DNA from: an uncultured Anaerolineaceae bacterium | GTDB lineage: Bacteria > Chloroflexota > Anaerolineae > Anaerolineales > Villigracilaceae | Reading direction: 5' to 3' | Length of the DNA: 64,000 nucleotides | NCBI GenBank assembly: GCA_964502095.1 | Contig: CAZCUF010000011.1 | Span: forward strand, 10,459 to 74,458 | Shown: positions 1-64,000 of the stretch, piece after piece | Layout: every line of letters starts with the position of its first letter | Position numbering within the stretch: position 1 is the first letter of the stretch | Made by a program: the position numbers and the translations under genes | Notes under the pieces: generated by a model | The model's database searches: none | What the model saw: the letters and a program-made list of their open reading frames with translations, nothing else | What the model was told of the DNA's origin: nothing

Positions 1-7
1 GCGATGT

Positions 8-496
8 TCACTTGGCATGTTTATTCTCCGGTTCGGCAAAAATATCCAGTAATTGCAAGCGCGTGACCATCAGACGGCTGGCAACTATATTGGCTAACCT
101 GCGCATGGTCAGATAGCCCAAATCGTGATCGTCCTCGCATAGCTGTCGAAGTTTTTCCGCGTCCACGGCGGCAAGCAGGCTATCGGTAACTGCCACTGCG
201 CCGGCTGTGCGCTGGTGGACAGTGGGCGTAACGCTCGACCAGCCCACGAGCTCCCAAAGTTCCGCGGTGTAGAAGCGCACCTTTCCGCGCGGCGGGGCGG
301 CCATCTCCAGCGCGATCCGCCCTTCCAGAATGATGTAAATATGATCGGCTTTATCTCCCTCCCGAAACAAAGTATCGCCGGCCTTGATGGTCTTTAGGTG
401 GGTGATTTGCGCGATCTTCTCCAAGTGTTGAGGCGACAGCTCGCGAAACCAGGGGATTTTCGTCAAATTGTCTTTTAGCGCATCGGCCAAGTCCAT
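8..496 (-). CDS. Stand-alone cyclic-nucleotide-binding (CAP-effector type) domain protein; no DNA-binding domain
   Basis: 162-aa ORF. FRELSPQHLEKIA...IKAGDTLFREGDKADHIYIILEGRIALE matches the cNMP-binding beta-barrel pattern. The protein ends after the C-helix. Confidence 0.7.
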   Translation of the reverse strand: MDLADALKDNLTKIPWFRELSPQHLEKIAQITHLKTIKAGDTLFREGDKADHIYIILEGRIALEMAAPPRGKVRFYTAELWELVGWSSVTPTVHQRTAGAVAVTDSLLAAVDAEKLRQLCEDDHDLGYLTMRRLANIVASRLMVTRLQLLDIFAEPENKHAK

Positions 497-653
497 GATG
501 GCTCCTTTCGCAGGGCATACAGTTTACAGATAATTTGTACTATTTTCCACAAATAATTACCAGTGCGTTCCATCATTTTTGCATGGGCAGTTTGTCATAC
601 AAGCCGCCGGTGAAATATGCTACAATGCGCCTCAGTTTTCCCGTGGAGTTATT

Positions 654-1925
654 ATGAAAAAAGTGATACCTGCCGTAAAAGGGACGCGCGAGTTCTATCC
701 CGAGCAGATGGCCCTGCGCAATTACATTTTCGATAAAGTGCGCGCGGCTTCTGAAGCGTTCGGCTATCAGGAATGGGACGGCCCGTTTCTTGAAACGCTG
801 GACCTGTACGCGGCAAAATCGGGGGAGGAACTGGTCAAGAAGCAGGCGTTCGTCTTTCAAGACCGCGGCGGCGATGAAGTGACTTTGCGCCCCGAATTAA
901 CTCTCTCATTGGCGCGTATGATCGCGGCTAAACAAGGCGAGCTTACTTTCCCGGCGCGCTGGTGGTCGTTTGGCCCGTTCTGGCGCTATGAACAGCCGCA
1001 AAAAGGACGCACGCGCGAGTTCTTTCAATGGAATATCGACATGCTGGGCGTTAACTCTCCCGAAGCGGATGCAGAGCTGATCGCGGTCGCGGCCGCTTTT
1101 CTCCGGTCGGTCGGGCTGGACCCTCAACGGGCCGCCATTTACGTGAACGATCGGCGTCTGATGGACTCCGAACTCGACGCCCTTGATATCCCTGTGGACA
1201 AGCGACTCGATGTATCCAACCTCGTGGATCGCCGCTCCAAAATGACTCCGAATGCGTGGGATGAGAACGCGCTGGAACTGGGATTGACAAGCAAACAACT
1301 GGACGGTTTGAAGGCCATTCTGGGCAATTACGATTTGTGGAAGAAAAGCGAGGAGTTGGTTCGTCTCTTCGCCGCGCTGGAAGTTTTGGGTGTGAAAGAG
1401 TACGTCAAGTTCGATCCAAACATTGTGCGCGGACTGCTCTATTACACCGGAACCGTGTTCGAGGCGTACGACCAGAGCGGCGCGTTGAAGCGCGCCATCC
1501 TCGGCGGCGGCCGTTACGATAATCTATTGGCCGATGTTGGCGGACAGCCTCTTTCAGGCGTGGGTTTTGCCATGGGCGACGTGGTCATTGGCATTATTTT
1601 GCAGGAGAGCGGCTTACTGCCCGAATTCGATTCCACGCCGGCGCGCGTCATGGTGACGATCTTCGACGAAAAACTCTGGCTTCAGTCCTATACATTGGCG
1701 GCGGAATTGCGGAAAGCTGGCTTGAACGTGCTGGTGTACCCCGAACCGGCAAAGTTGCCGAAGCAATTCAAATTCGCCGATAAGATGAAAATGCGCGTTG
1801 TGCTGACAATCGGGCCGGACGAAGACGCGCAAGGAAAAGTGGCCGTCAAGAATCTGTTGAACGGCGAGCAAATTCTCGTCCCGCGCGGCGCGCTGGTTGA
1901 ATCGCTCAGAAAGATTCTTGCCTAG
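654..1925 (+). CDS. hisS: Histidine--tRNA ligase
   Basis: Class II HisRS hallmarks (GTREFYPEQM, RPELT, RYEQPQKGRTREFFQ, YYTGTVFE, GGGRYD). I place the start at ATG 654 (MKKVIPAVKGTRE) rather than the ORF-track ATG 579, because the N-terminus then aligns with canonical HisRS. Confidence 0.9.
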   Translation: MKKVIPAVKGTREFYPEQMALRNYIFDKVRAASEAFGYQEWDGPFLETLDLYAAKSGEELVKKQAFVFQDRGGDEVTLRPELTLSLARMIAAKQGELTFPARWWSFGPFWRYEQPQKGRTREFFQWNIDMLGVNSPEADAELIAVAAAFLRSVGLDPQRAAIYVNDRRLMDSELDALDIPVDKRLDVSNLVDRRSKMTPNAWDENALELGLTSKQLDGLKAILGNYDLWKKSEELVRLFAALEVLGVKEYVKFDPNIVRGLLYYTGTVFEAYDQSGALKRAILGGGRYDNLLADVGGQPLSGVGFAMGDVVIGIILQESGLLPEFDSTPARVMVTIFDEKLWLQSYTLAAELRKAGLNVLVYPEPAKLPKQFKFADKMKMRVVLTIGPDEDAQGKVAVKNLLNGEQILVPRGALVESLRKILA

Positions 1926-1962
1926 CCCCCTGCAGGATGATATAATCCGTCCGCTGATTCAT

Positions 1963-2035
1963 GGTGCCTGTAGCTCAACGGCAGAGCGCCACACTGTGGA
2001 TGTGGATGTTGTGGGTTCGAAACCCATCAGGCACC
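1963..2035 (+). tRNA. tRNA-His (anticodon GTG) with genome-encoded G-1 and C73; CCA not encoded
   Basis: Cloverleaf read by eye. Acceptor GTGCCTG/CAGGCAC is preceded by an extra G. Anticodon stem CCACA/TGTGG with loop CTGTGGA. T-arm GTGGGTTCGAAACCCAT. It lies 38 nt after the hisS stop. Confidence 0.85.
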
Positions 2036-2042
2036 CAATCTT

Positions 2043-2068
2043 GGGCGGACAACGGTCCGCCCTTTTTT
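2043..2068 (+). terminator. Rho-independent terminator after tRNA-His
   Basis: 8-bp GC-rich stem GGGCGGAC/GTCCGCCC, 4-nt loop, then TTTTTT. Confidence 0.75.
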
Positions 2069-2081
2069 CTGAAAAGGTACC

Positions 2082-3530
2082 ATGCCTCAAACGATCAATG
2101 TTTTGTTCCTGGCCGCAGAAGCTGACCCGTTTGTGAAAGTAGGCGGGTTGGGCGATGTGGCTGGGGCTCTGCCGCGCGCTTTGCGCGCTTTGCCGCCTGA
2201 GGTGTTGGGCGATATTAAATTGGATATCCGAGTCGTTTTGCCTTTGCATTCTGCGGTTCGGACTGAGTCGCTTCGGCCGCTGACCGTTTATTCGATTCCG
2301 CGCGGCGAAACCGAGCTCCAGGTGGAGGCGTTTGAAACGTCGCTGGGCGAGATACCCGTTTATTTCATCACCGGCGACCCAATTCGGAACAGCGGTTCGG
2401 TATATTCGTCGAACGCGGCCGAAGATGGGGAGAAATATTCTTTTTTTTCATTGGCCGCTTTGGAACTGCCGCGCCAGTTGAATTGGAACGTCGATCTGAT
2501 CCATACGAACGACTGGCACACCGCGCTTGCCGCTTATGGCAATCTGACCAAACGCTGGGAGCAAGGCGCGCGCAAAGTCGCATCACTGACTACTTTGCAC
2601 AATCTGCCTTTTATGGGTCCGGATATTTCCGATATTTTGCAATCCTACGGACTGCCGCTCGCGCAAACCGATTTACCCGAATGGGCGCGCGTGCTTCCAC
2701 TGCCGTTGGGATTATGGGCGTCCGACGCGGTTGTGCCGGTCTCGCCGGGATATGCGGAGGAAATCCTCGGCCATGAATTCGGTTGCGGCTTGCAGGATTT
2801 TCTGAATACGCGCCGCTCCACACTGCATGGAATATTGAACGGCATCGACACTCTTTCTTATGATCCACAGACGGATGAGGCGTTGACCGCCCGATTTTCC
2901 GCGGAGATGCTTGAAGGCCGCGTCCAGAATAAATCCGCTTTGCAGGAACACGCGGGCTTGCCGCTGGAACCCGACCTGCCCTTGCTGGGAATCGTTTCGC
3001 GCATGGATCGTCAAAAGGGAATCGACCTTGCCATTCATGCCCTCCATTCGTTCAAGAGTACGAAATTTCAAGCCGTGATCCTGGGGGCGGGCGATTCGAA
3101 ACTGGAGGAAGCCGCGCGCGAATTACAGAATGCGCGGCCCAATCAGGTGCGGTCGGTGACACGCTTCGATCCCCGTCTGGCGCGCCTGATCTATGGCGGC
3201 TCCGATTTACTATTGATGCCCTCGCGTTATGAGCCATGCGGGCTGGCGCAGATGATCGCCATGCGGTATGGATGTTTGCCGCTGGCGCGCGCGGTGGGCG
3301 GTTTGCGCAATACCGTTGACGATGAAGTCGGGTTTCTGTTCGAGAAGGCGACGGTCGCATCTTTGACTTCGGCGCTGCGCGGCGCACTCAAAATCTACCC
3401 GGACCGCGAGCGGTGGATTCGAATGCAGAAGGCGGGCATGGCGCGCGATTTTTCATGGGACAATTCCGCCCGGCAATATTTTTCCTTGTATAAAAAACTT
3501 GTTCACGAGTCCATTTCTTCCATTTCCTAA
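2082..3530 (+). CDS. glgA: Glycogen synthase (ADP-glucose type, GT5)
   Basis: N-terminal AAEADPFVKVGGLGDVAGALPRAL motif. C-terminal PSRYEPCGLAQM motif. 482 aa. Confidence 0.9.
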   Translation: MPQTINVLFLAAEADPFVKVGGLGDVAGALPRALRALPPEVLGDIKLDIRVVLPLHSAVRTESLRPLTVYSIPRGETELQVEAFETSLGEIPVYFITGDPIRNSGSVYSSNAAEDGEKYSFFSLAALELPRQLNWNVDLIHTNDWHTALAAYGNLTKRWEQGARKVASLTTLHNLPFMGPDISDILQSYGLPLAQTDLPEWARVLPLPLGLWASDAVVPVSPGYAEEILGHEFGCGLQDFLNTRRSTLHGILNGIDTLSYDPQTDEALTARFSAEMLEGRVQNKSALQEHAGLPLEPDLPLLGIVSRMDRQKGIDLAIHALHSFKSTKFQAVILGAGDSKLEEAARELQNARPNQVRSVTRFDPRLARLIYGGSDLLLMPSRYEPCGLAQMIAMRYGCLPLARAVGGLRNTVDDEVGFLFEKATVASLTSALRGALKIYPDRERWIRMQKAGMARDFSWDNSARQYFSLYKKLVHESISSIS

Positions 3531-3536
3531 GATGCC

Positions 3537-5039
3537 ATGACATTCAAACGTTCGTCCGGAATCCTCTTTCATCCCACCAGCCTGCCGGGGCCGTATGGCA
3601 TTGGCGATCTGGGGCCGCGTGCCCATCAATTTGTGGATTTTCTAGCCGAGGCGGGCAGTCATCTTTGGCAGGTGCTTCCGCTGGGACCGACGGGTTATGG
3701 CGATTCGCCTTACCAATGTTTTTCCGCGTTCGCGGGGAATCCGTATTTGATCAGCCCTGATGAATTGGTCGCGGACGGCTTGCTGACTGCCGATGACTTG
3801 AAGGACGCGCCTCCGTTTTCCGCTTCACGCGTGGACTATGGCCTGGTCATCCCGTGGAAGCTGAATCTCCTCGGACGCGCTTTCCAGCGTTACACTGCCG
3901 CGCCCGATAAAAAGATTCAGCAGGCCCTCGAACAATTCCATACGGAGAACGCGCACTGGTTGGATGATTTTGCCCTTTTTATGGCTTTGAAGGAAATGCA
4001 CGGCGGCGGTTCGTGGGATGGCTGGCCCGAGGAACTGCGCAAGAGAGAGCCGTCTGTTTTGGCCGATGCGCGCAAAACATGCGCGGAGCAGGTTGCCCGG
4101 CAGATCTTTCAACAATTCCTGTTCTATCGCCAGTGGAACGATTTGCGCGCGCATGCCCGTCAGCGCGGTATCCAGATCATTGGGGATATTCCAATTTTCG
4201 TCGCGAACGATTCGGCGGATGTTTGGTCTCATCCCGATTTGTTTTTTTTGGATGAACACGGAAAGCCAACCGTTGTAGCGGGCGTCCCGCCGGATTTATT
4301 TTCCGCGACGGGACAGCTCTGGGGCAATCCGCTTTACAACTGGGATGCCCATAAAAAGACCGGCTATGCCTGGTGGCTGGAACGTATGCGCGCCATTCTG
4401 GGCATTGTAGATATTGTGCGCCTTGATCATTTCCGCGGCTTTGCAGGATATTGGGAAATTCCGGCCGGCAACCCAACCGCCGAGATTGGCCGCTGGGCGC
4501 CCGGCCCCGGCGCGGACTTCTTCGATGCGCTGATGGCTGACCTTAAATCCGGGCTGAATACCAGCGACCTGCCGATCATCGCGGAAGATTTGGGCGTGAT
4601 CACGCCCGATGTAGTTGCATTGCGTGAGCGTTATCATTTGCCCGGAATGCGCATTCTGCAATTTGCGTTTTCAGGCCCGGATAACCCTTTCCTGCCTCAT
4701 CACTATATCCAAAATTCCGTCGCTTATACCGGCACACACGATAACGACACGGCGCGCGGCTGGTTCGAGTCGGCCACGGACGATGAACATAAATTTGCCA
4801 TTGACTATTTGAAAATTGATGGAAGCCGTTTCGCCCATGATTTAATCCGAACGCTCTGGTCTTCGGTGGCTGTGTTTGCCATTGCGCCCATGCAGGACCT
4901 GCTCGATCTCGGCACTGCCGCGCGCATGAATTTCCCCAGTAAACTGGGAGGCAATTGGCAGTGGCGGATGCAGGATGGCGCTCTGACCGATTCGCTCCGG
5001 GAAGATATCCGTAGTTTGAATTACCTGTACAGCAGGTGA
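3537..5039 (+). CDS. malQ: 4-alpha-glucanotransferase (amylomaltase, GH77)
   Basis: RSSGILFHPTSLPGPYGIGDLG, VRLDHFRGF, IAEDLG and YTGTHDND motifs. 500 aa. Sits 6 nt after glgA. Confidence 0.9.
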   Translation: MTFKRSSGILFHPTSLPGPYGIGDLGPRAHQFVDFLAEAGSHLWQVLPLGPTGYGDSPYQCFSAFAGNPYLISPDELVADGLLTADDLKDAPPFSASRVDYGLVIPWKLNLLGRAFQRYTAAPDKKIQQALEQFHTENAHWLDDFALFMALKEMHGGGSWDGWPEELRKREPSVLADARKTCAEQVARQIFQQFLFYRQWNDLRAHARQRGIQIIGDIPIFVANDSADVWSHPDLFFLDEHGKPTVVAGVPPDLFSATGQLWGNPLYNWDAHKKTGYAWWLERMRAILGIVDIVRLDHFRGFAGYWEIPAGNPTAEIGRWAPGPGADFFDALMADLKSGLNTSDLPIIAEDLGVITPDVVALRERYHLPGMRILQFAFSGPDNPFLPHHYIQNSVAYTGTHDNDTARGWFESATDDEHKFAIDYLKIDGSRFAHDLIRTLWSSVAVFAIAPMQDLLDLGTAARMNFPSKLGGNWQWRMQDGALTDSLREDIRSLNYLYSR

Positions 5040-5132
5040 TGTTGGCGGCGAGGCTCGTTGAACTATTTTCAGCTTTAACTGCTATAATAATTATGTCGTT
5101 ATTCGATATTCATTTTACCGGTCGGAGGAACT

Positions 5133-5549
5133 ATGCCAGAGAGAGCAGTTTCAGCCCGCAGAGGAAGCCCGCGCAGATTTAGTATTCCGGCCGATAACGC
5201 CGCCGAGCGCGAGGTGATGATCGTCCTGCCGGATGATAGGGATCCGGTACAGCACCGAATCGTGAAAAAAGATATCCCGCAAAGCGCGAGAGATCAACTA
5301 TGGAACGGAAGACCCGTCGAATGGTTCAATAATTTCGGCATTAGGCGCGCCGGCCAGTTTGTCAACTTTGCCTACTCTGTTGTTATTGATCCGCCGGACG
5401 GCGAAAAGACGCTGGTGTATTTCGACGGGAAGACTGTGCAAGCCTTTGCCGATACAGACCTCGACCGCGCCCCCGGCGATCATCCCGGCAAGTGGAGAGC
5501 CACACTTCGGCTGGGCGATCCGCCTCTTGGATGGGGCGGCGGCTGGTAG
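5133..5549 (+). CDS. Hypothetical protein (138 aa), no family recognised
   Basis: GGAGG Shine-Dalgarno 5 nt upstream of the ATG. Followed by a strong hairpin terminator. Arg-rich N-terminus and a GWGGGW C-terminus. Confidence 0.45.
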   Translation: MPERAVSARRGSPRRFSIPADNAAEREVMIVLPDDRDPVQHRIVKKDIPQSARDQLWNGRPVEWFNNFGIRRAGQFVNFAYSVVIDPPDGEKTLVYFDGKTVQAFADTDLDRAPGDHPGKWRATLRLGDPPLGWGGGW

Positions 5550-5562
5550 TTCTTGCAATATG

Positions 5563-5594
5563 AAAAGAAGCTCCTTTATCGGAGCTTCTTTTTT
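5563..5594. terminator. Bidirectional hairpin terminator between convergent genes
   Basis: AAAAGAAGCTCC / GGAGCTTCTTTT stem with a TTTATC loop, flanked by an A-run and a T-run. Confidence 0.75.
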
Positions 5595-5608
5595 GGAATC
5601 GTGACTGC

Positions 5609-8600
5609 TTATTTATTCATCCATGCCATCATGATTCCGTTTCTCCAGGGGACATTCCTTACATACATTTGCCTGTCGTCGTCGCTGTGGAAGCGGTTCA
5701 CTTGTTCCTGTAAAAGCTCATAGGCCTCGTCGAGGATTCGATTCGCCCTCGGATCGTTATTCGCCTGCAGAGCCTGATACACTGACCAGTAAATTCTGAT
5801 CGGCTCCTCGGTTCCATCCAGGTTGCCGCCTTGATTCAGATGCGAAAGAATCTCCTCGGCGTATTTCAAGGACAGTCCCGAATTTTTTTCCTCCAAAGCG
5901 GTTTGCGCCAGGCCTGCCAGGGGTTCCGTGGCCAGCGCGGCCTGCTTAAGCGTGCGGCGCAGGTTCAGCGCCTGTTCGTAAGAATGAGCGGATTCGATCA
6001 GATCGGGCAACAGGAAATGCGCGTGCCCGAGACAGGTCCATGCCCAGGCCTCGCCCGACGGATCGCCCATCTTGCGCATTAATTCCAGGCTTTTGTTTGC
6101 GTACGCGAGCGCGGCCGCTCTTTGGCTCTGAGCGACCGCGAGTCCGCTCAGGTTGATTAGCGTGTAAGCCTCGTTGTAAATGCTTCCAACTTCGCGCGCG
6201 ATGCGCAGGGCTTGCTTCTGATATGTTTGCGCGGAATCGAAGTCGCCCTGCATTCCCGCGACCCAGCCTAGATTCGCGAGCACCAATCCCTCCCCGGCCC
6301 GCGAGCCGGTTTCCCGCGCGATTGCCAGCGCCTGTTCATATCGTTCGCGCGCCGCGCTGTAATCCGATTCGACCGTTCCGGCCGCATTGCCGATATTGTT
6401 CAAAACGCGCGCCTCCAGCCGTTTGTCGCCGGCTTTGCGCGCAAAGAAGAGACTTTTTTCGAATGTAGAACGAGAAACGCGCGGCTCTTTCTGCTCCAGA
6501 TAGATCAGCCCAAGTGTATTCAAAATTTCCCCTTCCCGTTTTTCCTCCTCGAGAGATTGAGCCAGACCGATACCTGTTTCCGCTTCTTGAATCGCCGTAT
6601 CGATTTTTCCCAGGCGGCAGAGCGCCAGAGGCAGGGTTACGTAGGAATGCAATGCGATCCTCGGCGTATCGGCCAAACGCGAGAGCTGAATGACCCGCTG
6701 ACCGGCAATAACGCTCTGCTCGAGGTCGCCCGCTTCAAAAGCGAAAAGCTCGCGCTGAAGCGCGGCCTTTGCCCGGTTGGCGTCACTGTTTTGTGTTTCG
6801 GCGATCCGCTCGAGGCTCAGTAAATCCTCCTTCTTTTGATCCTGCCTGCCCAGGTAACCAAACAACGGCACGCGTGCCAGCAATAACTCGAATTTTATTT
6901 CGAGGTCATTAGTTGGCGTGAGTTCGATCGCTTTCGAGTAATTTTCAATGGCTTGGTTGTTTTGATAGGCTTCCGCGGCCAAATCGCCTGCCAGCCGATA
7001 ATAACTCCGCGCCTTCTCGATTAGCTCGGCTTGCTCGGCGTGATAAGCCAATTGACGGTAATACGGTTGAAGCTCGTTTCGATAAAGTTCTTCGAGCGCA
7101 TTCAGCGCGAGTCTGTGGAGTTCCTTTTGCCGCGACCGTAATTGCATGTTGTACGCGGCGTCTCTCATCAGGGCATGCCGGAAGATATATCGGATCTCGC
7201 TGATCGCCGCCCAAATATTTGCCTGTGCGCCCTGCTCGATCTTCGCCGGAAGGCGCGGGTCGCCGCGCAGCATGCGCGACAAAATTTGGACTTCGAATTC
7301 CCTGCCCAGAACCGAGGCGGTTTGGACCACGTCCCGCACTTCCTGTTTCAGACGGTCGAGACGCGCGATCAGAACTGAGCGAACGTCCGTTGGGAGCGAT
7401 TGAGATGGGTCGCCTGTAAGATGCCAGCGATCCTCCTCGAAGCGGACCAGGTTCTCCTCCAGCAGGTAGCGGACGACTTGTTCCACAAAGAATGGATTTC
7501 CCTCGGCGCGCTGATGAACGACATTCAAGAGTTCATCTTCGATCTCGCCGTGCAGAATTGCCCGCACCATTTCGTGCAGTTTGTTATCCGCGAGATCCTT
7601 CAAGCCGATCTCCAGATTCGGACAACCTTCCCTGAATTTCAAATTGGATTTTTTGCTTCTGCTGGTTGCGATGATCGCGATCGGGTAGGAATTATTTTGG
7701 CCGGGCAGGGCGATGCGCGAAAGATATTCGAGAAATGCAAGCGAATCTTCATCTGCCCAGTGCGTGTCTTCGATCAATAGGATAACCGGCCGCGAAAGGC
7801 TTTCTGCCTGCATCAAGGTGCTCAGTGCGATGAATGTATTTTCGTATCTTCCCTGGGCATCCAATTTTTCATAGAGCGAGTCCGGCCAATGGACGTTCAC
7901 CAGCGCGCCCAGAAAGGATTGAGTCCGCTCAAGGTCGTCGGCCAATGCCGATTCCGGGATGGACGCTATCAGTTCTCGAATTTTCGCCTGAAACCTGTTT
8001 CGATTGGTGTTCTCATCGTCTGTATACGAGATGCCGAAATATGTTTTCAGCCAGTATCGAAACGGATTGAGGGATTGCCGGATGATCTCGTCCGTTTGGC
8101 CGACCGCCCAAAGCACATCCGCATTTTGAAAAATCGAGGAGTTCCTGAATTGATGAATAAGCCTGCTTTTTCCGATTCCAGCTTCGCCCAACAGCGAGAG
8201 GGCGCCTGCAAATTGGCCTGTCCAAAGCGGCGCGATGAAATTCAGCAATTGTTTTAGCTCCGCCTCCCTCCCGAAAAACTCGCCGGGAAATACTTTTTCC
8301 CCGATATCTTCCTTGCGATTGATCAACTTCCAAACCTTGTGCGGTTGGGCGAATCCCTTGAAATTCTTATCGCCTTCAAAGGACAGGTTGAATTTATATT
8401 CGATACGGCGGGCAACCTCCTCGTGAAGCCATATTTCCCCCGCGCGCGCTGAAGACATCATGCGCGCGGCAAGGTTGATGCCCCAGCCGTAGCAAGTGTA
8501 GTCTTCGCGGAGAGAGCCGCCCATGAAACCGGAGAAGGAATTGAAGTAACTGACGCCGGCCCTTAATGGCATGCCCGTTTCTTTCATGAGGTCCAGGACA

Positions 8601-9523
8601 AAATTCAGCGCGCGCTCCACGTCGTTTTCCTGTATGACCGGCGCGCCCCAGAAGAGCAGTAAATTCAGGCCTTTATCTCCGTAGTCGGGCCGCGTTAACA
8701 AGCCGCCATATTGATCCTGTAACGTCAGGGCTTTTTGAAGCAGGGGAATAAAAGCCGCTTCACTCTGCGCCGACGGCGGTATGCCGATAAATAGATTGAC
8801 TGCAGGCCGGAACTCTCCGCCATGAACCTGTGAGATGATCTGATCCGGCCAGAACGGCTGAATTTGTTCCGGTGTTGGCGGACTGCCCGCCGCGGGATGA
8901 AACTCAGGCTTTTGGCTTCGAATCGATTTCAGCAGAAAGTGATTCCCTTTTTTGGCGGAGACGATGCGCTTCCCTAATTTTTCAGCGATGAGCTCGCCTG
9001 CGATGATTTCGCCCGCCTCCGCGCAATTGAACGATTGTACGCTTCGCTCGATGGCGGTGCCGTGAAAATAATAAACCGCCTTGCGTTTGTTTTCGGTCTC
9101 GACGATCCGCCAGCGGGATTCACCCAGTCCAAGCCCAATGCGTACCGAAATTTTGAAATCTCCATGCTCGGTCCTGAACAAATCGTGTCTCGATAACTTT
9201 TCCTGAATTTCGAGCGAGCAAGTCAATGCCTGAATCAGGGCTGGGCGCGAATCGCGGTCGGCGGGAAACAAGGCCGTAAACGAATCGCCTGCAAAGCCGA
9301 TCACGAACCCGCCGCGATTATGAACGCTTTCCACCATTGGGTCGAATACGGATTGCATCACCCAGGCCAGCGTTTCCGCTCCGTTCTGGCCGAATTGAGC
9401 CAGCACATCCGCCATTTTTGAAAAACCGGAAGCGTCCAGCAGTAAGGCAACCGAATGAAATCGCCCTTGTAGATTACCCACCGCGTAGTTGTCTAGAATG
9501 AAAGAAGGAACGAGACGACGCAT
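5609..9523 (-). CDS. Tandem class III adenylate/guanylate cyclase domains + AAA/STAND P-loop NTPase + long TPR array (1304 aa)
   Basis: Cyclase domain 1 (about aa 20-180: LLLDASGFS, GFAGDSF). Cyclase domain 2 (about aa 235-372: GDKGLNLLLFWGAP, GWGINLAARM). FFGREAEL...LLGEAGIGKSRL P-loop. The C-terminal about 550 aa are TPR-like repeats. Confidence 0.8.
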   Translation of the reverse strand: MRRLVPSFILDNYAVGNLQGRFHSVALLLDASGFSKMADVLAQFGQNGAETLAWVMQSVFDPMVESVHNRGGFVIGFAGDSFTALFPADRDSRPALIQALTCSLEIQEKLSRHDLFRTEHGDFKISVRIGLGLGESRWRIVETENKRKAVYYFHGTAIERSVQSFNCAEAGEIIAGELIAEKLGKRIVSAKKGNHFLLKSIRSQKPEFHPAAGSPPTPEQIQPFWPDQIISQVHGGEFRPAVNLFIGIPPSAQSEAAFIPLLQKALTLQDQYGGLLTRPDYGDKGLNLLLFWGAPVIQENDVERALNFVLDLMKETGMPLRAGVSYFNSFSGFMGGSLREDYTCYGWGINLAARMMSSARAGEIWLHEEVARRIEYKFNLSFEGDKNFKGFAQPHKVWKLINRKEDIGEKVFPGEFFGREAELKQLLNFIAPLWTGQFAGALSLLGEAGIGKSRLIHQFRNSSIFQNADVLWAVGQTDEIIRQSLNPFRYWLKTYFGISYTDDENTNRNRFQAKIRELIASIPESALADDLERTQSFLGALVNVHWPDSLYEKLDAQGRYENTFIALSTLMQAESLSRPVILLIEDTHWADEDSLAFLEYLSRIALPGQNNSYPIAIIATSRSKKSNLKFREGCPNLEIGLKDLADNKLHEMVRAILHGEIEDELLNVVHQRAEGNPFFVEQVVRYLLEENLVRFEEDRWHLTGDPSQSLPTDVRSVLIARLDRLKQEVRDVVQTASVLGREFEVQILSRMLRGDPRLPAKIEQGAQANIWAAISEIRYIFRHALMRDAAYNMQLRSRQKELHRLALNALEELYRNELQPYYRQLAYHAEQAELIEKARSYYRLAGDLAAEAYQNNQAIENYSKAIELTPTNDLEIKFELLLARVPLFGYLGRQDQKKEDLLSLERIAETQNSDANRAKAALQRELFAFEAGDLEQSVIAGQRVIQLSRLADTPRIALHSYVTLPLALCRLGKIDTAIQEAETGIGLAQSLEEEKREGEILNTLGLIYLEQKEPRVSRSTFEKSLFFARKAGDKRLEARVLNNIGNAAGTVESDYSAARERYEQALAIARETGSRAGEGLVLANLGWVAGMQGDFDSAQTYQKQALRIAREVGSIYNEAYTLINLSGLAVAQSQRAAALAYANKSLELMRKMGDPSGEAWAWTCLGHAHFLLPDLIESAHSYEQALNLRRTLKQAALATEPLAGLAQTALEEKNSGLSLKYAEEILSHLNQGGNLDGTEEPIRIYWSVYQALQANNDPRANRILDEAYELLQEQVNRFHSDDDRQMYVRNVPWRNGIMMAWMNK

Positions 9524-9587
9524 GTTTATTGTTCGAAAACCTTCTGCAATGATTTTAAGCGAATCGGATTTAAAAAAGCAAGAGCGA

Positions 9588-10076
9588 TTATGGGATCACA
9601 GGTTTTTCCCGATCGGTTAAATTGACGACGATGGCTTTGCTGGCGCGGACGAGTTGTTCGGGTGTGATGAAAATCTCTTCGCCCCACTGACCCGCTCCAA
9701 CGCCCAGCATTGATTCGTTCAAAAGGCTCGCTTCCAGAAAGGAACGGAATCCCTCGGTCTGCCAGCTAAATGGAGGAATCGAACCGATCACATAACCGGT
9801 CACTTCCTTGACGATTTCCGGCGCGGCCATTTGAATATTGCGCGAGCCGATGGCTTTTTTTAGATTCCCTGAAACGGCAGACTGATCCCCGCCGAGCATG
9901 ACCAGCACGCGCTCACCGCTATCCACTTGGAAGATCAGCGTCTTGACGGCTTGCCGTTCGGGAAAACCAAGCGTATGAGCCACGGAGGCGGCGCCTTTTT
10001 CTGTGGTTGAGGGAAAACTCTTCGCTTCGTATGGAATGTTCAATTTATCCAGATATAGATGAGCAGGCAGTTTCAT
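9588..10076 (-). CDS. YbaK/EbsC-type aminoacyl-tRNA deacylase (trans-editing domain)
   Basis: KTLIF...VLVMLGGDQ...NLKK...GYVIGSIPPF pattern. I place the start at ATG 10076 (MKLPAHLYLDKLNIPYE). The longer ORF-track form overlaps the upstream gene. Confidence 0.7.
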   Translation of the reverse strand: MKLPAHLYLDKLNIPYEAKSFPSTTEKGAASVAHTLGFPERQAVKTLIFQVDSGERVLVMLGGDQSAVSGNLKKAIGSRNIQMAAPEIVKEVTGYVIGSIPPFSWQTEGFRSFLEASLLNESMLGVGAGQWGEEIFITPEQLVRASKAIVVNLTDREKPVIP

Positions 10077-10095
10077 GATCTGTATCCTTGTAAAT

Positions 10096-11064
10096 TTACG
10101 CGGCTCCCGGCCGGCTGGATAGGTAGATGCCAAGCAGGATGAAGAGCGCGCCAAAGATCTTAAGCGTACCCGGCACTTCGCCCAAAATTATAAAAGCCAA
10201 TATGGACGAGCCGATCGGCTCTCCCAAATTTACAGTTGCGACCAATGTGGCGGGAATATATCTCAGCGCCCAATTGTATGTGGAGTGGCCGATCAATTGT
10301 GGGACTAGCGCCAATAATACAATCCAAAGATAGGTGACGGGTTTGTAGCCGGTCAGCGGTTCGCGGGTAATGAACACAGTTGCGAGCAAAGCCAACGCGG
10401 AGACGCTGTATACGAGAAAAATGTACGGAATCAAAGACATCCCAGCGCGCAATTTGCGGCCGATCACGAAATAGCCGGTCACAGCCCAGGCGCCCATCAG
10501 CGCGAGGAAATTGCCCCACATGGCCCGTCCCTCCAGTGCAGTGGACAGCGACGGACAGTTTAATCCGGAATTCCAACTGCACGCGTCGGCCAGGCCAACA
10601 ATTGTTCCGCCTAACAGCGAGAGCCCCAATCCCACCAATGCGGCGCGTGAAAGATGTTCTTTCAAGAAGATCGGCGAGACCAATGCCACCCATAACGGCC
10701 CGGTGCTGACGAATACAACCGAACTGGCCACGGTTGTATATTCGAGCGAGGAAATCCAAGTGGCGAAGTGCACAGCGAGAAATAAACCGGAAAACAGGGC
10801 CAGCCAAAGTTCCCGGCGTGTCAGCGCGCGCAATTCCGCGCTGTGACGCACCCAGGCGATGGGCGCAAGGGCAAGGCTGGCGACCGCGATGCGCAGGGCG
10901 GCGATCACGAGTGAGGGCGCGTCGCTTTGCGCGAAACGGATCAGAATCGCAGAGGTGGAAACAGCCAGGACAGCGGTCAGCAGGCCCAGGCCTGTTTTGA
11001 CCGAGATTCGACTTGGCGCGGGAGTATTTTCGAGAACGGCTGGTTCCGTGGGCGTGGAGGTCAT
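10096..11064 (-). CDS. EamA/DMT-family transporter (10 TM)
   Basis: 322 aa, two hydrophobic 5-TM halves, typical EamA repeat organisation. Confidence 0.75.
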   Translation of the reverse strand: MTSTPTEPAVLENTPAPSRISVKTGLGLLTAVLAVSTSAILIRFAQSDAPSLVIAALRIAVASLALAPIAWVRHSAELRALTRRELWLALFSGLFLAVHFATWISSLEYTTVASSVVFVSTGPLWVALVSPIFLKEHLSRAALVGLGLSLLGGTIVGLADACSWNSGLNCPSLSTALEGRAMWGNFLALMGAWAVTGYFVIGRKLRAGMSLIPYIFLVYSVSALALLATVFITREPLTGYKPVTYLWIVLLALVPQLIGHSTYNWALRYIPATLVATVNLGEPIGSSILAFIILGEVPGTLKIFGALFILLGIYLSSRPGAA

Positions 11065-11126
11065 GATGTCATCTTTTCGCGTTGGTATTGCGCAAGTATA
11101 AGCGAAATGCAGTGAATCATTTTAGC

Positions 11127-11155
11127 TTGACAGGCTCATTGGGCGGGAATACAAT
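11127..11155 (+). promoter_or_regulatory. sigma70-type promoter for sodA (TTGACA-17-TACAAT)
   Basis: TTGACA at 11127-11132, a 17-nt spacer, TACAAT at 11150-11155. It is about 60 nt upstream of the sodA ATG. Confidence 0.5.
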
Positions 11156-11216
11156 TTTTGTTATAATTATCTTAAATATCTGCCGCGTGGCAGAATCATT
11201 TATAAAGGAGAGGATC

Positions 11217-11822
11217 ATGGCATACGAACTTCCAAAGCTGGCATACGCGTACGATGCTCTTGAACCGCACATCGACGCGCGCACAATGGAGATTCATCAC
11301 ACGAAACATCATCAGGCTTATATTACCAATTTGAACGGCGCGTTGGATAAACACCCCGAACTGGCGAAAAAATCGCTCGAGAGTTTGTTGAGCGATTTGA
11401 ATTCCGTGCCTGAAGATATACGCACCGCTGTCCGGAATCACGGCGGCGGAACGTGGAACCATTCGATGTTTTGGGAAATTATGAGTCCGAAGAAAGGCGG
11501 CGCGCCGAAGGACGAATTGGCGAAGGCAATTGACGCGTCTTTTAAATCGTTCGACGCGTTCAAGGAAGATTTCGCCAAAACGGCCAATGGGCGCTTTGGT
11601 TCCGGCTGGGCCTGGCTTGTGAAGAAGGGCAGTGGGCTGGCTGTTGTTTCCACGGCGAATCAGGATAATCCCTTCTCGGACGGTGTGACGCCCATTTTGG
11701 GAGTCGACGTATGGGAACACGCCTATTATCTGCATTACCAAAACCGCCGCGCGGATTATGTAACCGCCTGGTGGAATGTAGTCAACTGGGATGCGGTTGC
11801 CGAACGGTTTGCCGCTAAATAG
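11217..11822 (+). CDS. sodA: Fe/Mn superoxide dismutase
   Basis: [32 protein letters not shown] and DVWEHAYYL motifs. AAAGGAGAGG Shine-Dalgarno before ATG 11217. The ORF-track start at 11082 looks like an upstream extension. Confidence 0.9.
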
Positions 11823-11829
11823 TTCGATA

Positions 11830-11859
11830 AAAAGAGATGGAAAACCCCATCTCTTTTTT
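11830..11859 (+). terminator. Rho-independent terminator after sodA
   Basis: AAAAGAGATGG / CCATCTCTTTT stem followed by a T-run. Confidence 0.75.
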
Positions 11860-11946
11860 ATTCCAATGGATTTTAGTCTTGCGCGCTGTAGGAAGCAGGA
11901 TATAATTGCGCCGATTTGAACCGTCAAAATTCACAGGAGGTTTCGC

Positions 11947-12360
11947 GTGACCCATATTATTACCAGCTTGTGCGTGCGTGACCGCGGCTGTATTGATGTT
12001 TGTCCGGTGGAGTGCATGATCCCGGGTTTTCCGCTCGATGAGTGGCCCTGGATTTACATTGACCCCGATACTTGTATTGATTGCGGCGCATGCGTTCCGG
12101 AGTGTCCGTACGCCGCCATCTTCCCTGAGGATGAAGTGCCCGCGGCTTACACAGCGAAAGGCGGGGAGCCTATCAGTAAAATTGACCTGACCGGCCACTT
12201 TGAAGCGGTCAACCATCACGGCAATCCGATCATTCTGGATACCGTTAGATTGCTGGAAGCTGGCGAGGTGCTCGATTTTACGCCCGACATCAAACCCAAT
12301 TACGATTTCTTCAAAACCGGTCCCGGTTATACCGCCAAAGATAGCGATGACGGCAGGTAA
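11947..12360 (+). CDS. Ferredoxin with two Cys clusters (7Fe/8Fe type) and a C-terminal extension
   Basis: CVRDRGCIDVCPVEC and CIDCGACVPECP motifs. GTG start. 137 aa. Confidence 0.8.
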   Translation: MTHIITSLCVRDRGCIDVCPVECMIPGFPLDEWPWIYIDPDTCIDCGACVPECPYAAIFPEDEVPAAYTAKGGEPISKIDLTGHFEAVNHHGNPIILDTVRLLEAGEVLDFTPDIKPNYDFFKTGPGYTAKDSDDGR

Positions 12361-12375
12361 TTGAATCCGCAAGTA

Positions 12376-12405
12376 AAAAGCCGGGCGAAAGTCCGGCTTT
12401 TGTTT
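12376..12405. terminator. Bidirectional hairpin terminator
   Basis: AAGCCGG / CCGGCTT stem flanked by A- and T-runs, between a convergent gene pair. Confidence 0.65.
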
Positions 12406-12416
12406 TAAATCCATGT

Positions 12417-14837
12417 TTATGGCTGGCGGGCTTTATCGAGCAGGGACCTTCCAATTTGCCAGGCCAGCGTCAAATTATTTTCCTCGATCGCCACAACGAC
12501 AACCAGCGGCGTTCCCTGTAAATCTGGCGAAGTTCCGCCGATGTACCAGCTGATCGTTTCCGTATTCTCCGACGACCAGCTGACATATTCCCAATAGGAT
12601 TGTTTCGCGGCGATAAAAGACCGCGCCGCCTCATCCGCCGCCGACGGCTGGATCGCTTGAACCGGCTGATCCAACGCCGGTAGAATGACCCATCCCTGCT
12701 GAGGGGTTTTCACCGCCAACGCGATCCGTGAAGCGGGCACCAGACCGTGATTGCTCAGCGCCGCGGCCGCCAGCGCGGTCTGCAGAGGCGTTACGCGAAA
12801 ATCGCTTAAGTCTTTATTCTTTGCATCTGGCGCAACTGGCATGCGTATTTGCGGCGCACGGAATAGTCCGAGTTTTGAATAAAAAGTTTGCAAGTCCTTG
12901 TCGCTGGGTTTTTGCGCGCCAAACTCTGCCTGCGCCAACGGCTGTAATAGGTTCCCCGGCGGATACAAACCCTGCGCCGCGCGGTTGATCAAAGGCGCGC
13001 GGGGATCCTGTGCGAGTGCAGACCCCTGTTCCCTGAGTAGGTTGGGATCAAAGCCGGGATGGGAAGCCATGATGAACACTTCGCCGCTTTGCGCGTTGAG
13101 CAGAACGATTGCGCCGGTATGATTGCCCAGCAATTTGTCTGCGGTTGTTTGCAGGGACAAATCCAGACTCAAACGCACATCCAGGCCCGGCGGGGGAGTG
13201 CCGTAGAGCAGGTAATCCCACCAAAGCAAACTGGCCGGGTTGCCCTGCAGGCCGCGTAGATAGTTATCGAGGCTGGCTTCCAAACCAGCCTGTCCGAACA
13301 CGGGATCGGTGTAGCCGATGATTGGGCCCAAAGCCGGATACTCATATTGGCGCGTGTAACTGCCACTGGCGCCCACCGTTTTATCCAGGGGATTGTCTGC
13401 ACGGTCAATGATGTTGCCGCGCGGAACATAACGATCTGCAATGGCGCGGCGCGGATTGTCGGTTCGTTCCAGCAGATCGGGGCCGCGTATCACTGTCCAC
13501 CAAATTCCGCTGAGGGCGGCGGCCGCGAGTCCCAACCCCAGCAGAATGGAAAGCCCCATGAAAGGTTGAGCCGAGGCCAGAGGCGCGGGTTCTTCTTCTG
13601 TTTTAGCGCTGATCACAAGCAGAAGCCAGATAGCAATAAAGGCAGTTATCAACGATGAACCGCCATAGGAGACAAACGGCAGAGTCACTCCGGTGAGCGG
13701 AACCAGACGGAGGTTGCCGCCGATGATTACTAGACTCTGGACGCCGAGATATGCAGTCAACCCGGCGGCAAGGAATCGCCGGAAACGGTCGGGTGCGTTG
13801 AGCGCGGCGCGCAAGCCGCGGCTGATGAGCAGTCCAAGAACGGCGAGCAGGCCGATCATCCCGATAAGACCGGTTTCTTCCACGATCGCCGAGAAAATAA
13901 AATCGGAAATCGCGACCGGCACCAGCGTCGGGCTTCCCAAACCGGGGCCGCGTCCGATCACGCCGCCGTTGGCAATGGCGAGCAGGGATTGCACGATCTG
14001 ATAAGAACGTCCGCTGGGATCGTTCCAGGGACTCAACCAGGCGTTGACGCGAATCTGAATTACGCTGATAAAGAAATAGCCAACCAGCCCTGCCAGGGCC
14101 AGCGCTCCGCCTGTGAAAAGCAGGGTGCGGCGGCGCGCGGTGGCAATGTAAAGCACAAAGGTGAACAGGAGAATAAAAATGGAAGCGGTGCCGAGGTCCC
14201 GTTGAATCAACAAGATAAGAAGCGCGAGTCCAGTGACGAAGAGTGTCGGCAAAATCAGTGGAAAGATTTTTAGATGGATCGGTAAACGATCTGCAAGATA
14301 AGCGGAAAGAAAGACGATCAACAAAAGTTTCAACGGCTCCGACGGCTGGAAATAAACGCCACAACAACCGAGCCATAAACGCGGGCCATAGCCTTCGGGG
14401 TTTGTTCCGAAGATCAATGTCAGCGCGGTAAGAAGTAAACCGCTGGTGAGTAACAGGTATTTATAGCGGCGGAGAAATTCGATCTTGATGTGGAAGCGGA
14501 CGGCCAATATCAGAACGCCGAAGCTCAACCCGAGCCAGATCATTTGGCGCAGTCCGAAATTTGAATCGAGCCGCCAGATTGTCAGCAATCCCCAGCCGCT
14601 GAGCAGGGCGGCCACCGGCAAAATATAGGGATCGCGGTCAGAGAGATGCGCGGCAGTGATTCGGTTTGCCGCGGCGACGATGAGTATCCAGACCAAGAAA
14701 CCCAGCCAGTGCGACCAGCGATATGTGACCGCGAAACTCCTCTCGCGGACGGCGGGTGAGAGGGTGAGAATCAGCGAATATAAAAAAAGAAAACCTGCGG
14801 CCCAACGCAGCAGGCGGTTTTGAATCGCATCGGTCAT
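12417..14837 (-). CDS. Fusion protein: SEDS peptidoglycan polymerase (RodA/FtsW family) + class-B PBP-like module with a degenerate transpeptidase domain
   Basis: aa 1-410 carry the SEDS motifs (FQPSEPLKL, RDLGTA, GRGPGLG...VAISDFIFSAIVEETGLIG, LPFVSYGGSS). aa 425-450 form an extra TM. aa 450-806 are PBP2/PbpA-like (GAIVLLNAQSGEVFIMASHPGFDPN, VTPLQTALAAAALSNHG). The active-site positions read N-L-L-Q instead of S-x-x-K. Confidence 0.85.
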   Translation of the reverse strand: MTDAIQNRLLRWAAGFLFLYSLILTLSPAVRERSFAVTYRWSHWLGFLVWILIVAAANRITAAHLSDRDPYILPVAALLSGWGLLTIWRLDSNFGLRQMIWLGLSFGVLILAVRFHIKIEFLRRYKYLLLTSGLLLTALTLIFGTNPEGYGPRLWLGCCGVYFQPSEPLKLLLIVFLSAYLADRLPIHLKIFPLILPTLFVTGLALLILLIQRDLGTASIFILLFTFVLYIATARRRTLLFTGGALALAGLVGYFFISVIQIRVNAWLSPWNDPSGRSYQIVQSLLAIANGGVIGRGPGLGSPTLVPVAISDFIFSAIVEETGLIGMIGLLAVLGLLISRGLRAALNAPDRFRRFLAAGLTAYLGVQSLVIIGGNLRLVPLTGVTLPFVSYGGSSLITAFIAIWLLLVISAKTEEEPAPLASAQPFMGLSILLGLGLAAAALSGIWWTVIRGPDLLERTDNPRRAIADRYVPRGNIIDRADNPLDKTVGASGSYTRQYEYPALGPIIGYTDPVFGQAGLEASLDNYLRGLQGNPASLLWWDYLLYGTPPPGLDVRLSLDLSLQTTADKLLGNHTGAIVLLNAQSGEVFIMASHPGFDPNLLREQGSALAQDPRAPLINRAAQGLYPPGNLLQPLAQAEFGAQKPSDKDLQTFYSKLGLFRAPQIRMPVAPDAKNKDLSDFRVTPLQTALAAAALSNHGLVPASRIALAVKTPQQGWVILPALDQPVQAIQPSAADEAARSFIAAKQSYWEYVSWSSENTETISWYIGGTSPDLQGTPLVVVVAIEENNLTLAWQIGRSLLDKARQP

Positions 14838-14846
14838 GACATTATC

Positions 14847-15713
14847 TTACTTCAAGTACTTCTTTACAAGCAAATCGAGCTTTTGGCGCGTGGCAGGCGG
14901 AATCGCATCCGGCTGTGTGATGAGCGCGTTGGCCAGGGCAGATTCACAGTCGCATTTTCTTTCAGAGTCCAAATCTCGCGCCAGCGCCCGAACTGCTTCC
15001 TGCGCCAAAGCTGTATTTTTGTTCAAGGTTTGAATCACCAGTTCAACCGTCACCGGGGACTCGGTGGTATGCCAGACATCGTAGTCTGTTACGTGCGCCA
15101 TAACCGCGTAACACATTTCCGCCTCGCACGCTAGAAATGCTTCAGGAGAGGTGGTCATTCCGATCAGCGACATGCCCCAGGCACGATAGGCGTTCGACTC
15201 GGCTTTGGTCGAGAAGCGCGGGCCTTCGATGGTGATAAAGGCGCCGCCGTGATGAGTCGTTGCGCCAGCCGCGCGTACCGCGCGTTCCAATTGCGCCGAA
15301 AGATCGCCGCAAAACGGCTCAGCTACACTGATATGCGCGACCAAGCCCTCGCTGAAGAATGTGCGTGCGCGGTCTTTGGTGAAATCAAAGAGTTGATCGG
15401 GGATCGCAATGTGCCCAGGCGCATAATCCTCGCGCAAAGAACCGCAGGCGCTGATGCTGACGATTCTTTCGACCCCCAGCGATTTCAACGCGTAAATGTT
15501 GGCGCGATAATTTATCTCGGAGGGCGAAATGTGATGACCGATCCCATGCCGCGCCAGAAAGGCCACTGTTCTGCCTTCCAGCTTTCCCACAATGACGGGC
15601 GCGCTGGGCTTTCCGAAAGGCGTAGCGATCGCGCGTTCCTGCGTATCTCGCAGGCCGGGCATGGCGTACAACCCTGAACCGCCGATTACAGCAAATGATA
15701 TTTTTTCCGGCAT
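14847..15713 (-). CDS. mtnP: S-methyl-5'-thioadenosine phosphorylase (PNP/MTAP family)
   Basis: FAVIGGSGLY, ARHG..H.ISPSEINYRANIYALK, and EGPRFSTKAES...MTTSPE motifs. Confidence 0.85.
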   Translation of the reverse strand: MPEKISFAVIGGSGLYAMPGLRDTQERAIATPFGKPSAPVIVGKLEGRTVAFLARHGIGHHISPSEINYRANIYALKSLGVERIVSISACGSLREDYAPGHIAIPDQLFDFTKDRARTFFSEGLVAHISVAEPFCGDLSAQLERAVRAAGATTHHGGAFITIEGPRFSTKAESNAYRAWGMSLIGMTTSPEAFLACEAEMCYAVMAHVTDYDVWHTTESPVTVELVIQTLNKNTALAQEAVRALARDLDSERKCDCESALANALITQPDAIPPATRQKLDLLVKKYLK

Positions 15714-15728
15714 GGGCGCTCCGCAGAC

Positions 15729-16166
15729 TCAGGCAGGTTCTATGGTTCGGACAACGATACGCGTGGAGCCTAAAACAATCTCGTCGCCGGTTGTCAACAC
15801 AATCGGCTGGGCAACGGTCTCCTGATTTAAGCGCGTGCCGTTTGTAGAGTTCAGATCCTCCAGCCACCATTGCCCGTGATGAAAAATCAAACGCGCGTGG
15901 CGCGCTGAGACGGTTTCATCGGCGACGGATATATCGCAGATCGGGTCCCGTCCAAGCATAATCTCCGGCTGAATAAAATGTTTAACGCCGCCGGCTTCCT
16001 CGCTCCCAGCTTGAACGGTGAGGTTGATGCCGGGAATTCGGCGTGAAGCCACCCCCGCCGCCTGACGATGCACATCCTGCCATAATGTGTATAACGCCCA
16101 GCCCAGAAATCCATACAAGGCGAACGCCAGCAGGAGGCGCAGGACCAGGACAATCGATCCGCTCAT
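15729..16166 (-). CDS. FhaB/FipA-like protein: N-terminal TM helix + FHA domain
   Basis: 145 aa. TM helix IVLVLRLLLAFALYGFLGWALYTLW. FHA signature LGRDP..DISV.D..VSARHARL......WWLEDLNSTNGTRLN. ATGA overlap with the upstream gene. Confidence 0.75.
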   Translation of the reverse strand: MSGSIVLVLRLLLAFALYGFLGWALYTLWQDVHRQAAGVASRRIPGINLTVQAGSEEAGGVKHFIQPEIMLGRDPICDISVADETVSARHARLIFHHGQWWLEDLNSTNGTRLNQETVAQPIVLTTGDEIVLGSTRIVVRTIEPA

Positions 16167-17005
16167 TTATTGTTGTTGTTTTTGAGTTTGGCGGTGGAAT
16201 GATCTTTTAAGATCGCGGTCGGCCTGTCGGAGGTGGCAGGCTGGAAGGGCGCGGTATCCAGCAGGTCCGGGCGTTGAGGCGGGTTGTCCTGCCCGAAGAT
16301 GAGGGCTACTCCGGCCAGTGAAATCACGTCGCCCGGATACAGCACGGATTGGCTGGCGCGCTGTCCATTGACGAACGTGCCGCCGGTCGAATTTAGATCG
16401 AACAGCACAAAGCGCCCGTTGATGGCGCGCAATTGTGCGTGATTGCGGGAGATGCGCGGGTCGTCGATCACCAGCTGATTATCCATGCGGCGGCCGATGT
16501 TGACCACCGAATCTTTGAGCGGGAACACTTTGACGCCCTCGATGATCAGAAACGCGTTTTCGGGAATCCGATCGTCCTCGTTGGTTTCGGCGTTTTCGTT
16601 TGGCATGCCTTTTGTCTCGGCCATAGGATCTACCCGATGTGATGCCACTACATTGACATCCTTGAGTGAAAGAGATTTGTCGGTTGAAATGCTGATGACT
16701 GGCTTGGATATGAACTTATAACCTGCTTCCTGCCCGGCGTCGGTGAGCGCCTCGATTAAAATGTCCAACAGTCCCGGCTTTTGCCAATAGTTGACGGCTT
16801 CCGGATGCACGATCACGGTATATACATTGGGCGCCAGAGCGGCGCCGTCTTCCTGCGTGACCAGATTGGCATGCATCGCTCCGGCCAGGTTTCGAATGGC
16901 TACTTCCTCCACGCTTTGGCTGGGCAGGGCGTTTAGCAGTCGGACCTCCACCAGGTTTTGCAAACGGGCTTCCAAGTCATTTAGGTTCATACTTGCTGAA
17001 GGCAT
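16163..17005 (-). CDS. FhaA-like protein: DUF3662-type N-terminal domain + C-terminal FHA domain
   Basis: N-terminus LEARLQNLVE...APNVYTVIVHPE...EAGYKF resembles the FhaA N-domain. C-terminal FHA signature (IGRRMDNQLVIDDPRISRNHAQL...LFDLNSTGGTFVNG). The start is uncertain: ATG 17005 or 16990. The ORF-track start at 17155 overlaps the upstream gene. Confidence 0.7.
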   Translation of the reverse strand: MPSASMNLNDLEARLQNLVEVRLLNALPSQSVEEVAIRNLAGAMHANLVTQEDGAALAPNVYTVIVHPEAVNYWQKPGLLDILIEALTDAGQEAGYKFISKPVISISTDKSLSLKDVNVVASHRVDPMAETKGMPNENAETNEDDRIPENAFLIIEGVKVFPLKDSVVNIGRRMDNQLVIDDPRISRNHAQLRAINGRFVLFDLNSTGGTFVNGQRASQSVLYPGDVISLAGVALIFGQDNPPQRPDLLDTAPFQPATSDRPTAILKDHSTAKLKNNNNK

Positions 17006-17076
17006 TATAGAGGGGAGGGGGGGATTCTGCAAGTCATTTTTCCCGGCCACTTTGCCTATTTGAAAACAATCCCCGC

Positions 17077-17685
17077 TTAAGGCGGGGATCGATGAAAGAC
17101 TGGCTTTCCGCAATTCGGACAATTCGCTTCCCCCCGCTTTAGCACAAACCCGCAATTAGGGCAGGTCGTTGGCTGTGCGCTTCCCAGGGGCGCGCCGCAG
17201 GCGATGCAGGCGGGTTCGCCTATCGGATTGGCGGTTCCGCAGTATTCACAAGTTATGCGACTCAGTCTCTCAGAGAGTTGTTTCGAAGCGCCCAGCGTGC
17301 GCGCGCATTCGTTGATCACGCGCCAGATGTTCTCGCTTAACTGGATGTTTTGGATATCCTGCGCAATATCGTCCAGGCGGGTCAATAAATTCAGCGGGTT
17401 GCGCAGCGCCCACAATGCCGTCGTCCCCAAACTGGCGGCTACACCGAGCCAGGCTTGCTGGCCAAGCTCGACCATCAGCCCATCTGCCACCTTGCGGATG
17501 CTGACCGTGAGCGCGGTCTCGCCGCCCGAGCTTACGCCCGGCCGCGACCCAATCTGCACCACCATCATTGTGTTGTCGCTTTGGCTTAAAGCTTGCGCGC
17601 GCAAATTTCCGCGATTGAATTCGGCCATAAGGGCCTGCGCTATATCATTGGGAGTCAGCGAGCCATGGAAAATTCTTCGTTCCAT
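17077..17685 (-). CDS. Hypothetical protein with C-terminal double zinc ribbon
   Basis: 202 aa. CEYCG...CIACG...CPNCG...CPNCG gives four CxxC pairs. The N-terminal about 140 aa match no family I recognise. It is the first gene of the FHA/SEDS-direction gene string. Confidence 0.55.
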   Translation of the reverse strand: MERRIFHGSLTPNDIAQALMAEFNRGNLRAQALSQSDNTMMVVQIGSRPGVSSGGETALTVSIRKVADGLMVELGQQAWLGVAASLGTTALWALRNPLNLLTRLDDIAQDIQNIQLSENIWRVINECARTLGASKQLSERLSRITCEYCGTANPIGEPACIACGAPLGSAQPTTCPNCGFVLKRGEANCPNCGKPVFHRSPP

Positions 17686-17735
17686 CTTTTCGATTATAAT
17701 CGCCTTCGCGATTCTCCTTGTGAATACTTACGAAA

Positions 17736-18338
17736 ATGAATGGATTCCGGTTTCAATTCCCTGTTTTGACAATTGGCCTTTCGGTTGTTATCGGCCTGGT
17801 TTTTCTCGTTCATCATCCGACCGAGGTGCTGGCTCAGGGACCCGCGACGGCGACCCCCGCATCGGCTGGCGGCGTATTCATCACGGTTACATATGCCGAT
17901 GAGCCATTTGTGAACGTCCGCAGTGGGCCAAGCACTTTATATGACATTATTGGCCAGTTGGCCGCTGGAGATACGGCCCCAGCCTTGGGCGTTTCTCCCG
18001 GACATGAATGGATTCAGATTTCGTTCAACGGCGGTATAGGGTGGGTTTATAGCGCCTTTGTCGCGGTTTCGCCAGGCGCATTACAAATCGTCGAGCCGCC
18101 GCCAACCGCAACGCCTCTGGCCAGCCCGACTCTTGATCCCACGCTCGCCGCGGCATTTAATGCCGCGCCTACGGCTACCCGCCTGCCAACTTTTACGCCG
18201 CCGCCGCCTCTTGTCGTCCCGAGTTTTACTCAAAGCTCCTCGGCTTCGGATGGCAGTTTTTCACTGGGCTGGGTGATTATCGGCATCGGTCTGGTCGGCG
18301 TTATTGGATTTTTACTCTCGTTTCTTCGCCGCTCGTGA
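17736..18338 (+). CDS. Surface protein: signal/TM + SH3b-like domain + Pro/Thr linker + C-terminal TM with basic tail
   Basis: VNVRSGPSTLYDIIGQL..GD...ALG......WIQI....GIGWVY matches the SH3_3 pattern. PT-rich segment. The protein ends GWVIIGIGLVGVIGFLLSFLRRS. Confidence 0.6.
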   Translation: MNGFRFQFPVLTIGLSVVIGLVFLVHHPTEVLAQGPATATPASAGGVFITVTYADEPFVNVRSGPSTLYDIIGQLAAGDTAPALGVSPGHEWIQISFNGGIGWVYSAFVAVSPGALQIVEPPPTATPLASPTLDPTLAAAFNAAPTATRLPTFTPPPPLVVPSFTQSSSASDGSFSLGWVIIGIGLVGVIGFLLSFLRRS

Positions 18339-18970
18339 TGTTTAAAGTCCAGCTTTCTGCCCGATTTCGATTCATGGCGCACTTGCTCATCGCGGCCGGC
18401 ATCATGGCAGTCGCTTTTCTGATGCCGGGTGGGATTCCGGTTTCGGCGCAACAGCCCACCGGTTCCGTGCCGACCGTGACGGGGACTCCCTCAGGGCCGC
18501 TGGTAAAAGTCTATCAGGATTTGGGGCAGATCATCGTGTATGCGGGGCCCAGTTCCTTTGATTATCCGGCAATCGGACTTTTGCTTCTGAATCAGCAGGC
18601 TCCGGCTCTAGGACGATCTCCGGACGGGAGCTGGATTCAAATCTACTATCCGGGTGTGCCGGGTTCAGTTGGGTGGATTTACGCGCCGTATGTTTCCATC
18701 ACGGCAGTTCCTTCCTTGCCCGTCCTCGATATACCATCTACGCCGACACCGTTATCGACTCCGACCATTGACCCTACGTTGGCCGCAGCCTACATTACAA
18801 CAGATCAGCCTCAACGTCTTGCCACTTTTACTCCGCCCGCTCCGCTTGTGGTACCAACCTTTGTGGATGAGACCCCCGCGCCGAGCAGTATTCCTATCGG
18901 TTTGTTGATTTTCGGCTTTGGCTTTGTGGGCGTATTGGGCGCGTTGATTTCCTTCCTGCGAGGCAGGTGA
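18335..18970 (+). CDS. Paralogue of the preceding SH3b-like surface protein
   Basis: Same architecture. A conserved block PTPLSTPTIDPTLAAAY...LATFTPPAPLVVPTF corresponds to ATPLASPTLDPTLAAAF...LPTFTPPPPLVVPSF in the neighbour. ATGA start/stop overlap. Confidence 0.6.
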   Translation: MMFKVQLSARFRFMAHLLIAAGIMAVAFLMPGGIPVSAQQPTGSVPTVTGTPSGPLVKVYQDLGQIIVYAGPSSFDYPAIGLLLLNQQAPALGRSPDGSWIQIYYPGVPGSVGWIYAPYVSITAVPSLPVLDIPSTPTPLSTPTIDPTLAAAYITTDQPQRLATFTPPAPLVVPTFVDETPAPSSIPIGLLIFGFGFVGVLGALISFLRGR

Positions 18971-18979
18971 TCTTAAATC

Positions 18980-19006
18980 AAAAAAGCCGGTTTGTCCGGC
19001 TTTTTT
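18980..19006. terminator. Bidirectional hairpin terminator
   Basis: AAAAAAGCCGG / CCGGCTTTTTT stem with a TTTGT loop, between convergent genes. Confidence 0.75.
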
Positions 19007-19024
19007 GATTCTTATCTGTTTTGT

Positions 19025-19405
19025 TCAGCTATTGCAAGAACAGGAACCGCCGCAGGCACAGCCGCCTTCGCCATGTTCGTGTTCATGCTGGGCGGCGATG
19101 GGGCTGTCCACCAGGAAGCCCGCGCCCTGCACCGGGTCGTTGACGAAATCAACGGTGGCGCCGCGTAAGTAATCGATCGAGGTGTTATCGACCACAACCT
19201 TTACGCCATCGGAGTTGAATGTGAGATCGGTGGAATTGAAGGTATTATCGAGCGCCATGCCGAAGTTCACGCCACAACATCCTCCGCCAGCCACGTACAC
19301 GCGCAAAGCATATCCTTCCAGGTTGCGCTGTGCGAAAATATCCTTTACAGCTTTGGCGGCGGCATCGGTTAGAGTGATCGTTTGTACGTCGATTTCTGTG
19401 AGCAT
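19025..19405 (-). CDS. A-type Fe-S cluster carrier (IscA/ErpA/HesB family) with a His/Cys-rich C-terminal tail
   Basis: ITLTDAAAKAVKDI...LRVYVAGGGCCG.NFGMALD...VDFV motifs. The tail reads HEHEHGEGGCACGGSCSCNS. Confidence 0.8.
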   Translation of the reverse strand: MLTEIDVQTITLTDAAAKAVKDIFAQRNLEGYALRVYVAGGGCCGVNFGMALDNTFNSTDLTFNSDGVKVVVDNTSIDYLRGATVDFVNDPVQGAGFLVDSPIAAQHEHEHGEGGCACGGSCSCNS

Positions 19406-19509
19406 GATACTCTCCTCGTGGATGAATATGACGCATAATATCAGAATTATGGGTGGTTGTCAACGACAGCGAAGGCGGCAGGTACAGGCCCGGTCTTTCA
19501 ATACTTTGC

Positions 19510-19538
19510 TTGACACATTGCAAACGCGCCTGTAAAAT
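19510..19538 (+). promoter_or_regulatory. Near-consensus sigma70 promoter upstream of hppA (TTGACA-17-TAAAAT)
   Basis: TTGACA 19510-19515, a 17-nt spacer, TAAAAT 19533-19538. It is about 60 nt before ATG 19599. Confidence 0.55.
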
Positions 19539-19598
19539 CGCCCTGCTCGTTTCGGCGCGCGGCGCGCCTTATACTTTGTTCGGGAGGAAACCCCTTTT

Positions 19599-21941
19599 AT
19601 GTTCACCATGGGACTCACCGCTTTTGAATCGACTGCGATCTGGGCTGTACTTGGCATTGCCATCCTCGGCCTGGCATACGCAGTCTTTTTGCGTTCCCAG
19701 ATTTTACGCGAGGATAAGGGAACCGCAAAAATGCAGGAAGTGTGGGGCGCGATTCGAGATGGAGCCAACGCTTATCTCGTTCGCCAACTCCGTTCGATCC
19801 TGCCTTTGATCGGCATCCTGACCATTGCCTTGTTTTTCTCCGTTTATATTGTTCCCCCCAGCGCGGAAGCCCTGGAACGATTCCCCGGCCAGGCTCCTGA
19901 GCAAGTGCGCCTGATCATCGGCTTTGCGCGTGCCATCGCGTTCGTGATGGGCGCTTCATTTTCTCTGGCTGTCGGTCAAATTGGAATGCGCATGGCCGTC
20001 GAGGGAAATGTGCGCGTGGCCTCCGCCTCGCGCAGGTCCTTCGGTGACGCCCTGCGCATCGCGTACCGCGCCGGAACGATCACCGGTATGCTGACCGATG
20101 GCCTCGGCCTGTTGGGCGGCACTTTGATTTTCATTGTTCTCGGCATCGCCGCGCCGGATGCTTTATTGGGTTTCGGTTTTGGCGGCACGTTGTTGGCGCT
20201 GTTCATGCGTGTGGGCGGCGGCATTTTCACCAAGGCGGCTGACGTCGGCGCAGATTTAGTCGGTAAAGTGGAAGCAGGCATCCCTGAGGATGATCCGAGA
20301 AATCCGGCAGTGGTGGCTGATTTGGTCGGCGATAACGTCGGCGACTGCGCGGGAATGGCCGCAGATATTTTTGAATCCTATGAAGTGACCATTGTGGCCG
20401 GTTTGATTTTAGGCCTGGCTTTACATGCCTTCACCGGCCGCCTTGAATGGATTATCTTCCCATTGATCGTGCGCGGCGTGGGCGTGCTGTCTTCGATTGT
20501 TGGAACGTATCTGGTGCGCGGCGGCCCGGGAAAGAGCGGCAACGCGATGAAAGCCATTTTCCGCGGCTTCCTTTCCTCTGCGGTGATTTCAGCCGTGCTC
20601 TTTTTTGGCGCTGGTTTTCTGTATTTGAACAATCCGGGAATGAGTCAGTTCGGCGGCTGGTGGCGCGTTCCGGTGACAGTGGCCGTTGGGGTTCTGTTGG
20701 CAATTTTGATCGACCGTCTGACTGAATACTTCACCGGCACCGACCAATCTCCGGTTCGAGACATCAAGAAGGCGGCGGATACCGGCCCGGCTACGCTGAT
20801 TCTGCAGGGCGTCGCGGCCGGCTTCGAGTCCTCGGTCTGGTCTGTGATTGTCATCGCGCTGACGATTGTCGCGTCTATTTTCGTCATGGGTACGATTCCG
20901 GGAGTGGATGCCGCACAGCGCATTAACTTTATTTTATACGGCGTGGCGATGACGGGCATCGGCATGTTGACCCTGACGGGCAACAATGTGGCGATGGACT
21001 CATTCGGCCCCATTTCGGACAACGCGAACGGCATCGGCGAAATGTCCTGGCACGGAATGGAAGATAAAGAGACGCGCGATGCCCAACAGATCATGGCCGA
21101 TCTCGACGCGGTGGGCAACACTACCAAGGCAATTACCAAGGGTGTTGCGATTGGTTCGGCGGTCATTGCGGCGGTGGCGCTCTTTGGCTCCTTCCTGGTG
21201 GACGTGAGCCGGGCGCAGGCTAGTTTGGGTGTTGCGGTGACGGAACAGATCAAGACCATGGGCATCCGTGTTGACGTGCCGCAGGTGTTCGTCGGCATGT
21301 TGATCGGCGGCGCCCTGCCGTGGCTGTTCTCTTCGTTTGCAATTCAAGCGGTTTCCCGCGCGGCTTCGTTGATCGTGCTGGAAGTCCGTCGTCAGTTCAA
21401 GCTCGGCGTGCTGGAAGGCAAAGTAGCGCCCGATTACAAACAAGCAGTCGGCATTTCGACTACGGCGGCGCAAAAGGAACTCGCTTCCCTGGCTTTGCTC
21501 GGCATCGTGACGCCGATTGTGGTCGGCCTACTTTTACAGGTTGAAGCGCTGGGAGGCTTCTTGGCGGGCATCATTGTCTCAGGTCAACTACTGGCGGTAT
21601 TCCTGAACAACTCGGGCGGCGCCTGGGATAATGCCAAGAAGTTGATCGAGGATGAGCCCCGCAAGCCCGCCGAGAATTTAGGGAAAGGCTCTGAACGCCA
21701 TAAGGCCGGCGTTGTGGGCGATACGGTCGGCGATCCGTTCAAGGATACGGCTGGCCCCGCTCTGAATCCGATGATTAAAGTGGTAAACCTGGTCTCGGTC
21801 ATCATTGCCCCGATCGTTGTGCAATATGCCAGAGCCGAAGGGATGACCCAAGTTGTCATTTGGATCGTCGCATTGCTCCTGATCGCGGTGCTTGGCTGGG
21901 CAATCGTCCGCTCGAAAGCACCGGCGCAAGCGATGAAGTAA
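19599..21941 (+). CDS. hppA: Membrane-integral H+-translocating pyrophosphatase, K+-independent subtype
   Basis: 780 aa, polytopic. GGGIFTKAADVGADLVGKVE, DNVGDCAGMAADIFESY and GDTVGDPFKDTAGPALN motifs. GNTTKAITKG carries Lys at the position that specifies K+ independence. Confidence 0.9.
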   Translation: MFTMGLTAFESTAIWAVLGIAILGLAYAVFLRSQILREDKGTAKMQEVWGAIRDGANAYLVRQLRSILPLIGILTIALFFSVYIVPPSAEALERFPGQAPEQVRLIIGFARAIAFVMGASFSLAVGQIGMRMAVEGNVRVASASRRSFGDALRIAYRAGTITGMLTDGLGLLGGTLIFIVLGIAAPDALLGFGFGGTLLALFMRVGGGIFTKAADVGADLVGKVEAGIPEDDPRNPAVVADLVGDNVGDCAGMAADIFESYEVTIVAGLILGLALHAFTGRLEWIIFPLIVRGVGVLSSIVGTYLVRGGPGKSGNAMKAIFRGFLSSAVISAVLFFGAGFLYLNNPGMSQFGGWWRVPVTVAVGVLLAILIDRLTEYFTGTDQSPVRDIKKAADTGPATLILQGVAAGFESSVWSVIVIALTIVASIFVMGTIPGVDAAQRINFILYGVAMTGIGMLTLTGNNVAMDSFGPISDNANGIGEMSWHGMEDKETRDAQQIMADLDAVGNTTKAITKGVAIGSAVIAAVALFGSFLVDVSRAQASLGVAVTEQIKTMGIRVDVPQVFVGMLIGGALPWLFSSFAIQAVSRAASLIVLEVRRQFKLGVLEGKVAPDYKQAVGISTTAAQKELASLALLGIVTPIVVGLLLQVEALGGFLAGIIVSGQLLAVFLNNSGGAWDNAKKLIEDEPRKPAENLGKGSERHKAGVVGDTVGDPFKDTAGPALNPMIKVVNLVSVIIAPIVVQYARAEGMTQVVIWIVALLLIAVLGWAIVRSKAPAQAMK

Positions 21942-21957
21942 AATACACTAAATCCAG

Positions 21958-21990
21958 AAACTGCTCCCAGTAAACGACTGGGAGCAGTTT
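21958..21990 (+). terminator. Hairpin terminator after hppA
   Basis: 13-bp stem AAACTGCTCCCAG / CTGGGAGCAGTTT with a TAAACGA loop. Confidence 0.65.
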
Positions 21991-22005
21991 GCAATTATTT
22001 ATTGC

Positions 22006-23520
22006 ATGAGATCAATCGCGCGCATTCACCCCTTCCTGTTTCTAATCGTCTCGTTGATGTATCTCTATCGCGGCGCGGCGATCATTGCTTCGCCGGAACA
22101 GGTTGTTCGCCCGGCGGTAATCTTGATCGCGCTTTTACTGCTATTGGAATTTCCAGCGCGTTGGATATCCGGCGACTGGGACAGCGCCGCGCTCCTGCTC
22201 TCGATTTTTGTGCTGGGGGTTTGTTCCAACTGGCGAACTTCTCTGGCCGTGGGCATTATTTCCATTATTGTTCTTGCCATTGGCTTGATTTTAATCCGGA
22301 TCAGACGCATCCGCGCAAAATTATTTCAGCTGAATATACTGCTCACCATGGTCGGCTTGATATTTGTGTTCAGCCTTGGCTTGCCCCTTGCGGGGACTCT
22401 GCCGCCCGCCTCGAAAGTTTTTTCCCAACCCGTCTGGTCTCACGTCGACCTCGTGCCTGTCAACCCGCCCCCGGATATTTACTATATTGTTCTGGACGGC
22501 TACGCTCGCGCAGACATTCTGAAGGACTTATATCAATTCGACAATTCAGGGTTTATCGAAGAGCTCGAATCTCTCAGTTTCGTTGTCCCAACGCGAAATC
22601 ACTCCAATTATTCCAGGACCGCCCTTTCAGTGACTTCGACCCTGAACATGGATTACACGGAAAACTTCGCGCCGGGCCTGGAGGAATATCCTTATTGGTG
22701 GTTGATGTCGCCGGCCTTGAACTATAGCCGCGTGCGAAGCATGCTGGAAGAAATGGGCTACACCTCGGTCGCGATTGCCACAGATTGGGGCGTCACGAAT
22801 AACACTACCGCAGATGAATATTATGCTCCCGCGCCGGTGGTTTTAAACGATTTTGAAAATTATTTTTTATTTCAAACGCCAATGGACACGATCCGTCCAT
22901 TGTTCGGGACGTTCGCCTATGTTCAATCGTACGACGCGCACCGCTCTTTGATCCGCTTTCAATTTGAAACGCTGGCCCAAATGTCATCCCGGGCCGGTCC
23001 GAAATTCATTTTCGCTCATATTCTTGCGCCTCATCCTCCATTCGTCTTCGATGCGGACGGGAAGCCTCTCCAGCCCAGCTATCGATTCAATTTTAACGAT
23101 GCGAACGATTTTCCACTCCAGGATAAGGAGATATATCGTCAGGGTTATGTCGCTCAAGTTCGTTATGTCAATACTCAACTGCTGGATATGATCGAGACGA
23201 TTCTGCATAATTCGAAAACCCCGCCCATCATCATTTTGCAAGCGGATCATGGTCCGGGCATGCTCACGGATTTCAACTCAGCGGAAAACACCTGCCTGGC
23301 GGAGCGTTTTTCCCCGTTTGCCGCCTATTATTTGCCGGGCGTCGACTCCTCTGTCGTTCCCAATGATATTACGCCAGTCAATCTATTTCGAATCGTTTTC
23401 AACGAATATTTTTCCGCGGACTTCCCCCTCCTTGAGGATCGACAGTATTATAGCGATGGGGTTTTTCTTTATCGCCAGGAAGATGTGACCGAACAGGTAG
23501 ATACCTGCGCAAGACAATAG
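22006..23520 (+). CDS. Membrane-anchored alkaline-phosphatase-superfamily protein (sulfatase/phosphodiesterase/LTA-synthase-like)
   Basis: About 5 N-terminal TM helices. The soluble domain has YYIVLDGYARADIL, HILAPHPPF and ILQADHGPG motifs. Confidence 0.6.
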   Translation: MRSIARIHPFLFLIVSLMYLYRGAAIIASPEQVVRPAVILIALLLLLEFPARWISGDWDSAALLLSIFVLGVCSNWRTSLAVGIISIIVLAIGLILIRIRRIRAKLFQLNILLTMVGLIFVFSLGLPLAGTLPPASKVFSQPVWSHVDLVPVNPPPDIYYIVLDGYARADILKDLYQFDNSGFIEELESLSFVVPTRNHSNYSRTALSVTSTLNMDYTENFAPGLEEYPYWWLMSPALNYSRVRSMLEEMGYTSVAIATDWGVTNNTTADEYYAPAPVVLNDFENYFLFQTPMDTIRPLFGTFAYVQSYDAHRSLIRFQFETLAQMSSRAGPKFIFAHILAPHPPFVFDADGKPLQPSYRFNFNDANDFPLQDKEIYRQGYVAQVRYVNTQLLDMIETILHNSKTPPIIILQADHGPGMLTDFNSAENTCLAERFSPFAAYYLPGVDSSVVPNDITPVNLFRIVFNEYFSADFPLLEDRQYYSDGVFLYRQEDVTEQVDTCARQ

Positions 23521-23573
23521 ATAATACATAAGTCAACTTTTCCTCCGGCTTTGTTGCACAGCGAGACCTGTCT

Positions 23574-25781
23574 TCATTGAAGGGTATTAGTCACTTGCCA
23601 GACTCCATCTGCGTTTCGCCGACAGGCTTCTTCCTTTTCAATTGGCGGGTTTGTAACTTTGATTTGATATGAAATGACAGCATCCCCGCTTCTGCCGTAA
23701 AGAGGCTGGAGTTGCATCCAACTGGGCGTATTGTTAGGGCTGGGAATCATCCCGAACTGCAGATGCCTTACTGTGTACTCATTTTCGTATGCAATGTAAC
23801 TGTATCCTTCCCGATAGACCTCTGCCCAGAATGCGTCAGGATTCTGATGAGATAGGTCGTGCAACAAGCTGTACTCCTCGTTGTTTGTCGAGCAGGAGAA
23901 CAGGTCGGTCCGAAGATAGTAGCGATAGGCCCCCAGGGTAAGGACGCGGTCGCCCTGGCCGGCAGTTTGATTGATCGGGGCGAGATATTCGCAGAATACC
24001 TTATCGTAGCAATGCGGATTGCCCTGCGAGTCGATCGGCGAATATGCGTTGATCGAAATGAAAATAGTGCGAAGATTGATGAAGATCAGAAGCGCTATGA
24101 CCAGGCCGGATTCAAAATAATTAAAGTATCTATCGGAGTTGTTCAGCAATGCGGCGAGTAATTCCGAAACGGGATAGTACAAAATAATCCAGAGAAAGAA
24201 AACATATCGAATCTCCGTCACGGTGAAAAAAGTAAATATCCATGCGATAAGCGTAACAATGGAGGCGCTTAGGATAATACCCGTTATTTTTTTAAGTCCG
24301 ATTTTTTCGCGGATGCTCCCCAGAAAAAGGGCGGGCAGGAAGGCAATAAAGAGCGGACTGATATTTCCAAGACTCTGTGGAGTATTATCGAAGGAGACTG
24401 CAAGCGGATAGAGAAGCCTGACTGTGAGCAATTGACCTGGTTTATAGTTCCATGGGCCGGTTGCGGGATTTATATTCGAAACGCTCGACATAAAAGCGAA
24501 CGGGTCTCTGAAGATCATCCAATTTGCAAAGAGATGATAGATACCCAAGCCAACAGCCCCGATTGAAATCCAAATTAAAGTCTGCAAGAAATGGGGAAGC
24601 TTATTCCGGGCTGTTTTGTTTTTGTCTTTCTGTAATAGGACAGTCTGAAAATAAAAAAGGAGAATAAATATCGCTAATAGAAAGGCATTGAATGGTCTTG
24701 CGACGATTGATAATCCCGATAGAAAGCCTATGATGAGAAGACCGGATTTGTCCTGCCCCTGCCGCCGGAATCGCGCAACCATCCAATACACTGCCGCAAG
24801 CGCGGGCATGAAACTGATCAAATCGACTTTGCCATCTCCAAGAAGATCGAGAAAAGACGTCGAACTGATCAGCATGGCGAGGGAGAGAATTTTCGCCCGC
24901 CCGGACAGTTCCAGTTTTTCTGCCAGTGCCAGGGCGAATATGATAATAGTGGCTCCGCAGACCCATGAGAATAAACGTGCGGCCTGATCTCCAAAAAGTT
25001 GGATTAGAGCCGTAAACTGGATCGCCGTTTGAAAGACACTGGCAACGAATGTGTCATTGGTAAAAAAGTGAATCCGGCCTGTCAGCGCGGTGATTTTTGC
25101 GTCGGAGAAATAGATCGCCGAAGCATCGTAGCTAATTCTGGCGGTTGATAAAAACAGGGAGAAAAATAAGATACTGCAGGCCAGACCGATAAGAATTTTG
25201 TCGTATGTTCGCAGGGAGAAATGGTTCTTACCTGCCTTTACTCTGGAATAAATTCGGAAGAGAAGGGCTTTTAAATGGCGAAAGCCCAATATAAAACCGA
25301 GAAATAAACTTATGCCGACCTCGACGGAAGTGATTTTATAAAGCCCGGCCAGGGTCATGAATAGGAGGGCAAATATCCCATGTCCGATTATGAATCCGGT
25401 TCCTAAATAGGCAAACCAATCTAAACCAGTGTAATGTTGCTCAAAAGGTTTTTCTTTTAGAAAATGAAGAATAAACAATCCCAGGGATGCGCAGGAGACG
25501 GAAAACAAAGCAACCCCTGCAATGGCTTTCGTCGAATCCAGCAAATACTGAATAAAATTTATTCTTTGAATTTCCGTTATGATTCGAGGAAAATCTATCA
25601 GATTCGACCAATGAATATAACTTACCCGCCCGGGAAAAGCGATAAAAATGCCTACGCATAGAAGGGTCCAGCCAAGTAGCAGGACGCGGGCCGTGCCGGA
25701 TAGTTGCTTTACATTTTGCATGAGTTCTTCGCTCTGGCGCAGGTATAAGTCACTGCCCTTTATTCTACTTCGTATGGGCAA
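23574..25781 (-). CDS. Large polytopic membrane protein, putative GT-C-fold glycosyltransferase (ArnT/PMT-like), with a C-terminal soluble domain
   Basis: 735 aa with more than 12 predicted TM segments, then a soluble tail of about 150 aa. It sits next to GT2 and PIG-M-like genes. The family call is by architecture and context only. Confidence 0.4.
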   Translation of the reverse strand: MPIRSRIKGSDLYLRQSEELMQNVKQLSGTARVLLLGWTLLCVGIFIAFPGRVSYIHWSNLIDFPRIITEIQRINFIQYLLDSTKAIAGVALFSVSCASLGLFILHFLKEKPFEQHYTGLDWFAYLGTGFIIGHGIFALLFMTLAGLYKITSVEVGISLFLGFILGFRHLKALLFRIYSRVKAGKNHFSLRTYDKILIGLACSILFFSLFLSTARISYDASAIYFSDAKITALTGRIHFFTNDTFVASVFQTAIQFTALIQLFGDQAARLFSWVCGATIIIFALALAEKLELSGRAKILSLAMLISSTSFLDLLGDGKVDLISFMPALAAVYWMVARFRRQGQDKSGLLIIGFLSGLSIVARPFNAFLLAIFILLFYFQTVLLQKDKNKTARNKLPHFLQTLIWISIGAVGLGIYHLFANWMIFRDPFAFMSSVSNINPATGPWNYKPGQLLTVRLLYPLAVSFDNTPQSLGNISPLFIAFLPALFLGSIREKIGLKKITGIILSASIVTLIAWIFTFFTVTEIRYVFFLWIILYYPVSELLAALLNNSDRYFNYFESGLVIALLIFINLRTIFISINAYSPIDSQGNPHCYDKVFCEYLAPINQTAGQGDRVLTLGAYRYYLRTDLFSCSTNNEEYSLLHDLSHQNPDAFWAEVYREGYSYIAYENEYTVRHLQFGMIPSPNNTPSWMQLQPLYGRSGDAVISYQIKVTNPPIEKEEACRRNADGVWQVTNTLQ

Positions 25782-25785
25782 TGCT

Positions 25786-26775
25786 TCATTTGCCGGGATT
25801 TAGGCGTGTTCTTGCTCTTGCAATCGCTCTTTCCCAAATTCGCGAGTCTCTCAAGTATCGACGAATGCCAAATAGCCCTAATCGAAGCAGTCCGAAAAAT
25901 AATTTCAGGACGCCGATCTTTTCGCCGTGAACTGCGCTGGCGAAGGCGACATTGACATCTATCGAGAAGGCCGATGTTTTACGAATCCCGTCTTCCCGCG
26001 ACTTGGCGCTATTTAAATGATTGAAATACCTGCCCGGCACAAGTTCCAATTGTTGTCTGAACTCGCTCAGGTATGCGCTTCGTGTTTCGGTCTGTGAATG
26101 AGGATGGATTCGGAAACCGCAAAGCGATTCTGCGCAATAGACGATTTGACCGCGAAGCGTTAATTTTAGCCAGAAATCCCAATCCGCTGTGTACCATAGT
26201 TTTTCATCCAGGCCGCCAAGGGTAATCGCGGTCTCTCGTTTGATGATTGGAGCCGCAATCGCGACGAAGTTTTGGGTCAGTAAGCGTTCCAGCATAATAT
26301 CCGGGTCGACTATCGAAGGATAAGCGGGGAGAGGACAGCGCCAATGTCCCAGATATCTGCCGCGTGAGTCGATAAAATCAGCGGAATGTAGAAAAAAATC
26401 GACTTTCGGATGTGCTTTGGTCAATGAGCGAACGACCTTGAGCCGGTCTTTATGCCAGACGTCATCCTGATGCAGGATACTGATGTAATCGCCGCTCGCC
26501 AGACTCAAGGCATGGTTTGTAGCGGCAACCCAATTTCCTTTTCTCTCCTGCCCAACCAGAACGAGATTTAATTTTTTCTTGCACTGCTCCAGTATGGACA
26601 GTGTTCGATCGGTGGAGCCATCGTCAACCACGATACATTCTATATTTGGATCCTCCTGGGCAAGGACGGAATCCAGCATAAAGGGGAGATAGCTTTCGCC
26701 GTTGTAGGTTGGAATAAGAACAGAAAGCCAGGGACGCATCTTTTTATCGACTAGAATTGGACGAAGAGTAGACAA
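25786..26775 (-). CDS. GT2-family glycosyltransferase
   Basis: LSVLIPTYNGESYL...SVLAQEDPNIECIVVDDGSTDRT and a downstream DxD-like HQDDVW motif. Confidence 0.8.
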   Translation of the reverse strand: MSTLRPILVDKKMRPWLSVLIPTYNGESYLPFMLDSVLAQEDPNIECIVVDDGSTDRTLSILEQCKKKLNLVLVGQERKGNWVAATNHALSLASGDYISILHQDDVWHKDRLKVVRSLTKAHPKVDFFLHSADFIDSRGRYLGHWRCPLPAYPSIVDPDIMLERLLTQNFVAIAAPIIKRETAITLGGLDEKLWYTADWDFWLKLTLRGQIVYCAESLCGFRIHPHSQTETRSAYLSEFRQQLELVPGRYFNHLNSAKSREDGIRKTSAFSIDVNVAFASAVHGEKIGVLKLFFGLLRLGLFGIRRYLRDSRIWERAIARARTRLNPGK

Positions 26776-26785
26776 TCAAACGGTT

Positions 26786-27895
26786 ATGGCAAATACTTGG
26801 AAGATTGTACGGCATGAATGGCCAATGATGGCTGTGTTATTTGTAGGGCTTACAGCTCGATTGTTGGTTGCGGTATTCGGCCATAATTACGACTTCAATT
26901 CGTACCTGATTGTGTTGAATATTCTCGATCGCGGTCAGAATGTATATTCCGGCACATCCCGGTATAACTATGGGCCTGTCTGGTTCAATATTATCGGCAT
27001 TATATATGATTTGGTTTCCGAGAATCAAGGCGCCTTCAGGTTTGCATTGACCGTGTTTTTATCTTTTGTCGATGTGGGTATTTTTTCCATTGTCTGGAAA
27101 CGCTTTGGCCGGGTAGCCGCAAGCCTGTTTTTTCTCAACCCGATTTCGGTCATTATTACGAGCTACCATAACCAGTTTGACAATTTAGCCGTTTTATTGG
27201 GGATGATCTCAGTGGAGCTGTTCGCAGATGAATTCGATAAACCGTTGAATTGGCGAAAATTATCGGGGTCCCTGATCTTGGGTTTATCTTTAGCCGTGAA
27301 GCACATCCTTTTTGCTTTTCCGCTTTGGCTTGCGGTGAAACAAAAGGGGATGGCTCATAAGGCAGTCGTTCTTCTTCTGCCGGCTGCCGTCTTCGTTTTG
27401 GGATTTCTCCCGTATTGGAGCGGCGGGACGCAGGGGATCGTTCGGAATGTTTGGCTTTATGAATCCTCCCAAAATGAATATTTTTATCGTTTGTTTATTC
27501 CTCAGGTTTTACGCTCCATTATTTCGGCCAAAACGATTTGGGCGCTTCTTCTGATCGGCTTTGCCTTTTACTTTAAAAAACAAAATGGATTTAAATCCCT
27601 GCTTCTATATACGAGCGTTCTTGTTTGGGCTTCCCCCTCGATTGTCAACCAATATCTGGCGATCCCGGATGCATATTTGGCGGCCTTCTTTAATCCATTT
27701 CATTTGGCCTATGTTCTGGTCGGCGCGTGGCAGCTTGTCGTTGATTATGACGGTCTGCATGTTGCGGCATTTCAGCAATATGCAAATCGCGACATCTATT
27801 ACAGTGCCGCGATCGTTTTATTGCTTTTGGGCTTTATTCGGGAGGTGTGGGGTGAACAAATTCGGCGAATCTTCGCGAGGCGTTCTCGGAATTAA
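26786..27895 (+). CDS. Polytopic membrane protein, PIG-M/PimE-like (GT50/GT87-type) putative polyprenol-P-sugar-dependent glycosyltransferase
   Basis: The first-loop motif NYDFNSYLIVLNILDRGQNVYSGTSRYNYGPVWF resembles D.DY..F..A...L..G.sPY...YRYTPL of PIG-M-type enzymes. 369 aa, multi-TM. Confidence 0.5.
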   Translation: MANTWKIVRHEWPMMAVLFVGLTARLLVAVFGHNYDFNSYLIVLNILDRGQNVYSGTSRYNYGPVWFNIIGIIYDLVSENQGAFRFALTVFLSFVDVGIFSIVWKRFGRVAASLFFLNPISVIITSYHNQFDNLAVLLGMISVELFADEFDKPLNWRKLSGSLILGLSLAVKHILFAFPLWLAVKQKGMAHKAVVLLLPAAVFVLGFLPYWSGGTQGIVRNVWLYESSQNEYFYRLFIPQVLRSIISAKTIWALLLIGFAFYFKKQNGFKSLLLYTSVLVWASPSIVNQYLAIPDAYLAAFFNPFHLAYVLVGAWQLVVDYDGLHVAAFQQYANRDIYYSAAIVLLLLGFIREVWGEQIRRIFARRSRN

Positions 27896-27937
27896 ATAAT
27901 CGTCGAGAATCAGGCCATGGAAAAACCTGACCGTTGG

Positions 27938-29125
27938 TTACCCTGCGCGGTTGGCGATGTTAATTCCCAAAATGCTTAATACAAAACTGGTCAATATAAC
28001 CTGACCGCCGACGATCAAAGCCAGACTGCCCCCGAAGACGAGGCGCACGCTGATATCAAAGCCGATTTGGGAGAAGATGGGGGAGAGTTGGATGGCCCTG
28101 ATCATTACCAGAATGCCGGCCAGCAAAATGATAAAGCCTGCCGCCAATCCTTTCTCCAGGTTGATATATTGAAAGAGTGCAAAGAATCTCGGCTTGACGG
28201 GCAGGAGGCCGGTTTGAAATGCGAAAACTCTGGTGATCGTCGCAAATGAAATCATGCTGATGCCCAGGAACAGCAGTGTTCCTGCGGCGATGAAGGTATG
28301 GAAATCAATGAAGCGGAAGCCGATGTTAACCGGGCCGAAAAACAGGATCAGGCTGAAGACGCTTCCCAAAATCACCAGAATCAAACCGGGGTAGAAGAAC
28401 AGCCAGCGCGGACTGTAGATCAGCAGAAATCGCAAATGCCGCCAGCCGTCCCGAAAGGAGCGCAGGTGCGGAGGCCGATCCCTTCCGTCCGGCGCGAGCG
28501 TGGTGGGGACCTCGCAGACCTTCATCCCCAGAATGGAGGCTTTGATCACGATCTCGCTCGCCAACTCCATCCCCGTCGTCTGCAGATTCATCCTTTGGAT
28601 CGCCTTCCGTGTAAACCCCCTTAAGCCACAATGAAAATCTTTGGCCGGTGTTTTGAAAAATGCCTGACCGATAAAAGACAGAATCGGGTTGCCAATGTAT
28701 TTATGATGCCAGGGCATGGCGCCTTTTTTGATTCCGCCTTCGAAGCGGTTTCCCATTACCAGGTCGTAACCTTCGCGCAGTTTCTCAATGAACGGCATGA
28801 GATGGACGAGGTCGTAGCTCAGGTCGGCATCGGCCATGATGACGTACTTTCCCTTCGCCGCTTCGAATCCCGCGCGCAGTGCACTGCCATAACCCTTTTC
28901 GCTGACGTGCACCACCACTGCCTTCTTCTGCTGTGCGATCTTTACGGACCTGTCTTCGCTTCCGTTATCGGCGACAATGACCTCGCCCTTGATTTTGTGT
29001 GCGCGCAGAAATGTTCTCGCCTGAGCAATACAGGCCCCAACGGTCCGCTCTTCGTTCAGGCAGGGCAGAACGATGCTCAACTCCAATTTTTCCGAAGCTC
29101 TTCGTCCCTTCAGCGCCATGATCAA
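27938..29125 (-). CDS. Polyprenol-phosphate glycosyltransferase (GT2, GtrB/DPM1/ArnC-like) with C-terminal TM helices
   Basis: LSIVLPCLNEERTV...VIVADNGSEDRS...IMADADLSYD motifs, plus 4 C-terminal TM segments. Confidence 0.8.
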   Translation of the reverse strand: MIMALKGRRASEKLELSIVLPCLNEERTVGACIAQARTFLRAHKIKGEVIVADNGSEDRSVKIAQQKKAVVVHVSEKGYGSALRAGFEAAKGKYVIMADADLSYDLVHLMPFIEKLREGYDLVMGNRFEGGIKKGAMPWHHKYIGNPILSFIGQAFFKTPAKDFHCGLRGFTRKAIQRMNLQTTGMELASEIVIKASILGMKVCEVPTTLAPDGRDRPPHLRSFRDGWRHLRFLLIYSPRWLFFYPGLILVILGSVFSLILFFGPVNIGFRFIDFHTFIAAGTLLFLGISMISFATITRVFAFQTGLLPVKPRFFALFQYINLEKGLAAGFIILLAGILVMIRAIQLSPIFSQIGFDISVRLVFGGSLALIVGGQVILTSFVLSILGINIANRAG

Positions 29126-29128
29126 GAG

Positions 29129-31696
29129 TTATCCTTTCAAATATTTCTTCTGCCACTCGAACAACTTATTTAACGCCTCGATGGGGGATAACTCATTCAC
29201 GTCAATTTCATTCAACTCATCCAATAGCGGACTCGTCTCCGGGAACAACATCGCTTGTTGTGCCGCTTGCGGATTGATTTTTACCGCGCGCCCCGAAGTC
29301 TTTTCGAGCTCGGCCATGATCTCATCGGCGCGCGTGATCACCGGCTTGGGCAATCCGGCCAGCTGTGCCACGTGGATGCCGTAGGAACGATCCGCGCCGC
29401 CGGGCACGATCTTGTGCAGGAACACTACTTTACCGTCTGCCTCGCTGACCGCCACGTTGTAATTGCGCACGCCCGGCAACAACTCGGCAAGCTGTGTTAG
29501 TTCGTGATAATGCGTTGCGAATAACGTTTTGGCGCGCACCTGCGGGTGATTATGAATATATTCGACGACTGCCCATGCAATCGAAACACCGTCGTATGTT
29601 GACGTTCCGCGCCCGATCTCGTCGAGGATCAACAGACTGCGCGGCGTGGCATGATGCAAAATGTTCGCGGTCTCGATCATCTCCACCATGAATGTGGATT
29701 GCCCCGCGTGAATCTCGTCCTGCGCGCCGATGCGCGTGAAGATGCGGTCCACGAGTCCGATTTTTGCCGACTCGGCAGGCACGAACGATCCCATCTGCGC
29801 CATCAGCACGATCAATGCCGCCTGCCGCAGATAAGTGGACTTGCCCGCCATATTCGGCCCGGTAATGACGCGTACGATCTCGCCCTGTTCGAAGGTGATA
29901 TCGTTCGGAACGTAGCGTTCGCCATGAGAGCTTTGCTCGACGACCGGATGCCGCCCCGCGCGGATATCCAATCCGTCTCCTGCATGGACCTCGGGCCTGG
30001 TATAGCCTCCGAGCGCGGCGGATTCGGCTAAGGCGGCCAGCACGTCCAGCTCGGCCAGTGCGCGCGCAATATCCAATAATTTTGACGCAGACTTGGCCAG
30101 TTCCGCACACACCTCGCGGAAGAGCCGCACTTCGATTTCCCGGATGCGCTCCTCTGCGTTCAACACCAGCGTTTCATATTCCTTCATTTCGGGCGTGATA
30201 AAACGCTCGGCATTGACCAGCGTTTGTTTGCGAATGTAATTTTCGGGGGCTTTATCGGCCGCGCCGCGCGAGATTTCAATGTAATAGCCGAAGACTTTGT
30301 TGTAACCGACTTTGAGCGTCTTGATGCCCGTCCGCTCGCGTTCCACCGATTCGAGGTTAGCGATCCACTCACGCGCGTGTTTGGAAGCTTCGATCACGCC
30401 GTCCAATTCAGTCGAATACCCAGTGCGGATAATGCCTGTGTTTTGCAGAGTCGCAGGCGGGTCGTCTGCAATGGATGATTGCAGGAGCGCCAACTCGTTT
30501 TCGGCTTGCTGAATTTTAGGCAGGCGGACTTTTGAGTTACCAACTGCTTCGATGACTTTGGGCAATTGTTCGAGTGTGCTTCTCATCGCGATTAGGTCGC
30601 GCGGTTGGACGTGACCAGCCAGCACCCGGTTGACGAGTCGTTCCAAGTCCGCCAGCGGCTTCAACCCCGCGCGTAGTTCGGCGCGCCGCATGCCGTCTGC
30701 GAAGAAATAAGCCACACCTTCCTGACGCACATGAATTTTTTGGAGTTCCAAAAGCGGCTGGCTCACCCATTGGCGCATCAGCCGTTTGCCCATCGGCGTG
30801 ACTGTATGATCGAGTACGCTCAACAGCGAGCCTTTGGATTCGCCGCGTAAGCCCTGCCCTGAGTTTTGCCGAAGGGTTTCGGTTAATTCGAGATTGCGGC
30901 GCGTGGCGGCATCGAGCGTCATAAATTCGGCGAGGCTGTAAGCGCGCAAGCCTGTAAGTAAGTGCAGGGCGTCGGGCTGTGTTTTTTGCAGATATTGCAC
31001 GAGGGCGCCCGCCGCGCGGGTGGATAAAGTTTGATTCTTGATTCCAAAGCCGTCCAGGGCCGCGGCATGAAAATGGGCAAGCAGGGTTTCTTCGCATTTA
31101 CCCGGTTCAAAGCGCCAGGCCGGCCAGGGCGTGAGGTGACCGGAGATACCGTCGTTTAATTTCTGCGAATCGGGATGAAGGATTTCAGCCGGGTGGAGCC
31201 GGGTCAACTCGGCGCGCAACGCTTCGGGGTTGAGTTGGGTAACGGCAAATTCCCCGGTGGTGATATCGGCATAGGCAACGGCGGCCAGGTTTTCGTCCAG
31301 AATGACCGAAGCCAGATAATTGTTTGCATCGCCGGGTAGCAGTCCCGGTTCGACCACTGTCCCGGGTGTTACGATCCGCACTACTTTGCGCGCGAACAGC
31401 CCTTTGACCGGTTCGCCGCCGACCTGCTCGCAGATGGCAACGTGATAGCCTTTTTCGATCAGGCGCGCCAGATAATTTTCCGCGGCGTGATAGGGAATGC
31501 CCGCCATGGGGATGCGCGTCCCTTTGGCGACACTACGGGAGGTGAGCACGATCTCGAGTTCGCGCGAGGCGGTCTGGGCGTCTTCATCGAAGGTCTCGTA
31601 GAAATCGCCGAGGCGGAAAAACACGATCTCGTTTGGATGCTCGCGCTTGATCTCCAGATATTGCTGGCGAATCGGCGTTACGTCTTCGTTGGGCAT
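29129..31696 (-). CDS. mutS: DNA mismatch repair protein MutS
   Basis: TPIRQQYLEIKREHP..IVFFRLGDFYETF, GPNMAGKSTYLRQ and LILDEIGRGTSTYDG motifs. 855 aa. Confidence 0.92.
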   Translation of the reverse strand: MPNEDVTPIRQQYLEIKREHPNEIVFFRLGDFYETFDEDAQTASRELEIVLTSRSVAKGTRIPMAGIPYHAAENYLARLIEKGYHVAICEQVGGEPVKGLFARKVVRIVTPGTVVEPGLLPGDANNYLASVILDENLAAVAYADITTGEFAVTQLNPEALRAELTRLHPAEILHPDSQKLNDGISGHLTPWPAWRFEPGKCEETLLAHFHAAALDGFGIKNQTLSTRAAGALVQYLQKTQPDALHLLTGLRAYSLAEFMTLDAATRRNLELTETLRQNSGQGLRGESKGSLLSVLDHTVTPMGKRLMRQWVSQPLLELQKIHVRQEGVAYFFADGMRRAELRAGLKPLADLERLVNRVLAGHVQPRDLIAMRSTLEQLPKVIEAVGNSKVRLPKIQQAENELALLQSSIADDPPATLQNTGIIRTGYSTELDGVIEASKHAREWIANLESVERERTGIKTLKVGYNKVFGYYIEISRGAADKAPENYIRKQTLVNAERFITPEMKEYETLVLNAEERIREIEVRLFREVCAELAKSASKLLDIARALAELDVLAALAESAALGGYTRPEVHAGDGLDIRAGRHPVVEQSSHGERYVPNDITFEQGEIVRVITGPNMAGKSTYLRQAALIVLMAQMGSFVPAESAKIGLVDRIFTRIGAQDEIHAGQSTFMVEMIETANILHHATPRSLLILDEIGRGTSTYDGVSIAWAVVEYIHNHPQVRAKTLFATHYHELTQLAELLPGVRNYNVAVSEADGKVVFLHKIVPGGADRSYGIHVAQLAGLPKPVITRADEIMAELEKTSGRAVKINPQAAQQAMLFPETSPLLDELNEIDVNELSPIEALNKLFEWQKKYLKG

Positions 31697-31790
31697 GTTG
31701 TGATTTTACTATGGGAGTCAGACTTGGACTACGGTACAGCCCCTTTCGGCGGTTGTAAGCCGATCGGGTTAAAATGGAATTATTCAGGCT

Positions 31791-32972
31791 ATGAATAGAT
31801 TATTTGCTTCGCGGCTGGGCTTCATTGCCTTCTCCGTTTTTATAGTTCTGAGCGCGGCTCTGGCTGTGCTGGCTTATTCTTATGGAGGGGTGGATTTTGG
31901 AGTGTATTACGCGGCAGGACGCGTCCTTTTGCATGGCGGCAATCCCTATGATTACGCTCAATTGTCGAAGGAAATCGTTTCGGTAACAGGGAAACTGAAC
32001 AACCCGTATTATTATGCCCCGTGGTTTACCTGGTTTGCGCTTCCCTTTTCATTATTGTCTTTTCATACAGCCAGGTTGTGTTGGGCTGTGACGAATTATG
32101 CATTGTGGATCTGGTCTCTTTTCAACATCGATCATTTTATGAAGTGGAATCTGGCGGCCTGGAAGCGTTGGGGAATGTATCTTTTGGCAACGATCATCTT
32201 TGCCTGGGCTACCTGGGGCTCGGAACAGGCGGGAATTTTGATTTTGTTCCTGCTTACGCTCCTGCTGTTTTCATTTGAAAAAGGACAATGGGCCTGGATG
32301 GGGGTTTGGATGTCACTGCTTCTGTTCAAGCCAAACATCACCGCTTTTCCAATTCTTATGCTGGTTGCGTGGCTGGTTTTTCGCAAACAATGGCGTCCTG
32401 TGATTTACATGATCGTTACGCTCTGCGTACTATCGATTCTTTCCCTGATGATTACGCCGGGCTGGTACCTGGCTCTGCTCCAGCCGGATAAACTGACAGG
32501 GCTTTCTTATACATTGAACGCGGCGGGCGGGGAACAAGTCCTCAGATATTCATCCACATTGCATGCCTGGCTTGCCGCCTACGGCGTGACAGGGTTCTGG
32601 GCTATTTTCATACAAGCGCTGGCAATTTTCCTGGTTTTGGGCGTTTCCCTTTGGCTCGTCCGCAGGGCGGATTCAATCGTCGAGTTCGCGGCTTATATTT
32701 TTCTCGCAAATTTCATCGTAACACCCTACGCGTTATTCTATGATTATGTTGCTTTGACCCTGACCTTGTTCTTTGTGAACGCCGAATTGGCCCAGCAACG
32801 TTCGTTGAATTGGCTCCGGTATTCGATGAACCTGTTGCTGGCCGTCAGTTTATTGATCGGCGAAAACATCTCGTACCGATATTGGATGATCGTTATTTTG
32901 TCTGGCGCTGTGGTTGTGGCGGCTGGCCGCAAGGTTTTGGAAAGTAGGCCCGCTCTCGAATCGCCGCTTTGA
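31791..32972 (+). CDS. DUF2029/GT87-like polytopic membrane glycosyltransferase
   Basis: GVDFGVYYAAGRVLLHGGNPYDY first-loop motif. About 10 TM. 393 aa. Paralogous in motif logic to 26786-27895. Confidence 0.55.
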   Translation: MNRLFASRLGFIAFSVFIVLSAALAVLAYSYGGVDFGVYYAAGRVLLHGGNPYDYAQLSKEIVSVTGKLNNPYYYAPWFTWFALPFSLLSFHTARLCWAVTNYALWIWSLFNIDHFMKWNLAAWKRWGMYLLATIIFAWATWGSEQAGILILFLLTLLLFSFEKGQWAWMGVWMSLLLFKPNITAFPILMLVAWLVFRKQWRPVIYMIVTLCVLSILSLMITPGWYLALLQPDKLTGLSYTLNAAGGEQVLRYSSTLHAWLAAYGVTGFWAIFIQALAIFLVLGVSLWLVRRADSIVEFAAYIFLANFIVTPYALFYDYVALTLTLFFVNAELAQQRSLNWLRYSMNLLLAVSLLIGENISYRYWMIVILSGAVVVAAGRKVLESRPALESPL

Positions 32973-33062
32973 TTTTTCCACAAGTCGAAGTTGTACTATA
33001 ATTTTCCCGCAACATAAAAATTTATTGCTGTGAACGATTGGGCACAATAGCTAGGAGTCGCA

Positions 33063-33809
33063 ATGTATAAACTTGTACTGGTCCGTCACGGGCAAAGCAC
33101 GTGGAACCTGGAGAACCGTTTCACCGGATGGACCGATGTGGACCTGACCGATCAGGGCCGGGCCGAAGCACATTCGGCAGGAAAGCTTTTACGCGGGGAA
33201 GGTTATGCGTTTGATATGGCTTTTACATCGGTTTTGAAGCGGGCTATTAAAACGCTGTGGATCGTGCTGGAGGAAATGAATCTGGAGTGGATTCCGGTGA
33301 CGCGCGCCTGGCAATTGAACGAGCGTCATTATGGCGCGTTGCAGGGCCTGAATAAAGCCGAAACGGCCGGGAAGTTCGGCGAGGCACAGGTCAAGCTGTG
33401 GCGTCGTTCGTACGATGTGCCTCCGCCCGCGCTGGATTTGACCGATGAGCGCCATCCGCGCTTTGACCGCCGCTATGCGGATCTGACTCCCGAACAACTG
33501 CCCGCTACCGAGTCGCTTAAGATTACGCTTGAACGGGTTCTGCCTTACTGGCATTCAACCCTGACGCCCTCCATTAAATCGGGAAAGCACATCCTGCTTG
33601 TGGCGCATGGTAATTCCATCCGCGCTTTGGTGAAGCACCTCGATAACATCTCCGATGCCGACATTTCGGAGTTGAATATTCCGACCGGCGTCCCGCTGGT
33701 CTATGAATTGGACGATAACCTCAAGCGGATCAAGAGCTATTATCTGGGCGATCCTGAAGAAATCGCCAAGGCGGCCGCCGCAGTGGCTGCGCAGGCAAGC
33801 AAGAAGTAG
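33063..33809 (+). CDS. gpmA: 2,3-bisphosphoglycerate-dependent phosphoglycerate mutase
   Basis: [37 protein letters not shown] and AHGNSIRAL motifs. Confidence 0.9.
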
Positions 33810-33882
33810 GGCTTCCATTGACTGGATGTATCGGACCCTAAAGGATATCGGCCTTTAGGGTCTGTGCGTTAAAAATTAAAAC

Positions 33883-36798
33883 ATGACTCTGCCTCAGGAA
33901 TTGATTGCCGAATTAAAAAAGAATCTTTCAGGCTCCATCCGCGATGACCGGGCCGCGAGGATTCTTTACAGCACGGACGCATCGATTTATCAGATCGAGC
34001 CGCTGGGCGTGGTCATCCCCCGCGACCAGGACGATTTGCAGATGACGGTTGAATTGGCCGCCCGATACAACGTGCCGATTCTGCCGCGCGGGTCGGGCAC
34101 ATCGCTGGCGGGGCAGGCGGTCGGCGCGGCACTGATCGTGGATTGCTCGCGCTGGCTCGACCGCATTATAGAAGTTAATCCAGAAGAGAAAACGGCAATT
34201 GTCGAACCGGGGGTGATTTTATCTGCTTTGAACAAAGCCCTTGCGAAATATGATTTGCAATTTGGCCCCGATCCTGCGTCAGCGGAACGCGCTACGCTGG
34301 GCGGCGTGATCGCCAATAATGCTACCGGCGCCCACTCAATTTTATATGGCATGACTGCCGATCATTTGCTTTCCGCGGATGTGATCATGGCGGACGGAAG
34401 CGCCGCAACCTGGGGAGTTGTTGATCATAGTCAAATCCGTGGCGGCCAGTCTTTGTTTTCGGCTGTGTTGGCGTCTGTCTCTGAAATTCGCGCGAAATAC
34501 GCGGACGCGGTCAGGCAACATTATCCTCAATCGTGGCGCAATTCGGCGGGTTATCGAATCAATTATCTCCTGCCTTATTCGCCTTCCAAGCCGCCGCGCT
34601 GGGAGGGCGAATATCCCAAACGCGAATCTTCAACGTTGAATCTCGCGCCTTTGCTGGCAGGCAGTGAAGGGACGCTGGCGGTCATCCGCCGCGCCAAAGT
34701 GAATTTGGTGCCAAAGCCGAAGCATACCGTTCTCGCGGTGCTTACTTATCGAAGCATTGACGAAGCCTGCGATGATGTGCCGCGCTTGCTGGAGCATGAG
34801 CCCTCTGCGATTGAACTGATTCCGTATTCCATTGTTCGGTTGGCGCAATCCGTCCCTGCATACGCGGCGCAAGCCGCGATCTTGCCGGGCGATGCACCGG
34901 CGTTGTTGATCGTCGAATTTAGCGGCGGCCAGTTTTCGGCGTTGAGCGATGCGGCGCGGGCGCTGAATCCCGCGCGCGTGGCGGAATCGGTTGAAGATCA
35001 AACGCGCATCTGGAACGTTCGTAAAGTGGGGCTGGGTATTCTGGCTTCGCGTACAAGCGACGCGAAGACCACCGCGTTCATCGAAGACTGTGCCATTCCT
35101 GTGACGCGGCTCGGCGAATTTGTGCGCGGTGTGGAGCTAATCATGCGCGCGCATCAGACGGAGGCGGAGTTTTACGCGCACGCTTCGGCGGGCTGTTTGC
35201 ATATCCGCCCGATTTTGGATTTGAAGAAGAATGCGCCTGCTTTGCGCTCGATCGCCGAGTCTGTTTTGAAATTGACTCTCTCATTGGGCGGATCGATGAG
35301 CAGTGAACACGGCGACGGACTGGCGCGTTCGGAATGGCTGAGACAAATTTACGGCGATGAAGTACTCGCGGCATTCCGGACCTTGAAGCGGGCCGCAGAC
35401 CCTAAAGGGATTCTCAACCCCGGCAAGATACTCGACGCGCCGCCCATGGATGTTAATCTGCGGTTTAATCCCAATTATCGAACTACGACATGGAAATCTG
35501 TCCTGCACTTTCCGCATCAGAGCGGTTTGGCCGGGGCAATCGAACAGTGCAACGGACAGGGCGTGTGCAGAAAATCCGATGGCGCGATGTGCCCGTCGTT
35601 TCAGGCTACGCGCGAGGAAATGCACTCGACGCGCGGACGCGCGAATCTGTTGCGCGCGTTGATCTCAACGCCCATACCCGCGCGCTTCAGCTTGAAGTTG
35701 GATGAGTCCGCCGCTGAGGCGCTCGACCTATGCCTCGCTTGTAAAGCCTGCAAAGCGGAATGTCCCTCCGGCGTGGATATGGCCAAGCTGAAATATTCAT
35801 TCGAGTCGGAATACTATAAAACGCATCGGCGGCCCCTGCGCGATTATTTATTCGGTTACTTCCATGTGGTTTCCGCCTGGCTCGCGCCGATTGCTCCGCT
35901 TGCGAACTATGTGATGCAAGCAAAATGGACGCGCGAGGCCATTTCCGAAATTGCCGGGATTACCAAAGCGCGCCCGTTCCCGAAATACGCGCACAGGCTG
36001 GCGAAAGTAAGTCTGCCTTCGAACGACGCTTCGCGTAAGGTTTTATTTTTAGCGGATGCGTTTACCCATTATGTGGAGCCGCGCGTTGAACAGGCCGCCT
36101 TCGATGTGTTGGCGCGCGCCGGTTACGAAGTTCAAGTTCTGCCGATTCTTGGGGCAGGGGCGTCCCTGCTTTCAAAAGGATTTGCGGAGGCCGCGCGCCG
36201 TCACGCTGAGCGCGTTTTGAAATCGATTCATCGGCTCGATCCTGATTCGTCTGCTGTTGTGATCGGATTGGAACCGCCGGAGATCTATTGTTTCAAACAC
36301 GATTATTCCGATTTCTTCCCGGAGCGGCGCGCCGAACTGGAAAAATTGTCGCGCCGCGCGTGGCTGATGGATGAGTTCCTAATGCGCTCGAGAGAATTTG
36401 ACAAACTTCGCGTAGCCACTTTAGGACAAGATTTTAGGCCCATAAATAAGAAACGAAAAATACTCTTCCAGCCCCACTGTCATCAGCGCGCTGAAGCGCC
36501 GGCAGACGACGGCTTGCCGAACGGTGCCGATGCGACGGTTTCGCTGTTACAAAGCTTTGGCTGGGAGGTTGAGTTGGTCAGTGGGGGGTGTTGCGGCATG
36601 GCCGGGACGTTCGGCTATGAGGCGGAGCATTATGAGTTATCGCAAAAAATTGGCAGGCTGAATCTTTTTCCTGCGGCGTGGAATCAGCCGGATGCGCTGA
36701 TCGTCTCCACGGGTTCCGCGTGCAGGATGCAGGTCGAGCAGGGAACCGCAATTCCAGCGATTCATCCCATTGTTTTGGTGGCGGAATCTTTGTTGTAA
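33883..36798 (+). CDS. FAD-linked oxidase fused to an Fe-S/CCG-domain module (YdiJ-like, GlcD+GlcF-type fusion)
   Basis: FAD_binding_4-like N-terminus (ILPRGSGTSLAGQA). SSEHGDGLARS motif. CxxCxxCxxxCP motif (CLACKACKAECP). C-terminal Cys-rich CCG-type region (GGCCGMAGTFGYE). 971 aa. Confidence 0.8.
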   Translation: MTLPQELIAELKKNLSGSIRDDRAARILYSTDASIYQIEPLGVVIPRDQDDLQMTVELAARYNVPILPRGSGTSLAGQAVGAALIVDCSRWLDRIIEVNPEEKTAIVEPGVILSALNKALAKYDLQFGPDPASAERATLGGVIANNATGAHSILYGMTADHLLSADVIMADGSAATWGVVDHSQIRGGQSLFSAVLASVSEIRAKYADAVRQHYPQSWRNSAGYRINYLLPYSPSKPPRWEGEYPKRESSTLNLAPLLAGSEGTLAVIRRAKVNLVPKPKHTVLAVLTYRSIDEACDDVPRLLEHEPSAIELIPYSIVRLAQSVPAYAAQAAILPGDAPALLIVEFSGGQFSALSDAARALNPARVAESVEDQTRIWNVRKVGLGILASRTSDAKTTAFIEDCAIPVTRLGEFVRGVELIMRAHQTEAEFYAHASAGCLHIRPILDLKKNAPALRSIAESVLKLTLSLGGSMSSEHGDGLARSEWLRQIYGDEVLAAFRTLKRAADPKGILNPGKILDAPPMDVNLRFNPNYRTTTWKSVLHFPHQSGLAGAIEQCNGQGVCRKSDGAMCPSFQATREEMHSTRGRANLLRALISTPIPARFSLKLDESAAEALDLCLACKACKAECPSGVDMAKLKYSFESEYYKTHRRPLRDYLFGYFHVVSAWLAPIAPLANYVMQAKWTREAISEIAGITKARPFPKYAHRLAKVSLPSNDASRKVLFLADAFTHYVEPRVEQAAFDVLARAGYEVQVLPILGAGASLLSKGFAEAARRHAERVLKSIHRLDPDSSAVVIGLEPPEIYCFKHDYSDFFPERRAELEKLSRRAWLMDEFLMRSREFDKLRVATLGQDFRPINKKRKILFQPHCHQRAEAPADDGLPNGADATVSLLQSFGWEVELVSGGCCGMAGTFGYEAEHYELSQKIGRLNLFPAAWNQPDALIVSTGSACRMQVEQGTAIPAIHPIVLVAESLL

Positions 36799-36823
36799 TC
36801 CGTTCCTGTTGTTGTCAATACGT

Positions 36824-37471
36824 TCATAGTTTCCCTTGTTGGCTGGTAAGCGCGTAAGCCGCCGCGCCGAAAGCTACGCTCACGTTGAATGACCGTTTAC
36901 CGCCGCGCATGGGGAGATAAACAATCTGTTCCGCAAGATTCAATAATCCGGGGTCAACGCCCGTGACTTCATTGCCAACGACCAGGACTGTCTTTCGATG
37001 CAAATTTGCTTTGGCGAGCGATGTTGCCGAGTTGGTTAGTTCCAATGTCCAGATCGCCCAGCCTTCAATCTTCAACTGATCTGCAAGTTTCACCGCGTCT
37101 TTATGGGCCGACCACGTTACGTACTTTTCCGCGCCGAGCGCGGTCTTTTTCACTTCGTCTTTTTCCGGCGTGGGCGTTATGCCGCACAGGTACGCGTGAG
37201 TAAATCCGAATCCATCGGCAGAACGGAGAATCGAGCCGACGTTCCAGGCCGAGCGCAGGTTGTCCGCCAGCACTGCCAGCTCATATTTCCGCTCGAGCCC
37301 TTGATCTTCTCCTGGCAGGTCTTCGCGCGCGAGCGGCTGGTTGGACACAGCGCGCGTCTCGCTCAAGCAGTGCGGACAGCGCTCGCCAAAAGGATGGTCT
37401 TTTACCAAAGGGTAACGCAAGCCGCAGGCTGGATTCTGGCAGACGCGAATTTCAAATGAATCAATCGTCAT
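36824..37471 (-). CDS. SpoU/TrmH-family RNA 2'-O-methyltransferase with N-terminal zinc ribbon
   Basis: CQNPACG...CPHC at the N-terminus. SpoU motifs NVGSILRSADGFG, LVVGNEVTGV and PMRGGKRSFNVSVA. Confidence 0.75.
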   Translation of the reverse strand: MTIDSFEIRVCQNPACGLRYPLVKDHPFGERCPHCLSETRAVSNQPLAREDLPGEDQGLERKYELAVLADNLRSAWNVGSILRSADGFGFTHAYLCGITPTPEKDEVKKTALGAEKYVTWSAHKDAVKLADQLKIEGWAIWTLELTNSATSLAKANLHRKTVLVVGNEVTGVDPGLLNLAEQIVYLPMRGGKRSFNVSVAFGAAAYALTSQQGKL

Positions 37472-38046
37472 CGGGTATGATTATATACGTGCCTGTGATC
37501 CTGTTCAATAAGCCCTATGGTGTGCTTTCGCAGTTTACTAATGAAGGCACAGGTCATCCCACGCTCAAGGATTTCATTGATGTTCCCGACGTGTATGCGG
37601 CAGGCCGTCTCGACCGCGATTCGGAAGGCTTGCTGATTCTTACCGATGACGGCGCGCTGATCAAGAGACTGACAGATCCCGAATATCATCTTGAAAAAAC
37701 ATATTGGGCGTTGGCGGAGGGAAACCCGACTCGCGATGCGCTTTCGCGGCTCGAGCGCGGGATTCAACTTAAGGAATATAGGACGCGCCCCGCGCAAGTC
37801 CGCCTCATCCCGGACCCAAACCTGCCGCCGCGGCCGAAACCGGTCACCCCGCATGGACCGACCGTCTGGCTTGAGATCAGGCTGAGGGAGGGGAAGAAGC
37901 GGCAAATCCGCCACATGACGGCCGCGGTTGGCTTGTTCACGCTCAGGCTGGTGCGCGTGGCGATCGGTCCGATTCAGCTTGGCGATCTTCAACCCGGTCA
38001 ATGGCGCGCGCTGACATCTGCCGAGCGAGAATCTCTCAATTCATAA
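37456..38046 (+). CDS. RluE/RsuA-family pseudouridine synthase
   Basis: ILFNKPYGVLSQF and GRLDRDSEGLLILTDDG catalytic Asp motif, plus EGKKRQIRHM. The start is ATG 37456 or ATG 37477. Confidence 0.8.
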   Translation: MNQSSSGMIIYVPVILFNKPYGVLSQFTNEGTGHPTLKDFIDVPDVYAAGRLDRDSEGLLILTDDGALIKRLTDPEYHLEKTYWALAEGNPTRDALSRLERGIQLKEYRTRPAQVRLIPDPNLPPRPKPVTPHGPTVWLEIRLREGKKRQIRHMTAAVGLFTLRLVRVAIGPIQLGDLQPGQWRALTSAERESLNS

Positions 38047-38066
38047 ACGGGTATAATTTTTTCAAG

Positions 38067-39068
38067 ATGATTCGAATTCACGCGATTTTTCTGGCGCTCA
38101 GTTTACTTGTCGCACTGACGGCTGGTTTATATCCTATTGATGTGCGCGCGCGGTCGTCCGGTTCTATTCTGCCGCAAACAGGTTCCGATCTGCTGGCGGC
38201 TGTGAATGCTTTGCGCGCTTCTCATGGACTGCCACCTTATAATGCCAATTCGATTTTGATGCAGATCGCGCAAAACCAGGCGGATTATTTGGCCGCGACC
38301 GGCGGCGCTTCGGGTCATGTTGGCCCGGGCGGGACTCGTCCAGTGGATCGCGCGGCCGCGGCAGGCTATCCTGTGAGCAGTTTCTTCTCTGAGAATTGGT
38401 GGGGCGGCGCGGGGCTTTCACCTGCCGGCGCCGTGAGCGCGTGGCAGGGCGACGCTCCGCACTTGAACACGATGCTCTCTCAGAATCTTATCGACGCGGG
38501 CGCGGGCGTGAGCAAAGCAGGCGGGACGGTATATTACGTATTGGATGCCGGAGCGCCGGCGGGATCGAACGCAGGCCCCGGTGGAACGGAAAACAACCCT
38601 GTGGTAACGCCCGGCACGCCCCAGTCTTCGCAATATATCGTGCCTGTGACCACCAGTACGCCGCGCTCTGACGGATTGGTCTATCACGAAGTCGCCTATG
38701 GTCAGACTTTGTGGAGTATCGCCATTGCTTATGGCACGACGATCGAGAGCATCAAACAACTAAATGGCTTGACGTCCATTGATATTATTCTCGGCCAGAA
38801 ATTGTTGATTCGAAAAGGCCCTACGCCGATACCGGAAACGCCGACTCTGATCGCCACGTCCACGTTGACGCCGTTGCTTCCCACCTCGACCCCGACTCTG
38901 GTTCAAACAGTACCCGGGACTGATGCGGCCTCTGATACGCCCACGCCGACGGCAAAACCTTCTTCCCCGTCCGCCAGCAGGCTCAACCTCACAGCCCTTT
39001 TGATCATTGGAGGCGCTTTGCTGTTCGCGGCATTAGGCACCTGGCTGGGGACTCGAAAACCGGTTTGA
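38067..39068 (+). CDS. Secreted CAP/SCP (PR-1-like) domain + LysM + Pro/Thr linker + C-terminal TM anchor
   Basis: Signal-like MIRIHAIFLALSLLVAL. NALRASHGLPPY...AQNQADYL...GH matches a CAP domain. YHEVAYGQTLWSIAIAYGTTIESIKQLNGL is a LysM. PT-rich tail, then LLIIGGALLFAALGTWLGTRKPV. Confidence 0.7.
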   Translation: MIRIHAIFLALSLLVALTAGLYPIDVRARSSGSILPQTGSDLLAAVNALRASHGLPPYNANSILMQIAQNQADYLAATGGASGHVGPGGTRPVDRAAAAGYPVSSFFSENWWGGAGLSPAGAVSAWQGDAPHLNTMLSQNLIDAGAGVSKAGGTVYYVLDAGAPAGSNAGPGGTENNPVVTPGTPQSSQYIVPVTTSTPRSDGLVYHEVAYGQTLWSIAIAYGTTIESIKQLNGLTSIDIILGQKLLIRKGPTPIPETPTLIATSTLTPLLPTSTPTLVQTVPGTDAASDTPTPTAKPSSPSASRLNLTALLIIGGALLFAALGTWLGTRKPV

Positions 39069-39235
39069 GCCGATCCGCTTCATGAAAAGACTCGATCAAC
39101 TGACCTTTACCGATTTCCGCTTATCTAACCCGCGCTGTCCGATGCGGCGCTGAATAGTCTCTGTAACCATAAAGCCGGTCTGACCAAAACAAATTCTCAG
39201 GGGACGGGAATTATGGTATCCTCGATTCCCCACCT

Positions 39236-41038
39236 ATGAAACCCTTACTTCGTCTTCGCGGCTTCTTGAAGCCGTATGCCTGGCAAATTGCCGCCAACCT
39301 CGCCTGCCTCTTCCTGGCCACCGGCTTGTCGTTGATTATTCCGCAGATCATCGAGCAAATCGTTGACGACGGCCTGATTAAAGGCGAAGTTCAATATTTA
39401 ATTCGTTCCGCCGTCATTCTCCTCCTGCTGGGTCTGGTCACCGCGCTTCTCAATTTGGGACAACGTTATCTTTCAGAATGGACCGCGGCGCGCATTGGAT
39501 ACGATCTTCGTAATGCCATGTACGACCGCATTCAGTATCTTACTTTTACCTATCACGATCACGCCCAGACCGGCCAACTGATCTCGCGCTGTATCGAAGA
39601 TGTGCGCGCCATACAAAATTTCGCGGGCGACGGCATCCTTCAGATCGTTCAACTGCTTTTCATGTCGGTTGGCGTAATTACGCTTCTGGTGCTCGCCAAC
39701 CCGATGCTGGCTCTTATTTCACTTCTGCCGTTAATTCCGATGATCATGATGACGGCCGATTTTGGGAACAGGGCGACGCGCCTGTTCTACAACGTGGACT
39801 TGACGCTCGGCGACCTGTCTTCGCGCTTGCAGGAGAACGTCTCCGGCGTTCAAGTGGTACGCGCCTTTGCGCGTGAACCGTACGAGATCGACCGTTTTGA
39901 AAAAGCCAACCGCCAGTACTTCGATTCGCGCATCAAGGTTATGAGCGAGTGGGCGAAAGTAATGCCCACCACAAACCTTCTGATCACGCTTGGGACGATT
40001 CTGATTCTGATCTTCGGCGGTCAGCTGGTTTTGCAGGGCCGGATGACAGTTGGCGAACTTGTGGCTTTCAATTCTTATGTGCTTATGCTCTCGGCGCCGG
40101 TGCAACAGATCGCGTGGATGGTCAATGGCGCGGGCGAAGCCGCGGCGGGCGCGCAACGTGTGCTGGAGATCATCGAAACGGAACCGGAGATCGAGTCGCC
40201 GCCGGATGCGGTCACGCTTCCGCCTTTGACGGGACGCGTCGTCTTCCAGCACGTCTCGCTTCGCTATCTCGACGAAAAATCGGTTGCCCTTTCGGATATT
40301 GACCTCGACGTTCAGCCGAATCAGATCGTTGCGCTTATCGGGCAAACCGGCTCGGGAAAGACCTCGCTCGTCAACCTGATCCCCCGCTTTTACGATGTGA
40401 TGGACGGCGCGGTGCTGGTGGATGGCATGGATGTTCGGAAGGTGGATTTGATTTCACTGCGCAAGCAGATTGGCATCGTCCTACAAACTTCATTGCTGTT
40501 TTCGGATACGATCAAGGCCAATATCGCGTATGGGAGGCCCAAGGCCAGCGACGATGATGTGGTCGCGGCGGCCAGGGCCGCGCAGGCGCATGAATTTATC
40601 CGCGGCTTTCCAAAAGGCTACGACACAATTGTTGGCGAACGCGGCGTGACGCTTTCCGGCGGCCAGCGCCAGCGCGTGGCGATTGCGCGCGCGTTGTTGA
40701 TGAATCCGCGCATTCTTATTCTGGACGATTCAACCTCCTCAGTCGATACGCAGACCGAGAAATTAATTCAGGAGGCGCTCGACCGCCTGATGGAAGGCCG
40801 CACTACTTTTGTGATCGCCCATCGCCTGTCCACGGTGCGCCGCGCGGATTTGATCCTCGTCATGGACAATGGCCGCATTGTCCAGCGCGGCAGGCACGAG
40901 GAACTTTTGGCGCAAGGCGGCCTGTATCGCGAAATTCACGATTTGCAACTCAATCAAAACCGCGCCTTCATGGATACTCTCGAGGAGATCAAACCCGCTG
41001 AAACCGCGCGCCCCTCTGTCGATCGTTCGCTTTCATAA
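39236..41038 (+). CDS. ABC exporter, fused TMD-NBD half-transporter (MdlA/type IV exporter-like)
   Basis: 6-TM domain + GQTGSGKTS Walker [16 protein letters not shown] signature, ILILDDSTSSVD Walker B. Confidence 0.85.
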   Translation: MKPLLRLRGFLKPYAWQIAANLACLFLATGLSLIIPQIIEQIVDDGLIKGEVQYLIRSAVILLLLGLVTALLNLGQRYLSEWTAARIGYDLRNAMYDRIQYLTFTYHDHAQTGQLISRCIEDVRAIQNFAGDGILQIVQLLFMSVGVITLLVLANPMLALISLLPLIPMIMMTADFGNRATRLFYNVDLTLGDLSSRLQENVSGVQVVRAFAREPYEIDRFEKANRQYFDSRIKVMSEWAKVMPTTNLLITLGTILILIFGGQLVLQGRMTVGELVAFNSYVLMLSAPVQQIAWMVNGAGEAAAGAQRVLEIIETEPEIESPPDAVTLPPLTGRVVFQHVSLRYLDEKSVALSDIDLDVQPNQIVALIGQTGSGKTSLVNLIPRFYDVMDGAVLVDGMDVRKVDLISLRKQIGIVLQTSLLFSDTIKANIAYGRPKASDDDVVAAARAAQAHEFIRGFPKGYDTIVGERGVTLSGGQRQRVAIARALLMNPRILILDDSTSSVDTQTEKLIQEALDRLMEGRTTFVIAHRLSTVRRADLILVMDNGRIVQRGRHEELLAQGGLYREIHDLQLNQNRAFMDTLEEIKPAETARPSVDRSLS

Positions 41039-41044
41039 TATGCA

Positions 41045-42847
41045 GTGATCATGACTCACACAATTACACCACCCGCCTACGTAACTCAATCTGAAGAACT
41101 CTACGATAAAGGCTATGATCCTAAAGTCGCGCGGCGGCTGTTCGGATACGCGCGGCCTTACTCGGGTCAATTGCTCATTGCCGCTGTTCTGATGTTTCTG
41201 GCTTCTGCCGCGGCGGTGGCCGGGCCTTATTTCGTAAAGGTTGCCATTGACAGCGGCCTGACCGCCAAAAATTACGATGCGTTACGATACACGGTGCTGG
41301 CTTATCTTGGCGCCGCCGTCGTGCAATGGGTTTCCACGTACTTCCGCGTGAATATCATGTCCTGGGTGGGGCAGGCGGTTATTTACGATCTGCGAACTGT
41401 CCTTTTTCAACATCTGCAACAACTTTCTTTGAGTTTTTACAGCCGCTATTCGGTCGGACGCGTCATCACGCGCGTCATCAACGATGTGGAGATTTTGCGC
41501 GACTTTCTGACCTGGGCTGTGCTGGCCGTTACGCGCGATTTATTCACGCTGATCATGATCATCATTGTGATGCTCACCATGAATGTCCGCCTCGCGCTTC
41601 TGACCTTTAGCGTGCTTCCGTTTATGGTGCTGGCGACTCTGCTCTTTCGGCGTTTCTCGCGCGCGGCCTATCGTAAAGTGCGCGCCGCGATCTCGTGGGT
41701 GAATTCGGTTCTGGCGGAGAATGTCAACGGCGTGCGCGTGGTACAGGCGTTCTCGCGCCAAATCTATAATTACAATAATTTTGCCGAATATGTAAATCGG
41801 TATCACCTCGAGCGCGCCATTGACGCGGCGCGCATTGCTTCGTTCTTCAGCCCGGTGGTGGACGTGCTCGGCGCGGTTGCCACTGCGCTGGTTGTGTGGG
41901 TTGGGGGAACGGCAGTATTGGGAGAGCAGATTACGGCGGGAGTGCTGGTCGCGTTCATTCTTTACATTGACCGATTCTTCGATCCCATCCGCGACCTGAG
42001 CCGCCGTTTCGACGCATTGCAATCCACTATGGCGGGCGGAGAGCGCATTCTGGCCCTGCTCGATACCGATGTGGATGTGCAGGATGCGCCTGACGCGCGC
42101 GACCTGCCTGTCATCAAGGGTGAAGTTCAGTTCGACCATGTGTCTTTCCATTACTCGGATGATCCTCAGCCGGTATTGACGGACATTGACTTGCGCGTAC
42201 ATCCCGGCGAGACCGTCGCCTTGGTCGGTGAAACCGGCGCGGGCAAAACTACGATCGTCAAATTACTCTCGCGTTTTCATGACCCAACCGTCGGCCGCGT
42301 GCTGGTGGATGGTCACGATCTGCGTGAAGTCACGCAGGCCAGTTTGCGCCGTCAGATGGGAATTGTGTTACAGGATCCGTTTCTATTCAACGGTTCGGTG
42401 CAGGAGAACATTTTGTTCGGTCGTTTGAGCGCGAACGACGGAGATGTGATCGCCGCGGCGCAGGCGGTAGGCGCGCACGAGTTTATTGTCCGCTTGAAAA
42501 ACGGATACAACACCTCGGTCGAGGAAGGAGGCGTGTTGTTGTCCGTCGGCCAGCGGCAATTGCTGTCATTTGCGCGCGCTTTATTGGCGGATCCGCGCAT
42601 CCTGATTCTCGACGAAGCTACCTCCAGCGTAGATACACAGACCGAGCAAATCATCCAACGCGCGCTGGCGCGGCTATTGAAGGGGCGGACCGCGTTCGTG
42701 ATCGCGCATCGCCTGTCTACCATTACGAGCGCCGATCGGATTGTTGTGATCGTGGGCGGGCGGATCGTGGAGCATGGAACACACGCGGAATTGCTGGAAA
42801 ATAGGGGAACGTATTACGAGTTGTATCGCACGGGATTTCAGGAATGA
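41045..42847 (+). CDS. ABC exporter, fused TMD-NBD half-transporter (partner subunit)
   Basis: GETGAGKTT Walker A, LSVGQRQLLSFARAL signature, ILILDEATSSVD Walker B. It lies 6 nt after the previous gene, so a heterodimer is likely. The start is GTG 41045 or ATG 41051. Confidence 0.85.
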   Translation: MIMTHTITPPAYVTQSEELYDKGYDPKVARRLFGYARPYSGQLLIAAVLMFLASAAAVAGPYFVKVAIDSGLTAKNYDALRYTVLAYLGAAVVQWVSTYFRVNIMSWVGQAVIYDLRTVLFQHLQQLSLSFYSRYSVGRVITRVINDVEILRDFLTWAVLAVTRDLFTLIMIIIVMLTMNVRLALLTFSVLPFMVLATLLFRRFSRAAYRKVRAAISWVNSVLAENVNGVRVVQAFSRQIYNYNNFAEYVNRYHLERAIDAARIASFFSPVVDVLGAVATALVVWVGGTAVLGEQITAGVLVAFILYIDRFFDPIRDLSRRFDALQSTMAGGERILALLDTDVDVQDAPDARDLPVIKGEVQFDHVSFHYSDDPQPVLTDIDLRVHPGETVALVGETGAGKTTIVKLLSRFHDPTVGRVLVDGHDLREVTQASLRRQMGIVLQDPFLFNGSVQENILFGRLSANDGDVIAAAQAVGAHEFIVRLKNGYNTSVEEGGVLLSVGQRQLLSFARALLADPRILILDEATSSVDTQTEQIIQRALARLLKGRTAFVIAHRLSTITSADRIVVIVGGRIVEHGTHAELLENRGTYYELYRTGFQE

Positions 42848-42886
42848 TCTTGAAGACGCGCTGACGAAAATCGAGATAATTGGCTC

Positions 42887-42915
42887 TTGCCTTACCCTGC
42901 CGATTTCCGTATACT
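42887..42915 (+). promoter_or_regulatory. Candidate sigma70 promoter (TTGCCT-17-TATACT) for the small-protein/NLR pair
   Basis: TTGCCT 42887-42892, a 17-nt spacer, TATACT 42910-42915. GGAGAGAG Shine-Dalgarno before ATG 42959. Confidence 0.45.
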
Positions 42916-42958
42916 ATTAAAGTTCTTTTAGCCTTATTTAACCGAATCGGAGAGAGCT

Positions 42959-43405
42959 ATGGATCCAATTACATTGGCCGCGTCTGTCACGACCCTGCTT
43001 GCGCCGTATCTTGCCAAGGCGGGAAAGGTATTGGCCGATAAGGCCGCCGAACAACTGCCCGGAGCAGTTGGCGCGTTGTGGGACAAAATTTCCCAAAGGT
43101 TCCAGTCCAAGCCTGCCGCGCAGGATGCGGTCGTAGATCTGGTGCAAAATCCGAGCGATCAGGATAATCAGGCCGCGTTCGAAACTCAACTGCGGAAGAT
43201 GTTGAAGGATGACCCCGCCTTCCTGAAAGAATTATCCGATTTGACCGACAAGGCTCAACAGGAAACGATCAGGTTGCAGGGCAGTGGCGCGGTTGCGACG
43301 AATGGCGGTGTTGCGGCCGGGCAGGGCGGTGTGGCCGTCGGCGGAAACGTGCAAGGCAACATCGTGGTTGGCAACAATAATAAAGTTTCGAATAAACCGA
43401 AATAG
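42959..43405 (+). CDS. Small helical protein with a C-terminal G/N/V-rich beta-solenoid/amyloid-like motif (candidate Bell/HeLo-like effector)
   Basis: 148 aa. Hydrophobic N-terminal helix MDPITLAASVTTLLAPYLAKAG, then charged helical region to about aa 105. aa 106-143 read GSGAVATNGGVAAGQGGVAVGGNVQGNIVVGNNNKV. The motif recurs at the N-terminus of the next gene. Confidence 0.5.
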   Translation: MDPITLAASVTTLLAPYLAKAGKVLADKAAEQLPGAVGALWDKISQRFQSKPAAQDAVVDLVQNPSDQDNQAAFETQLRKMLKDDPAFLKELSDLTDKAQQETIRLQGSGAVATNGGVAAGQGGVAVGGNVQGNIVVGNNNKVSNKPK

Positions 43406-43417
43406 CTGTTCATCTGC

Positions 43418-43447
43418 CGCCCTGCCCTAAATCAGCAGGGCGCTTTT
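43418..43447 (+). terminator. Weak intrinsic-terminator-like hairpin between the small gene and the NLR gene
   Basis: 8-bp stem CGCCCTGC / GCAGGGCG, a 9-nt loop, then CTTTT. It ends 8 nt before ATG 43455. Confidence 0.4.
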
Positions 43448-43454
43448 ATTTCCT

Positions 43455-45833
43455 ATGGCAACTGTCAATGTGCAAGGTAACGTCGAAGGCAATATCGTCG
43501 TCGGCGATAATAACTTTGTAGTTAATACAAATTACGGCACGGTTGTATATAAGCAGGCCGAGCCGCGCGTTCAGGCGCGGAGTCTTTCACCCAAGGCGCC
43601 GCGCAGACCGCGCGGTTTTATCGGACGCAAAGCCGAGCTGGAGAAACTGGAAAGCTGGATTGCCGCTTCCGACCCGATCCTCCTGCACGGCATGGACGGT
43701 ATGGGGAAGACCACGCTTGTCAAGCAGGCCGCTAACGGCGCCGCCGCGACTTCACAGCCCAATGGAGTTGTCTATCTCGAAGGCGTAGATGAAACCGGGC
43801 AGATGCTCGGCTTTGGGGATATTGTTCAACGCCTCTTCGATGCGTTGTTCGAGTCCGACCCTGCGCTCAAGGTGGACCTGACGACTGCGCGTACATATTT
43901 GAGCAATGTGCGCGCTTTGGTACTGCTCAACTCACTGACCCTCACAGACGACAATCTGCAAAAATTACTGGATCTGTTTCCGTCCGCGCCGATTCTGATC
44001 GCGGCCGAAGCCGGTTCGCGCCTCGACGCATTTCAGGACCTTTCGCTTTCACCGATGCCGCGTGCCGATGCGCTGGCTTTGTTCTTCGACCGCGCCGAAT
44101 TGAAATTGGATGACGCCAACCAGGTTCCTGCCGATCGGATCGCTCAATTGCTGGATGATGTACCTGCCGCGCTGGCGATCGTTGCGAATGTGATCCGCGA
44201 AAAGGGACTCAAGCTGATAGACGTGCTGGACCAATTGCGCACCGCGGCCGCCTCCTCGAAAGAAGCTGGGCGCGCCGCGCTCGAACGCGCCTGGGCTTTG
44301 ATGTGGAATCAATTATCCGAGGATGAGCGCGGCATGATGACCATGTCCGCCGCGGCCTTCGGCGTTTCTGTAGATCGAAAATGGCTGGAGGGCCTGGCGG
44401 GCGGAAAAGCTGTCAGCGGAAAATTAGAGTCGATGGAACTGTTGCAGGCTAATAGTCCGCGCCTGAGGCTGATGCCCGGCATGCGCGCCATGATGCTCGA
44501 CCGCGTAAATCTTCAGTCGGCGCGCGAGCGCTGGCTGGAAGAAATGTCTTCCGCCATGGACGAACGATGGGACGATTTCGATTTCGTGGGGGATGAGCTG
44601 GGAAATTTAATTGGGTTGATCGAATGGTGCGCGGCCAACCGTAATTGGGCCAAGGTGATTTCGCTGGGACGAAAGCTCGACCCGTATCTTACCCTGCACG
44701 GCTTGTGGGATGTATGGCAGAGATTGCTCGGTCGTTTGTTGGAGGCCGCGCGCGCCTCAAAGGATCATTTATCGGAAGGCTGGGCTTTGCATCAGTTGGG
44801 TACGCGGGCTTTGGGAATGAACGACGCGCACACGGCCCGCAATTTTTTGCAACAGGCTTGTGTGGTGCGCCGCGCCGCCAAAGATGAAGTTGGGCTGGCC
44901 TATAGCCAGCATAACCTGGGATTACTTGGGCCGGTTGCCGTTGCAAGGCCCGCAACCGTAAAGCGCGGATGGTTCGCGTGGCTGGTCGGCGGATTGGTGA
45001 CCGCCGCGGCGCTGGGAGGGACGCTCCTCGGCGGCGCGGGAGCTATGCTCTTGAATCTGCTTTCGCCGCCCAGCGCGACCCCCACATTGACGGTCACTTG
45101 GACGCCAAGCTCAACGCATACACCGACTTTTACCGCCTCGGTGACTGCCTCAGCGACTCCTTCGCTCACCGCCTCGCCGACATCTACTGTGACGTTCACG
45201 CCAACGATGACAGACACCCCAACCGTTACGCCAACTCCGGTTTACACAATTTTACGCGGCACCGTGATTGACGATGTGGCTTGTTATTATGGGCCGGGCC
45301 GTATGTATTTGTATAAATATGGTCTCAAGCAAGGCGCGAATTTGAGTGTGCTGGGGATCAACCAAAACACCGCTGGCACATGGCTGTTAGTGGGGAACAC
45401 ATTCACTCTTTCCACGCGGCTATCGAATCCGTGTTGGGTGAGTTTGAAGAGCATGGATGTGGATGGAGATCTCGCCGGGCTCTTCCCGGCTTATCCTGAT
45501 CAAACGCCTTTGCCGAAATCGCCGCTTTACCCGCCGCCGATGAACGTGATTGCCATCCGTAGCAAGGATCAGGTGACGATCACCTGGGATTACACCACCC
45601 CACTCCCGCCGGGTATGCGCGGAGATCACAGCACCAAGAGCCCGCTTTGGCTGGTCGAATTGTGGACGTGCCAGAAGGGCCGGCTGGTATTCACACCGAT
45701 TGGCGCTTACGATTCGACAGTGATAATTACGGACGAGCCGGGCTGTTCCGAGGCGTCGCATGGGCGCGTGTATCTGGTCGACTCCGATGGCTACGATGGC
45801 CCATCTGCGATCAAGTGGCCGGGGTTCCAATAG
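43455..45833 (+). CDS. NB-ARC-type STAND NTPase with N-terminal G/N/V motif, short helical repeats, a TM helix, a PT linker and an extracytoplasmic SH3b-like C-terminal domain
   Basis: MATVNVQGNVEGNIVVGDNNFVVNTNYG N-terminus. FIGRKAELEKL...LLHGMDGMGKTTLVKQAA P-loop. PILIAAE (RNBS-B-like). DVPAALAIVA (GxPLA-like). TM WFAWLVGGLVTAAALGGTLLGGAGAMLLNLL at aa 506-536. PT-rich aa 537-596. The C-terminal 196 aa contain 4 Cys. Confidence 0.7.
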   Translation: MATVNVQGNVEGNIVVGDNNFVVNTNYGTVVYKQAEPRVQARSLSPKAPRRPRGFIGRKAELEKLESWIAASDPILLHGMDGMGKTTLVKQAANGAAATSQPNGVVYLEGVDETGQMLGFGDIVQRLFDALFESDPALKVDLTTARTYLSNVRALVLLNSLTLTDDNLQKLLDLFPSAPILIAAEAGSRLDAFQDLSLSPMPRADALALFFDRAELKLDDANQVPADRIAQLLDDVPAALAIVANVIREKGLKLIDVLDQLRTAAASSKEAGRAALERAWALMWNQLSEDERGMMTMSAAAFGVSVDRKWLEGLAGGKAVSGKLESMELLQANSPRLRLMPGMRAMMLDRVNLQSARERWLEEMSSAMDERWDDFDFVGDELGNLIGLIEWCAANRNWAKVISLGRKLDPYLTLHGLWDVWQRLLGRLLEAARASKDHLSEGWALHQLGTRALGMNDAHTARNFLQQACVVRRAAKDEVGLAYSQHNLGLLGPVAVARPATVKRGWFAWLVGGLVTAAALGGTLLGGAGAMLLNLLSPPSATPTLTVTWTPSSTHTPTFTASVTASATPSLTASPTSTVTFTPTMTDTPTVTPTPVYTILRGTVIDDVACYYGPGRMYLYKYGLKQGANLSVLGINQNTAGTWLLVGNTFTLSTRLSNPCWVSLKSMDVDGDLAGLFPAYPDQTPLPKSPLYPPPMNVIAIRSKDQVTITWDYTTPLPPGMRGDHSTKSPLWLVELWTCQKGRLVFTPIGAYDSTVIITDEPGCSEASHGRVYLVDSDGYDGPSAIKWPGFQ

Positions 45834-46130
45834 GAATCCCGCGCTCGCTGTATTTCAAGTTTTCACGATAAAATCGAAGCGTTTGATCATTGCGAGCCAA
45901 ATCGTCTTTGCGATTTTGGCGCTTTGTAATTTTGTGCGAATCGAATAAGAGAGTGTTAAGTCCGTATCGTCCCTCTTCGGATACGCGGATTTCTCGGAAG
46001 TCATGGGAAAAAAGACGGAATCATAAACGGCTTGCCGCAGAAGCCAGTGAGCCTCGTGTTGTTCGTGCTTAAAACCCGAAGTTGAGAGATGCCCTCCATG
46101 GAAAATTGCCGCCTGTTCATGAACACCGCC

Positions 46131-48638
46131 ATGCGAAAAATATTCTTGACGATAATCGTTTTTCCCTTTCTTGCCGCCTGCCAGCCTCAGGCAGTTCCGA
46201 CTCCCGTGCCGACCACAGTTGCCGCCGGTCCGAGCTCGCCTTTGGATGGAAATTGGAACGCACAAGGGCAGGATTCGAACGGGTTGAAGTTCGAGATCAA
46301 TTTCATTGTGCGCGCTGAAAAACTGGCGGGGTTTTCGTACAACTTTATCGGCACCGATGGAATTCCCTGTTATTCCTTTCAATTCGTAAACATGCCTCCC
46401 GAACGACAAATTGCGATTCAATCGAATCGAGCCGCCGCCTCATTGGGATCGGACTCCCTCGAAATTGTTTTTACAAACGATCAATCTGCTTCGGGCCGCA
46501 GTGAAATCCATTGGCATGAACGTAATCCGCGCTGTAACGGCGATTATGATGTGACTTGGAGCGCGGTCAGGCAGGCGGCCCCTGTTGCGCAGGCGACCCA
46601 ATCCACTCAGCCGCCGCAATCTCAGGCCCCGCATCCATTCCAGACCCTGATCCAGATTCTGGTCTTTGGCCTCTCCAACGGCGCAGTACTGGCGCTGAAT
46701 GCCATCGGCGTGACCCTGATCTACAGTACGGTGCGCGTGCTGAATCTTGCGCATGGCGATGTTTTCGCGTTGACGACCGCCCTGGTCACCTCGTTGATTA
46801 ACTTTATCGGCGTACAGCGAAGCTGGCCGCCGTTACAAATCGCAGGAATTCTGTTAATGGCTTTGTGCGCGGCCATGGTTTTGGGCGCACTCCTTAGCAT
46901 GGGCGTTGACCAATTCGGATTCAGGCCCTTCCGCGGCGCGTCCCAGCTTGCGCCGTTGATCGCCACTTTGGGCATTTCATTTATTCTGTATCAGGGGTCG
47001 CTGATCTGGCGCACATTTCAGGGATCGTGGATTCCGGGCGAGCATCGCAGTGTGCCGGGCTTGCCGGAAGTGCCCACCGACGGCATCCCAAATCTTTTGC
47101 CTGAAATCAATCTGGCGGCGAAACTGGGCTTCTCGAATCTTGTGATTCGCTTCAGCGACGTGTTTGTCCTGTTCATGGCTATCGCGTTCGTGCTATTGGC
47201 CATCTGGTTCCTCAAAAAGACTTATACGGGCCGCGCGATCCGCGCTTTGGCGCAGAATCAGGAACTGGCGCAGATTCTCGGCATCAACATCAATGCCGCG
47301 ATTCGAAATGCCTTTGCTGTCGGCGGGGCCTTTGCGGGCGCGGCCGCCTTTATCTTTGCGCTGTATTATTCGCGTCCGTTCGGCGCGGCCGGCGCGCAAA
47401 GCGGCTTGATCGCTTTCGCGGCCGCGCTGTTGGGCGGCATTGGCTCACCGGTTGGCGCACTGCTGAGCGGGTTGACCATGGGCGTTTTCTCCTCGCTTAG
47501 CGATTACTATCTCAGCGCGCAATGGACGCCGTTTTTTGTTTTGGCATTGCTGGTGATCCTGCTTGCCTGGCGGCCAACGGGCCTCGCCTCTGTGGAAGGC
47601 GCGGAAACGGAATCCGCTTCCACGCGCGATTCGGTCATTTTAACGGCGGCTAATTCGGGGTCCCGAACGAATCGCTGGCTGGTCATCCTGCTGATTGCTT
47701 TGGGCGCGTTTCCTATTCTTTCGGGCTGGTTTCATTGGGGCGGGCAGATCATCCTGCGCACGGTGGAAGTTTTTATTTTGCTGGCGTTGGGTTTGAATCT
47801 GGCGCTGGGTTTGGCGGGCTTGCTGGATTTCGGCTTCGCGGCCAGTTTTGGGTTAGGCGCCTATGCGGGCGCATTATTGAGTCATTATGATGCTGTGGTG
47901 GCCTTGTTGGTGGGCGCGGGCGCGGCAAGTCTGCTTGGATGGCTCAAAGGCGGCCTGGCGTTTCGTTTGCGAGGAGATTTTTTGGCAGTGGCCACCCTCG
48001 CGCTGGGACTCATGGTGCGGCAGGCGGCGATCAACTTGCACGACCTGACGGGCGGGGCGGGCGGCTTTGGCGGTTTCCCTGCGCCTCATTTCCTGGACTT
48101 TAGCCTGGCAGACCCGACGATCAAGTTTTATCTCGTCTTTGTGTTTGTTGTGCTTATCTCGCTGGCGAGTCAGCGTTTGATGCGCTCGCGCACGGGCCGC
48201 GCTTGGGTGGCCTCCAGCGAAGACGAATCTGCCGCACAAGCCTCCGGTGTGAATGTGGGCCGGGAACGTATGTGGGCTTTGATCTTCAGTTCCGCTCTGG
48301 CAGGGTTGGCCGGTGCGCTGTACGCGGGAACGTTTTCGTATGTGGACCCTGAGACGATGTCGTTTCAAACCACTTCCTTGATTCTGACGATGGTGATTCT
48401 CGGCGGGGCGGGGAATGTGCCCGGCCTGTTGATCGGCGCGGCGGCCATTGTGCTGTACGATAAAGTTTTCGTGACCAAAGTGGCCGATCTGGTCGCGCTG
48501 ATCTGGCCGCATAATCTTAGTATCGGAAATATCGGCTCCGCGCCGGATATTCGCGGGGCGAGCTTCTTCAATTTTGGAATTGCTTTGTATTTGACGGTGC
48601 TTCTCAGGGCGCGCAGAAGAAAAGAACGGCGTGAGTGA
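46131..48638 (+). CDS. Fused LivH-like + LivM-like branched-chain-amino-acid-type ABC permease with an N-terminal lipoprotein head domain
   Basis: Lipobox MRKIFLTIIVFPFLAAC. About 150-aa Cys-containing soluble domain. LivH-like (LVFGLSNGAVLALNAIGVTLIYS...LAHGD). LivM-like (ALGLNLALGLAGLLDFGFAASFGLGAY). Start chosen at ATG 46131. Confidence 0.75.
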   Translation: MRKIFLTIIVFPFLAACQPQAVPTPVPTTVAAGPSSPLDGNWNAQGQDSNGLKFEINFIVRAEKLAGFSYNFIGTDGIPCYSFQFVNMPPERQIAIQSNRAAASLGSDSLEIVFTNDQSASGRSEIHWHERNPRCNGDYDVTWSAVRQAAPVAQATQSTQPPQSQAPHPFQTLIQILVFGLSNGAVLALNAIGVTLIYSTVRVLNLAHGDVFALTTALVTSLINFIGVQRSWPPLQIAGILLMALCAAMVLGALLSMGVDQFGFRPFRGASQLAPLIATLGISFILYQGSLIWRTFQGSWIPGEHRSVPGLPEVPTDGIPNLLPEINLAAKLGFSNLVIRFSDVFVLFMAIAFVLLAIWFLKKTYTGRAIRALAQNQELAQILGININAAIRNAFAVGGAFAGAAAFIFALYYSRPFGAAGAQSGLIAFAAALLGGIGSPVGALLSGLTMGVFSSLSDYYLSAQWTPFFVLALLVILLAWRPTGLASVEGAETESASTRDSVILTAANSGSRTNRWLVILLIALGAFPILSGWFHWGGQIILRTVEVFILLALGLNLALGLAGLLDFGFAASFGLGAYAGALLSHYDAVVALLVGAGAASLLGWLKGGLAFRLRGDFLAVATLALGLMVRQAAINLHDLTGGAGGFGGFPAPHFLDFSLADPTIKFYLVFVFVVLISLASQRLMRSRTGRAWVASSEDESAAQASGVNVGRERMWALIFSSALAGLAGALYAGTFSYVDPETMSFQTTSLILTMVILGGAGNVPGLLIGAAAIVLYDKVFVTKVADLVALIWPHNLSIGNIGSAPDIRGASFFNFGIALYLTVLLRARRRKERRE

Positions 48639-48670
48639 GCCGACCATGCAATGCGACTTTCCGAGCTCTC

Positions 48671-48699
48671 TTGACCGATACGGGCTCGTCGGCTAGAAT
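48671..48699 (+). promoter_or_regulatory. Candidate sigma70 promoter (TTGACC-17-TAGAAT)
   Basis: TTGACC 48671-48676, a 17-nt spacer, TAGAAT 48694-48699. It lies upstream of a small ORF with a strong Shine-Dalgarno. Confidence 0.45.
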
Positions 48700-48739
48700 T
48701 CCGGCACTGCCATTCTCGAAAGGAGGTACGTCACAACCG

Positions 48740-48802
48740 ATGAAAGCCATCCTGGTTCTTTACTCAGCTGTTGTTAGCGCGCCTCCTGCCGGGTCGATTT
48801 AG
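48740..48802 (+). CDS. Candidate 20-aa leader/micro-ORF (MKAILVLYSAVVSAPPAGSI)
   Basis: AAAGGAGGT Shine-Dalgarno at 48719-48727. ATG 48740, TAG 48800-48802. Not in the ORF track because it is too short. No homology evidence is possible here. Confidence 0.3.
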   Translation: MKAILVLYSAVVSAPPAGSI

Positions 48803-48823
48803 TTCATTTTGATTCTCCTCGAA

Positions 48824-48884
48824 CCGCAGGCGCGCTTGTCCTGCGGTTTTTTGATTCCCGCCGCAGGGCCGACCTGTGGTTTTT
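48824..48884 (+). promoter_or_regulatory. Two tandem terminator-like hairpins with mutually exclusive alternative pairing (attenuator-like)
   Basis: Segments: 1 CCGCAGG (48824-30), 2 CCTGCGG (48840-46) followed by T6, 3 CCGCAGG (48861-67), 4 CCTGTGG (48873-79) followed by T5. Segment 2 is also perfectly complementary to segment 3. Confidence 0.45.
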
Positions 48885-48901
48885 ATTTAAGGAAAATCAA
48901 G

Positions 48902-49870
48902 ATGAATCTGAATGACGCATATGAATACTTCGAGGATCTCGACGATCTCGATCAAGATACTGCAAGCCGATTGAATAGAAAAGTATCCAAAAAACGCGAA
49001 TCGCACAAGCTGGAAGCGGACGCAAATCTATTTGTCCGCGCGCAGGAGGCGGCTCGCGAATTTAAGTTCACTTACAAAGCCGCTCGCTTCGAGGAAGCCT
49101 GGCTGTTATCTTCCCTGGCCGATATTGCCGGACAGCAATGGATTTCAGATGTGTTGCGCAAGGTCAAGGCCGGGAAGGAGGCCTCCGTCTATCTTTGCAA
49201 AGCGGGCGCGGCGACCCCCGGCGCGGAATTCGTTGCGGCCAAAGTCTATCGTCCGCGCATGCTGAGAAATCTGCGCAATGACGGTATGTATCGCAATGGG
49301 CGCCCCGATCTTGACGAAGGAGGCCGTGTTGTAATAGATGGCGGCAAACTGCACGCCATGCAGAAGAAAACCGAGTATGGCCGCGCGCTGTTGCATCAAT
49401 CCTGGATCGCGTATGAATTTACCTGCATGCAGGAATTGTGCGCGGCAGGCGCGGATGTACCCAGACCGTACGCGATGTCGAGTAATGTCATCGTGATGGA
49501 CTATGTCGGCAATGAAGGCATGACCGCTCCGTCTTTGAGCGGGATCGATCTTGAGCCATCCGAAGCGAAACTGTTATTTGACCGCGTCTTGCGCAATATC
49601 GAGATCATGCTTGCAAACGAGCATATTCATGGCGATCTATCGGCGTATAACATCCTGTACTGGGATGGCGGCATTAAGCTGATTGATTTCCCGCAGGTTG
49701 TCTCGCCGAAAGCAAATCGCCGCGCCTTTGAGATCTTCCAGCGTGACGTACAGCGCGTCTGTGAATATTTTGCCGGGCAGGGCGTTGAACTCGATGCGCG
49801 CGCAATTGCACTTGATTTATGGACTTCACACGGCTATCGCGTTGCGAGCGCCGATACTGAAGGCGATTGA
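48902..49870 (+). CDS. RIO1-family atypical serine protein kinase/ATPase
   Basis: VKAGKEASVYLC (ATP-binding Lys), HIHGDLSAYNILY catalytic loop, KLIDFPQVV metal-binding loop. Start placed at ATG 48902 (MNLNDAYEYFEDLD). Confidence 0.8.
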   Translation: MNLNDAYEYFEDLDDLDQDTASRLNRKVSKKRESHKLEADANLFVRAQEAAREFKFTYKAARFEEAWLLSSLADIAGQQWISDVLRKVKAGKEASVYLCKAGAATPGAEFVAAKVYRPRMLRNLRNDGMYRNGRPDLDEGGRVVIDGGKLHAMQKKTEYGRALLHQSWIAYEFTCMQELCAAGADVPRPYAMSSNVIVMDYVGNEGMTAPSLSGIDLEPSEAKLLFDRVLRNIEIMLANEHIHGDLSAYNILYWDGGIKLIDFPQVVSPKANRRAFEIFQRDVQRVCEYFAGQGVELDARAIALDLWTSHGYRVASADTEGD

Positions 49871-49883
49871 AGGACAAGACCGA

Positions 49884-51065
49884 TCATTGATTAACCTGCT
49901 CTGATTTCTTTCCCCATAAGCCATAGCCTGCGTTTCGGCGAAATTCTCTGCGCGCGTATTGCTCGTGGATTTCCTCCACGTGAGCGATTTTTTCCTCAAC
50001 GGCCGCTTCCAGCCATAAGCGGCCCTTTTCCGCGGTGGCGAGACTACCCGCTCCGTACGCGCCTGTCTTTGTATCGTCATCCCAGGGTGGATTCGCGATC
50101 AGGGAGCCGCTCTCGATCCAGTCCATGAAATAGGATGGCGTGGCGATAAAGTCTGTTTCATCCACTACGCGCTCCATGTGACACAAGTCCGGGCGCAGAT
50201 ACAGCATGAACGATGTTTCCAGTTCGCCCGCGTGGCCCATGCCGCCAATCTTGGACTCCCGATATTTTTCCAGCGCGGCCGCACCGATCGGACCTGACGT
50301 ATGCAGAAAAGACGTGGCGCAGAAAATGCGGCGATGGCGCTCCCCGGCATATTTCACTATATTGACGAGAAACGACATATTGCCGCCGTGCCCGCTCATG
50401 AAATAAAAACGGTCGAAGCCGCGTTCTGTAAGCGCGTCGATCACAGCGACCCAGAAATCTTCGAAAGCGCGCCCGCCGGCATTCATTGTCGCGGCAAAGG
50501 AACTGCGATGCGCGCTCACTCCGAACGGCATGACCGGCAGAGTATAAGCGCGGGCTGAAGCCTTTCCGGCTGTTTCTTTTGCGATTGCGTCAATGATGAT
50601 CGTATCCACAGAGAGGGGCAGGTGCAGGCCGTGTTGTTCTGTGTGCCCGATGGGGATCAAAATCACTTTGCCGCGCTCGGAATCGGGAGGTAGGGAATAG
50701 ACTCCGGCCAATTGCGATGAGTGGGGCAGGGCGATGTACGATTCGCCGTTGCGTTCGCGAATGAAGAATTGCGCATCCAACCCCTGCGGCGCCAGGCAAT
50801 ACACGCGCGTAAAGCCATCGTCGCGCAAACTGTCAAGCAGGTTTTCAACGTACGGGAAGAACACGGACTCTGGAATAGCGAGTCCACTGCCGCGCCAGCC
50901 GAACGGAAAAGATGGCAGGAGTCCGATTCGGCTGGGATTACCCAACGAAACGGTGAGCTGGCCCAAGTCATAGCCTGAGCCCAGCGGAAGAATGAGCGGC
51001 GTGTTACGCGCCAGATTTGCAACTTCCGGCCAGGTCAGGTGATCGTAGTGAAAAAAATCAGTCAT
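49884..51065 (-). CDS. Creatininase-family amidohydrolase with an N-terminal degenerate repeat of its own fold
   Basis: VILIPIGHTEQHGLHLPLSVDT and HAGELETS motifs in the C-terminal two thirds. The N-terminal 130 aa contain LTWPEVANL...PLILPLGSGYDLG, resembling the same strand-loop but without the metal-ligand residues. Confidence 0.7.
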   Translation of the reverse strand: MTDFFHYDHLTWPEVANLARNTPLILPLGSGYDLGQLTVSLGNPSRIGLLPSFPFGWRGSGLAIPESVFFPYVENLLDSLRDDGFTRVYCLAPQGLDAQFFIRERNGESYIALPHSSQLAGVYSLPPDSERGKVILIPIGHTEQHGLHLPLSVDTIIIDAIAKETAGKASARAYTLPVMPFGVSAHRSSFAATMNAGGRAFEDFWVAVIDALTERGFDRFYFMSGHGGNMSFLVNIVKYAGERHRRIFCATSFLHTSGPIGAAALEKYRESKIGGMGHAGELETSFMLYLRPDLCHMERVVDETDFIATPSYFMDWIESGSLIANPPWDDDTKTGAYGAGSLATAEKGRLWLEAAVEEKIAHVEEIHEQYARREFRRNAGYGLWGKKSEQVNQ

Positions 51066-51097
51066 TTAGTGGATTTCGCGTAGCCAATATATTATAA

Positions 51098-52954
51098 TTA
51101 TTTCGGCAATAAATACCAATCTAAAAACTGCTCGAGCCGGGCATACACGTCCAGCAGATTCTCGCGCCGCAGGAAGCCGTGCGGTTCATCGTCGTAGGTT
51201 TTATATTCGAAAGTTTTGCCTGCCTTGCGCAAAGCTTCAACCCACTCTTCGGAAGATTCCGGCGGAACGATTTCATCCAATAGCCCATGCAGGATAAGCA
51301 CCGGTTTTTTTACGTTCTGCACTTCCGCGATGGGGGAGCCGTCCAGATATACCTGCCGATGCCTGGCGGGATGGCCGAGGAAGATTTCCGTGTAAAGACG
51401 AAGTTCGCGGCAACATTGCGCCCAGGAACTGAGCAAATTTGAATCGCCGTATTTGGCCGCGCCGCAGGCGAAGAGATATTCAGGATCGCGCGAAAGCGAG
51501 CAGACCGTCAGATAGCCGCCATAACTGCCGCCAAAAACACCGATGGCGGCGGGATCGATGCCCGGCATAGTTCTCAAATATTTTGCGCCGTATAAGCAAT
51601 CCTGCGTATCGCCCTTGCCCCAATCTCCGTAGTTAAGATGCTCGAACTCCACGCCGAAACCTGTGGAGCCGCGATAATTCAACGCCAAAAATGTATAGCC
51701 TTTGGCAACCAGATATTGTGCAAGGATGTCCCATTCGAATCCGTACAACGAGGAGGGACCGCCGTGCGGATGCACGATCGCCGCTCCGTTCGATTTTTTC
51801 GGTTTGAAGAGCAGGGCCGGTATCTCGAGCCCATCGAAACTTTTATAGCTCACGCGCTCCGGCATCAGCATGTGGTTGAGCGTCAAAGCGGGCGATTGTG
51901 AGAATGTCAATTGAGTTGTTTGCCTGCTTTCGATATCGATGCGATGGATATCCGGAACGCGGATTGGAGATTCAAACTCAAAGGTCAGCGACTTGCCGTC
52001 CGGGGACCAGGTGGGACGGGAGTGGAATCCCAGCTCGCTTCTCAGCGCGGACACCTGTCCTGATTCCGGATCGATAAGAACCAGTTCGAACGACATATCG
52101 CGGTTCAACGTCGCGGCAATAGACTTGCCGTCCGGCGACCAGTCTATATCTGCAATATCGTAGCCTTCCTTCGTAACCTGATGCATTCCTTCGCCGCTGG
52201 CTTTGATCATCCACAGATCGTCGTGACCGGCTTCCTGCGAAATAAACGCCAGCCATTCCCCGCCCGGCGACCAGCGCGGCGCCCACATGCGCACTTTGGG
52301 CAAGCCATGCACAAGATGGGTTTGACCGGTTGCCATATCCAGCAGGCGGATATCCAAACGATTCAAATCGTCGAAAGGGCGATAAACGAAAGCGATCTTT
52401 GTTCCATCCGGCGATGGTTGAGGATCCCAATGATCGCCGTTCGAGTCGGTGGTTAGCGCGCGCGGCCAGGCGCCTTCAATATCGGTGAGGATGAGTTGAT
52501 CGGCATCATTGCGTTCCACGCCGACGATGATGCCGTGCGAATCCGGCATCCATTTTGGGCTGGAGGCGGATGCGGTGAAATCGGTCAGCTTGCGCGGAAG
52601 CCCGCCGTCCACCGGAACAATATGAACATGATCTTTCATGGTAAATGCGATCCAGCGCGAGTCGGGCGACCACTGTGGAATTTCATCGTCCCAATACGGC
52701 ACAAGTCCGCGCTCGGTGCTGATTCGGCTGGGCCAGCCCCCATTTGACGGAAGCAGATAAACGTCGGAGAGAGTTTCGCTGTCTTTGATGAATGCGATAG
52801 TCTTTCCATCGGGCGATAACGCCTGGCAACGAATCCGTTCAATCGAAGTGATCAGAGAAAGATTCCAGCCTGTTGGCGGCTTGAGGTCCGGCCGCGCGAC
52901 CGACGGCCATCCGTTGCGCTCGTATTTTTCGACCAATTTGACGGGTTTTTCCAT
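51098..52954 (-). CDS. S9-family serine peptidase (acylaminoacyl-peptidase/dipeptidyl-peptidase type) with a TolB-like beta-propeller
   Basis: Repeated SPDG.../WSPDG... propeller blades. GGSYGGYL nucleophile elbow. C-terminal D and H (EPHGF). AAGGAG Shine-Dalgarno before ATG 52954. Confidence 0.8.
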   Translation of the reverse strand: MEKPVKLVEKYERNGWPSVARPDLKPPTGWNLSLITSIERIRCQALSPDGKTIAFIKDSETLSDVYLLPSNGGWPSRISTERGLVPYWDDEIPQWSPDSRWIAFTMKDHVHIVPVDGGLPRKLTDFTASASSPKWMPDSHGIIVGVERNDADQLILTDIEGAWPRALTTDSNGDHWDPQPSPDGTKIAFVYRPFDDLNRLDIRLLDMATGQTHLVHGLPKVRMWAPRWSPGGEWLAFISQEAGHDDLWMIKASGEGMHQVTKEGYDIADIDWSPDGKSIAATLNRDMSFELVLIDPESGQVSALRSELGFHSRPTWSPDGKSLTFEFESPIRVPDIHRIDIESRQTTQLTFSQSPALTLNHMLMPERVSYKSFDGLEIPALLFKPKKSNGAAIVHPHGGPSSLYGFEWDILAQYLVAKGYTFLALNYRGSTGFGVEFEHLNYGDWGKGDTQDCLYGAKYLRTMPGIDPAAIGVFGGSYGGYLTVCSLSRDPEYLFACGAAKYGDSNLLSSWAQCCRELRLYTEIFLGHPARHRQVYLDGSPIAEVQNVKKPVLILHGLLDEIVPPESSEEWVEALRKAGKTFEYKTYDDEPHGFLRRENLLDVYARLEQFLDWYLLPK

Positions 52955-53167
52955 ATATAAACTCCTTTGACTACCTTTATGAAATAGAGTATATACTCTT
53001 TTCCTAAATAAAAAAATCCAGTACAATCTTTTGCAAGGAATGATGAACCGCTATTTCAGAGATCGTTCTTCTTTCATCAGAGATGACCGCTAGGCAACTC
53101 GCGTGAGGCTGTGTTCTGCCCTCATGCGGGTTGCTTTCGTTTTAGACCAACAAAAGAGGAGAATGGC

Positions 53168-54793
53168 ATGAAACAAAAGATTTTCTATTTAATTGTGCTG
53201 GCCGCTTTGATTCTTTCGGCGTGCGGCACGCAGGCTTCATCTGCACCTGCCGTTTTGCATATCGGCTGGGATGAGAATCCAGATACATTGAACCCGGCCT
53301 ACGCTTTTCTGACTCAAGCGTACACGGTCTTTGATCTGGTGTACAGCACCCTGACCACCGAAGCGCCGGATGGAAAATATGTGGGCGTCCTGGCGAAAGA
53401 TTGGTCTGTGGCCTCGGATGATATGACCTGGACTGTTCATTTGAAGAGCGGGATCAAATGGCATAACGGGGAAGCGTTCAAGGCCAGCGACCTTGCCTGG
53501 GCGATCAACGCCATCATGCAGGACCCCGATGGGTGGTCCACGTCGTCGAGCTATACCAGCGGCTTCAAGGAAGTCACTGCGCCGGACGATACGACCCTCC
53601 AAATTGTGACAGAGTATCCGATCGCGAACATGGATTATCGCCTGTCCTTCCTGTACGCAGTCTATCCGCCCGATTTTGAAGGTTTCAAAACGTCTGAAGA
53701 CCTGCAGAATTTCAATAACTCCAATATCGTCGGAACAGGCCCGTTCAAGATCAATACTTTCGATAAAGACAAAGGTATTCTAATCCTCGACGCCAACAAG
53801 GATTATTTCGAGACTCCGCCGATTCTGGATCAAGTCATCTTCCAAAAGTTCGATAACGCCGATGCCATGGTGCAGGCCCTTAAAGCCGGCGATATTGACC
53901 TGATCGACGAAGTGCCCGCGACCGCATTCCAAACAATCCAGGGGCTTGCAAATGTCAAAGCCGTGGAGGAAGATGGCCGCTACTTCAACGAACTGATCAT
54001 CAACTCGGTCGATCCCAAGAATGATCCGGCTCCCAAACGCAACCCGGCACTCGAAGATCCTCAAGTCCGCCTTGCGCTGGAGACTGCCATCAATCGCAAG
54101 GACCTGGTTGACATCGCGCTTCAGGGACTCGGCTCTCCCGGAGATACGATCGTGCCGCCGACGCTGGGCGGCGGTTTCTGGCATAACCCAAATATCCAGG
54201 TGGTTTCTTTCGATATTGCCAAGGCCAATCAGATTCTGGATGCGGACGGCTACACACTCGGCTCGGACGGCGTTCGTACCAAAGGCGACTTGCGACTCGA
54301 GTTCCGCCTGCAATTCCCAACCTCCAACCCGGTTTACCCGCGCATCGCGGACATGCTGGCAGGTTGGTTCAAACAAATCGGCGTGAAAGCCAACGTCGAA
54401 GCGGTTGATTCGGACAGCCTCACCGCGGCGATGACGCCCACCGGAGATTATGATCTCGTTATCTGGGGCTGGGGCCCCGATCCCGATCCGGATTTCATCC
54501 TGAGCGTTTTGACCACCGACCAATTTGTTTCGGGCGGCTGGAGCGATAGCGGCTATCACAATCCGCAGTACGACCAGTTGTATCTCGATCAGCAGAAAGC
54601 CATCGACAAGAATGAACGCCAACAGATCGTCTGGCAGATGCAGGACATGGTTTACAACGACCGTCCCTACGTTGTGCTGTACTACGAGAAATTCCTGCAG
54701 GCCTATCGCTCCGATCGGTTCACTGGATTCATCGAATCGCCGCTCGGAATCGATATCGCCCAATCGCTGGTGAGTGTAAAACCCGTAAAGTGA
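53168..54793 (+). CDS. ABC transporter substrate-binding lipoprotein, family 5 (peptide/nickel, OppA/DppA-like)
   Basis: Lipobox LILSACG. Family-5 SBP pattern (TLNPA..., KWHNGE.F.A.D..., GW..D.DPD). AAGAGGAG Shine-Dalgarno before ATG 53168. Confidence 0.85.
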   Translation: MKQKIFYLIVLAALILSACGTQASSAPAVLHIGWDENPDTLNPAYAFLTQAYTVFDLVYSTLTTEAPDGKYVGVLAKDWSVASDDMTWTVHLKSGIKWHNGEAFKASDLAWAINAIMQDPDGWSTSSSYTSGFKEVTAPDDTTLQIVTEYPIANMDYRLSFLYAVYPPDFEGFKTSEDLQNFNNSNIVGTGPFKINTFDKDKGILILDANKDYFETPPILDQVIFQKFDNADAMVQALKAGDIDLIDEVPATAFQTIQGLANVKAVEEDGRYFNELIINSVDPKNDPAPKRNPALEDPQVRLALETAINRKDLVDIALQGLGSPGDTIVPPTLGGGFWHNPNIQVVSFDIAKANQILDADGYTLGSDGVRTKGDLRLEFRLQFPTSNPVYPRIADMLAGWFKQIGVKANVEAVDSDSLTAAMTPTGDYDLVIWGWGPDPDPDFILSVLTTDQFVSGGWSDSGYHNPQYDQLYLDQQKAIDKNERQQIVWQMQDMVYNDRPYVVLYYEKFLQAYRSDRFTGFIESPLGIDIAQSLVSVKPVK

Positions 54794-54850
54794 AATTAAC
54801 AGCCAAAGCCCCTTTCAGCAGGAAGAAAGGGGCTTTGGCAAAATCGACTC

Positions 54851-55828
54851 ATGAACCGCAGGGATTATCTCCTTCGCAAACTTGGCTTTTCCTTGATGAC
54901 CGTGCTGATCGTGCTGGTCGTCAATTTTGTATTATTTCGAGTCTTGCCGGGCGACCCGGTGCGGGCAGTGATCGGGCGCAACGTGCGCATTTCGCCGCAG
55001 GTTCAGCAGGCTCTGCGCGTCCAATTCGGTCTGGATAAGCCGGTCTTTCCCGATCAGTTCTTCGATACGCTCGGGCAATGGTTGCAGGGAAACCTGGGCA
55101 TTTCGTGGTCTCAAAGACAGCCTGTTGCCGATATTCTGATCGCCAAATTGGGAAACACGCTTTTACTGATCGGCCTCGGGCAGATTCTTTCGATATTCTT
55201 CGGTGTGGCGCTTGGCCTGTTGGCCGGCTGGAAGCGCAAAACATCGGTTGACGTGGGCGCATTGACCTTTTCGCTGATCGCGTGGGCCATACCCACTTTT
55301 TGGCTTGGCATCATCTTATTAGCCGCCGGCAGTACCTGGCTCGGGCTGCCCACGGGCGGTATCGTCAGCCCGGCCAATATCAACAAGCCGCTCTACACGG
55401 TCATTCCCGATGTGGCGTGGCATCTGGCACTGCCCACGCTCACTCTCACCATCCTTTACCTCGGCGAATATATGCTTATCATGCGCTCCTCGGTGCTCGA
55501 AGTGCTGAATGAAGATTACATTCTGACTGCCAAGGCCAAAGGCATGAGTCACTGGCAGGTGCTGATGCGCCACGCGCTCAAGAACGCCATGCTCCCGGTG
55601 GTCACGTTGATCGCGTTGAATCTTGGCTTTACCGTCTCGGGCGCAATTTACATCGAAGCTGTTTTTTCCTACGACGGACTCGGCAAGCTTTTTCAGGATG
55701 CGCTCACGAAGCAGGACTATCCGCTTTTACAGGGCGCGTTTTTATTGCTGGCCGTCAGCGTGATCTTCGCCAATATGCTGGCGGACATCCTTTATACTTA
55801 CCTCGATCCGCGCGTGAAGGCAAATTAG
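54851..55828 (+). CDS. Peptide ABC transporter permease (DppB/OppB-like)
   Basis: YLLRKLGFSLMTVLIVLVVNFVLFRVLPGDPV N-terminus and an EAA-loop region (ILTAKAKGMS). Confidence 0.85.
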   Translation: MNRRDYLLRKLGFSLMTVLIVLVVNFVLFRVLPGDPVRAVIGRNVRISPQVQQALRVQFGLDKPVFPDQFFDTLGQWLQGNLGISWSQRQPVADILIAKLGNTLLLIGLGQILSIFFGVALGLLAGWKRKTSVDVGALTFSLIAWAIPTFWLGIILLAAGSTWLGLPTGGIVSPANINKPLYTVIPDVAWHLALPTLTLTILYLGEYMLIMRSSVLEVLNEDYILTAKAKGMSHWQVLMRHALKNAMLPVVTLIALNLGFTVSGAIYIEAVFSYDGLGKLFQDALTKQDYPLLQGAFLLLAVSVIFANMLADILYTYLDPRVKAN

Positions 55829-55829
55829 G

Positions 55830-56768
55830 ATGCGCGGCCTGACCGAATTTTGGCGGACGTTCCGCCGCAACAACCTCGGACTTTTGGGCGGGTTCCTGAT
55901 TCTGACGGCTCTGCTGGCCGCCATCTTTGCCCCGCTGTTGACTCCATATCAGCCCACCGATGTGATCCGCGATGTAAATGGAAGCGGCATGACCTTTGCT
56001 CCCCCGTCCGCTCACGGGCCGCTTGGCACAGACGACGCCGGACGCGATGTTTGGTCGGAGCTTGTTTACGGAGCGCGCATCTCCCTGACAGTCGGATTCA
56101 TGGCGGGTTTCATTGCCATGTTCGTGGGAAGCCTGTTTGGAATTCTCGCCGGTTACTTCGGCGGTTGGACCGATAACCTGCTCATGCGCGCCACCGATCT
56201 TTTGCTGGTCATCCCCGATCTGCCCTTGATGCTGGTGCTGGTCGCGACTTTGCGTCAGATGAAACTCAATGTTTCCCCACTGGTGATCATTATCCTCGTA
56301 ATCGGTCTCCTCTATTGGACCGGCGCCGCGCGCCTCATTCGTTCGCAGGTGTTGACCGTCAAGGAACGTCAATACGTGGCGCGGGCGCGCGCCATCGGCG
56401 CAGGGCATATTCACATCATTCGCAAACACATCCTGCCTCAGATTATGCCGTTGATCGTCGCGAACACTGTGTTGACCATTTCAACCGCCATCCTGGTCGA
56501 ATCCGGTTTGGCTTTTCTTGGCCTTGGCGACCCGACCAAACCGTCCTGGGGAACCATGCTCAACTTTGCCTTCGACCGTAACGCAGTCACGAACGGCGCG
56601 TGGTGGTTCTATCTTCCGCCGGGACTGGCCATCGTCTGGGTTTCGCTGGGCTGTATTTTATTGGGCAATATATTGGAGGAAATGCTCAATCCGCGTTTGA
56701 CCGCGCACCATCTTGAAGGCGATGAAAACATGATCGCCATCGCGGCCAGTCAAAGGTCCGAATCATGA
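55830..56768 (+). CDS. Peptide ABC transporter permease (DppC/OppC-like)
   Basis: PLGTDDAGRDVWSELVYGARISL motif and QYVARARAIGAGHIHIIRKHILP EAA loop. Confidence 0.85.
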   Translation: MRGLTEFWRTFRRNNLGLLGGFLILTALLAAIFAPLLTPYQPTDVIRDVNGSGMTFAPPSAHGPLGTDDAGRDVWSELVYGARISLTVGFMAGFIAMFVGSLFGILAGYFGGWTDNLLMRATDLLLVIPDLPLMLVLVATLRQMKLNVSPLVIIILVIGLLYWTGAARLIRSQVLTVKERQYVARARAIGAGHIHIIRKHILPQIMPLIVANTVLTISTAILVESGLAFLGLGDPTKPSWGTMLNFAFDRNAVTNGAWWFYLPPGLAIVWVSLGCILLGNILEEMLNPRLTAHHLEGDENMIAIAASQRSES

Positions 56769-57748
56769 GCGAACCCTTGTTGAGTGTGCGCGGACTAAGC
56801 ACCGAATTCATCACGCCGAACGGAAAAGTGGCGCGCGCGCTCGAGGACGTCTCGTTCGATGTGATGCCAGGGCAGACCGTCGGCCTGGTGGGTGAATCGG
56901 GTTGCGGTAAAACGACCACGCTGATGTCGGTCATGCGGCTTCTGCCGTCCAATGGCCGAATCGTAAACGGCCATGTGAAGTTCAATGGAAAAGACCTGCT
57001 GACGCTCAGCGAACCGGAAATGCGCGCTTATCGCTGGAAGGAAATGGCGATCGTATTTCAGAGCGCCATGAACGCGCTCAACCCGGTGATGAAGGTCGGC
57101 GATCAGATTCGCGAAGCGATTTTACTGCACGATTTGATGGACCGCGAGGCCGCGGAAAAACGCGTCGGCGAATTATTGGAAATGGTCGGCATCGCCCGCG
57201 CGCGCCGCGATCAATATCCGCATCAATATTCAGGCGGCATGCGTCAGCGCGCCATGATTGCCATGTCGCTGGCCTGCGCGCCCGATCTGCTGTTTGCCGA
57301 CGAACCCACTACGGCGCTGGATGTGATGATTCAAGCGCAAGTATTGGAACTTCTGCGCGATATTCAGAAAGCGCTCGGCCTGGCTGTGGTGCTGGTCACT
57401 CACGATCTCGGAGTTGTGGCGGAGGTCTGCGATTCGGTCGTTGTGATGTATGGCGGCCGGGTGGCGGAATACGGCACTGCGGATGCCATCTACAATCACG
57501 CTTCGCATCCATACACTCAACGGTTGCTGGCTTCCTTCCCGGACTTGAATCGGCCGGTTGACTCCCTCGCCTCGATTCCGGGCACGCCGCCGCGCCTTAC
57601 CGACCTGCCGACCGGCTGTCGTTTTCACCCGCGCTGTGACGTGAAGATTCCCGAATGTGAAACAAAGGTTCCGCCGCTGATCACCATCGCCGACGGACAT
57701 TATGCGGCCTGCCTGCTCTGCAAGGGCCGGGAGGCGAACTTTACATGA
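56765..57748 (+). CDS. Peptide ABC transporter ATPase (DppD/OppD-like)
   Basis: GESGCGKTT Walker A, YSGGMRQR signature, LLFADEPTTALD Walker B, C-terminal oligopeptide-ABC Cys motif (GCRFHPRC). Confidence 0.88.
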   Translation: MSEPLLSVRGLSTEFITPNGKVARALEDVSFDVMPGQTVGLVGESGCGKTTTLMSVMRLLPSNGRIVNGHVKFNGKDLLTLSEPEMRAYRWKEMAIVFQSAMNALNPVMKVGDQIREAILLHDLMDREAAEKRVGELLEMVGIARARRDQYPHQYSGGMRQRAMIAMSLACAPDLLFADEPTTALDVMIQAQVLELLRDIQKALGLAVVLVTHDLGVVAEVCDSVVVMYGGRVAEYGTADAIYNHASHPYTQRLLASFPDLNRPVDSLASIPGTPPRLTDLPTGCRFHPRCDVKIPECETKVPPLITIADGHYAACLLCKGREANFT

Positions 57749-58740
57749 ACGAACCTTTGGTTTTGAACGTGCAGGGGTTGTATAAATATTTCCCCGTTCG
57801 GCAGGCCATGTCCGACGTACTGCTTCATCGGCCGTTGAATTACGTCAGAGCGGTGGACGATGTTTCATTTACGTTAAAGCGCGGAGAAGTGCTGGCGATC
57901 GTGGGCGAATCGGGTTGCGGCAAAACGACCATTGCGCGCACGCTGATCGGCCTCGAGGAGCCGACGCGCGGCGAAATTCTTTTCGACGGTCAAATGGTGG
58001 GGCAGGATCAGGCCATTTCGCTGAAAGAACTTCGCCTGCACGCGCAGATGATCTTCCAGGACCCGTACGAATCGTTGAACCCGCGCTCGACCGTTTACGA
58101 TATCGTCTCCGAACCGCTCGAAGTACACGGCCTGCTCAAGGAACGCGCGGAACGCAAAGCGCGCGTCAAGGCCGCGCTGGAAGATGCCGGCTTGCGCCCC
58201 GCGGAAGAATATCTCCAGCGTTATCCGCATGAACTTTCCGGCGGACAGCGTCAGCGCGTAGTGATCGCAAGCGCGATGGTGCTCGACCCGAAACTGTTGA
58301 TCGCCGATGAACCCGTTTCGATGCTGGATGTTTCCATCCGCGCCGAGATTCTCAATTTGTTGCGCGAACTTCGCCAGAAGCGCGGCGTGAGCCTGGTGTT
58401 CATCACGCACGATCTCAGCACAGTTGCCTATTTCGCCGACCGCATTGCGGTGATGTATCTTGGCCGCATCGTGGAAACGGGCGCGGCGCGCGAAGTGCTG
58501 GCCAATCCACAGCATCCCTATACCAAGGCATTGATCTCCGTCATCCCCGTTCCGAATCCGCGTTTGCGCCGCGAGCGGCTTATTCTGCAAGGCGAAACTC
58601 CCAACCCGATCGACCTGCCGGGCGGTTGTCGTTTTCATCCGCGCTGTCCCGTTGCAATGGAACGTTGCAAGATCGAAGATCCGGCCTATGTGGAAGTGGG
58701 CGAACAGCACTATGCCGCATGTTTGCTGTTACAGAAATGA
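57745..58740 (+). CDS. Peptide ABC transporter ATPase (DppF/OppF-like)
   Basis: GESGCGKTT Walker A, LSGGQRQR signature, [12 protein letters not shown] Walker [10 protein letters not shown]. Confidence 0.88.
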
Positions 58741-59513
58741 CAGACATCACCAGTTTGCAAAACCCGCGCGTCAAGCAGGTTGTGAAACTGCGCGAGGACA
58801 AACGCCAGCGCCAACGCGAAGGGTTGATGCTGGTCGAGGGATTCGACGAACTGACCCTGGCGCTCGCGGCCGGCTTTCAGCCGCAGACGGTCTTCACCGC
58901 CCCCGAACTTGTTGCGCGTCCGATTGACAACATCGCCGCCGAAACTCTCACCGTCAACCGCGCGGTATTCGAGAAGATGTCCTACCGGCAAAACCCGGAC
59001 GGCTGGCTGGGCATCTTTCCCATCCCCAATAAAACACTGAACGACTTGAAGTTAAGCCCGAAACCGCTGGTGATTGTGGCTGAGTCGGTGGAGAAGCCCG
59101 GCAACCTCGGCGCCATTTTGCGCACAGCCGACGCGGCGGGAGTGGACGCACTGCTGGTCTGCGACCCGCGCGTGGATTTATGGAATCCCAACGTGGTGCG
59201 CGCCAGCCGCGGGGCGTTGTTCTCGGTGCCAGCCGTCGAGGTGGATAACGCCTCGGCGCTGACCTGGTTGAAGTCGCGCGCGATGCGGATTCTTGCCGCC
59301 GCGCCCTCAGCCGAAACGTCGTACACATCCGTGGATTTGAATCAGGCAACCGCGCTCGCAGTCGGTACGGAAGACCGGGGCCTCTCCGATTTCTGGTTGA
59401 ACGCAGCGGATCTGAAAGTTTCGATCCCGATGCGCGGCAAGGTCAATTCGTTGAATGTTTCGATCGCCACCGCGCTGATCGTTTACGAAGCGATTCGCCA
59501 GCGGTCAAAATAG
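58737..59513 (+). CDS. TrmH/SpoU-family RNA methyltransferase
   Basis: NPRVKQVVKLRE..., EKPGNLGAILRTADAAGV, GTEDRGLS and PMRGKVNSLNVSIA motifs. ATGA overlap with the oppF-like stop supports a start at 58737. Confidence 0.8.
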   Translation: MTDITSLQNPRVKQVVKLREDKRQRQREGLMLVEGFDELTLALAAGFQPQTVFTAPELVARPIDNIAAETLTVNRAVFEKMSYRQNPDGWLGIFPIPNKTLNDLKLSPKPLVIVAESVEKPGNLGAILRTADAAGVDALLVCDPRVDLWNPNVVRASRGALFSVPAVEVDNASALTWLKSRAMRILAAAPSAETSYTSVDLNQATALAVGTEDRGLSDFWLNAADLKVSIPMRGKVNSLNVSIATALIVYEAIRQRSK

Positions 59514-59627
59514 TAAGGTTTGCGGGAACTTGAGAGTCGAGATAAATGAATTTGAGAGGCGCTTTTACCGGTTAGGGGTTACAATTCTAAAAGTTTTAGG
59601 TAGGTAGGAACGAAAGGAGAACCTGTT

Positions 59628-60887
59628 ATGAGTGAAACTACCGAATCGACAGAATCCACACAAACTTCTGTCTCGTTTTTCGACCGGCCGAACGTCAACC
59701 GGACGACGATTCCCGTGAGCAAGGGAGTTCCATTTGGATTTGAGAAAGTCTCGAATTCCGCTTTGGGAATCGGCGGCGCGTACGGAACCTGGGGGATGAG
59801 CTACGATAACCTGTCTTTGCCGGGATTGGTCGAGCACCGCATGGGCGCGCCGCTGGATAAAAGCGATTTGATGAGCCTGGGCGACCTTGGCTTTGTAAGC
59901 CGGCATCATACTCCGGACATGGAAGACAACGAGCATCTTGAGTTGGAAACCCAGGTGGGCGCGCGTCTTTTGCGGGCGGCCGCCGAAGCCAACGGCTGGA
60001 ACATCGAAGATGTGGAGGCGGTTTTGATCGGCATGAGCGGGCCGATCGCCACCGACTACGTCGAGAGAATTGCGCGGCGGGCCGGCGTCTCTGAAAGCGC
60101 GTTGAAGGTCAGTGTGCACAAGGCCTGTGACGGTTCGGTGGGCAGTTTGAATCTGGCGATGAATCCGGGGTTGGGAATTCCGGGCAAGTTGAATGTGGCT
60201 GAAGAACTGCAGGGCAGGAAAGTCCTGCTGGGCGGCATCGAAGGGTTGAGCCGCTTCACCCAGCACTCGCACGATAAGAATGCACTCCAGTTATTCGGGA
60301 ACGGCGCGGGGATCATCGGTGTGGTGCCGGGCGAATCGATGAAATTCATCACCGGTAAGACGCACGAGAATTTCGACGAAGACGGTGTGCTGGCTGTGCG
60401 CATGTACTACCCGCATTCCGGCGAGCGGATTCCGGGACATTCCCTGGTGGAAATCTCGCAAAACGGACAATCCATCCGCGTGGCCGGGCTGATGCACGAA
60501 CCGGAAGACGGCGCGCCGATCGAAATGGCCGGGCCGATGGGCATGGTGAAATTGTTCGTCCGAACCGGCGTGCAGGTGGTGGCCGACGTCTATGAGGCCT
60601 ACCAGAACATGATGGCCAAACTGGGACAGCCCACGCAGATCGCAGTGGCCATCGTACATCATGCCAATTACAAGATCAACAAGCTCAAGGAAAAACACCT
60701 TGCGAATCTGGGCATCCGATTCCCTATGCCGTGGGTGATGAACGATTTCGGGAACGTCAGCGCGGCCAGCAATATGATCGCGTTCCTGCGTGAACTGCCG
60801 AAGATGAGACCGGGCCAGCATATTCTGTTCGACGGTTTCGGCGCAGGCACTTATTACGACGTGCTGGCTGTCGCCCTGGGCGGATAG
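59628..60887 (+). CDS. Thiolase-fold condensing enzyme, KAS III (FabH)/type III PKS-like, orphan
   Basis: Candidate Cys-His-Asn triad: HKACDGSVGSL, VHHANYKIN, NDFGNVSAAS. GGAG Shine-Dalgarno before the ATG. No ACP or other fab/PKS genes nearby. Confidence 0.65.
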   Translation: MSETTESTESTQTSVSFFDRPNVNRTTIPVSKGVPFGFEKVSNSALGIGGAYGTWGMSYDNLSLPGLVEHRMGAPLDKSDLMSLGDLGFVSRHHTPDMEDNEHLELETQVGARLLRAAAEANGWNIEDVEAVLIGMSGPIATDYVERIARRAGVSESALKVSVHKACDGSVGSLNLAMNPGLGIPGKLNVAEELQGRKVLLGGIEGLSRFTQHSHDKNALQLFGNGAGIIGVVPGESMKFITGKTHENFDEDGVLAVRMYYPHSGERIPGHSLVEISQNGQSIRVAGLMHEPEDGAPIEMAGPMGMVKLFVRTGVQVVADVYEAYQNMMAKLGQPTQIAVAIVHHANYKINKLKEKHLANLGIRFPMPWVMNDFGNVSAASNMIAFLRELPKMRPGQHILFDGFGAGTYYDVLAVALGG

Positions 60888-60909
60888 CTCATTCCGCGAA
60901 TTGCAAACG

Positions 60910-60953
60910 AAAAACAATGTGGATGCCGGAAAGCATCCACATTGTTTTTTTTT
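60910..60953 (+). terminator. Strong rho-independent terminator
   Basis: Perfect 14-bp stem AACAATGTGGATGC / GCATCCACATTGTT flanked by an A-run and T9. Confidence 0.85.
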
Positions 60954-61022
60954 CTGCCGCCTGCGGATTCGTTCCGCAGTACAATTGAAAGCGCCCCATC
61001 GCAAAACCGGTAAATGAACCGC

Positions 61023-61051
61023 TTGCATTTTAGCGGGCTTCTTTCTACAAT
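61023..61051 (+). promoter_or_regulatory. Candidate sigma70 promoter (TTGCAT-17-TACAAT) for the second NB-ARC gene
   Basis: TTGCAT 61023-61028, a 17-nt spacer, TACAAT 61046-61051. Confidence 0.45.
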
Positions 61052-61089
61052 AAGCGGGTATCCTCCAGAGCAGGGAAGCAGAGGCGTGC

Positions 61090-63018
61090 ATGGCAAAGAA
61101 AGACAAATCGTCGGCTCCGCCCAAATCCGTTCACGCGGAAAACGGCGGCACTGGCATTGGCGGGAATGTTGTTAATTCCACGATCATCGCGGGCGATGGC
61201 AATACTGTAATCCAGCAAGCTCCTCCGCCGCCAGAGACTCACGACACCATCGGTTTCATCCCTCCCGCCAAAGCGGAGACGTATGTGCATCGCGGCAAGA
61301 TCGAAGAGGATGTGATCGCCCATATCCGCAAGGGAAATGCGGGAGCGATCGTTGGCGTCCACGCCCCGGGCGGACTTGGAAAAACCGAGCTCGCAAAGCA
61401 AGCCGCAGAAAAGTTGAAATCCGAATACGAAGTCCTGTGGGTGGACGTGGGCAAAAAGGAGCCGCGCCAATTACTCAGCGAGATTATGGGAAAGTGCGGC
61501 GTGCAAATTCAGCCGACCGATTCGGATGAACGGTTGAAGAACGAACTTCACCACGTCTATCTTTCCAGAAAAATATTCCTGATTCTCGATGATGTGCGCG
61601 AGGAATCGTTGAACCAGCTGGCGGAAATCCTGCCGCCCAGCCCCTGCGCCGCGCTGGTGACCAGCCGCATCCAGGACATTGGCGGCGTAAAAAACTTTGC
61701 GCTGGATGCGATGGATTGGAATCAAGCCCGCCAGTTATTCGAAGCGGTCCTGGGCGAAGCGGTTGTTGCGCCCGAACTCGATACGGTGAAAACGCTTGCT
61801 GAACGGTGCAAATTCAACCCGCTCGCCATGGAGATCGCCGCGCGGCGCATCCGCCAATTCGAAGGGACGCGTAAACCTGTGGCGCGCTATTTCGAGATCG
61901 CGCAAACCAGATTCTCGGAATTAAAAATGACCGGCGACGCTCGCTGGGATATGGACAAGGTCTTCGACATCAGCTATTTGGATTTGAGCGCGGAAGACCA
62001 GCAGAAATTCCAAAAGTTATCGGCGTTTCACCCGACGGGCTTTTCCGTGGAAGCGGTCGCCTTTCTTTGGAACGACGACATCCCGCTGGCGCGGAATCTG
62101 CTTTCGCGCTTCATCAACCTGTCGCTTGTAAAAATCGTCGAGATGGATTTGGAACGCTATCGCCTGCACGATCTGTTGGATGAGTTCACAACCCCGAAAC
62201 TCAAAGCCAGCGGAAAGTACAATGAGACAAAAACCGCGCTGGCGCAATGGCTGGTGAATTTATTCGGCGAACACTACACTGCGGATATCAGCACGGCTCC
62301 TCATGTTGCCGTTGAACGGGATAATTTACTCCACGCCTGCGAGTGGGCGAGGGGAGAAAAACAAGCGGAGGTTCTTGCCCTGCTGACGACCAAGCCTTGG
62401 AACTGGTTTTACAATATCTTTAGAGATTCATGGGGGCAATGGTTTGCCTGGCTCGAAGCCTCCTTGCAATTGGGTATTGAAGATAAGCAATTAAAAGCCA
62501 ACGTGCGAAAAGCGATGGGCGATGTGCAACAGTTCCGCGCTGAGCGAGATGCCGCGCTCGACAGTTACAACGAAGCCTTGAAACTCTTCCGTCAGGTCGG
62601 GGATAAATTGGGCGAAGCCAACGTGCGAAAAGCGATGGGCGATGTGCAACAGTTCCGCGCTGAGCGAGATGCCGCGCTCGACAGTTACAACGAAGCCTTG
62701 AAACTCTTCCGTCAGGTCGGGGATAAATTGGGCGAAGCCAACGTAATGGCAGCTAAAAGTCGAATGTCCATTCGCGCAGGCGAGATCGAAAACGCCGAAA
62801 AGCAATTAACAGAGATCATTCAAACGAGAAGACTGATAGGCGATCTTTACGGCGAGGGCGCTGACTATGGAAATTTTGCCATCGCTCTACTAGAGAGTGG
62901 ATATCGGGAAAAGGCAAGAGAGTACGCGCTCAAAGCGCGTCTGATTTTTGAGCAAATAAAACTGCCTGCCATTGTAGAGATGATGGATCGGGTTATTTCG
63001 GCGAGCCAAGAAGAATAA
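61090..63018 (+). CDS. NB-ARC-type STAND NTPase with N-terminal G/N/V/I motif and C-terminal TPR sensor
   Basis: ENGGTGIGGNVVNSTIIAGDGNTVIQQ N-terminus. VGVHAPGGLGKTELAKQAA P-loop. KIFLILDDV Walker B. ALVTSR (RNBS-B). FNPLAMEIAA (GxPLA-like). 40-aa TPR-like repeats at the C-terminus. Confidence 0.75.
   Translation: MAKKDKSSAPPKSVHAENGGTGIGGNVVNSTIIAGDGNTVIQQAPPPPETHDTIGFIPPAKAETYVHRGKIEEDVIAHIRKGNAGAIVGVHAPGGLGKTELAKQAAEKLKSEYEVLWVDVGKKEPRQLLSEIMGKCGVQIQPTDSDERLKNELHHVYLSRKIFLILDDVREESLNQLAEILPPSPCAALVTSRIQDIGGVKNFALDAMDWNQARQLFEAVLGEAVVAPELDTVKTLAERCKFNPLAMEIAARRIRQFEGTRKPVARYFEIAQTRFSELKMTGDARWDMDKVFDISYLDLSAEDQQKFQKLSAFHPTGFSVEAVAFLWNDDIPLARNLLSRFINLSLVKIVEMDLERYRLHDLLDEFTTPKLKASGKYNETKTALAQWLVNLFGEHYTADISTAPHVAVERDNLLHACEWARGEKQAEVLALLTTKPWNWFYNIFRDSWGQWFAWLEASLQLGIEDKQLKANVRKAMGDVQQFRAERDAALDSYNEALKLFRQVGDKLGEANVRKAMGDVQQFRAERDAALDSYNEALKLFRQVGDKLGEANVMAAKSRMSIRAGEIENAEKQLTEIIQTRRLIGDLYGEGADYGNFAIALLESGYREKAREYALKARLIFEQIKLPAIVEMMDRVISASQEE
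62495..62744 (+). repeat. Perfect 120-bp tandem direct duplication (2 full copies + 10 nt of a third) inside the TPR region
   Basis: 62495-62614 and 62615-62734 read identically base for base, and the identity runs on through AAGCCAACGT. Each copy encodes ANVRKAMGDVQQFRAERDAALDSYNEALKLFRQVGDKLGE. Confidence 0.95.
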
Positions 63019-63032
63019 ACTTGCTACGCAAA

Positions 63033-63068
63033 AGCCCTCCGAGACCTTGCCTTATCGGAGGGCTTTTT
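63033..63068. terminator. Bidirectional hairpin terminator between convergent genes
   Basis: 10-bp stem AGCCCTCCGA / TCGGAGGGCT flanked by AAA and TTTTT. Confidence 0.75.
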
Positions 63069-63110
63069 CTGTTCACCGATCACTGATTACTAATGACCAT
63101 TCACTGATTG

Positions 63111-64000
63111 CTAATCCGTCGCCACAGCCTCATCCACTTCCACAACACCTTCCTCGCCCACGCCATACTGCGTTTCAAGCTGATGGCGGAACTGTTGGGT
63201 GTACAGGTTGTAGTAATGCCCGCGCTGGCGCAGGAGTTCGGCGTGCGTTCCCTGCTCCGCGATGCGGCCATTTTCGATGACGAGAATACGGTCCGCGCGG
63301 CGGATGGTGCTGAGGCGGTGCGCGATCACGAAGGACGTGCGTCCCTTCATCAGCGCTTCCATGCCGCGCTGGATCAACGCCTCGGTCAATGTGTCCACTG
63401 AAGAAGTGGCTTCGTCCATGATGAAGAGTTCCGGTTTGGCCAACACGGCGCGCGCCAGGCTGATCAACTGCTTCTGCCCAACGGAGAGCAGGTTGCCGCC
63501 CTCGCCCACGTTCTGCTCGTAGCCCTTTTCCAGGGTCACAATGAAATCGTGCGCGCCCGCGATTTTTGCGGCGGACTCGATCTCCTCGTGTGCGGCGTCC
63601 AACCGCCCGTAGCGGATGTTGTCGCGCACCGTGCCGGAGAAGAGATGCGGCGTCTGCAAAACGATGCCGATGCGGCTATGGATGGAGGCGAGGGTGTAAT
63701 CGGTGTAGTCGCGGCCGTTGATGCGAATCGTTCCCTCGCGCGGTTCGTAAAAGCGGCAGAGCAGGTTCACGATCGTGGATTTACCGCCGCCGGTCGGCCC
63801 GACCAGGGCGATCATCTCGCCGGGACTCGCTTTCAGCGTGAAATCGGTCAGCACAGGTTTGCGATCCTCATAATAGAAGTTCACGTGATCGAATTCGATC
63901 TCGCCGAGCAGGGTGTGCGCGGGGAGCGCATCCGGCTTGTCGTGAACTTCGGGCGGCGTATCCACCAGCCTGAAGATTCGTTCCGCTGAGGCGATGGAAT
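63111..64000 (-). CDS. ABC exporter (TMD-NBD fusion), C-terminal NBD part only; the gene continues beyond the window edge
   Basis: GPTGGGKST Walker A, LSVGQKQLISLARA signature, LFIMDEATSSVD Walker B. The frame stays open upstream of the annotated GTG (…SIASAERIFRLVDTPPEV), which is typical of the TMD/NBD junction. Confidence 0.8.
   Translation of the reverse strand, partial: SIASAERIFRLVDTPPEVHDKPDALPAHTLLGEIEFDHVNFYYEDRKPVLTDFTLKASPGEMIALVGPTGGGKSTIVNLLCRFYEPREGTIRINGRDYTDYTLASIHSRIGIVLQTPHLFSGTVRDNIRYGRLDAAHEEIESAAKIAGAHDFIVTLEKGYEQNVGEGGNLLSVGQKQLISLARAVLAKPELFIMDEATSSVDTLTEALIQRGMEALMKGRTSFVIAHRLSTIRRADRILVIENGRIAEQGTHAELLRQRGHYYNLYTQQFRHQLETQYGVGEEGVVEVDEAVATD

What the first reader, a model, noticed from the sequence alone, without database searches (positions are those of the whole stretch)
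12417..14837. Natural SEDS-bPBP fusion in which the transpeptidase module has lost all three catalytic motifs
A single 806-aa ORF joins two modules.

**SEDS polymerase, apparently intact.** It carries FQPSEPLKL, RDLGTA, VAISDFIFSAIVEETGLIG with the conserved Asp, and LPFVSYGGSS. This is followed by an extra TM helix and a PbpA/PBP2-like pedestal and transpeptidase fold.

**Degenerate transpeptidase.** At the position where bPBPs read Y-x-P-G-S-x-x-K, the sequence is YPPGNLLQ (AAC CTA TTA CAG at 12942-12953, minus strand). The stretch that should hold the SxN motif is only about 18 aa long. The region before the W-[FY]-x-G strand reads YVSWSSENTE instead of xGKTGTA.

**Interpretation.** It is established that bPBPs allosterically activate their SEDS partner through the pedestal. 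I infer that the fused module has been kept as a built-in regulatory or scaffolding pseudo-enzyme, and that cross-linking is delegated to another PBP or an L,D-transpeptidase.
Basis: partly seen in the sequence, partly recalled or inferred. Interest (0 to 1): 0.7.

Follow-up and report, generated by a model that had tools for sequence, protein, structure and literature searches.

The report
SEDS polymerase fused to dead transpeptidase
This gene joins an intact cell-wall glycan polymerase to a penicillin-binding-protein module that keeps its fold but has lost every catalytic residue, and the same arrangement is conserved under purifying selection across many Anaerolineales (Chloroflexota) genomes, so it is a natural case of a transpeptidase kept for a non-catalytic job.

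Summary
The ORF at 12417-14837 (minus strand, 806 aa) is one polypeptide. It has a SEDS glycosyltransferase with all its hallmark motifs, one linker TM helix, a PbpA-type pedestal and a transpeptidase (TP)-fold domain.

- **Lost motifs.** SxxK is replaced by NLLQ and KTGTA by YVSWS. The segment that should carry SxN is missing; it is about 75 aa shorter than in PbpA.
- **Not an artefact.** The identical protein occurs on at least 6 contigs. 77 species-level genomes carry an intact gene of about 806 aa in the same locus (zinc-ribbon gene, fhaA, fhaB, usually an MTAP-like gene, then the fusion).
- **A family trait.** None of 241 family sequences has SxxK. Longer orthologues of 860-900 aa keep the SxN region but have also lost all three motifs, so catalytic death came before the deletion.
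- **Selection.** dN/dS is about 0.07 for SEDS and pedestal and 0.14 for the TP remnant. The former catalytic positions are among the more variable columns, while the scaffold residues around them are invariant.
- **Closest relatives.** The nearest solved structures are PbpA-type TP domains from Coriobacteriia and M. tuberculosis, which are active and bind beta-lactams.

The most likely role is a built-in activator or scaffold for the polymerase, with cross-linking done by another enzyme. That role is inferred, and I could not check which enzyme does the cross-linking. I rate it a new variant of a known kind, with moderately high interest.

The parts
12417..14837 (-). Whole ORF, 806 aa plus stop: SEDS glycosyltransferase, linker TM helix, PbpA-type pedestal and catalytically dead transpeptidase-fold domain
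   Evidence: ORF list; Pfam and NCBIfam; identical protein P0121 on at least 6 contigs
13593..14837 (-). SEDS (FtsW/RodA/SpoVE) domain, aa 1-415. The canonical core starts at about aa 68, preceded by two extra N-terminal helices (aa 2-32 and 42-64)
   Evidence: PF01098 E 1.4e-72; phmmer to T. thermophilus RodA 6bar E 2e-32 and E. coli RodA 8tj3_B, aligned from query aa 68; AF2 helices; motifs invariant in the family
13902..13904 (-). D312, aligned with the Asp of T. thermophilus RodA that is replaced by Ala in PDB 6bas. From memory this is the essential catalytic Asp (D255)
   Evidence: Alignment ...vpvaisDFiFS... to ...ipfrhtDFvFS..., with D to A in the 6bas variant; D312 present in 158 of 158 family sequences that cover it
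13488..13568 (-). Linker transmembrane helix, aa 424-450. It corresponds to the N-terminal membrane anchor of a bPBP and takes the chain from the cytoplasmic SEDS C-terminus to the outside
   Evidence: AF2 helix H424-450, pLDDT 86-93; hydrophobic sequence
13122..13427 (-). PbpA-type pedestal (non-penicillin-binding module), aa 471-572
   Evidence: PF21922 at aa 473-533; aligned with the pedestals of 4mnr, 4jbf, Mtb PbpA and PBP2; 71% mean pairwise identity and dN/dS 0.070
12420..13121 (-). Transpeptidase-fold pseudo-domain, aa 573-806
   Evidence: PF00905 matches only profile positions 1-43 of 299; AF2 pLDDT mostly 81-96 from aa 621; Foldseek best hits are PbpA-type TP domains, probability 1.0, TM 0.5-0.6
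12942..12953 (-). N629-L-L-Q632 in place of the S-x-x-K motif (nucleophile Ser replaced by Asn, general-base Lys by Gln)
   Evidence: Codons AAC CTA TTA CAG; aligned with STIK and STFK of PBP2 and 4mnr; 0 of 241 family sequences have SxxK
12789..12920 (-). Shortened connector, aa 640-683, that replaces the helical subdomain carrying SxN. It is about 75 aa shorter than in PbpA
   Evidence: The spacing from the SxxK position to the (S/T)PLQ helix is 47-54 aa here and about 128 aa in 4mnr and PBP2. Long-form orthologues have 105-117 aa there
12573..12587 (-). Y751-V-S-W-S755 in place of K-T-G-T-A on strand beta3
   Evidence: Translation; profile alignment to 4mnr KTGTA; family consensus HVGQA and no K[ST]G[TS] in any representative
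14847..15713 (-). Upstream gene, 9 bp before the fusion: PNP_UDP_1 phosphorylase, read as MTAP-like. It is present between fhaB and the fusion in 62 of 80 related loci
   Evidence: Pfam PF01048; synteny
15729..16166 (-). FhaB-like protein containing an FHA domain
   Evidence: PF00498; conserved in 72 of 80 loci
16163..17155 (-). FhaA-like protein (FhaA_N plus FHA). The true start is probably downstream of the listed TTG
   Evidence: PF12401 and PF00498; conserved in 70 of 80 loci
17077..17685 (-). Double zinc-ribbon protein, first gene of the conserved same-strand run
   Evidence: PF12773, PF13248 and PF13240; conserved in 65 of 80 loci

Best explanation
The gene encodes a single-chain peptidoglycan polymerase.

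**Architecture (shown).**
- An intact SEDS glycosyltransferase is joined through one transmembrane helix to a PbpA-type pedestal and a transpeptidase-fold domain.
- That domain lacks SxxK, SxN and KTG, so it cannot work by the penicillin-binding-protein acyl-enzyme mechanism.

**Evolutionary identity (shown).**
- It is the Anaerolineales version of a rodA-pbpA pair that sits behind fhaA and fhaB, as in Actinobacteria.
- The two genes became fused, the catalytic residues were lost, and in this lineage the SxN subdomain was later deleted.

**Function (inferred).**
- The pedestal plus the dead TP domain are kept as a built-in activator and scaffold of the SEDS polymerase.
- This matches the way bPBP pedestals activate RodA and FtsW in other bacteria.
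- The glycan strands it makes would then be cross-linked by another enzyme, such as a class A PBP, another class B PBP docking on it, or an L,D-transpeptidase.
- The FHA proteins in the operon suggest control by Ser/Thr phosphorylation.
For: **Shown**
- The domain architecture is established.
- The motifs are replaced at homologous positions.
- SEDS motifs are invariant while no family member has SxxK or KTG.
- Long-form orthologues in the same FhaA-FhaB-MTAP context read YQPGGALA for YPPGSTFK and GCA for SCN. Catalytic loss therefore preceded the deletion.
- Purifying selection acts on every module: dN/dS 0.068 SEDS, 0.070 pedestal, 0.061 TP N-part, 0.136 TP remnant.
- The pedestal is as conserved as the SEDS domain.
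- Former catalytic columns lie at the 65th-86th percentile of variability in the TP domain. The flanking scaffold residues Y625, G628, P633, W764 and G768 are invariant or nearly so.
- The TP fold is predicted with high confidence and matches PbpA-type structures.
- At least 80 species-level genomes conserve the gene and its synteny.

**Established knowledge**
- bPBPs allosterically activate their SEDS partner.
- Catalytically dead PBP2b in B. subtilis and SpoVD(S311A) in C. difficile still support their SEDS partner while another enzyme cross-links (PMC12713402).

**Supporting context**
- A related genome encodes a second, stand-alone SEDS gene after minCDE. The fusion is therefore not the only polymerase.
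Against: - No biochemical data exist for any member.
- The activating function of the pedestal is transferred from distant systems.
- The model confidence for the pedestal is only moderate, pLDDT 47-84.
- The cross-linking partner is unidentified. No PBP or L,D-transpeptidase gene is in the window or in the flanks of 80 related loci.
- Phosphatase and Ser/Thr kinase genes, which accompany fhaA-fhaB-rodA-pbpA in Actinobacteria, were not found among the genes flanking the fusion in the window. A RIO-type kinase gene lies about 34 kb away at 48809-49870.
- The TP remnant is still strongly constrained. This could mean a specific binding function beyond simple scaffolding.
- The SEDS subtype is unresolved. 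NCBIfam scores are FtsW 253 and RodA 209 bits, both below their cutoffs.
Confidence: 0.6

Rival explanations
1. The dead TP domain has acquired a specific new function rather than acting as a generic activator or scaffold. It could be a non-covalent peptidoglycan or stem-peptide binding 'reader', or a dedicated docking platform for a cross-linking enzyme that acts on it from outside.
For: - The TP remnant is under clear purifying selection, dN/dS 0.136.
- Several Trp, Gly and Pro residues are invariant: W716, W749, W764, G715, G768.
- W749 and W716 have no counterpart in the canonical motif alignment.
- bPBP-bPBP interactions are reported where a dead bPBP is complemented by a second one (PMC12713402; PMC12516126).
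Against: - Most of the invariant residues coincide with the fold-determining motifs of ordinary bPBPs: (S/T)PLQ, xNxG, WFxG, and the E of the last strand.
- The former active-site positions are variable, not re-fixed to a new constellation.
- No partner gene is conserved next to it, apart from the FHA proteins and SH3_3 proteins.
- This rival overlaps with the main explanation and is not exclusive of it.
Confidence: 0.25
2. The domain is still a transpeptidase that uses a non-canonical catalytic set, for example Thr as nucleophile, since Thr is the commonest family residue at the Ser position.
For: Thr occupies the Ser position in 139 of 241 family sequences, and Ser in 33.
Against: - In this protein the residue is Asn.
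- The Lys position is L, Q, E or T. Lys occurs in only 6 of 241 sequences and never together with Ser.
- KTG reads HVGQA or YVSWS.
- The SxN region is deleted here and reads GCA in a long-form orthologue.
- All these positions vary freely.
Confidence: 0.03
3. The ORF is an artefact, either a frameshift or assembly join of two genes, or a decaying pseudogene.
For: - Some database relatives appear as separate short 'PBP-only' proteins on long contigs (P0050, P0085).
- The TP domain is truncated relative to canonical enzymes.
Against: - Those short proteins come from long-read assemblies in which many genes, including the SEDS part and tRNA synthetases, are split by frameshifts.
- The identical 806-aa protein occurs on at least 6 contigs.
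- 77 species genomes carry an intact ORF of about 806 aa, each covered by a single continuous tblastn match.
- dN/dS is 0.06-0.14 throughout.
Confidence: 0.01

Closest known systems
Coriobacteriia PbpA-type proteins annotated 'peptidoglycan glycosyltransferase' (Eggerthella lenta PDB 4mnr; Atopobium parvulum 4jbf, 4n1x, 4qjg, 4r0q, 4r1g, 4r23, 4r3j, 4ra7)
   Same: - They are the best sequence and structure matches to the C-terminal half: hmmsearch E 1e-29, Foldseek probability 1.0, TM about 0.5-0.6.
- They share the PbpA-type pedestal.
- Fragmentary relatives 64-73% identical to 4mnr carry a SEDS domain (PF01098) in the same polypeptide.
- A 931-aa Coriobacteriales protein with the same three-domain order has been published (PMC12516126).
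   Different: - They keep STFK, SSN and KTGT.
- They were crystallised as complexes with penicillins and cephalosporins.
- Published fusions average about 950 aa, against 806 aa here.
- I did not retrieve the full-length parents of 4mnr or 4jbf, so their fused state rests on related fragments.
Mycobacterium tuberculosis RodA and PbpA (PDB 3un7, 3lo7) in the fhaA-fhaB-pstP-rodA-pbpA-pknA-pknB cluster
   Same: - The pedestal and TP fold are PbpA-type.
- The gene sits directly downstream of an FhaA_N+FHA gene and an FHA-only gene.
   Different: - The Mtb proteins are two separate polypeptides.
- Mtb PbpA has an active TP that forms acyl-enzymes with beta-lactams.
- The phosphatase and kinase genes of the actinobacterial cluster (order known from memory) are not adjacent here.
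- An MTAP-like gene is usually inserted instead.
'Bifunctional class B' SEDS-bPBP fusion proteins catalogued by domain architecture (Microlife 2025, PMC12516126)
   Same: They have the same architecture: GTase, then pedestal, then TPase, in one polypeptide.
   Different: - That survey treats the fusions as putative bifunctional synthases.
- In the text I could read, it does not report loss of the catalytic motifs. Its supplementary tables were not available.
- Here the TPase module is dead across the whole family.
Engineered catalytically inactive bPBPs: B. subtilis PBP2b active-site mutant and C. difficile SpoVD(S311A)
   Same: A bPBP without transpeptidase activity still supports its SEDS partner, while another enzyme supplies the cross-links (PMC12713402).
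   Different: - Those are laboratory point mutants of separate proteins with the rest of the active site intact.
- Here the loss is natural and old, involves all three motifs plus a deletion, and the protein is covalently fused to its SEDS.
T. thermophilus RodA-PBP2 (6pl5) and E. coli RodA-PBP2 (8tj3) complexes
   Same: - Both halves are homologous: RodA E 2e-32 and PBP2 about 1e-14.
- These complexes are the structural basis for the idea that the pedestal activates the SEDS.
   Different: - They are non-covalent two-protein complexes with an active TP.
- Their pedestal is the canonical PF03717 type, not the PbpA type.

Membership tests
SEDS glycosyltransferases (FtsW/RodA/SpoVE, PF01098) | Significant match to the family model over its whole length | tested here: met
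   PF01098 245 bits against a cutoff of 26.4, profile positions 37-354 of 356; RodA 6bar E 2e-32
SEDS glycosyltransferases (FtsW/RodA/SpoVE, PF01098) | Conserved extracytoplasmic catalytic residues, including the essential Asp (from memory, T. thermophilus RodA D255) | tested here: met
   D312 aligns with the Asp that is Ala in the 6bas variant. QPSEP, RDLG, D312, E320/E321 and PFVSYGGSS are invariant in the family
SEDS glycosyltransferases (FtsW/RodA/SpoVE, PF01098) | Lipid II polymerase activity | not testable with these tools
   This needs biochemistry
SEDS subtype RodA versus FtsW (NCBIfam equivalogs) | Score above the equivalog cutoff of TIGR02210 (RodA) or TIGR02614 (FtsW) | tested here: not met
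   FtsW 252.9 bits against a cutoff of 337.5; RodA 209.4 bits against 336.7. The subtype stays unresolved
Class B penicillin-binding proteins | Membrane anchor followed by a pedestal (non-penicillin-binding) module | tested here: met
   TM helix at aa 424-450; PF21922 29.8 bits against a cutoff of 27; pedestal aligns with 4mnr, PbpA and PBP2
Class B penicillin-binding proteins | Transpeptidase (penicilloyl-serine transferase) fold | tested here: met
   Foldseek probability 1.0 to PbpA, PBP2 and PBP3 structures, TMq 0.54-0.60 for the C-terminal model. The fold is truncated, because the helical subdomain is missing
Class B penicillin-binding proteins | S-x-x-K motif with nucleophilic Ser and Lys | tested here: not met
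   N629-L-L-Q632 at the aligned position; 0 of 241 family sequences have SxxK
Class B penicillin-binding proteins | S-x-N motif | tested here: not met
   The region is deleted here, with a 50-aa connector instead of about 125 aa. It reads GCA in place of SCN in a long-form orthologue
Class B penicillin-binding proteins | K-T/S-G motif on strand beta3 | tested here: not met
   Y751-V-S aligned with K-T-G of 4mnr; no K[ST]G[TS] in 149 representatives
Class B penicillin-binding proteins | Covalent binding of beta-lactams | not testable with these tools
   This needs Bocillin-FL labelling. The sequence predicts that none occurs
Natural SEDS-bPBP fusions ('bifunctional bPBPs', PMC12516126) | GTase, pedestal and TPase domains in one polypeptide | tested here: met
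   A single ORF is found in 77 genomes
Natural SEDS-bPBP fusions ('bifunctional bPBPs', PMC12516126) | Both catalytic modules competent (bifunctional) | tested here: not met
   The TP motifs are absent
Actinobacterial-type fhaA-fhaB-pstP-rodA-pbpA-pknA-pknB cell-wall cluster | FhaA (FhaA_N+FHA) and FhaB (FHA) genes directly upstream of the SEDS and PbpA genes | tested here: met
   (70-72 of 80 loci) and for a long-form orthologue
Actinobacterial-type fhaA-fhaB-pstP-rodA-pbpA-pknA-pknB cell-wall cluster | Adjacent PP2C phosphatase and PASTA Ser/Thr kinase genes | tested here: not met
   The neighbours are an MTAP-like gene, a ferredoxin, SOD and SH3_3 proteins. No PP2C or Pkinase hit appears among the flanking genes

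The most novel reading that the evidence does not exclude
A whole order of filamentous Chloroflexota may run one of its SEDS wall-synthesis machines permanently uncoupled from D,D-transpeptidation. On this reading the fused, dead PbpA module has become a non-catalytic regulator or 'reader' of the wall, controlled through FhaA and FhaB. The strands it makes would be cross-linked by an unrelated enzyme class such as L,D-transpeptidases, or would follow an unusual cross-linking pattern. That machine would be intrinsically insensitive to beta-lactams.
Probability: 0.2. Interest if true: 0.8.

Novelty: new variant of a known kind. Interest (0 to 1): 0.62.

Why it matters
**Background.** SEDS polymerases are thought to need a class B PBP both as an allosteric activator and as the cross-linking enzyme. 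The two roles have only been separated with laboratory point mutants.

**What this family adds.**
- It is a natural, ancient and widespread separation of the two roles. It occurs in at least 80 species-level genomes and gives 734 clusters (at 50% identity) with E <= 1e-30.
- The activator and scaffold part is kept under strong selection and is even welded to the polymerase. The chemistry has been discarded and part of the domain deleted.

**What it offers.**
- It gives independent evolutionary support for an essential non-catalytic role of bPBPs.
- It defines a naturally minimised activator module for structural and biochemical work.
- It predicts a SEDS machine with no beta-lactam target.
- It raises a concrete question: which enzyme cross-links the wall in Anaerolineales, a group abundant in activated sludge and sediments?
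- It warns against annotating such proteins as 'bifunctional' from domain hits alone.

Tried and rejected
- **Artefact or frameshift join: rejected.** Intact ORFs occur in 77 genomes and the identical protein occurs on at least 6 contigs. Apparent stand-alone 'PBP-only' relatives (P0050, P0085) come from long-read assemblies with many frameshift-split genes.
- **Decaying pseudogene: rejected** by dN/dS of 0.06-0.14.
- **Motifs displaced elsewhere in the domain: rejected.** Profile alignment to 4mnr and PbpA places every motif position, and there is no K[ST]G[TS] anywhere in 149 representatives.
- **A partner PBP or L,D-transpeptidase nearby: none found.** I ran Pfam on 40 window ORFs, the ZnR-FhaA-FhaB-MTAP run among them. 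I also searched all ORFs of the window plus 83 fetched loci (1.39 Mb in all) with the family profile.
- **Catalytically intact fused relatives inside Chloroflexota: none found.** The best 150 representatives are all motif-less, apart from one 255-aa fragment with SLIK and no KTG. More distant hits are not listed by the tool.
- **Confirming that 4mnr and 4jbf come from fused proteins: only partly done.** The search returned only fragments. Three of them (64-73% identity) contain PF01098, so the support is partial.
- **Prior descriptions: none found.** Five literature searches found no description of naturally motif-less SEDS-fused bPBPs. The supplementary tables of PMC12516126 were not available.
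- **Active-site geometry: not inspected.** The model coordinates could not be read, so no cleft or surface analysis was done.


Full report
**1. What is at the coordinates.**

The window holds one ORF at 12417..14837 on the minus strand, with an ATG start and 806 aa.
- Pfam finds a full SEDS domain, FTSW_RODA_SPOVE, at aa 94-413 (E 1.4e-72).
- It also finds the PbpA-type pedestal PBP_dimer_2 at aa 473-533, scoring 29.8 bits against a cutoff of 27.
- The Transpeptidase model PF00905 matches only profile positions 1-43 of 299, at aa 575-628.
- NCBIfam gives FtsW 253 bits and RodA 209 bits, both below the equivalog cutoffs, so the SEDS subtype is unresolved.
- Against solved structures, the N-terminal half matches T. 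thermophilus RodA (E 2e-32) and E. coli RodA. The C-terminal half matches PBP2, PbpA and FtsI only up to about aa 640-657.

An AlphaFold2 model built from 64 family sequences has mean pLDDT 80.
- It shows the SEDS helices and two extra N-terminal helices at aa 2-32 and 42-64.
- It shows a linker TM helix at aa 424-450 and a moderately confident pedestal.
- It shows a confidently predicted alpha/beta domain, with pLDDT mostly 81-96 from aa 621 to the end.

The topology is consistent. The cytoplasmic C-terminus of a SEDS protein leads into the membrane anchor of a bPBP, which carries the chain to the outside.

**2. The three motifs.**
- **SxxK.** phmmer aligns YPPGNLLQP with YPPGSTIKP of PBP2. 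The family profile aligns the same site with YAPGSTFK of E. lenta 4mnr. The codons at 12942-12953 are AAC CTA TTA CAG, so Ser is replaced by Asn629 and Lys by Gln632.
- **KTG.** The profile alignment places K-T-G-T-A of 4mnr opposite Y751-V-S-W-S755, with the following WFVG strand opposite W764-Y-I-G.
- **SxN.** The distance from the SxxK position to the conserved (S/T)PLQ helix is 47-54 aa here and about 128 aa in 4mnr and PBP2. About 75 aa, including the SxN-bearing helices, are absent.

**3. Not an artefact.**
- The identical protein (P0121) lies on at least 6 contigs from different assemblies.
- More than 120 full-length orthologues of 803-818 aa, at 60-84% identity, were returned.
- A scan of species-representative genomes with a C-terminal family alignment found 520 stretches that encode a relative. 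The best 80 are all at 54-75% identity and almost all labelled Anaerolineales or Chloroflexota, including Candidatus Villigracilis.
- In 77 of those 80 loci I recovered one uninterrupted ORF of about 806 aa.
- Short 'unfused' database entries (P0050, P0085) are fragments from long-read assemblies in which many genes are split by frameshifts.

**4. A family trait, and an old one.**
- In 241 aligned family sequences the SEDS motifs are invariant. These are QPSEP, RDLG, D312, E320/E321 and PFVSYGGSS.
- None of the 241 has SxxK. The Ser column reads T139/S33/N24/D17. The Lys column reads L91/Q33/E29/T26, with Lys in only 6 sequences and never together with Ser. The KTGTA position has the consensus HVGQA.
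- A profile search of 1.84 billion cluster representatives gave 734 proteins at E <= 1e-30. Many of the best 150 are fused proteins of 860-900 aa.
- These long forms keep 105-117 aa between the SxxK helix and the SPLQ helix. Only one fragment among 146 scorable representatives has SxxK, and none of the 149 has K[ST]G[TS].
- One long form aligned to Mtb PbpA reads YQPGGALA for YPPGSTFK and GCA for SCN.
- Another long form sits in the same FhaA-FhaB-PNP_UDP_1 context and is therefore an orthologue.

The likely order of events is fusion, then loss of the catalytic residues, then deletion of the SxN subdomain in the lineage of this window.

**5. Selection.**

Figures come from the 77 genes (identity) and from 25 close pairs analysed by Nei-Gojobori (median dN/dS).

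| Module | Mean pairwise identity | Median dN/dS |
|---|---|---|
| SEDS | 71% | 0.068 |
| Pedestal | 71% | 0.070 |
| TP N-part | 64% | 0.061 |
| TP remnant | 50% | 0.136 |

- The dead domain is therefore being maintained.
- Within it, the former catalytic columns are at the 65th-86th percentile of variability.
- The flanking scaffold residues Y625, G628, P633, W764, G768, P684, Q686, G698 and E785 are invariant or nearly so.
- Chemistry released and fold retained is the signature of a pseudo-enzyme.

**6. Structure.**
- Foldseek with the full-length model and with the C-terminal model gives the same best hits. These are the PbpA-type domains of Atopobium parvulum (4jbf and its beta-lactam complexes), Eggerthella lenta (4mnr) and M. 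tuberculosis PbpA. Probability is 1.0 and TM is about 0.5-0.6.
- 4mnr carries STFK, SSN and KTGT.
- Fragmentary relatives 64-73% identical to 4mnr include a SEDS domain in the same polypeptide.
- A 931-aa Coriobacteriales protein with the same three domains has been published (PMC12516126).
- The nearest characterised relatives are therefore active PbpA-type modules that bind beta-lactams. At least some of them are likewise fused to a SEDS.

**7. Context.**
- On the same strand, upstream of the fusion, lie a double zinc-ribbon protein, an FhaA-like protein (FhaA_N plus FHA), an FHA-only FhaB-like protein and a PNP_UDP_1 phosphorylase that I read as MTAP-like. The gaps are 9-15 bp or the genes overlap.
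- This order is conserved in 62-72 of 80 loci. In some loci fhaB directly precedes the fusion.
- It resembles the actinobacterial fhaA-fhaB-pstP-rodA-pbpA-pknA-pknB cluster, whose gene order I know from memory. No PP2C phosphatase or Ser/Thr kinase gene is adjacent here.
- No other PBP or YkuD gene occurs in the window or in 1.39 Mb of related loci.
- One related genome has a second, stand-alone SEDS gene after minC-minD-minE, 6 kb away. The fusion is therefore not the only polymerase.

**8. Mechanism.**
- **Shown:** an apparently competent SEDS polymerase is covalently tethered to a conserved pedestal and a transpeptidase-fold domain without catalytic residues.
- **Established elsewhere:** bPBPs allosterically activate their SEDS partner. 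Catalytically dead PBP2b and SpoVD still support it while another enzyme cross-links (PMC12713402).
- **Inferred:** the pedestal and dead TP module serve as a built-in activator and scaffold. Cross-linking is done by another enzyme. FhaA and FhaB link the machine to Ser/Thr phosphorylation.
- I give this 0.6.
- The main rival is a more specific acquired function of the TP remnant, such as peptidoglycan binding or docking of a cross-linking enzyme. It is compatible with the data and not exclusive of the main reading (0.25).
- Non-canonical catalysis (0.03) and artefact or pseudogene (0.01) are very unlikely.

**9. Novelty.**
- SEDS-bPBP fusions are already catalogued as putative 'bifunctional' synthases (PMC12516126).
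- Dead bPBPs that still work are known as laboratory mutants.
- I found no description of a natural, family-wide, motif-less bPBP module fused to a SEDS. Absence from the searchable library is not proof.
- I rate it a new variant of a known kind, with interest 0.62.

**10. Limits.**
- There is no biochemistry.
- The cross-linking partner is unknown.
- Model coordinates could not be inspected.
- The count of 520 genome hits may include ordinary PbpA-type genes, so I rely only on the 80 inspected loci.

Noticed in passing
window 14646-14837 (aa 1-64 of the ORF): The SEDS part has about 65 extra N-terminal residues that form two predicted helices before the canonical SEDS core, which starts at about aa 68 when aligned with E. 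coli RodA residue 16. The extension is conserved across the family consensus. Its role is unknown.
   Followed up: partly
window 17736-18338 and 18335-18970 (+): Two tandem small proteins have a hydrophobic N-terminus, a bacterial SH3_3 domain, a Pro/Thr-rich linker and a hydrophobic C-terminus. They are transcribed divergently from the ZnR-fhaA-fhaB run and are conserved there in 64 of 80 related loci. They may be wall-binding partners of the module.
   Followed up: partly
window 14847-15713 (-): A PNP_UDP_1 (MTAP-like) phosphorylase gene sits between fhaB and the fusion in 62 of 80 loci and is absent in others, for example L034, L048, L050, L056 and L058. It is an odd metabolic insert in a cell-wall operon.
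   Followed up: partly
L086 17188-18208 (-), next to minC/minD/minE at 18304-20053: A second, stand-alone SEDS gene (split by an assembly frameshift) lies directly after minCDE, about 6 kb from the fusion, in a related Anaerolineales genome. These genomes therefore encode at least two SEDS polymerases.
   Followed up: partly
L084, L085/L086 (contigs behind P0050 and P0085): Long-read metagenome assemblies split this gene and its neighbours, including tRNA synthetases, into several short ORFs through frameshifts. This creates false 'stand-alone pseudo-PBP' entries in protein databases.
   Followed up: yes
L010, L035, L044 (record titles): Some MAGs that carry this typical Anaerolineales locus are labelled Herpetosiphon sp., delta proteobacterium or Lewinellaceae. 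Likewise P0005, P0070 and P0081 are labelled Bacteroidota, Syntrophothermus and Flavisolibacter. These are probably binning or labelling errors.
   Followed up: no
window 24000-28000: G+C drops to 0.45-0.46, against about 0.55 elsewhere. The region contains two family-2 glycosyltransferases (25786-26775 and 27938-29125) plus a 735-aa ORF (23574-25781) and a 369-aa ORF (26786-27895) with no Pfam match. It may be an acquired polysaccharide cluster.
   Followed up: no
window 5609-9523 (-), 43455-45833 (+), 61090-63018 (+): Three large STAND-type NTPases with TPR repeats are present. The first also has an adenylate/guanylate cyclase domain, and the third is of the NB-ARC type.
   Followed up: no
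window 48809-49870 (+): A RIO1-type kinase domain protein is encoded here. It is the only kinase-like gene seen in the window and is not adjacent to the FHA genes.
   Followed up: no
window 38001-39068 (+): A secreted CAP-domain protein with a LysM (peptidoglycan-binding) domain is encoded here. It is the only other wall-related domain noticed in the window.
   Followed up: no

Follow-up and report, generated by a model that had tools for sequence, protein, structure and literature searches.

Organization of the locus

The window analyzed here is the whole stretch of 64,000 nucleotides from an uncultured Anaerolineaceae bacterium (GCA_964502095.1 CAZCUF010000011.1:10459-74458), whose closest relatives are Anaerolineales/Chloroflexi metagenome-assembled genomes. 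Anaerolineae are known as filamentous bacteria. Two adjacent genes, ORF A and ORF B, lie on the plus strand with the boundaries of the 148-aa ORF and the 49-nt gap given in a preliminary description of this DNA. The features of the locus, and of a second NLR gene in the same window, are as follows.

42887..42915, +, promoter-like site TTGCCT-17-TATACT 5' of ORF A, 9/12 consensus matches (consensus scan)
42959..43405, +, ORF A, 148 aa, with a helical, Bell-like effector domain and a BASS6-type C-terminal tail (ORF call, translation)
42959..43273, +, ORF A aa 1-105, Bell-like domain, with MDPITLAASVTTLLAPYLAKAG as its hydrophobic helix 1
43280..43393, +, ORF A aa 108-145, BASS6-type tail GSGAVATNGGVAAGQGGVAVGGNVQGNIVVGNNNKVSN (profile match)
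43331-43393, +, ORF A aa 125-145, core common to ORF A and ORF B
43418..43452, +, terminator-like hairpin between the genes, 8-bp G+C-rich stem and 9-nt loop, then CUUUUAUUUC (consensus scan)
43455..45833, +, ORF B, 792 aa, NLR-like STAND NTPase predicted to span the membrane (ORF call, translation)
43464..43541, +, ORF B aa 4-29, N-terminal motif VNVQGNVEGNIVVGDNNFVVNTNYGT, resembling the BASS6 second half, plus extension
43617..44264, +, ORF B aa 55-270, STAND P-loop NTPase (Pfam AAA_16)
43689-43715, +, ORF B aa 79-87, Walker A GMDGMGKTT (P-loop)
44265..44966, +, ORF B aa 271-504, helical/TPR-like region (TPR_12 and PDB profile matches)
44967..45062, +, ORF B aa 505-536, predicted transmembrane segment WFAWLVGGLVTAAALGGTLLGGAGAMLLNLL, with KR just before it (hydropathy)
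45063..45242, +, ORF B aa 537-596, linker rich in Thr, Pro, and Ser (22 T, 11 P, and 9 S among its 60 residues)
45243..45830, +, ORF B aa 597-792, probably extracytoplasmic all-beta domain (AlphaFold2 mean pLDDT 90.4)
61090..63018, +, second NLR, 642 aa, NB-ARC (Pfam, 1.2e-16, 61.1 bits, member) and TPR (TPR_12, 1.4e-10)
61126-61215, +, second NLR aa 13-42, BASS6-like N-terminus VHAENGGTGIGGNVVNSTIIAGDGNTVIQQ (BASS6 profile)

The promoter-like site, whose first base is the position at which the preliminary description begins (42887), is weak evidence alone, with four such sites found in the region and 2.2 expected. GGAGAG is located 4 nt 5' of the ORF A ATG. The terminator-like hairpin has an RNA fold of -15.4 kcal/mol (z -2.39), equalled by 4/200 shuffles; it is not kept as a feature, the intergenic gaps of the other pairs being -4 to +59 nt. 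Directly upstream of ORF A are two 600-aa ABC exporter genes (39236-42847), and the same neighbors occur in a related locus (L028). The locus is chromosomal and syntenic, with uniform G+C. No defense island was seen around it or its relatives, where the neighbors are transporters and housekeeping genes; PADLOC returned no match at the locus, and no relative was found in the phage records searched.

A Bell-like effector with a BASS6-type tail

ORF A opens with MDPITLAASVTTLLAPYLAKAG and ends in GSGAVATNGGVAAGQGGVAVGGNVQGNIVVGNNNKVSNKPK. Bell effectors are short (~120 to 140 aa), with an all-helical N-terminal domain of ~100 aa, a hydrophobic N-terminal helix, and an acidic residue at position 2 or 3. 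ORF A is likewise small and helical, its first helix is hydrophobic, and its second residue is Asp; the AlphaFold2 model, with six helices across aa 3-108 (block pLDDT 62 to 89), agrees with the N-terminal helix and helical body proposed earlier. M1 and D2 are invariant across 38 homologues, in agreement with the N-terminal signature described for Bell and "MEPIS" proteins (10.1101/2020.01.06.895854; 10.1101/2024.11.07.622273). None of the 57 homologues is named. At E<=1e-3, the N-domain matches 950 representative clusters; among the 147 best newly retrieved relatives in this representatives search, 116 start with M[DE], 124 are <=200 aa long, and 4 are the N-termini of proteins of 598 to 1222 aa.

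An HMM of the N-domain, built from the family of ORF A with the tail removed and compared with a database of ~700 sequences, reached the published Bell-set fragments BAY13571.1 (E 1.4e-13) and AKB28314.1 (E 4e-8). Likewise, tblastn with the tailless N-domain retrieved Aulosira laxa BAZ78632.1 (E 1e-6), whose tail is the published BASS6 entry A0A1Z4UHD6. Judged by these sequence comparisons, the N-domain is homologous to published Bell-set proteins; the preliminary description had asked whether it might match an unrelated family. ORF A has no match in Pfam (E<=1), NCBIfam, or PADLOC, and its model has no significant neighbor in the PDB (best E 0.74). A HeLo or HeLo-like effector domain was rejected on the same Pfam search. 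The cut-off of PF20701 (HetE-N) is passed by two distant homologues (P0056 and P0057), and proteins labelled PF20701 have N-domains that the N-domain HMM of the ORF A family detects at E ~1e-5; neither ORF A nor its close relatives match the PF20701 model.

A BASS6 profile, built in this analysis from 55 published BASS6 sequences, places the ORF A tail first among 683 window segments (24.4 bits, E 6e-7) and matches the effector tails in nearly all related loci with 12 to 46 bits. The motif therefore belongs to an already described family, which answers a question that the preliminary description had left open. The tail (aa 108-144, 37 residues) is rich in G (11), V (8), N (6), and A (5), with one K, zero P, and zero L, and fits the class criteria for BASS6 (~25 to 38 residues, enriched in G/N/Q/V/I, poor in K/P/L). 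In the monomer model it is disordered, with pLDDT <50 for aa 106-148.

A terminal motif shared by adjacent genes

The ORF A and ORF B termini share a motif far above chance, as first proposed from inspection of the DNA: 15/21 residues are identical between ORF A 125-145 and ORF B 4-24. In a Smith-Waterman comparison with ORF B residues 1-32, the ORF A tail scores 70, which ranks first among the N-termini of 123 window ORFs of at least 100 aa (best unrelated, 27) and was reached by 0/5000 composition-preserving shuffles (mean 28.3, sd 5.5, z 7.6). ORF B begins with MATVNVQGNVEGNIVVGDNNFVVNTNYG; because no start is possible between the upstream stop and the ATG at 43455, the shared motif lies at its very N-terminus. 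The BASS6 profile match is weak there (7.6 bits, E 0.11, profile positions 16-32 only) and reaches 8 to 14 bits in the orthologues of ORF B. Across 11 aligned orthologues the N-terminal motif hardly varies, and its regex is matched by 99 of the 114 full-length relatives.

In 15/15 orthologous loci, most of them in Anaerolineales/Chloroflexi assemblies, the two genes are adjacent and collinear and share the motif; the gaps between them range from -4 to +59 nt. The genomic surroundings of these pairs are unrelated, which indicates that the two genes move as a unit. Of the two checks that the preliminary description had suggested for these loci, conservation between partners thus came out clearly, whereas pair-specific co-variation is weak (cognate 65.6 versus non-cognate 63.4, permutation p 0.037, kinship uncorrected). 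Where orthologues have longer tails, the effector motif extends and mirrors the whole NLR motif, GNVQGNIVLGNNATTLGNNSGTININ versus GNVEGSIVFGDNNFVVNTNNGTIVYK.

An NLR-like partner predicted to span the membrane

ORF B matches Pfam AAA_16 above the cut-off (38.3 bits, cut-off 32.6, E 2.5e-9). Its score for NB-ARC (PF00931), 18.2 bits, falls under the gathering cut-off of 23.5, and those for NACHT and nSTAND6 are also under the Pfam cut-offs. Among its orthologues, AAA_16 is matched by 11/11 and NB-ARC by 8/11 (E<=0.01). Of the "P-loop/NB-ARC module" proposed earlier, the P-loop STAND NTPase is therefore confirmed, and NB-ARC stands at the superfamily level only. The Walker B pattern hhhhDD is absent: the position reads ALVLLNS, without an acidic residue, and BLASTP against the NB-ARC of the second NLR (E 3e-5) aligns LVLLN to LILDD. 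An acidic residue occupies this position in 0/11 orthologues; in family-wide motif counts, relatives mostly have VLLNSI and a minority VLLDNL. With the acid absent, the nucleotide cycle of ORF B may differ from that of canonical NLRs. In the region that follows, TPR_12 matches aa 423-469 under the cut-off (E 1.3e-4) and is matched in 10/11 orthologues, and a profile of ORF B finds TPR proteins in the PDB (e.g., LGN/GPSM2, E 2.4e-7). Based on these matches, ORF B has the predicted architecture of an NLR, a STAND NTPase followed by TPR.

The transmembrane segment has the highest 19-residue Kyte-Doolittle mean of the protein (1.76). A membrane segment near aa 500-520 is found in 114/114 full-length relatives, a T/P/S-rich stretch C-terminal to it in 96/114, and a probably extracytoplasmic domain in 106/114; some relatives have the outer domain swapped for DUF3298-like or FGE-sulfatase-type domains. 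In ORF B, the all-beta domain comprises a first beta subdomain without assigned fold and an FN3-like sandwich, with FN3 matches in PDB and viral models (E ~1e-3, probability 1.0) and Cys at 610, 660, 739, and 764; it matched no Pfam family. Its homologues, among the matches listed, are mostly 237 to 304 aa long, and in 45 of the 76 listed that have at least 230 aa, a signal peptide with a lipobox-like Cys precedes a T/P linker. Outside the ORF B family, the domain occurs in lipoprotein-like secreted proteins. We conclude that ORF B is probably not a plain cytoplasmic NLR, being predicted to cross the membrane and to end in an outward-facing domain. In the literature searched, an NLR with a transmembrane helix and an outward-facing domain is not mentioned for Bell/BASS pairs.

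The second NLR lies ~15 kb downstream of the ORF B stop and is unlinked. Its BASS6 profile match (9.5 bits, E 0.029) ranks second in the window; its Smith-Waterman score against the ORF A tail, 53, ranks 2 of 123 and was reached by 4/5000 shuffles. It has no Bell gene next to it. With its compatible motif, this protein is a candidate second sensor that probably acts on ORF A as well. The preliminary description mentioned neither this gene nor the predicted membrane-spanning nature of ORF B.

A probable cell death module

We read ORF A and ORF B as a Bell-domain/BASS6-NLR module whose most likely role is regulated cell death, with a probability of about 0.75. The placement among Bell/BASS-type pairs, suggested from the outset, agrees with the features that sequence can address: the shape of the effector and its homology to published Bell proteins, a tail homologous to published BASS6 sequences, a partner that shares the motif, and conservation in 15/15 loci. 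Points against it are the lack of a Pfam, NCBIfam, or PADLOC match and of a significant PDB neighbor for ORF A, the NB-ARC and TPR_12 scores of ORF B under their cut-offs and its missing Walker B acid, the weak BASS6 match on the NLR side, the weak pair-specific co-variation, and surroundings other than a defense island, with no relative in the phage records searched.

By analogy with characterized relatives (HET-S/NWD2, BASS1/BASS3 pairs, and Bab/Agp), we infer that the module acts by amyloid formation, templating, and killing. ORF A would be the executioner, a ~105-residue helical Bell-like domain followed by a flexible BASS6-type tail, with the hydrophobic first helix (MDPITLAAS...) kept within the bundle before activation. 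ORF B would be sensor and switch, with the motif, the STAND NTPase, and the TPR-like helices on the cytoplasmic side, a single transmembrane helix, and, in the predicted topology, the Thr/Pro linker and the all-beta, partly FN3-like domain outside the membrane. A cue would cause ORF B to oligomerize, gathering its N-terminal motifs into a cross-beta nucleus that would template the ORF A tail; folding of the tail would free helix 1, which would enter the membrane, permeabilizing the cell and causing death. The terminator-like hairpin between the genes may hold the NLR level below that of the effector.

The shared motif could alternatively be a docking tag rather than an amyloid, the tail and the ORF B N-terminus pairing by ordinary beta-strand addition. 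The effector would then be held on the membrane-bound NLR, for inhibition or co-localization, and activated by release, without prion-like templating. Simple recruitment could suffice if ORF B is membrane anchored, and the motif, despite strong conservation in both partners, shows little pair-specific co-variation. However, BASS6 was defined alongside classes for which fibril and prion formation has been shown (10.1101/2020.01.06.895854; 10.1101/2024.11.07.622273), and the disorder of the tail in the monomer model, together with its G/N/V-rich, Pro- and Leu-free composition and its ~7-residue G-x-V/A-A periodicity, both typical of beta-arch stacks, make docking improbable. The experimental tests of BASS motifs in the main text of the former study concern BASS1 and BASS3 only (10.1101/2020.01.06.895854), and BASS11 of Bab/Agp acts in vivo (10.1101/2024.11.07.622273). 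Very improbable is a reading of ORF A as a secreted, glycine-rich peptide of the bacteriocin or microcin kind that leaves the cell through the two upstream ABC transporters, its likeness to ORF B being incidental low complexity. The exporter genes and the Gly-rich tail would suit such a peptide, but the likeness withstands composition-preserving shuffling and is kept in 15 pairs, most without ABC neighbors, the N-terminus of ORF A has no evident leader or double-glycine signal, and its N-domain is homologous to Bell proteins.

The same machinery might also serve a purpose other than antiphage immunity, such as envelope or surface surveillance, kin recognition, or developmental cell death, as a switch in a filamentous bacterium triggered via the outward-facing domain of ORF B. 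We regard this as possible, though tentatively so. The universal transmembrane segment, the widely kept but exchangeable outer domain, the syntenic chromosomal setting of uniform G+C outside defense islands, and the lack of a PADLOC match all lean this way. Against this, the sole Bell-like system tested in vivo, Bab/Agp, acts in abortive infection (10.1101/2024.11.07.622273), immune receptors, too, typically show exchanged C-terminal sensor domains and tandem NLR paralogues, and sensing could in fact fall to the TPR region in the cytoplasm.

Comparison with known systems

The pair is most like the Bell/BASS6-NLR pairs (Dyrka et al. 2020, 10.1101/2020.01.06.895854; PMC8086366 supplement) in its BASS6-type C-terminal tail (SGAVATNGGVAAGQGGVAVGGNVQGNIVVGNNNKVS of the present locus is similar to, for example, SGAIAQGPGAVAAGERGVAIGGDARGNIIITGDRNKVR of the published Chloroflexi members), in the adjacent collinear STAND-TPR gene that opens with the motif, and in the Chloroflexi host lineage. 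It differs in that ORF B scores below the Pfam NB-ARC cut-off and lacks the Walker B acid, has a transmembrane helix and a probably extracytoplasmic domain, and has a motif that resembles only the latter half of BASS6, with FVVNTN-GTI-YKQ as an extension. Bab/Agp (BASS11) of E. coli, whose activation leads to cell death, likewise pairs a small helical effector with a "MEPIS"-like N-terminal helix and a C-terminal amyloid motif with an adjacent sensor that opens with the effector's motif (10.1101/2024.11.07.622273). In contrast, its "Babybell" domain is shorter (~80 aa), its motif class is BASS11, and it is prophage borne in a defense hotspot. The TPR-GreA/B-C-PIN architecture of its sensor was rejected for ORF B, which has no GreA/B or PIN match. 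The fungal HET-S/NWD2 and HeLo/HELL signalosomes follow the same logic, an N-terminal NLR motif templating the prion-forming C-terminus of a neighboring membrane-targeting helical effector; they differ in the HRAM motif of HET-S/NWD2, which consists of two pseudorepeats, and in their NLRs, which are cytoplasmic NACHT-WD proteins of eukaryotic hosts. The GAP1-N2 GTPase conflict systems, found in multicellular prokaryotes (Kaur et al. 2020, PMC7159879), also have a cytoplasmic NTPase switch fused at its C-terminal side to a transmembrane segment and to an adhesion-type domain outside the cell, but their switch is a GTPase rather than a STAND protein, with neither an amyloid motif nor a Bell effector.

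The published Bell/BASS screen required NB-ARC or NACHT neighbors (10.1101/2020.01.06.895854), and the clade of ORF A and ORF B may therefore have been missed. While modules of this type are already described in filamentous bacteria, what sets the present pair apart within the literature searched is an NLR that probably crosses the membrane and carries a predicted outward-facing domain.

The gene pair and its shared motif

We conclude that this locus belongs to a described system of bacterial amyloid signaling, in which a Bell effector with a BASS tail motif is paired with an NLR that opens with the same motif; the motif class here is BASS6. The locus is a real feature, and the preliminary description interpreted it correctly. 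Its two reading frames are present exactly as claimed, with coordinates and the 49-nt intergenic gap in agreement. The features of the region are as follows.

39236-42847, + strand: a pair of neighboring ABC exporter genes (600 aa each), just upstream of ORF A
42887-42915: promoter-like site upstream of ORF A
42959-43405, + strand: ORF A, 148 aa, starting MDPITLAASVTTLLAPYLAKAG and ending GSGAVATNGGVAAGQGGVAVGGNVQGNIVVGNNNKVSNKPK
43418-43452: terminator-like hairpin and U-run in the gap between ORF A and ORF B
43455-45833, + strand: ORF B, 792 aa, starting MATVNVQGNVEGNIVVGDNNFVVNTNYG at the first possible start codon

The motif sharing proposed between the ORF A C-terminus and the ORF B N-terminus is borne out. 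When the ORF A tail was aligned with the first 60 residues of each window ORF of at least 100 aa (n = 123), the ORF B N-terminus ranked first with a score of 70, and the top unrelated N-terminus scored 27. Residues 125 to 145 of ORF A pair with residues 4 to 24 of ORF B (15/21 identical in the alignment). None of 5,000 composition-preserving shuffles of the ORF B peptide scored as high (mean, 28.3; sd, 5.5; z, 7.6), and the resemblance is therefore more than common low complexity.

The sequence GGAGAG lies 4 nt ahead of the ORF A start codon. The hairpin in the intergenic gap, an 8-bp G+C-rich stem followed by CUUUUAUUUC (-15.4 kcal/mol; z, -2.4), could reduce NLR expression compared with that of the effector. 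Orthologous pairs with overlapping genes lack this hairpin, and since other pairs overlap or abut, it is not conserved. Beyond ORF B, an 849-aa ORF (46089-48638, + strand) resembles a branched-chain amino-acid permease in which LivH- and LivM-type parts are fused, with ~190 additional residues at the N-terminus.

The effector domain and the motif class

No family rose above noise for ORF A in Pfam, NCBIfam, or PADLOC, the sole profile line being a hemophore-related match (E = 0.0096) far under its cut-off. Its 57 homologues, none of them named, come mainly from Chloroflexi/Anaerolineales assemblies, and all have an M-D start and a conserved tail (consensus GSGAVATxGGVAAGQGGVAVGGNVxGNIVxGNNNT). 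An AlphaFold2 model based on the homologue alignment predicts six helices over residues 3 to 108 (block pLDDT, 62 to 89), with the tail disordered (pLDDT of <50 for residues 106 to 148). Foldseek found no significant neighbor of this model in the PDB (best E = 0.74), and the comparison thus gave no connection to the Bab crystal structure.

Three results nevertheless tie the N-terminal domain, at the level of sequence, to the published Bell family. An HMM built without the tail matches fragments of the Bell set of Dyrka et al. (supplement of PMC8086366), namely, BAY13571.1 (E = 1.4e-13) and the archaeal AKB28314.1 (E = 4e-8). A tblastn search found the Aulosira laxa plasmid protein BAZ78632.1 (E = 1e-6), whose tail, AKLVNVSVIASGNNSVATSGSVSGIINTGDNNTNVMG, is identical to the published BASS6 entry A0A1Z4UHD6 and whose gene is followed by one for a large protein with the same motif. 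Finally, a HMMER scan with residues 1 to 105 returned 950 representative clusters at an E of <=1e-3. Among the best matches listed, the majority are 130 to 160 aa long with an M[DE] start, and in four the domain forms the N-terminus of proteins of 598 to 1222 aa; this distribution of sizes and positions is that described for Bell domains. A few distant relatives pass the cut-off of Pfam PF20701 ("HetE-N"), on which a literature search found nothing directly relevant. At two related loci, 354-aa ORFs (L005:2187-3251 and L008:3365-4426) have TIR_2 (Pfam E = 9e-19) fused in frame to a Bell-like domain and BASS-type tail, with no NLR directly downstream.

Whether the motif belongs to a described BASS family or a new one had been left as a question. 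The sequences of every BASS class are listed in the supplement of PMC8086366, where class C09 is BASS6; its Chloroflexi entries SGAIAQGPGAVAAGERGVAIGGDARGNIIITGDRNKVR and SGAIAQGPGAVAAGERGVAIGGGVSGSVIVTGDQNTVV are close to the ORF A tail, SGAVATNGGVAAGQGGVAVGGNVQGNIVVGNNNKVS. We built a BASS6 profile from 55 published sequences and ran it on every stop-to-stop segment of the window with a length of 50 aa or more (n = 683). The ORF A tail ranked first (24.4 bits, E = 6e-7), and we assign it to BASS6 on this profile match. The N-terminus of the ORF at 61090 ranked second (9.5 bits, E = 0.029), and that of ORF B ranked third (7.6 bits, E = 0.11), its match being confined to the second half of the profile. 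The ORF B motif thus reads as a half-BASS6 with an extension of its own, FVVNTN-GTI-YKQ. Effector tails in nearly all related loci match the profile, at 12 to 46 bits.

The NLR-like partner

The P-loop/NB-ARC module attributed to ORF B stands in part: Walker A is intact (GMDGMGKTT) and AAA_16 is above its Pfam cut-off, but NB-ARC falls below its own, as do NACHT, nSTAND6, and TPR_12. Across 11 orthologues at an E of <=0.01, AAA_16 is found in 11/11, TPR_12 in 10/11, and NB-ARC in 8/11. At the Walker B position (43890-43940, about aa 150 to 165), ORF B has ALVLLNS, without an acidic residue; LVLLNS aligns with LILDDV of the true NB-ARC protein at 61090. None of the 11 aligned orthologues has an acidic residue there, and in the family VLLNSI is commonest, with VLLDNL in a minority. 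Some Avs proteins likewise have degenerate ATPase motifs (PMC13581612). Searched by sequence against the PDB, ORF B by itself gave generic P-loop matches only, to which an orthologue profile added TPR proteins, together with Apaf-1 and AfsR at E values of 0.01 to 0.03 that are not decisive.

The most hydrophobic stretch of the protein (aa 505 to 536) follows the TPR-like region, with KR just before it, and leads into a linker of 60 residues that includes 22 Thr and 11 Pro. The C-terminal domain beyond (~195 residues, four Cys) is modeled as all-beta (pLDDT, 90.4), with a second half that matches FN3 domains; against viral models, Foldseek found generic FN3 similarity only. Among the matches listed, 76 homologues of this domain are at least 230 aa long, and in 45 of these the N-terminus is a signal peptide with a lipobox-like Cys at its end and a T/P linker behind it. 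This is strong, if indirect, evidence that the ORF B domain would work outside the cytoplasm.

At least 206 clusters at 90% identity, mostly from Anaerolineales assemblies, are related to the cytoplasmic part of ORF B. Among 114 full-length relatives, the predicted membrane segment is present in all, the outer domain in 106, the N-terminal motif in 99, and the T/P/S linker in 96. Some relatives have a DUF3298-like or FGE-sulfatase-type domain in place of the outer domain, and two (P0248 and P0258) have a precomputed PF03781 match at the C-terminus. At L014:3474-6781, the gene for a Bell-like protein with a BASS6-like tail precedes one for a protein of 945 aa, which has the motif after a coiled N-terminus and, as we read its sequence, an FGE-sulfatase-like C-terminus.

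Conservation across loci

Fifteen orthologous pairs were gathered from genomes, metagenomes, and exact-protein look-ups, the locus search using an alignment of the 20 closest ORF A sequences. In all 15, a same-strand NLR gene follows the Bell gene at a spacing of -4 to +59 nt, and the NLR opens with V.V.GNVEGSIVVGDNNFVVNTN.GTI.YKQ; the motif is thus kept between partners in every pair. Where orthologues have longer tails, the effector motif is extended, mirroring the whole NLR motif. The co-variation proposed earlier as a check fared less well: conservation holds on both sides, but the pair-specific signal is weak (cognate mean, 65.6, versus non-cognate, 63.4; permutation p = 0.037). Since cognate scores barely exceed non-cognate ones, the evidence is conservation in both partners, not co-evolution.

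One related locus (L028) is syntenic with the window, including the upstream exporters, whose orthologues there are ABC_membrane plus ABC_tran proteins; three others (L030, L031, and L033) are not. Because genomic contexts differ, we take the Bell and NLR genes to move as a unit. The NLR orthologue at L029:3546-5904 is broken into separate ORFs of 388 and 403 aa; an IS110-family transposase lies beside it, and guanylate-cyclase/AAA_22 and TPR genes lie upstream.

A second NLR with a BASS6-like motif

Some 15 kb downstream of ORF B is a further NLR gene.

61090-63018, + strand: second NLR, 642 aa, with clear NB-ARC and TPR by Pfam

Its residues 13 to 42, VHAENGGTGIGGNVVNSTIIAGDGNTVIQQ, are BASS6-like, and its N-terminus ranks second of the 123 against the ORF A tail (score, 53, reached by 4 of 5,000 shuffles). 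No Bell gene adjoins it; the gene upstream (59628-60887) may encode a ketosynthase or type III PKS. In the TPR region of the second NLR, a 40-residue unit is doubled by a perfect tandem duplication of 120 bp (62495-62744; 2.1 copies, 100% identity), suggesting that repeats of the presumed sensor region expanded recently.

Elsewhere, at L003:1-1671 (- strand) and L003:1908-2948 (+ strand), an orthologous Bell/NLR pair has a homologue of the second NLR beside it. The N-terminus of this homologue, QSGSGAVATKKGIAAGAGGVA, matches the Bell tail over its first half. A stand-alone membrane protein with an ORF B-type C-terminal domain adjoins this homologue. At L035:520-3489, one Bell gene precedes a tandem pair of NLR paralogues; the GNVEGSIVVGDNNFVVNTN motif is present in both, and in the first a DUF3298-like outer domain takes the place of the FN3-like domain. 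These layouts make it plausible that a single effector serves several NLRs.

Mechanism and alternatives

We put at about 0.75 the probability that ORF A and ORF B are a Bell/BASS signaling pair that works as one. The canonical sequence of events is the best-supported reading, its steps beyond the shared motif being drawn from experiments on BASS1/BASS3 and Bab/Agp and from fungal HET-S. By analogy, NLR oligomerization would nucleate a cross-beta fold of its N-terminal motifs, this fold would template the effector tail, and the templated tail would release helix 1, so that the membrane is breached.

It is improbable that the shared motif serves non-amyloid docking instead. The exporters directly upstream raise the thought of ORF A as a bacteriocin; we rejected it, as the motif sharing survives shuffling, most pairs are without ABC neighbors, and the domain has Bell homology. 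A mobile or foreign island was also rejected, as G+C content is flat over 36 to 52 kb, no phage relatives were seen, and only two distant plasmid relatives were. As to purpose, the locus lies outside a defense island and its NLR is predicted to face outward; sensing of the envelope or of neighbors is a live alternative to antiphage defense.

NLR-type receptors are defined as intracellular sensors. A further proposal, which we hold only tentatively and think rather unlikely to be right in full, is that ORF B and its relatives are "transmembrane NLRs." The outward-facing, partly FN3-like domain would sense something at the surface or in the envelope, such as phage adsorption, wall damage, or a neighboring cell, and a putatively hydrolysis-deficient STAND module would receive the signal through the membrane. 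Clustering of that module would nucleate the amyloid and fire the Bell pore-former, with the second, cytoplasmic NLR converging on the same effector; the clade may have been overlooked by NB-ARC/NACHT-based screens. The searchable Bell/BASS literature yielded no mention of transmembrane NLRs, and a search on transmembrane bacterial NLRs found nothing directly relevant. Membrane-linked NTPase conflict systems are known but are of another class than ORF B (PMC7159879).

The novelty lies with the partner, which represents a large clade in Anaerolineales: STAND proteins that are predicted to span the membrane and have a degenerate Walker B and exchangeable outer domains. A second NLR with a BASS6-like motif is encoded in the window as well. 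If none of these readings holds, the locus is one further Chloroflexi BASS6 pair. STAND partners as divergent as these can escape screens that rely on Pfam NB-ARC or NACHT. A network also suggests itself, with one effector shared by several NLRs. For the question of the trigger, a large, conserved clade of amyloid-signaling NLRs with a predicted membrane anchor and an exchangeable outer domain gives a concrete starting point; should that outer domain be the sensor, surface sensing would come within the scope of amyloid signaling.

Follow-up and report, generated by a model that had tools for sequence, protein, structure and literature searches.

The gene product described here, from a member of the Chloroflexota, is very probably an amyloid-signalling NLR-type ATPase that crosses the membrane once and carries an ectodomain outside the cell, as judged from its sequence and that of its homologues. 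The gene lies on the forward strand at nt 43455-45833 of the window (the whole stretch of 64,000 nucleotides that was analyzed, from an uncultured Anaerolineaceae bacterium) and encodes 792 aa plus a stop codon, whose final base is nt 45833. All features given below are on the same strand. The order of parts that had been proposed from the sequence, namely ATPase, short TPR arm, Lys-Arg pair, hydrophobic segment, linker and C-terminal module, was found again in 108 of the 120 best homologues.

The hydrophobic segment was analyzed in the window protein and its family. A basic pair, K502-R503 (nt 44958-44963), lies on its predicted cytoplasmic side, and the Gly-rich segment itself, WFAWLVGGLVTAAALGGTLLGGAGAMLLNLL, spans 31 residues at aa 506-536 (nt 44970-45062), exactly where it had been placed originally. 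This predicted single TM segment contained the highest 19-aa Kyte-Doolittle window of the protein (1.76, against a usual cut-off of 1.6) and gave its lowest summed value on the Hessa scale (+1.05); the sole other Kyte-Doolittle window above 1.6, at aa 229, falls within the ATPase fold. All of the 118 full-length homologues checked had one hydrophobic segment each, at aa ~500-545, with Kyte-Doolittle values of 1.7-3.2 and, in most, a negative Hessa sum. A GG pair was present within the segment in 77 of these 118 proteins, and in nearly all complete ORFs the segment lay ~495-515 aa downstream of the N-terminal motif. The number of Lys and Arg residues per 15 aa was 2.57 on the N-terminal side and 1.25 on the C-terminal side across the 118 homologues, being higher on the N-terminal side in 78 proteins, higher on the C-terminal side in 9 and equal in 31. 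The size of this bias was moderate. Across the family the Cys content was 0.19% before the segment and 1.52% after it, an eight-fold enrichment. The 60 residues that follow (aa 537-596, nt 45063-45242) are the Pro/Thr/Ser linker that had been noticed in the sequence, with 22 T, 11 P and 9 S (42/60, or 70%), and the same position was 50-70% P/T/S in most homologues.

The conserved segment, the Lys and Arg residues on its N-terminal side, the Cys enrichment beyond it, and the four invariant Cys residues and lipoprotein copies of the C-terminal module described below all agree with the original prediction of a membrane span with the C-terminal domain outside, and we consider a single-pass, N-in/C-out protein highly likely. 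Residues 506-536 are predicted to act as a Gly-rich uncleaved signal-anchor, and aa 1-505, comprising the motif, the nucleotide-binding module and the TPR arm, are predicted to be cytoplasmic. The PT-rich region would form a flexible stalk presenting the C-terminal module, predicted to be disulfide-bonded, in the cell-wall space. The segment of the window protein was the weakest of its family (Kyte-Doolittle 1.76, Hessa +1.05), and because it is Gly-rich, it might conceivably form a re-entrant loop in this one protein.

The ectodomain (aa 597-792, 196 aa) had been described as a single Cys-containing domain whose first half follows the bacterial SH3 pattern. The four Cys residues (C610, C660, C739 and C764) were confirmed and were invariant in an alignment of 47 sequences, and the SH3 fold of the first half was also upheld, but the region, as modelled, consists of two domains, SH3-like and then Fn3-like. 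The SH3-like beta-barrel (aa 597-676, nt 45243-45482; from alignments, an AlphaFold2 model and Foldseek) has the alignment invariants C610, G613, P614, C660 and W661, and the Fn3-like beta-sandwich (aa ~692-792, nt 45528-45830; from the two-domain model and Foldseek) has W711, C739, D760, C764 and Y780. The two-domain model of barrel plus sandwich reached pLDDT 93.3 and pTM 0.88. When it was used as the Foldseek query, Fn3 domains of titin, tenascin and other proteins were found (TMt 0.5-0.62, E ~1e-3). Since this query matched the Fn3 half only, the SH3 half was modelled separately with AlphaFold2 (pLDDT 88). All 50 of its 50 best Foldseek matches in the PDB were SH3 domains, with E values of only ~1e-2; bacterial examples among them are 2kt8, 2krs, 3pvq/4r0k (rmsd 1.6-1.7 A), 4krt and 6bim (TMq 0.61-0.68). 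In endolysins, amidases and NlpC/P60 enzymes, the bacterial SH3 domains matched serve to bind the wall. The structure-similarity search on the modelled C-terminal region thus returned both SH3 (N half) and Fn3 (C half) folds.

Sequence profiles gave a fainter signal. Pfam and NCBIfam gave no usable match, SH3 included, on the C-terminal 196 aa of the window protein. Among 47 relatives the Pfam SH3 matches were weak and sub-threshold (SH3_3 in 2, best E 0.0044; SH3_16 in 2; SH3_6 in 2), and Pfam fn3 matched weakly in 2 of the 47 only. A profile of the module compared with PDB sequences gave only chance-level matches (E 0.56-0.7), one of which falls on the Abl2 SH3 domain. The SH3b assignment thus appears, from the models, to hold at the level of fold and not at that of Pfam. 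By analogy with its structural matches, the SH3-like barrel may bind peptidoglycan or another wall polymer. The ORFs at nt 17736-18970, which had been pointed out as sharing the SH3 pattern, are Pfam SH3_3 proteins (E 2e-12 and 7.5e-4). They have the fold in common with the NLR ectodomain, but paralogy was rejected: BLASTP of the ectodomain against the SH3_3 ORF at 17736 was not significant (E 0.76).

Proteins consisting of the module alone, preceded by a lipobox-type (lipoprotein) signal peptide, were also found. One such homologue, P0004, is surrounded by housekeeping genes and has no NLR nearby, and an origin of the fusion from conserved neighbour genes was not supported by this context.

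The recurrence of the fusion was investigated by homology search. At E <= 1e-5, 258 homologues were found, more than 100 of them with full coverage; one, P0020, was 99% identical. The same C-terminal module was present in 108 of the best 120 full-length homologues (38-99% identity), all from independent assemblies, and the uninterrupted fusion was seen in assemblies from NCBI, JGI, ENA and Logan as well as in numerous species-level genomes. The species-level genomes contributed 41 loci, of which 40 were in MAGs of Chloroflexota/Anaerolineales. The co-occurrence of NLR, TM segment, PT linker and module, for which a survey had been proposed, recurs among homologues from Chloroflexota. Full-length alignment was used in the search for related loci. 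With the module as sole query, only 19 stand-alone proteins were retrieved and the NLR fusions were overlooked, even the one with 99% identity, which reflects a word-index limit and not biology. An NLR gene and a secreted-protein gene could have been joined by misassembly, a lost stop or a frameshift, or the C-terminal part could be made from an internal start; the module is known elsewhere as a gene of its own with a signal peptide, and the reading frame is broken in a few related loci (L005, L018 and L025). However, the fusion is intact at 38-99% identity across all these sources, the fusion segments lack the lipobox Cys of the stand-alone module genes, and composition is even over the NLR/C-terminal junction, so that we regard an artefact of this kind as extremely improbable. 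An assembly chimera of two genes, which the original prediction had raised as a caveat, was ruled out by the recurrence of the same fusion in independent assemblies.

The nucleotide-binding module (aa ~55-300, nt 43617-44354) is STAND / NB-ARC-like. Pfam AAA_16 scored 38.3 bits, above its cut-off of 32.6, and NB-ARC (18.2 vs 23.5), NACHT (18.6 vs 26.7) and nSTAND6 (20.0 vs 27.7) scored below theirs; NCBIfam FxSxx_TPR matched aa 166-295 (E 4.5e-17), covering part of the model. The Walker A sequence GMDGMGKT (aa 79-86, nt 43689-43712) agrees with the P-loop consensus GxxGxGK[ST], and G79, G82, G84 and K85 were invariant in 34 sequences. Walker B and sensor-1 were placed by eye, through alignment to the Apaf-1 motifs. 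Where an acidic Walker B residue would follow LVLL, the window protein has N159; the 34 relatives had N in 13 cases, S in 10 and D in 9, and no conserved Arg was found at the sensor-1 position of these relatives. Because of the Asn or variable residue at Walker B and the absent sensor-1 Arg, NTP hydrolysis by this module, and hence a classical STAND cycle, appears doubtful. The TPR-like helical arm (aa 365-491, nt 44547-44927) was matched by NCBIfam HaaT TPR (E 7e-8), while Pfam TPR_12 on aa 423-469 gave 22.6 bits, below its cut-off of 30.1. The arm is ~3 repeats long and ~48% identical across the family.

A partner gene of 148 aa (nt 42959-43405) lies 49 nt upstream of the NLR-like gene and encodes a putative effector with a ~100-aa helical N-domain, a Gly-rich stretch and a C-terminal amyloid-type motif, GNVQGNIVVGNNN (nt 43343-43381). 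In the N-terminal motif region of the NLR-like protein (aa 3-34, nt 43461-43556), the motif core GNVEGNIVVGDNN (nt 43476-43514) is identical to the partner motif at 11 of 13 positions. This motif is the most conserved part of the NLR, with a mean identity of 71% against ~49% for the ATPase. Since the match of a partner's C-terminal motif to an NLR's N-terminal motif is the hallmark of Bell/BASS-type pairs, the two genes probably form a pair following that amyloid logic. By analogy, the two motifs may form amyloid, with the NLR side templating the effector. The window partner had no Pfam match, and distant relatives reached the threshold of Pfam HetE-N (PF20701; P0196, 28.3 bits vs a cut-off of 25). 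The partner had 57 homologues, many of which share contigs with NLR homologues. By pattern search, a motif-bearing partner was found within 3 kb in only ~14 of ~30 complete loci, and partners with the same C-terminal motif in related loci had Bell-like, CHAT, Trypsin_2 or TIR_2 domains.

ABC transporter genes flank the locus on both sides, and the neighbourhood resembles a housekeeping region and not a defence island. Neither the NLR nor its 148-aa partner matched a defence model in PADLOC. A promoter and terminator scan of 42.7-46.2 kb gave counts not above those of shuffled sequence, and no operon claim was therefore built on it.

The locus was compared with the Bell/BASS effector-NLR pairs of multicellular bacteria, Chloroflexi included (Dyrka et al., 2020, bioRxiv 10.1101/2020.01.06.895854), which are defined by a motif of ~20-25 aa common to adjoining effector and NLR genes. 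As in those pairs, the genes adjoin, a G/N/V/I-rich motif is C-terminal in a helical effector and N-terminal in an NB-ARC/TPR-type protein, and CHAT or TIR2 effectors occur as alternatives. The effector classes of Dyrka et al. [quoted passage not shown] The NLRs of that study end in cytoplasmic TPR/WD arrays, and transmembrane segments are not mentioned; in contrast, the repeat arm of the protein studied here is short, and beyond it come a TM segment, a PT stalk and a module predicted to be extracytoplasmic. The locus is probably a variant form of Bell/BASS-NLR amyloid signalling in which the NLR very likely spans the membrane and carries an outside module. In the HET-S/NWD2 system of Podospora and the Bab/Agp system of E. 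coli (Ibarlosa et al., 2024, bioRxiv 10.1101/2024.11.07.622273), a receptor or activator, an NLR in Podospora, nucleates amyloid and so converts an adjoining membrane-targeting effector, as proposed here. Bab/Agp senses phage infection intracellularly, and the abstract of that report names, for either system, no receptor that crosses the membrane and bears a domain outside.

TM segments are also present in other NTPase systems. The GAP1-N2 GTPase-centric and iSTAND ternary conflict systems (Kaur, Burroughs, Iyer and Aravind, 2020, PMC7159879) are likewise NTPase conflict systems; they occur in multicellular bacteria, Chloroflexi among them, and have a TM segment towards the C terminus and then extracellular SH3b, PEGA, beta-sandwich or PASTA domains. 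However, their NTPase is a TRAFAC GTPase, or it is the vWA protein that bears the TM segment, and they have neither an NB-ARC-type module in the same chain nor an amyloid motif. For STAND proteins with NACHT modules, too, TM segments near the C-terminal end or a location outside the cytoplasm have been noted, both in bacterial NACHT proteins (Kibby et al., bioRxiv 10.1101/2022.07.19.500537) and in the DGR-diversified NACHT-CLec targets (Dore et al., 2024, PMC10907252). In the portions of these two reports drawn on here, neither a PT stalk nor an SH3-Fn3 ectodomain nor an amyloid motif is described, and the module of the window NLR is taken to be NB-ARC-like, its Pfam NACHT score lying below the cut-off as given above. 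A literature search, thin in its coverage of subscription journals, found no described transmembrane NB-ARC or amyloid NLR. The supposition that the arrangement was undescribed thus stands beside the account of Dyrka et al., which has no TM segment, but must be narrowed in view of the TM segments on NACHT proteins (Kibby et al.) and the TM plus SH3b fusions of conflict NTPases (Kaur et al.).

Single-pass N-in/C-out receptors are familiar in bacteria from PknB-type Ser/Thr kinases with PASTA domains and from anti-sigma factors such as RsiV. Like the window NLR, these have a cytoplasmic signalling domain, one TM segment and then wall- or ligand-binding outside domains, and DUF3298 occurs both in RsiV and in one paralogue of the NLR; their output, however, is a kinase or a sigma-factor trap, whereas that of the NLR would be an oligomerising NTPase carrying an amyloid trigger. 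In Toll-like receptors and plant receptor kinases, too, a surface ectodomain is linked by a single TM segment to a domain that signals death or immunity. Some relatives of the NLR ectodomain module are coupled to TIR domains, but the likeness is one of analogy only: the polarity is opposite, the cytoplasmic domain of the NLR being N-terminal, and the ectodomains are non-homologous.

The ectodomains of related proteins were also examined. Paralogues carried a PD40/DPPIV_N beta-propeller, DUF3298 or PMP-like repeats in place of the SH3-Fn3 module, and locus L043 had two tandem paralogues with differing ectodomains downstream of one partner gene. The same module was found after a TM segment behind TIR_2 (6 cluster representatives) and FHA (1). 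Exchange of the ectodomain, with a constant cytoplasmic part and one effector, is what would be expected if the ectodomain determined specificity, and it is quite possible, though short of probable, that the ectodomain is the signal input. We find it rather unlikely that it instead serves as an anchor in the wall or at a particular place, for example the septum, with the cytoplasmic TPR arm or nucleotide-binding module sensing as in classical STAND proteins; on that reading, tethering would set amyloid nucleation beside the membrane that the effector targets. An anchor is consistent with the wall-binding nature of the bacterial SH3 matches, the conservation of the TPR arm (~48% identity) and the occurrence of the module as plain surface lipoproteins without a signalling part, and Kaur et al. 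(PMC7159879) read comparable TM plus SH3b/PEGA fusions as positioning 'close to the cell-membrane'. It fits less well with close paralogues that swap ectodomains while keeping the cytoplasmic part and sharing one effector, or with a TPR arm of ~3 repeats, which is short for a ligand-binding array. One of the swapped-in ectodomains, moreover, is DUF3298, the outside domain with which the anti-sigma factor RsiV binds its ligand.

With the ectodomain as input, a surface event would alter its clustering or mobility; candidates are a phage, a cell nearby, damage to the wall or a ligand on peptidoglycan. The cytoplasmic nucleotide-binding modules would gather and then oligomerise, the N-terminal motifs of the NLR would take up a cross-beta fold, and this would template the same fold in the partner protein. 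The helical domain of the partner would then attack the membrane and cause cell death; in related loci a protease of the CHAT or trypsin-like type, or else a TIR domain, would stand in the place of the partner. We lean slightly towards this reading as a whole, in which an N-in/C-out NLR relays a surface event through amyloid to partner-driven death. Activation might instead proceed by ligand-triggered intramembrane proteolysis that frees the NLR, an idea suggested by the Gly-rich TM segment together with the RsiV-type DUF3298 ectodomain of a paralogue.

The same topology and relay could serve a role other than phage defence, such as the distinction of self from non-self when filaments meet, the programmed death of cells inside a filament or a checkpoint for envelope stress. 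The cultured members of this group of Anaerolineales/Chloroflexota are filamentous, and 40 of the 41 family loci are in Chloroflexota/Anaerolineales. Such a role would also suit the lack of a PADLOC match and the housekeeping-like neighbourhood with ABC transporter genes on either side. Bell/BASS pairs are reported to track the multicellular habit (Dyrka et al., bioRxiv 10.1101/2020.01.06.895854), and fungal counterparts act in allorecognition (abstract of bioRxiv 10.1101/2024.11.07.622273). However, the one bacterial Bell-type pair examined by experiment, described in the latter report, acts in abortive infection, and TIR, CHAT and trypsin effectors are typical of conflict systems. The present data do not separate such a role from defence, and we consider it quite improbable.

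NLR/STAND receptors are regarded, almost by definition, as intracellular sensors. A conserved family with its C-terminal end outside would be a bacterial counter-example to the rule that NLRs are cytosolic. Should the ectodomain do no more than anchor the protein, a smaller point would be made, namely that amyloid nucleation is sited at the membrane attacked by the effector. The ectodomain, at ~200 aa, soluble and well folded as predicted, could be expressed as bait for a ligand, which makes the ligand question testable, and the natural ectodomain swaps and the TIR- and FHA-coupled relatives offer a route to how a single TM segment activates an oligomerising NTPase. It is a guarded possibility that the Chloroflexota own a repertoire of cell-surface NLRs, in which an exchangeable ectodomain signals to an oligomerising NTPase that fires an amyloid death trigger. 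If this is true, the TIR- and FHA-coupled ectodomains would be parallel outputs of one surface-sensing system, and the surface pattern-recognition receptor and the intracellular NLR, which are separate arms in plants and animals, would be merged in one protein.

The NLR is a 792-aa ORF on the forward strand (43455..45833). Its hydrophobic segment was confirmed at aa 506-536 (44970-45062, forward strand), as in the original prediction; it is preceded by K502-R503 and followed by a 60-residue linker (22 Thr, 11 Pro, and 9 Ser) and then by 196 C-terminal residues with four cysteines (610, 660, 739, and 764). Pfam analysis showed that the N-terminal two thirds of the protein matched AAA_16 above the cut-off and NB-ARC, NACHT, and nSTAND6 below theirs, with a further match to TPR_12 below the cut-off at aa 423-469; in NCBIfam, FxSxx_TPR and HaaT TPR were partial matches on the same two thirds. 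The C-terminal 196 residues had no match in Pfam or NCBIfam. The Walker A motif was invariant. The acidic position of Walker B (aa 156-162, window 43920-43940) was Asn in the window NLR and N, S, or D among its relatives, and no conserved sensor-1 Arg was found in the NLR (aa 180-192, window 43992-44030) or in the relatives. The NTPase may bind nucleotide without hydrolysis.

A search with the full-length NLR retrieved 258 proteins at E <= 1e-5. Among the best 120 of these were a 792-aa protein that is 99% identical and stems from an independent assembly, and another with 78% identity; about a hundred of the 120 were 38-54% identical to the NLR over 99-100% of the query. The latter came from NCBI, JGI, ENA, and Logan, and the named ones were annotated as Chloroflexi or Anaerolineales. 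The survey that had been proposed for the order NB-ARC, transmembrane (TM) segment, Pro/Thr-rich (PT) linker, and SH3-type module showed that this layout recurs, with the module at the very C-terminal end in 108 of the best 120 homologues (phmmer). Scanning a single genome from each species yielded 41 related loci, all except one in Chloroflexota/Anaerolineales MAGs, and in nearly every complete ORF at these loci 493-515 residues separated the N-terminal motif from the hydrophobic segment. The earlier caveat that the ORF could be an assembly chimera of two genes was removed, since fusions of 38-99% identity occur and the motif-to-segment spacing is kept in nearly all complete ORFs of the species-level loci. 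At loci L005, L018, and L025 the NLR reading frame was broken into ORFs of 72-402 aa, with the match running on further; these interrupted frames could be pseudogenes or assembly errors.

The membrane topology of the NLR was analyzed using hydropathy scales and the 118 full-length homologues checked. The segment of the window protein was its top 19-aa Kyte-Doolittle window (1.76, against the usual threshold of 1.6) and had the lowest summed Hessa scale value in the protein (+1.05); the sole other window above 1.6 lay at aa 229, within the ATPase fold. In each of the 118 homologues, only one stretch was strongly hydrophobic; it lay at aa ~500-545, with Kyte-Doolittle values of 1.7-3.2 and a negative Hessa sum in the majority, and the window segment was among the weakest of the family. 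A basic stretch, such as KKRSPLR or RRKRGRRW, often stood N-terminal to the segment, and Pro, Thr, and Ser made up 50-70% of the sequence after it in most homologues. Mean K+R per 15 flanking residues was 2.57 on the N side versus 1.25 on the C side (N > C in 78, equal in 31, C > N in 9). Cysteine accounted for 0.19% of residues ahead of the segment versus 1.52% after it, and the four cysteines of the module were invariant across an alignment of 47 diverse sequences, which fits two disulfides. Stand-alone copies of the module were 260-290-aa proteins in which a lipobox-type signal peptide (ending …LAGVAC, …FAGAAC, or …LLGCS) precedes a PT linker; one such gene had housekeeping neighbours and no NLR there. 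In close paralogues lacking the module, a PD40/DPPIV_N beta-propeller, DUF3298, or Chlam_PMP/CSLREA-type repeats followed the TM segment, and these are typically extracytoplasmic kinds of domain. Because these lines of evidence agree, an N-in/C-out topology with one membrane span is very likely, as the original prediction had proposed. The main rival reading is that the ectodomain may be a mere wall anchor; however, the swaps of ectodomain among otherwise similar paralogues point to a role in specificity, although they fall short of proof.

The fold of the ectodomain was examined with an AlphaFold2 model built from the 47-sequence alignment. The model was all-beta (mean pLDDT 93.3, pTM 0.88), and a Foldseek search against the PDB matched its C-terminal half to Fn3 domains (TMt 0.5-0.62, E about 1e-3). 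When the first 84 residues were modelled separately (pLDDT 88), all 50 of the 50 best matches were SH3 domains. Wall-associated bacterial matches included C. perfringens CPE1231 and CPF_0587, YrvJ amidase, BT_1314 dipeptidyl-peptidase VI (rmsd 1.6-1.7 A), NlpC1/2, and the phiSM101 endolysin; their TMq was 0.61-0.68 with E of only about 1e-2. Sequence-level backing for this assignment was thin: SH3_3 (E 0.0044), SH3_16, SH3_6, and fn3 were each matched by 2 of the 47 relatives, and the window module itself matched no Pfam SH3 family. In the models, the structure search that had been suggested for the C-terminal domain thus gave an SH3 fold in the N-terminal half, in line with the predicted SH3b-like domain, followed by a separate Fn3-like domain. 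An SH3 pattern had also been claimed for two adjacent paralogous ORFs (window 17736-18338 and 18335-18970, the second beginning 4 nt before the end of the first), each with a signal peptide, SH3_3, PT-rich linker, and C-terminal hydrophobic anchor. They are true SH3_3 proteins, but no sequence relation between them and the NLR ectodomain was detectable.

A profile of the module was searched against 1.84 billion cluster representatives and matched 4006 proteins at E <= 1e-3 (168 at E <= 1e-30), nearly always at the extreme C terminus. The best 150 of the 4006 included lipoproteins, NLRs, and three further TM architectures. Six representatives (P0233, P0235, P0268, P0270, P0283, and P0335) had an N-terminal TIR_2 domain (E 1e-21 to 1e-25), one hydrophobic segment at aa ~255-272, and then the module, a layout that resembles a Toll-like receptor in inverted order. 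One representative (P0323) had an FHA domain before the TM segment and module, and four (P0223, P0237, P0243, and P0256) had in this place an uncharacterised N-terminal domain of ~200 aa (MTxLRVxIRMxSDDAxELxAQALNxDxRL...) without a Pfam match. Such a distribution would be expected if the module were an extracytoplasmic part, for input or for anchoring, common to cytoplasmic immune and signalling outputs.

The partner, a 148-aa ORF upstream of the NLR (42959..43405), ends in …GGNVQGNIVVGNNNKV, and the NLR starts with …VNVQGNVEGNIVVGDNNFVV, whose core equals that of the partner at 11 of 13 positions. No other part of the NLR was as conserved as this N-terminal motif (71% mean identity versus about 49% for the ATPase). 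The partner had 57 homologues, many sharing contigs with NLR homologues, and distant ones attained the Pfam HetE-N threshold. With a pattern search, motif-bearing partners adjoining an NLR were detected at about 14 related loci, or roughly half of the complete ones. The partner domains there were the small helical domain seen in the window partner, CHAT (E 1e-22 to 3e-27), trypsin-like peptidase (E 2e-15), or TIR (E 3e-7); CHAT, trypsin-like, or TIR neighbours with the motif at the C terminus lay at L013:5412-6872, L018:5446-6954, L020:5418-6917, L005:2356-3102, and L033:1689-2258. Bell/BASS effector-NLR pairs with alternative CHAT and TIR2 effectors have been described (Dyrka et al., bioRxiv 10.1101/2020.01.06.895854). 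Because adjacent genes share the motif and the effector domains alternate in this way, the window pair, judged by sequence, carries the signature of such pairs.

In CHAT-type partners, the CHAT domain appears to interrupt the small helical domain, whose two ends flank it. A conserved Gly-rich stretch, GSGAVATNGGVAAGQGGVAVGG, lies ahead of the partner motif (window 43283-43381, partner aa 109-141) and is absent from the NLR; by analogy with HET-s-type effectors, it might be a second pseudo-repeat. The 49-nt gap between partner and NLR holds a weak terminator-like hairpin (window 43423-43442), with the regional count of such sites not above that in shuffled sequence. Directly downstream of the NLR, an 849-aa ORF (window 46089-48638) starts like a lipoprotein and continues with a soluble region that contains Cys, after which many hydrophobic segments follow. 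At locus L043 (52-5429), a single 145-aa motif-bearing partner precedes two tandem NLR paralogues, with DUF3298 and then SH3-Fn3 as ectodomains, and an ABC-transporter gene pair lies nearby; an ABC transporter ORF is also present in the window (41045-42847).

We take domain order, conservation, folds, motif pairing, and the likely topology as the established basis for a model of activation. A wall event would shift ectodomain clustering, and the tethered nucleotide-binding modules would then oligomerise; their N-terminal motifs would form a cross-beta nucleus, which would template the partner motif and release effector-domain activity. The TM segments are Gly-rich (a GG pair in 77 of 118, often as W-x(2-4)-GG; Gly 12.6% of core residues), which could reflect helix packing or a substrate property for intramembrane proteases. 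RsiV is activated by regulated intramembrane proteolysis, and a similar activation of the NLR, with which the Gly-rich segments and the DUF3298 ectodomain of one paralogue would be compatible, is a speculative alternative.

Transmembrane segments are nowhere mentioned in the BASS paper (Dyrka et al., bioRxiv 10.1101/2020.01.06.895854), and our literature search, of incomplete coverage, found no described transmembrane NB-ARC or amyloid NLR. To that extent the suggestion that the arrangement is undescribed holds; it does not hold for TM segments on NACHT proteins or TM-plus-SH3b in conflict systems. Kibby et al. (bioRxiv 10.1101/2022.07.19.500537) list among bacterial NACHT C-terminal classes 'those that have transmembrane domains', and Dore et al. 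(PMC10907252) predict a periplasmic NACHT-CLec target. GTPases and vWA components of conflict systems in which SH3b, PEGA, PASTA, or beta-sandwich domains come after a TM segment have been described, and wall interaction was inferred for them (Kaur et al., PMC7159879). From this comparison, we file the system as a putative Bell/BASS-type amyloid NLR pair whose receptor would span the membrane once and bear an exchangeable ectodomain. In related conflict systems, analogous TM-plus-SH3b fusions have been recorded before; an NLR-type receptor that looks outward would still come as a genuine surprise to the field, and its folded ectodomain makes the question of the ligand testable.
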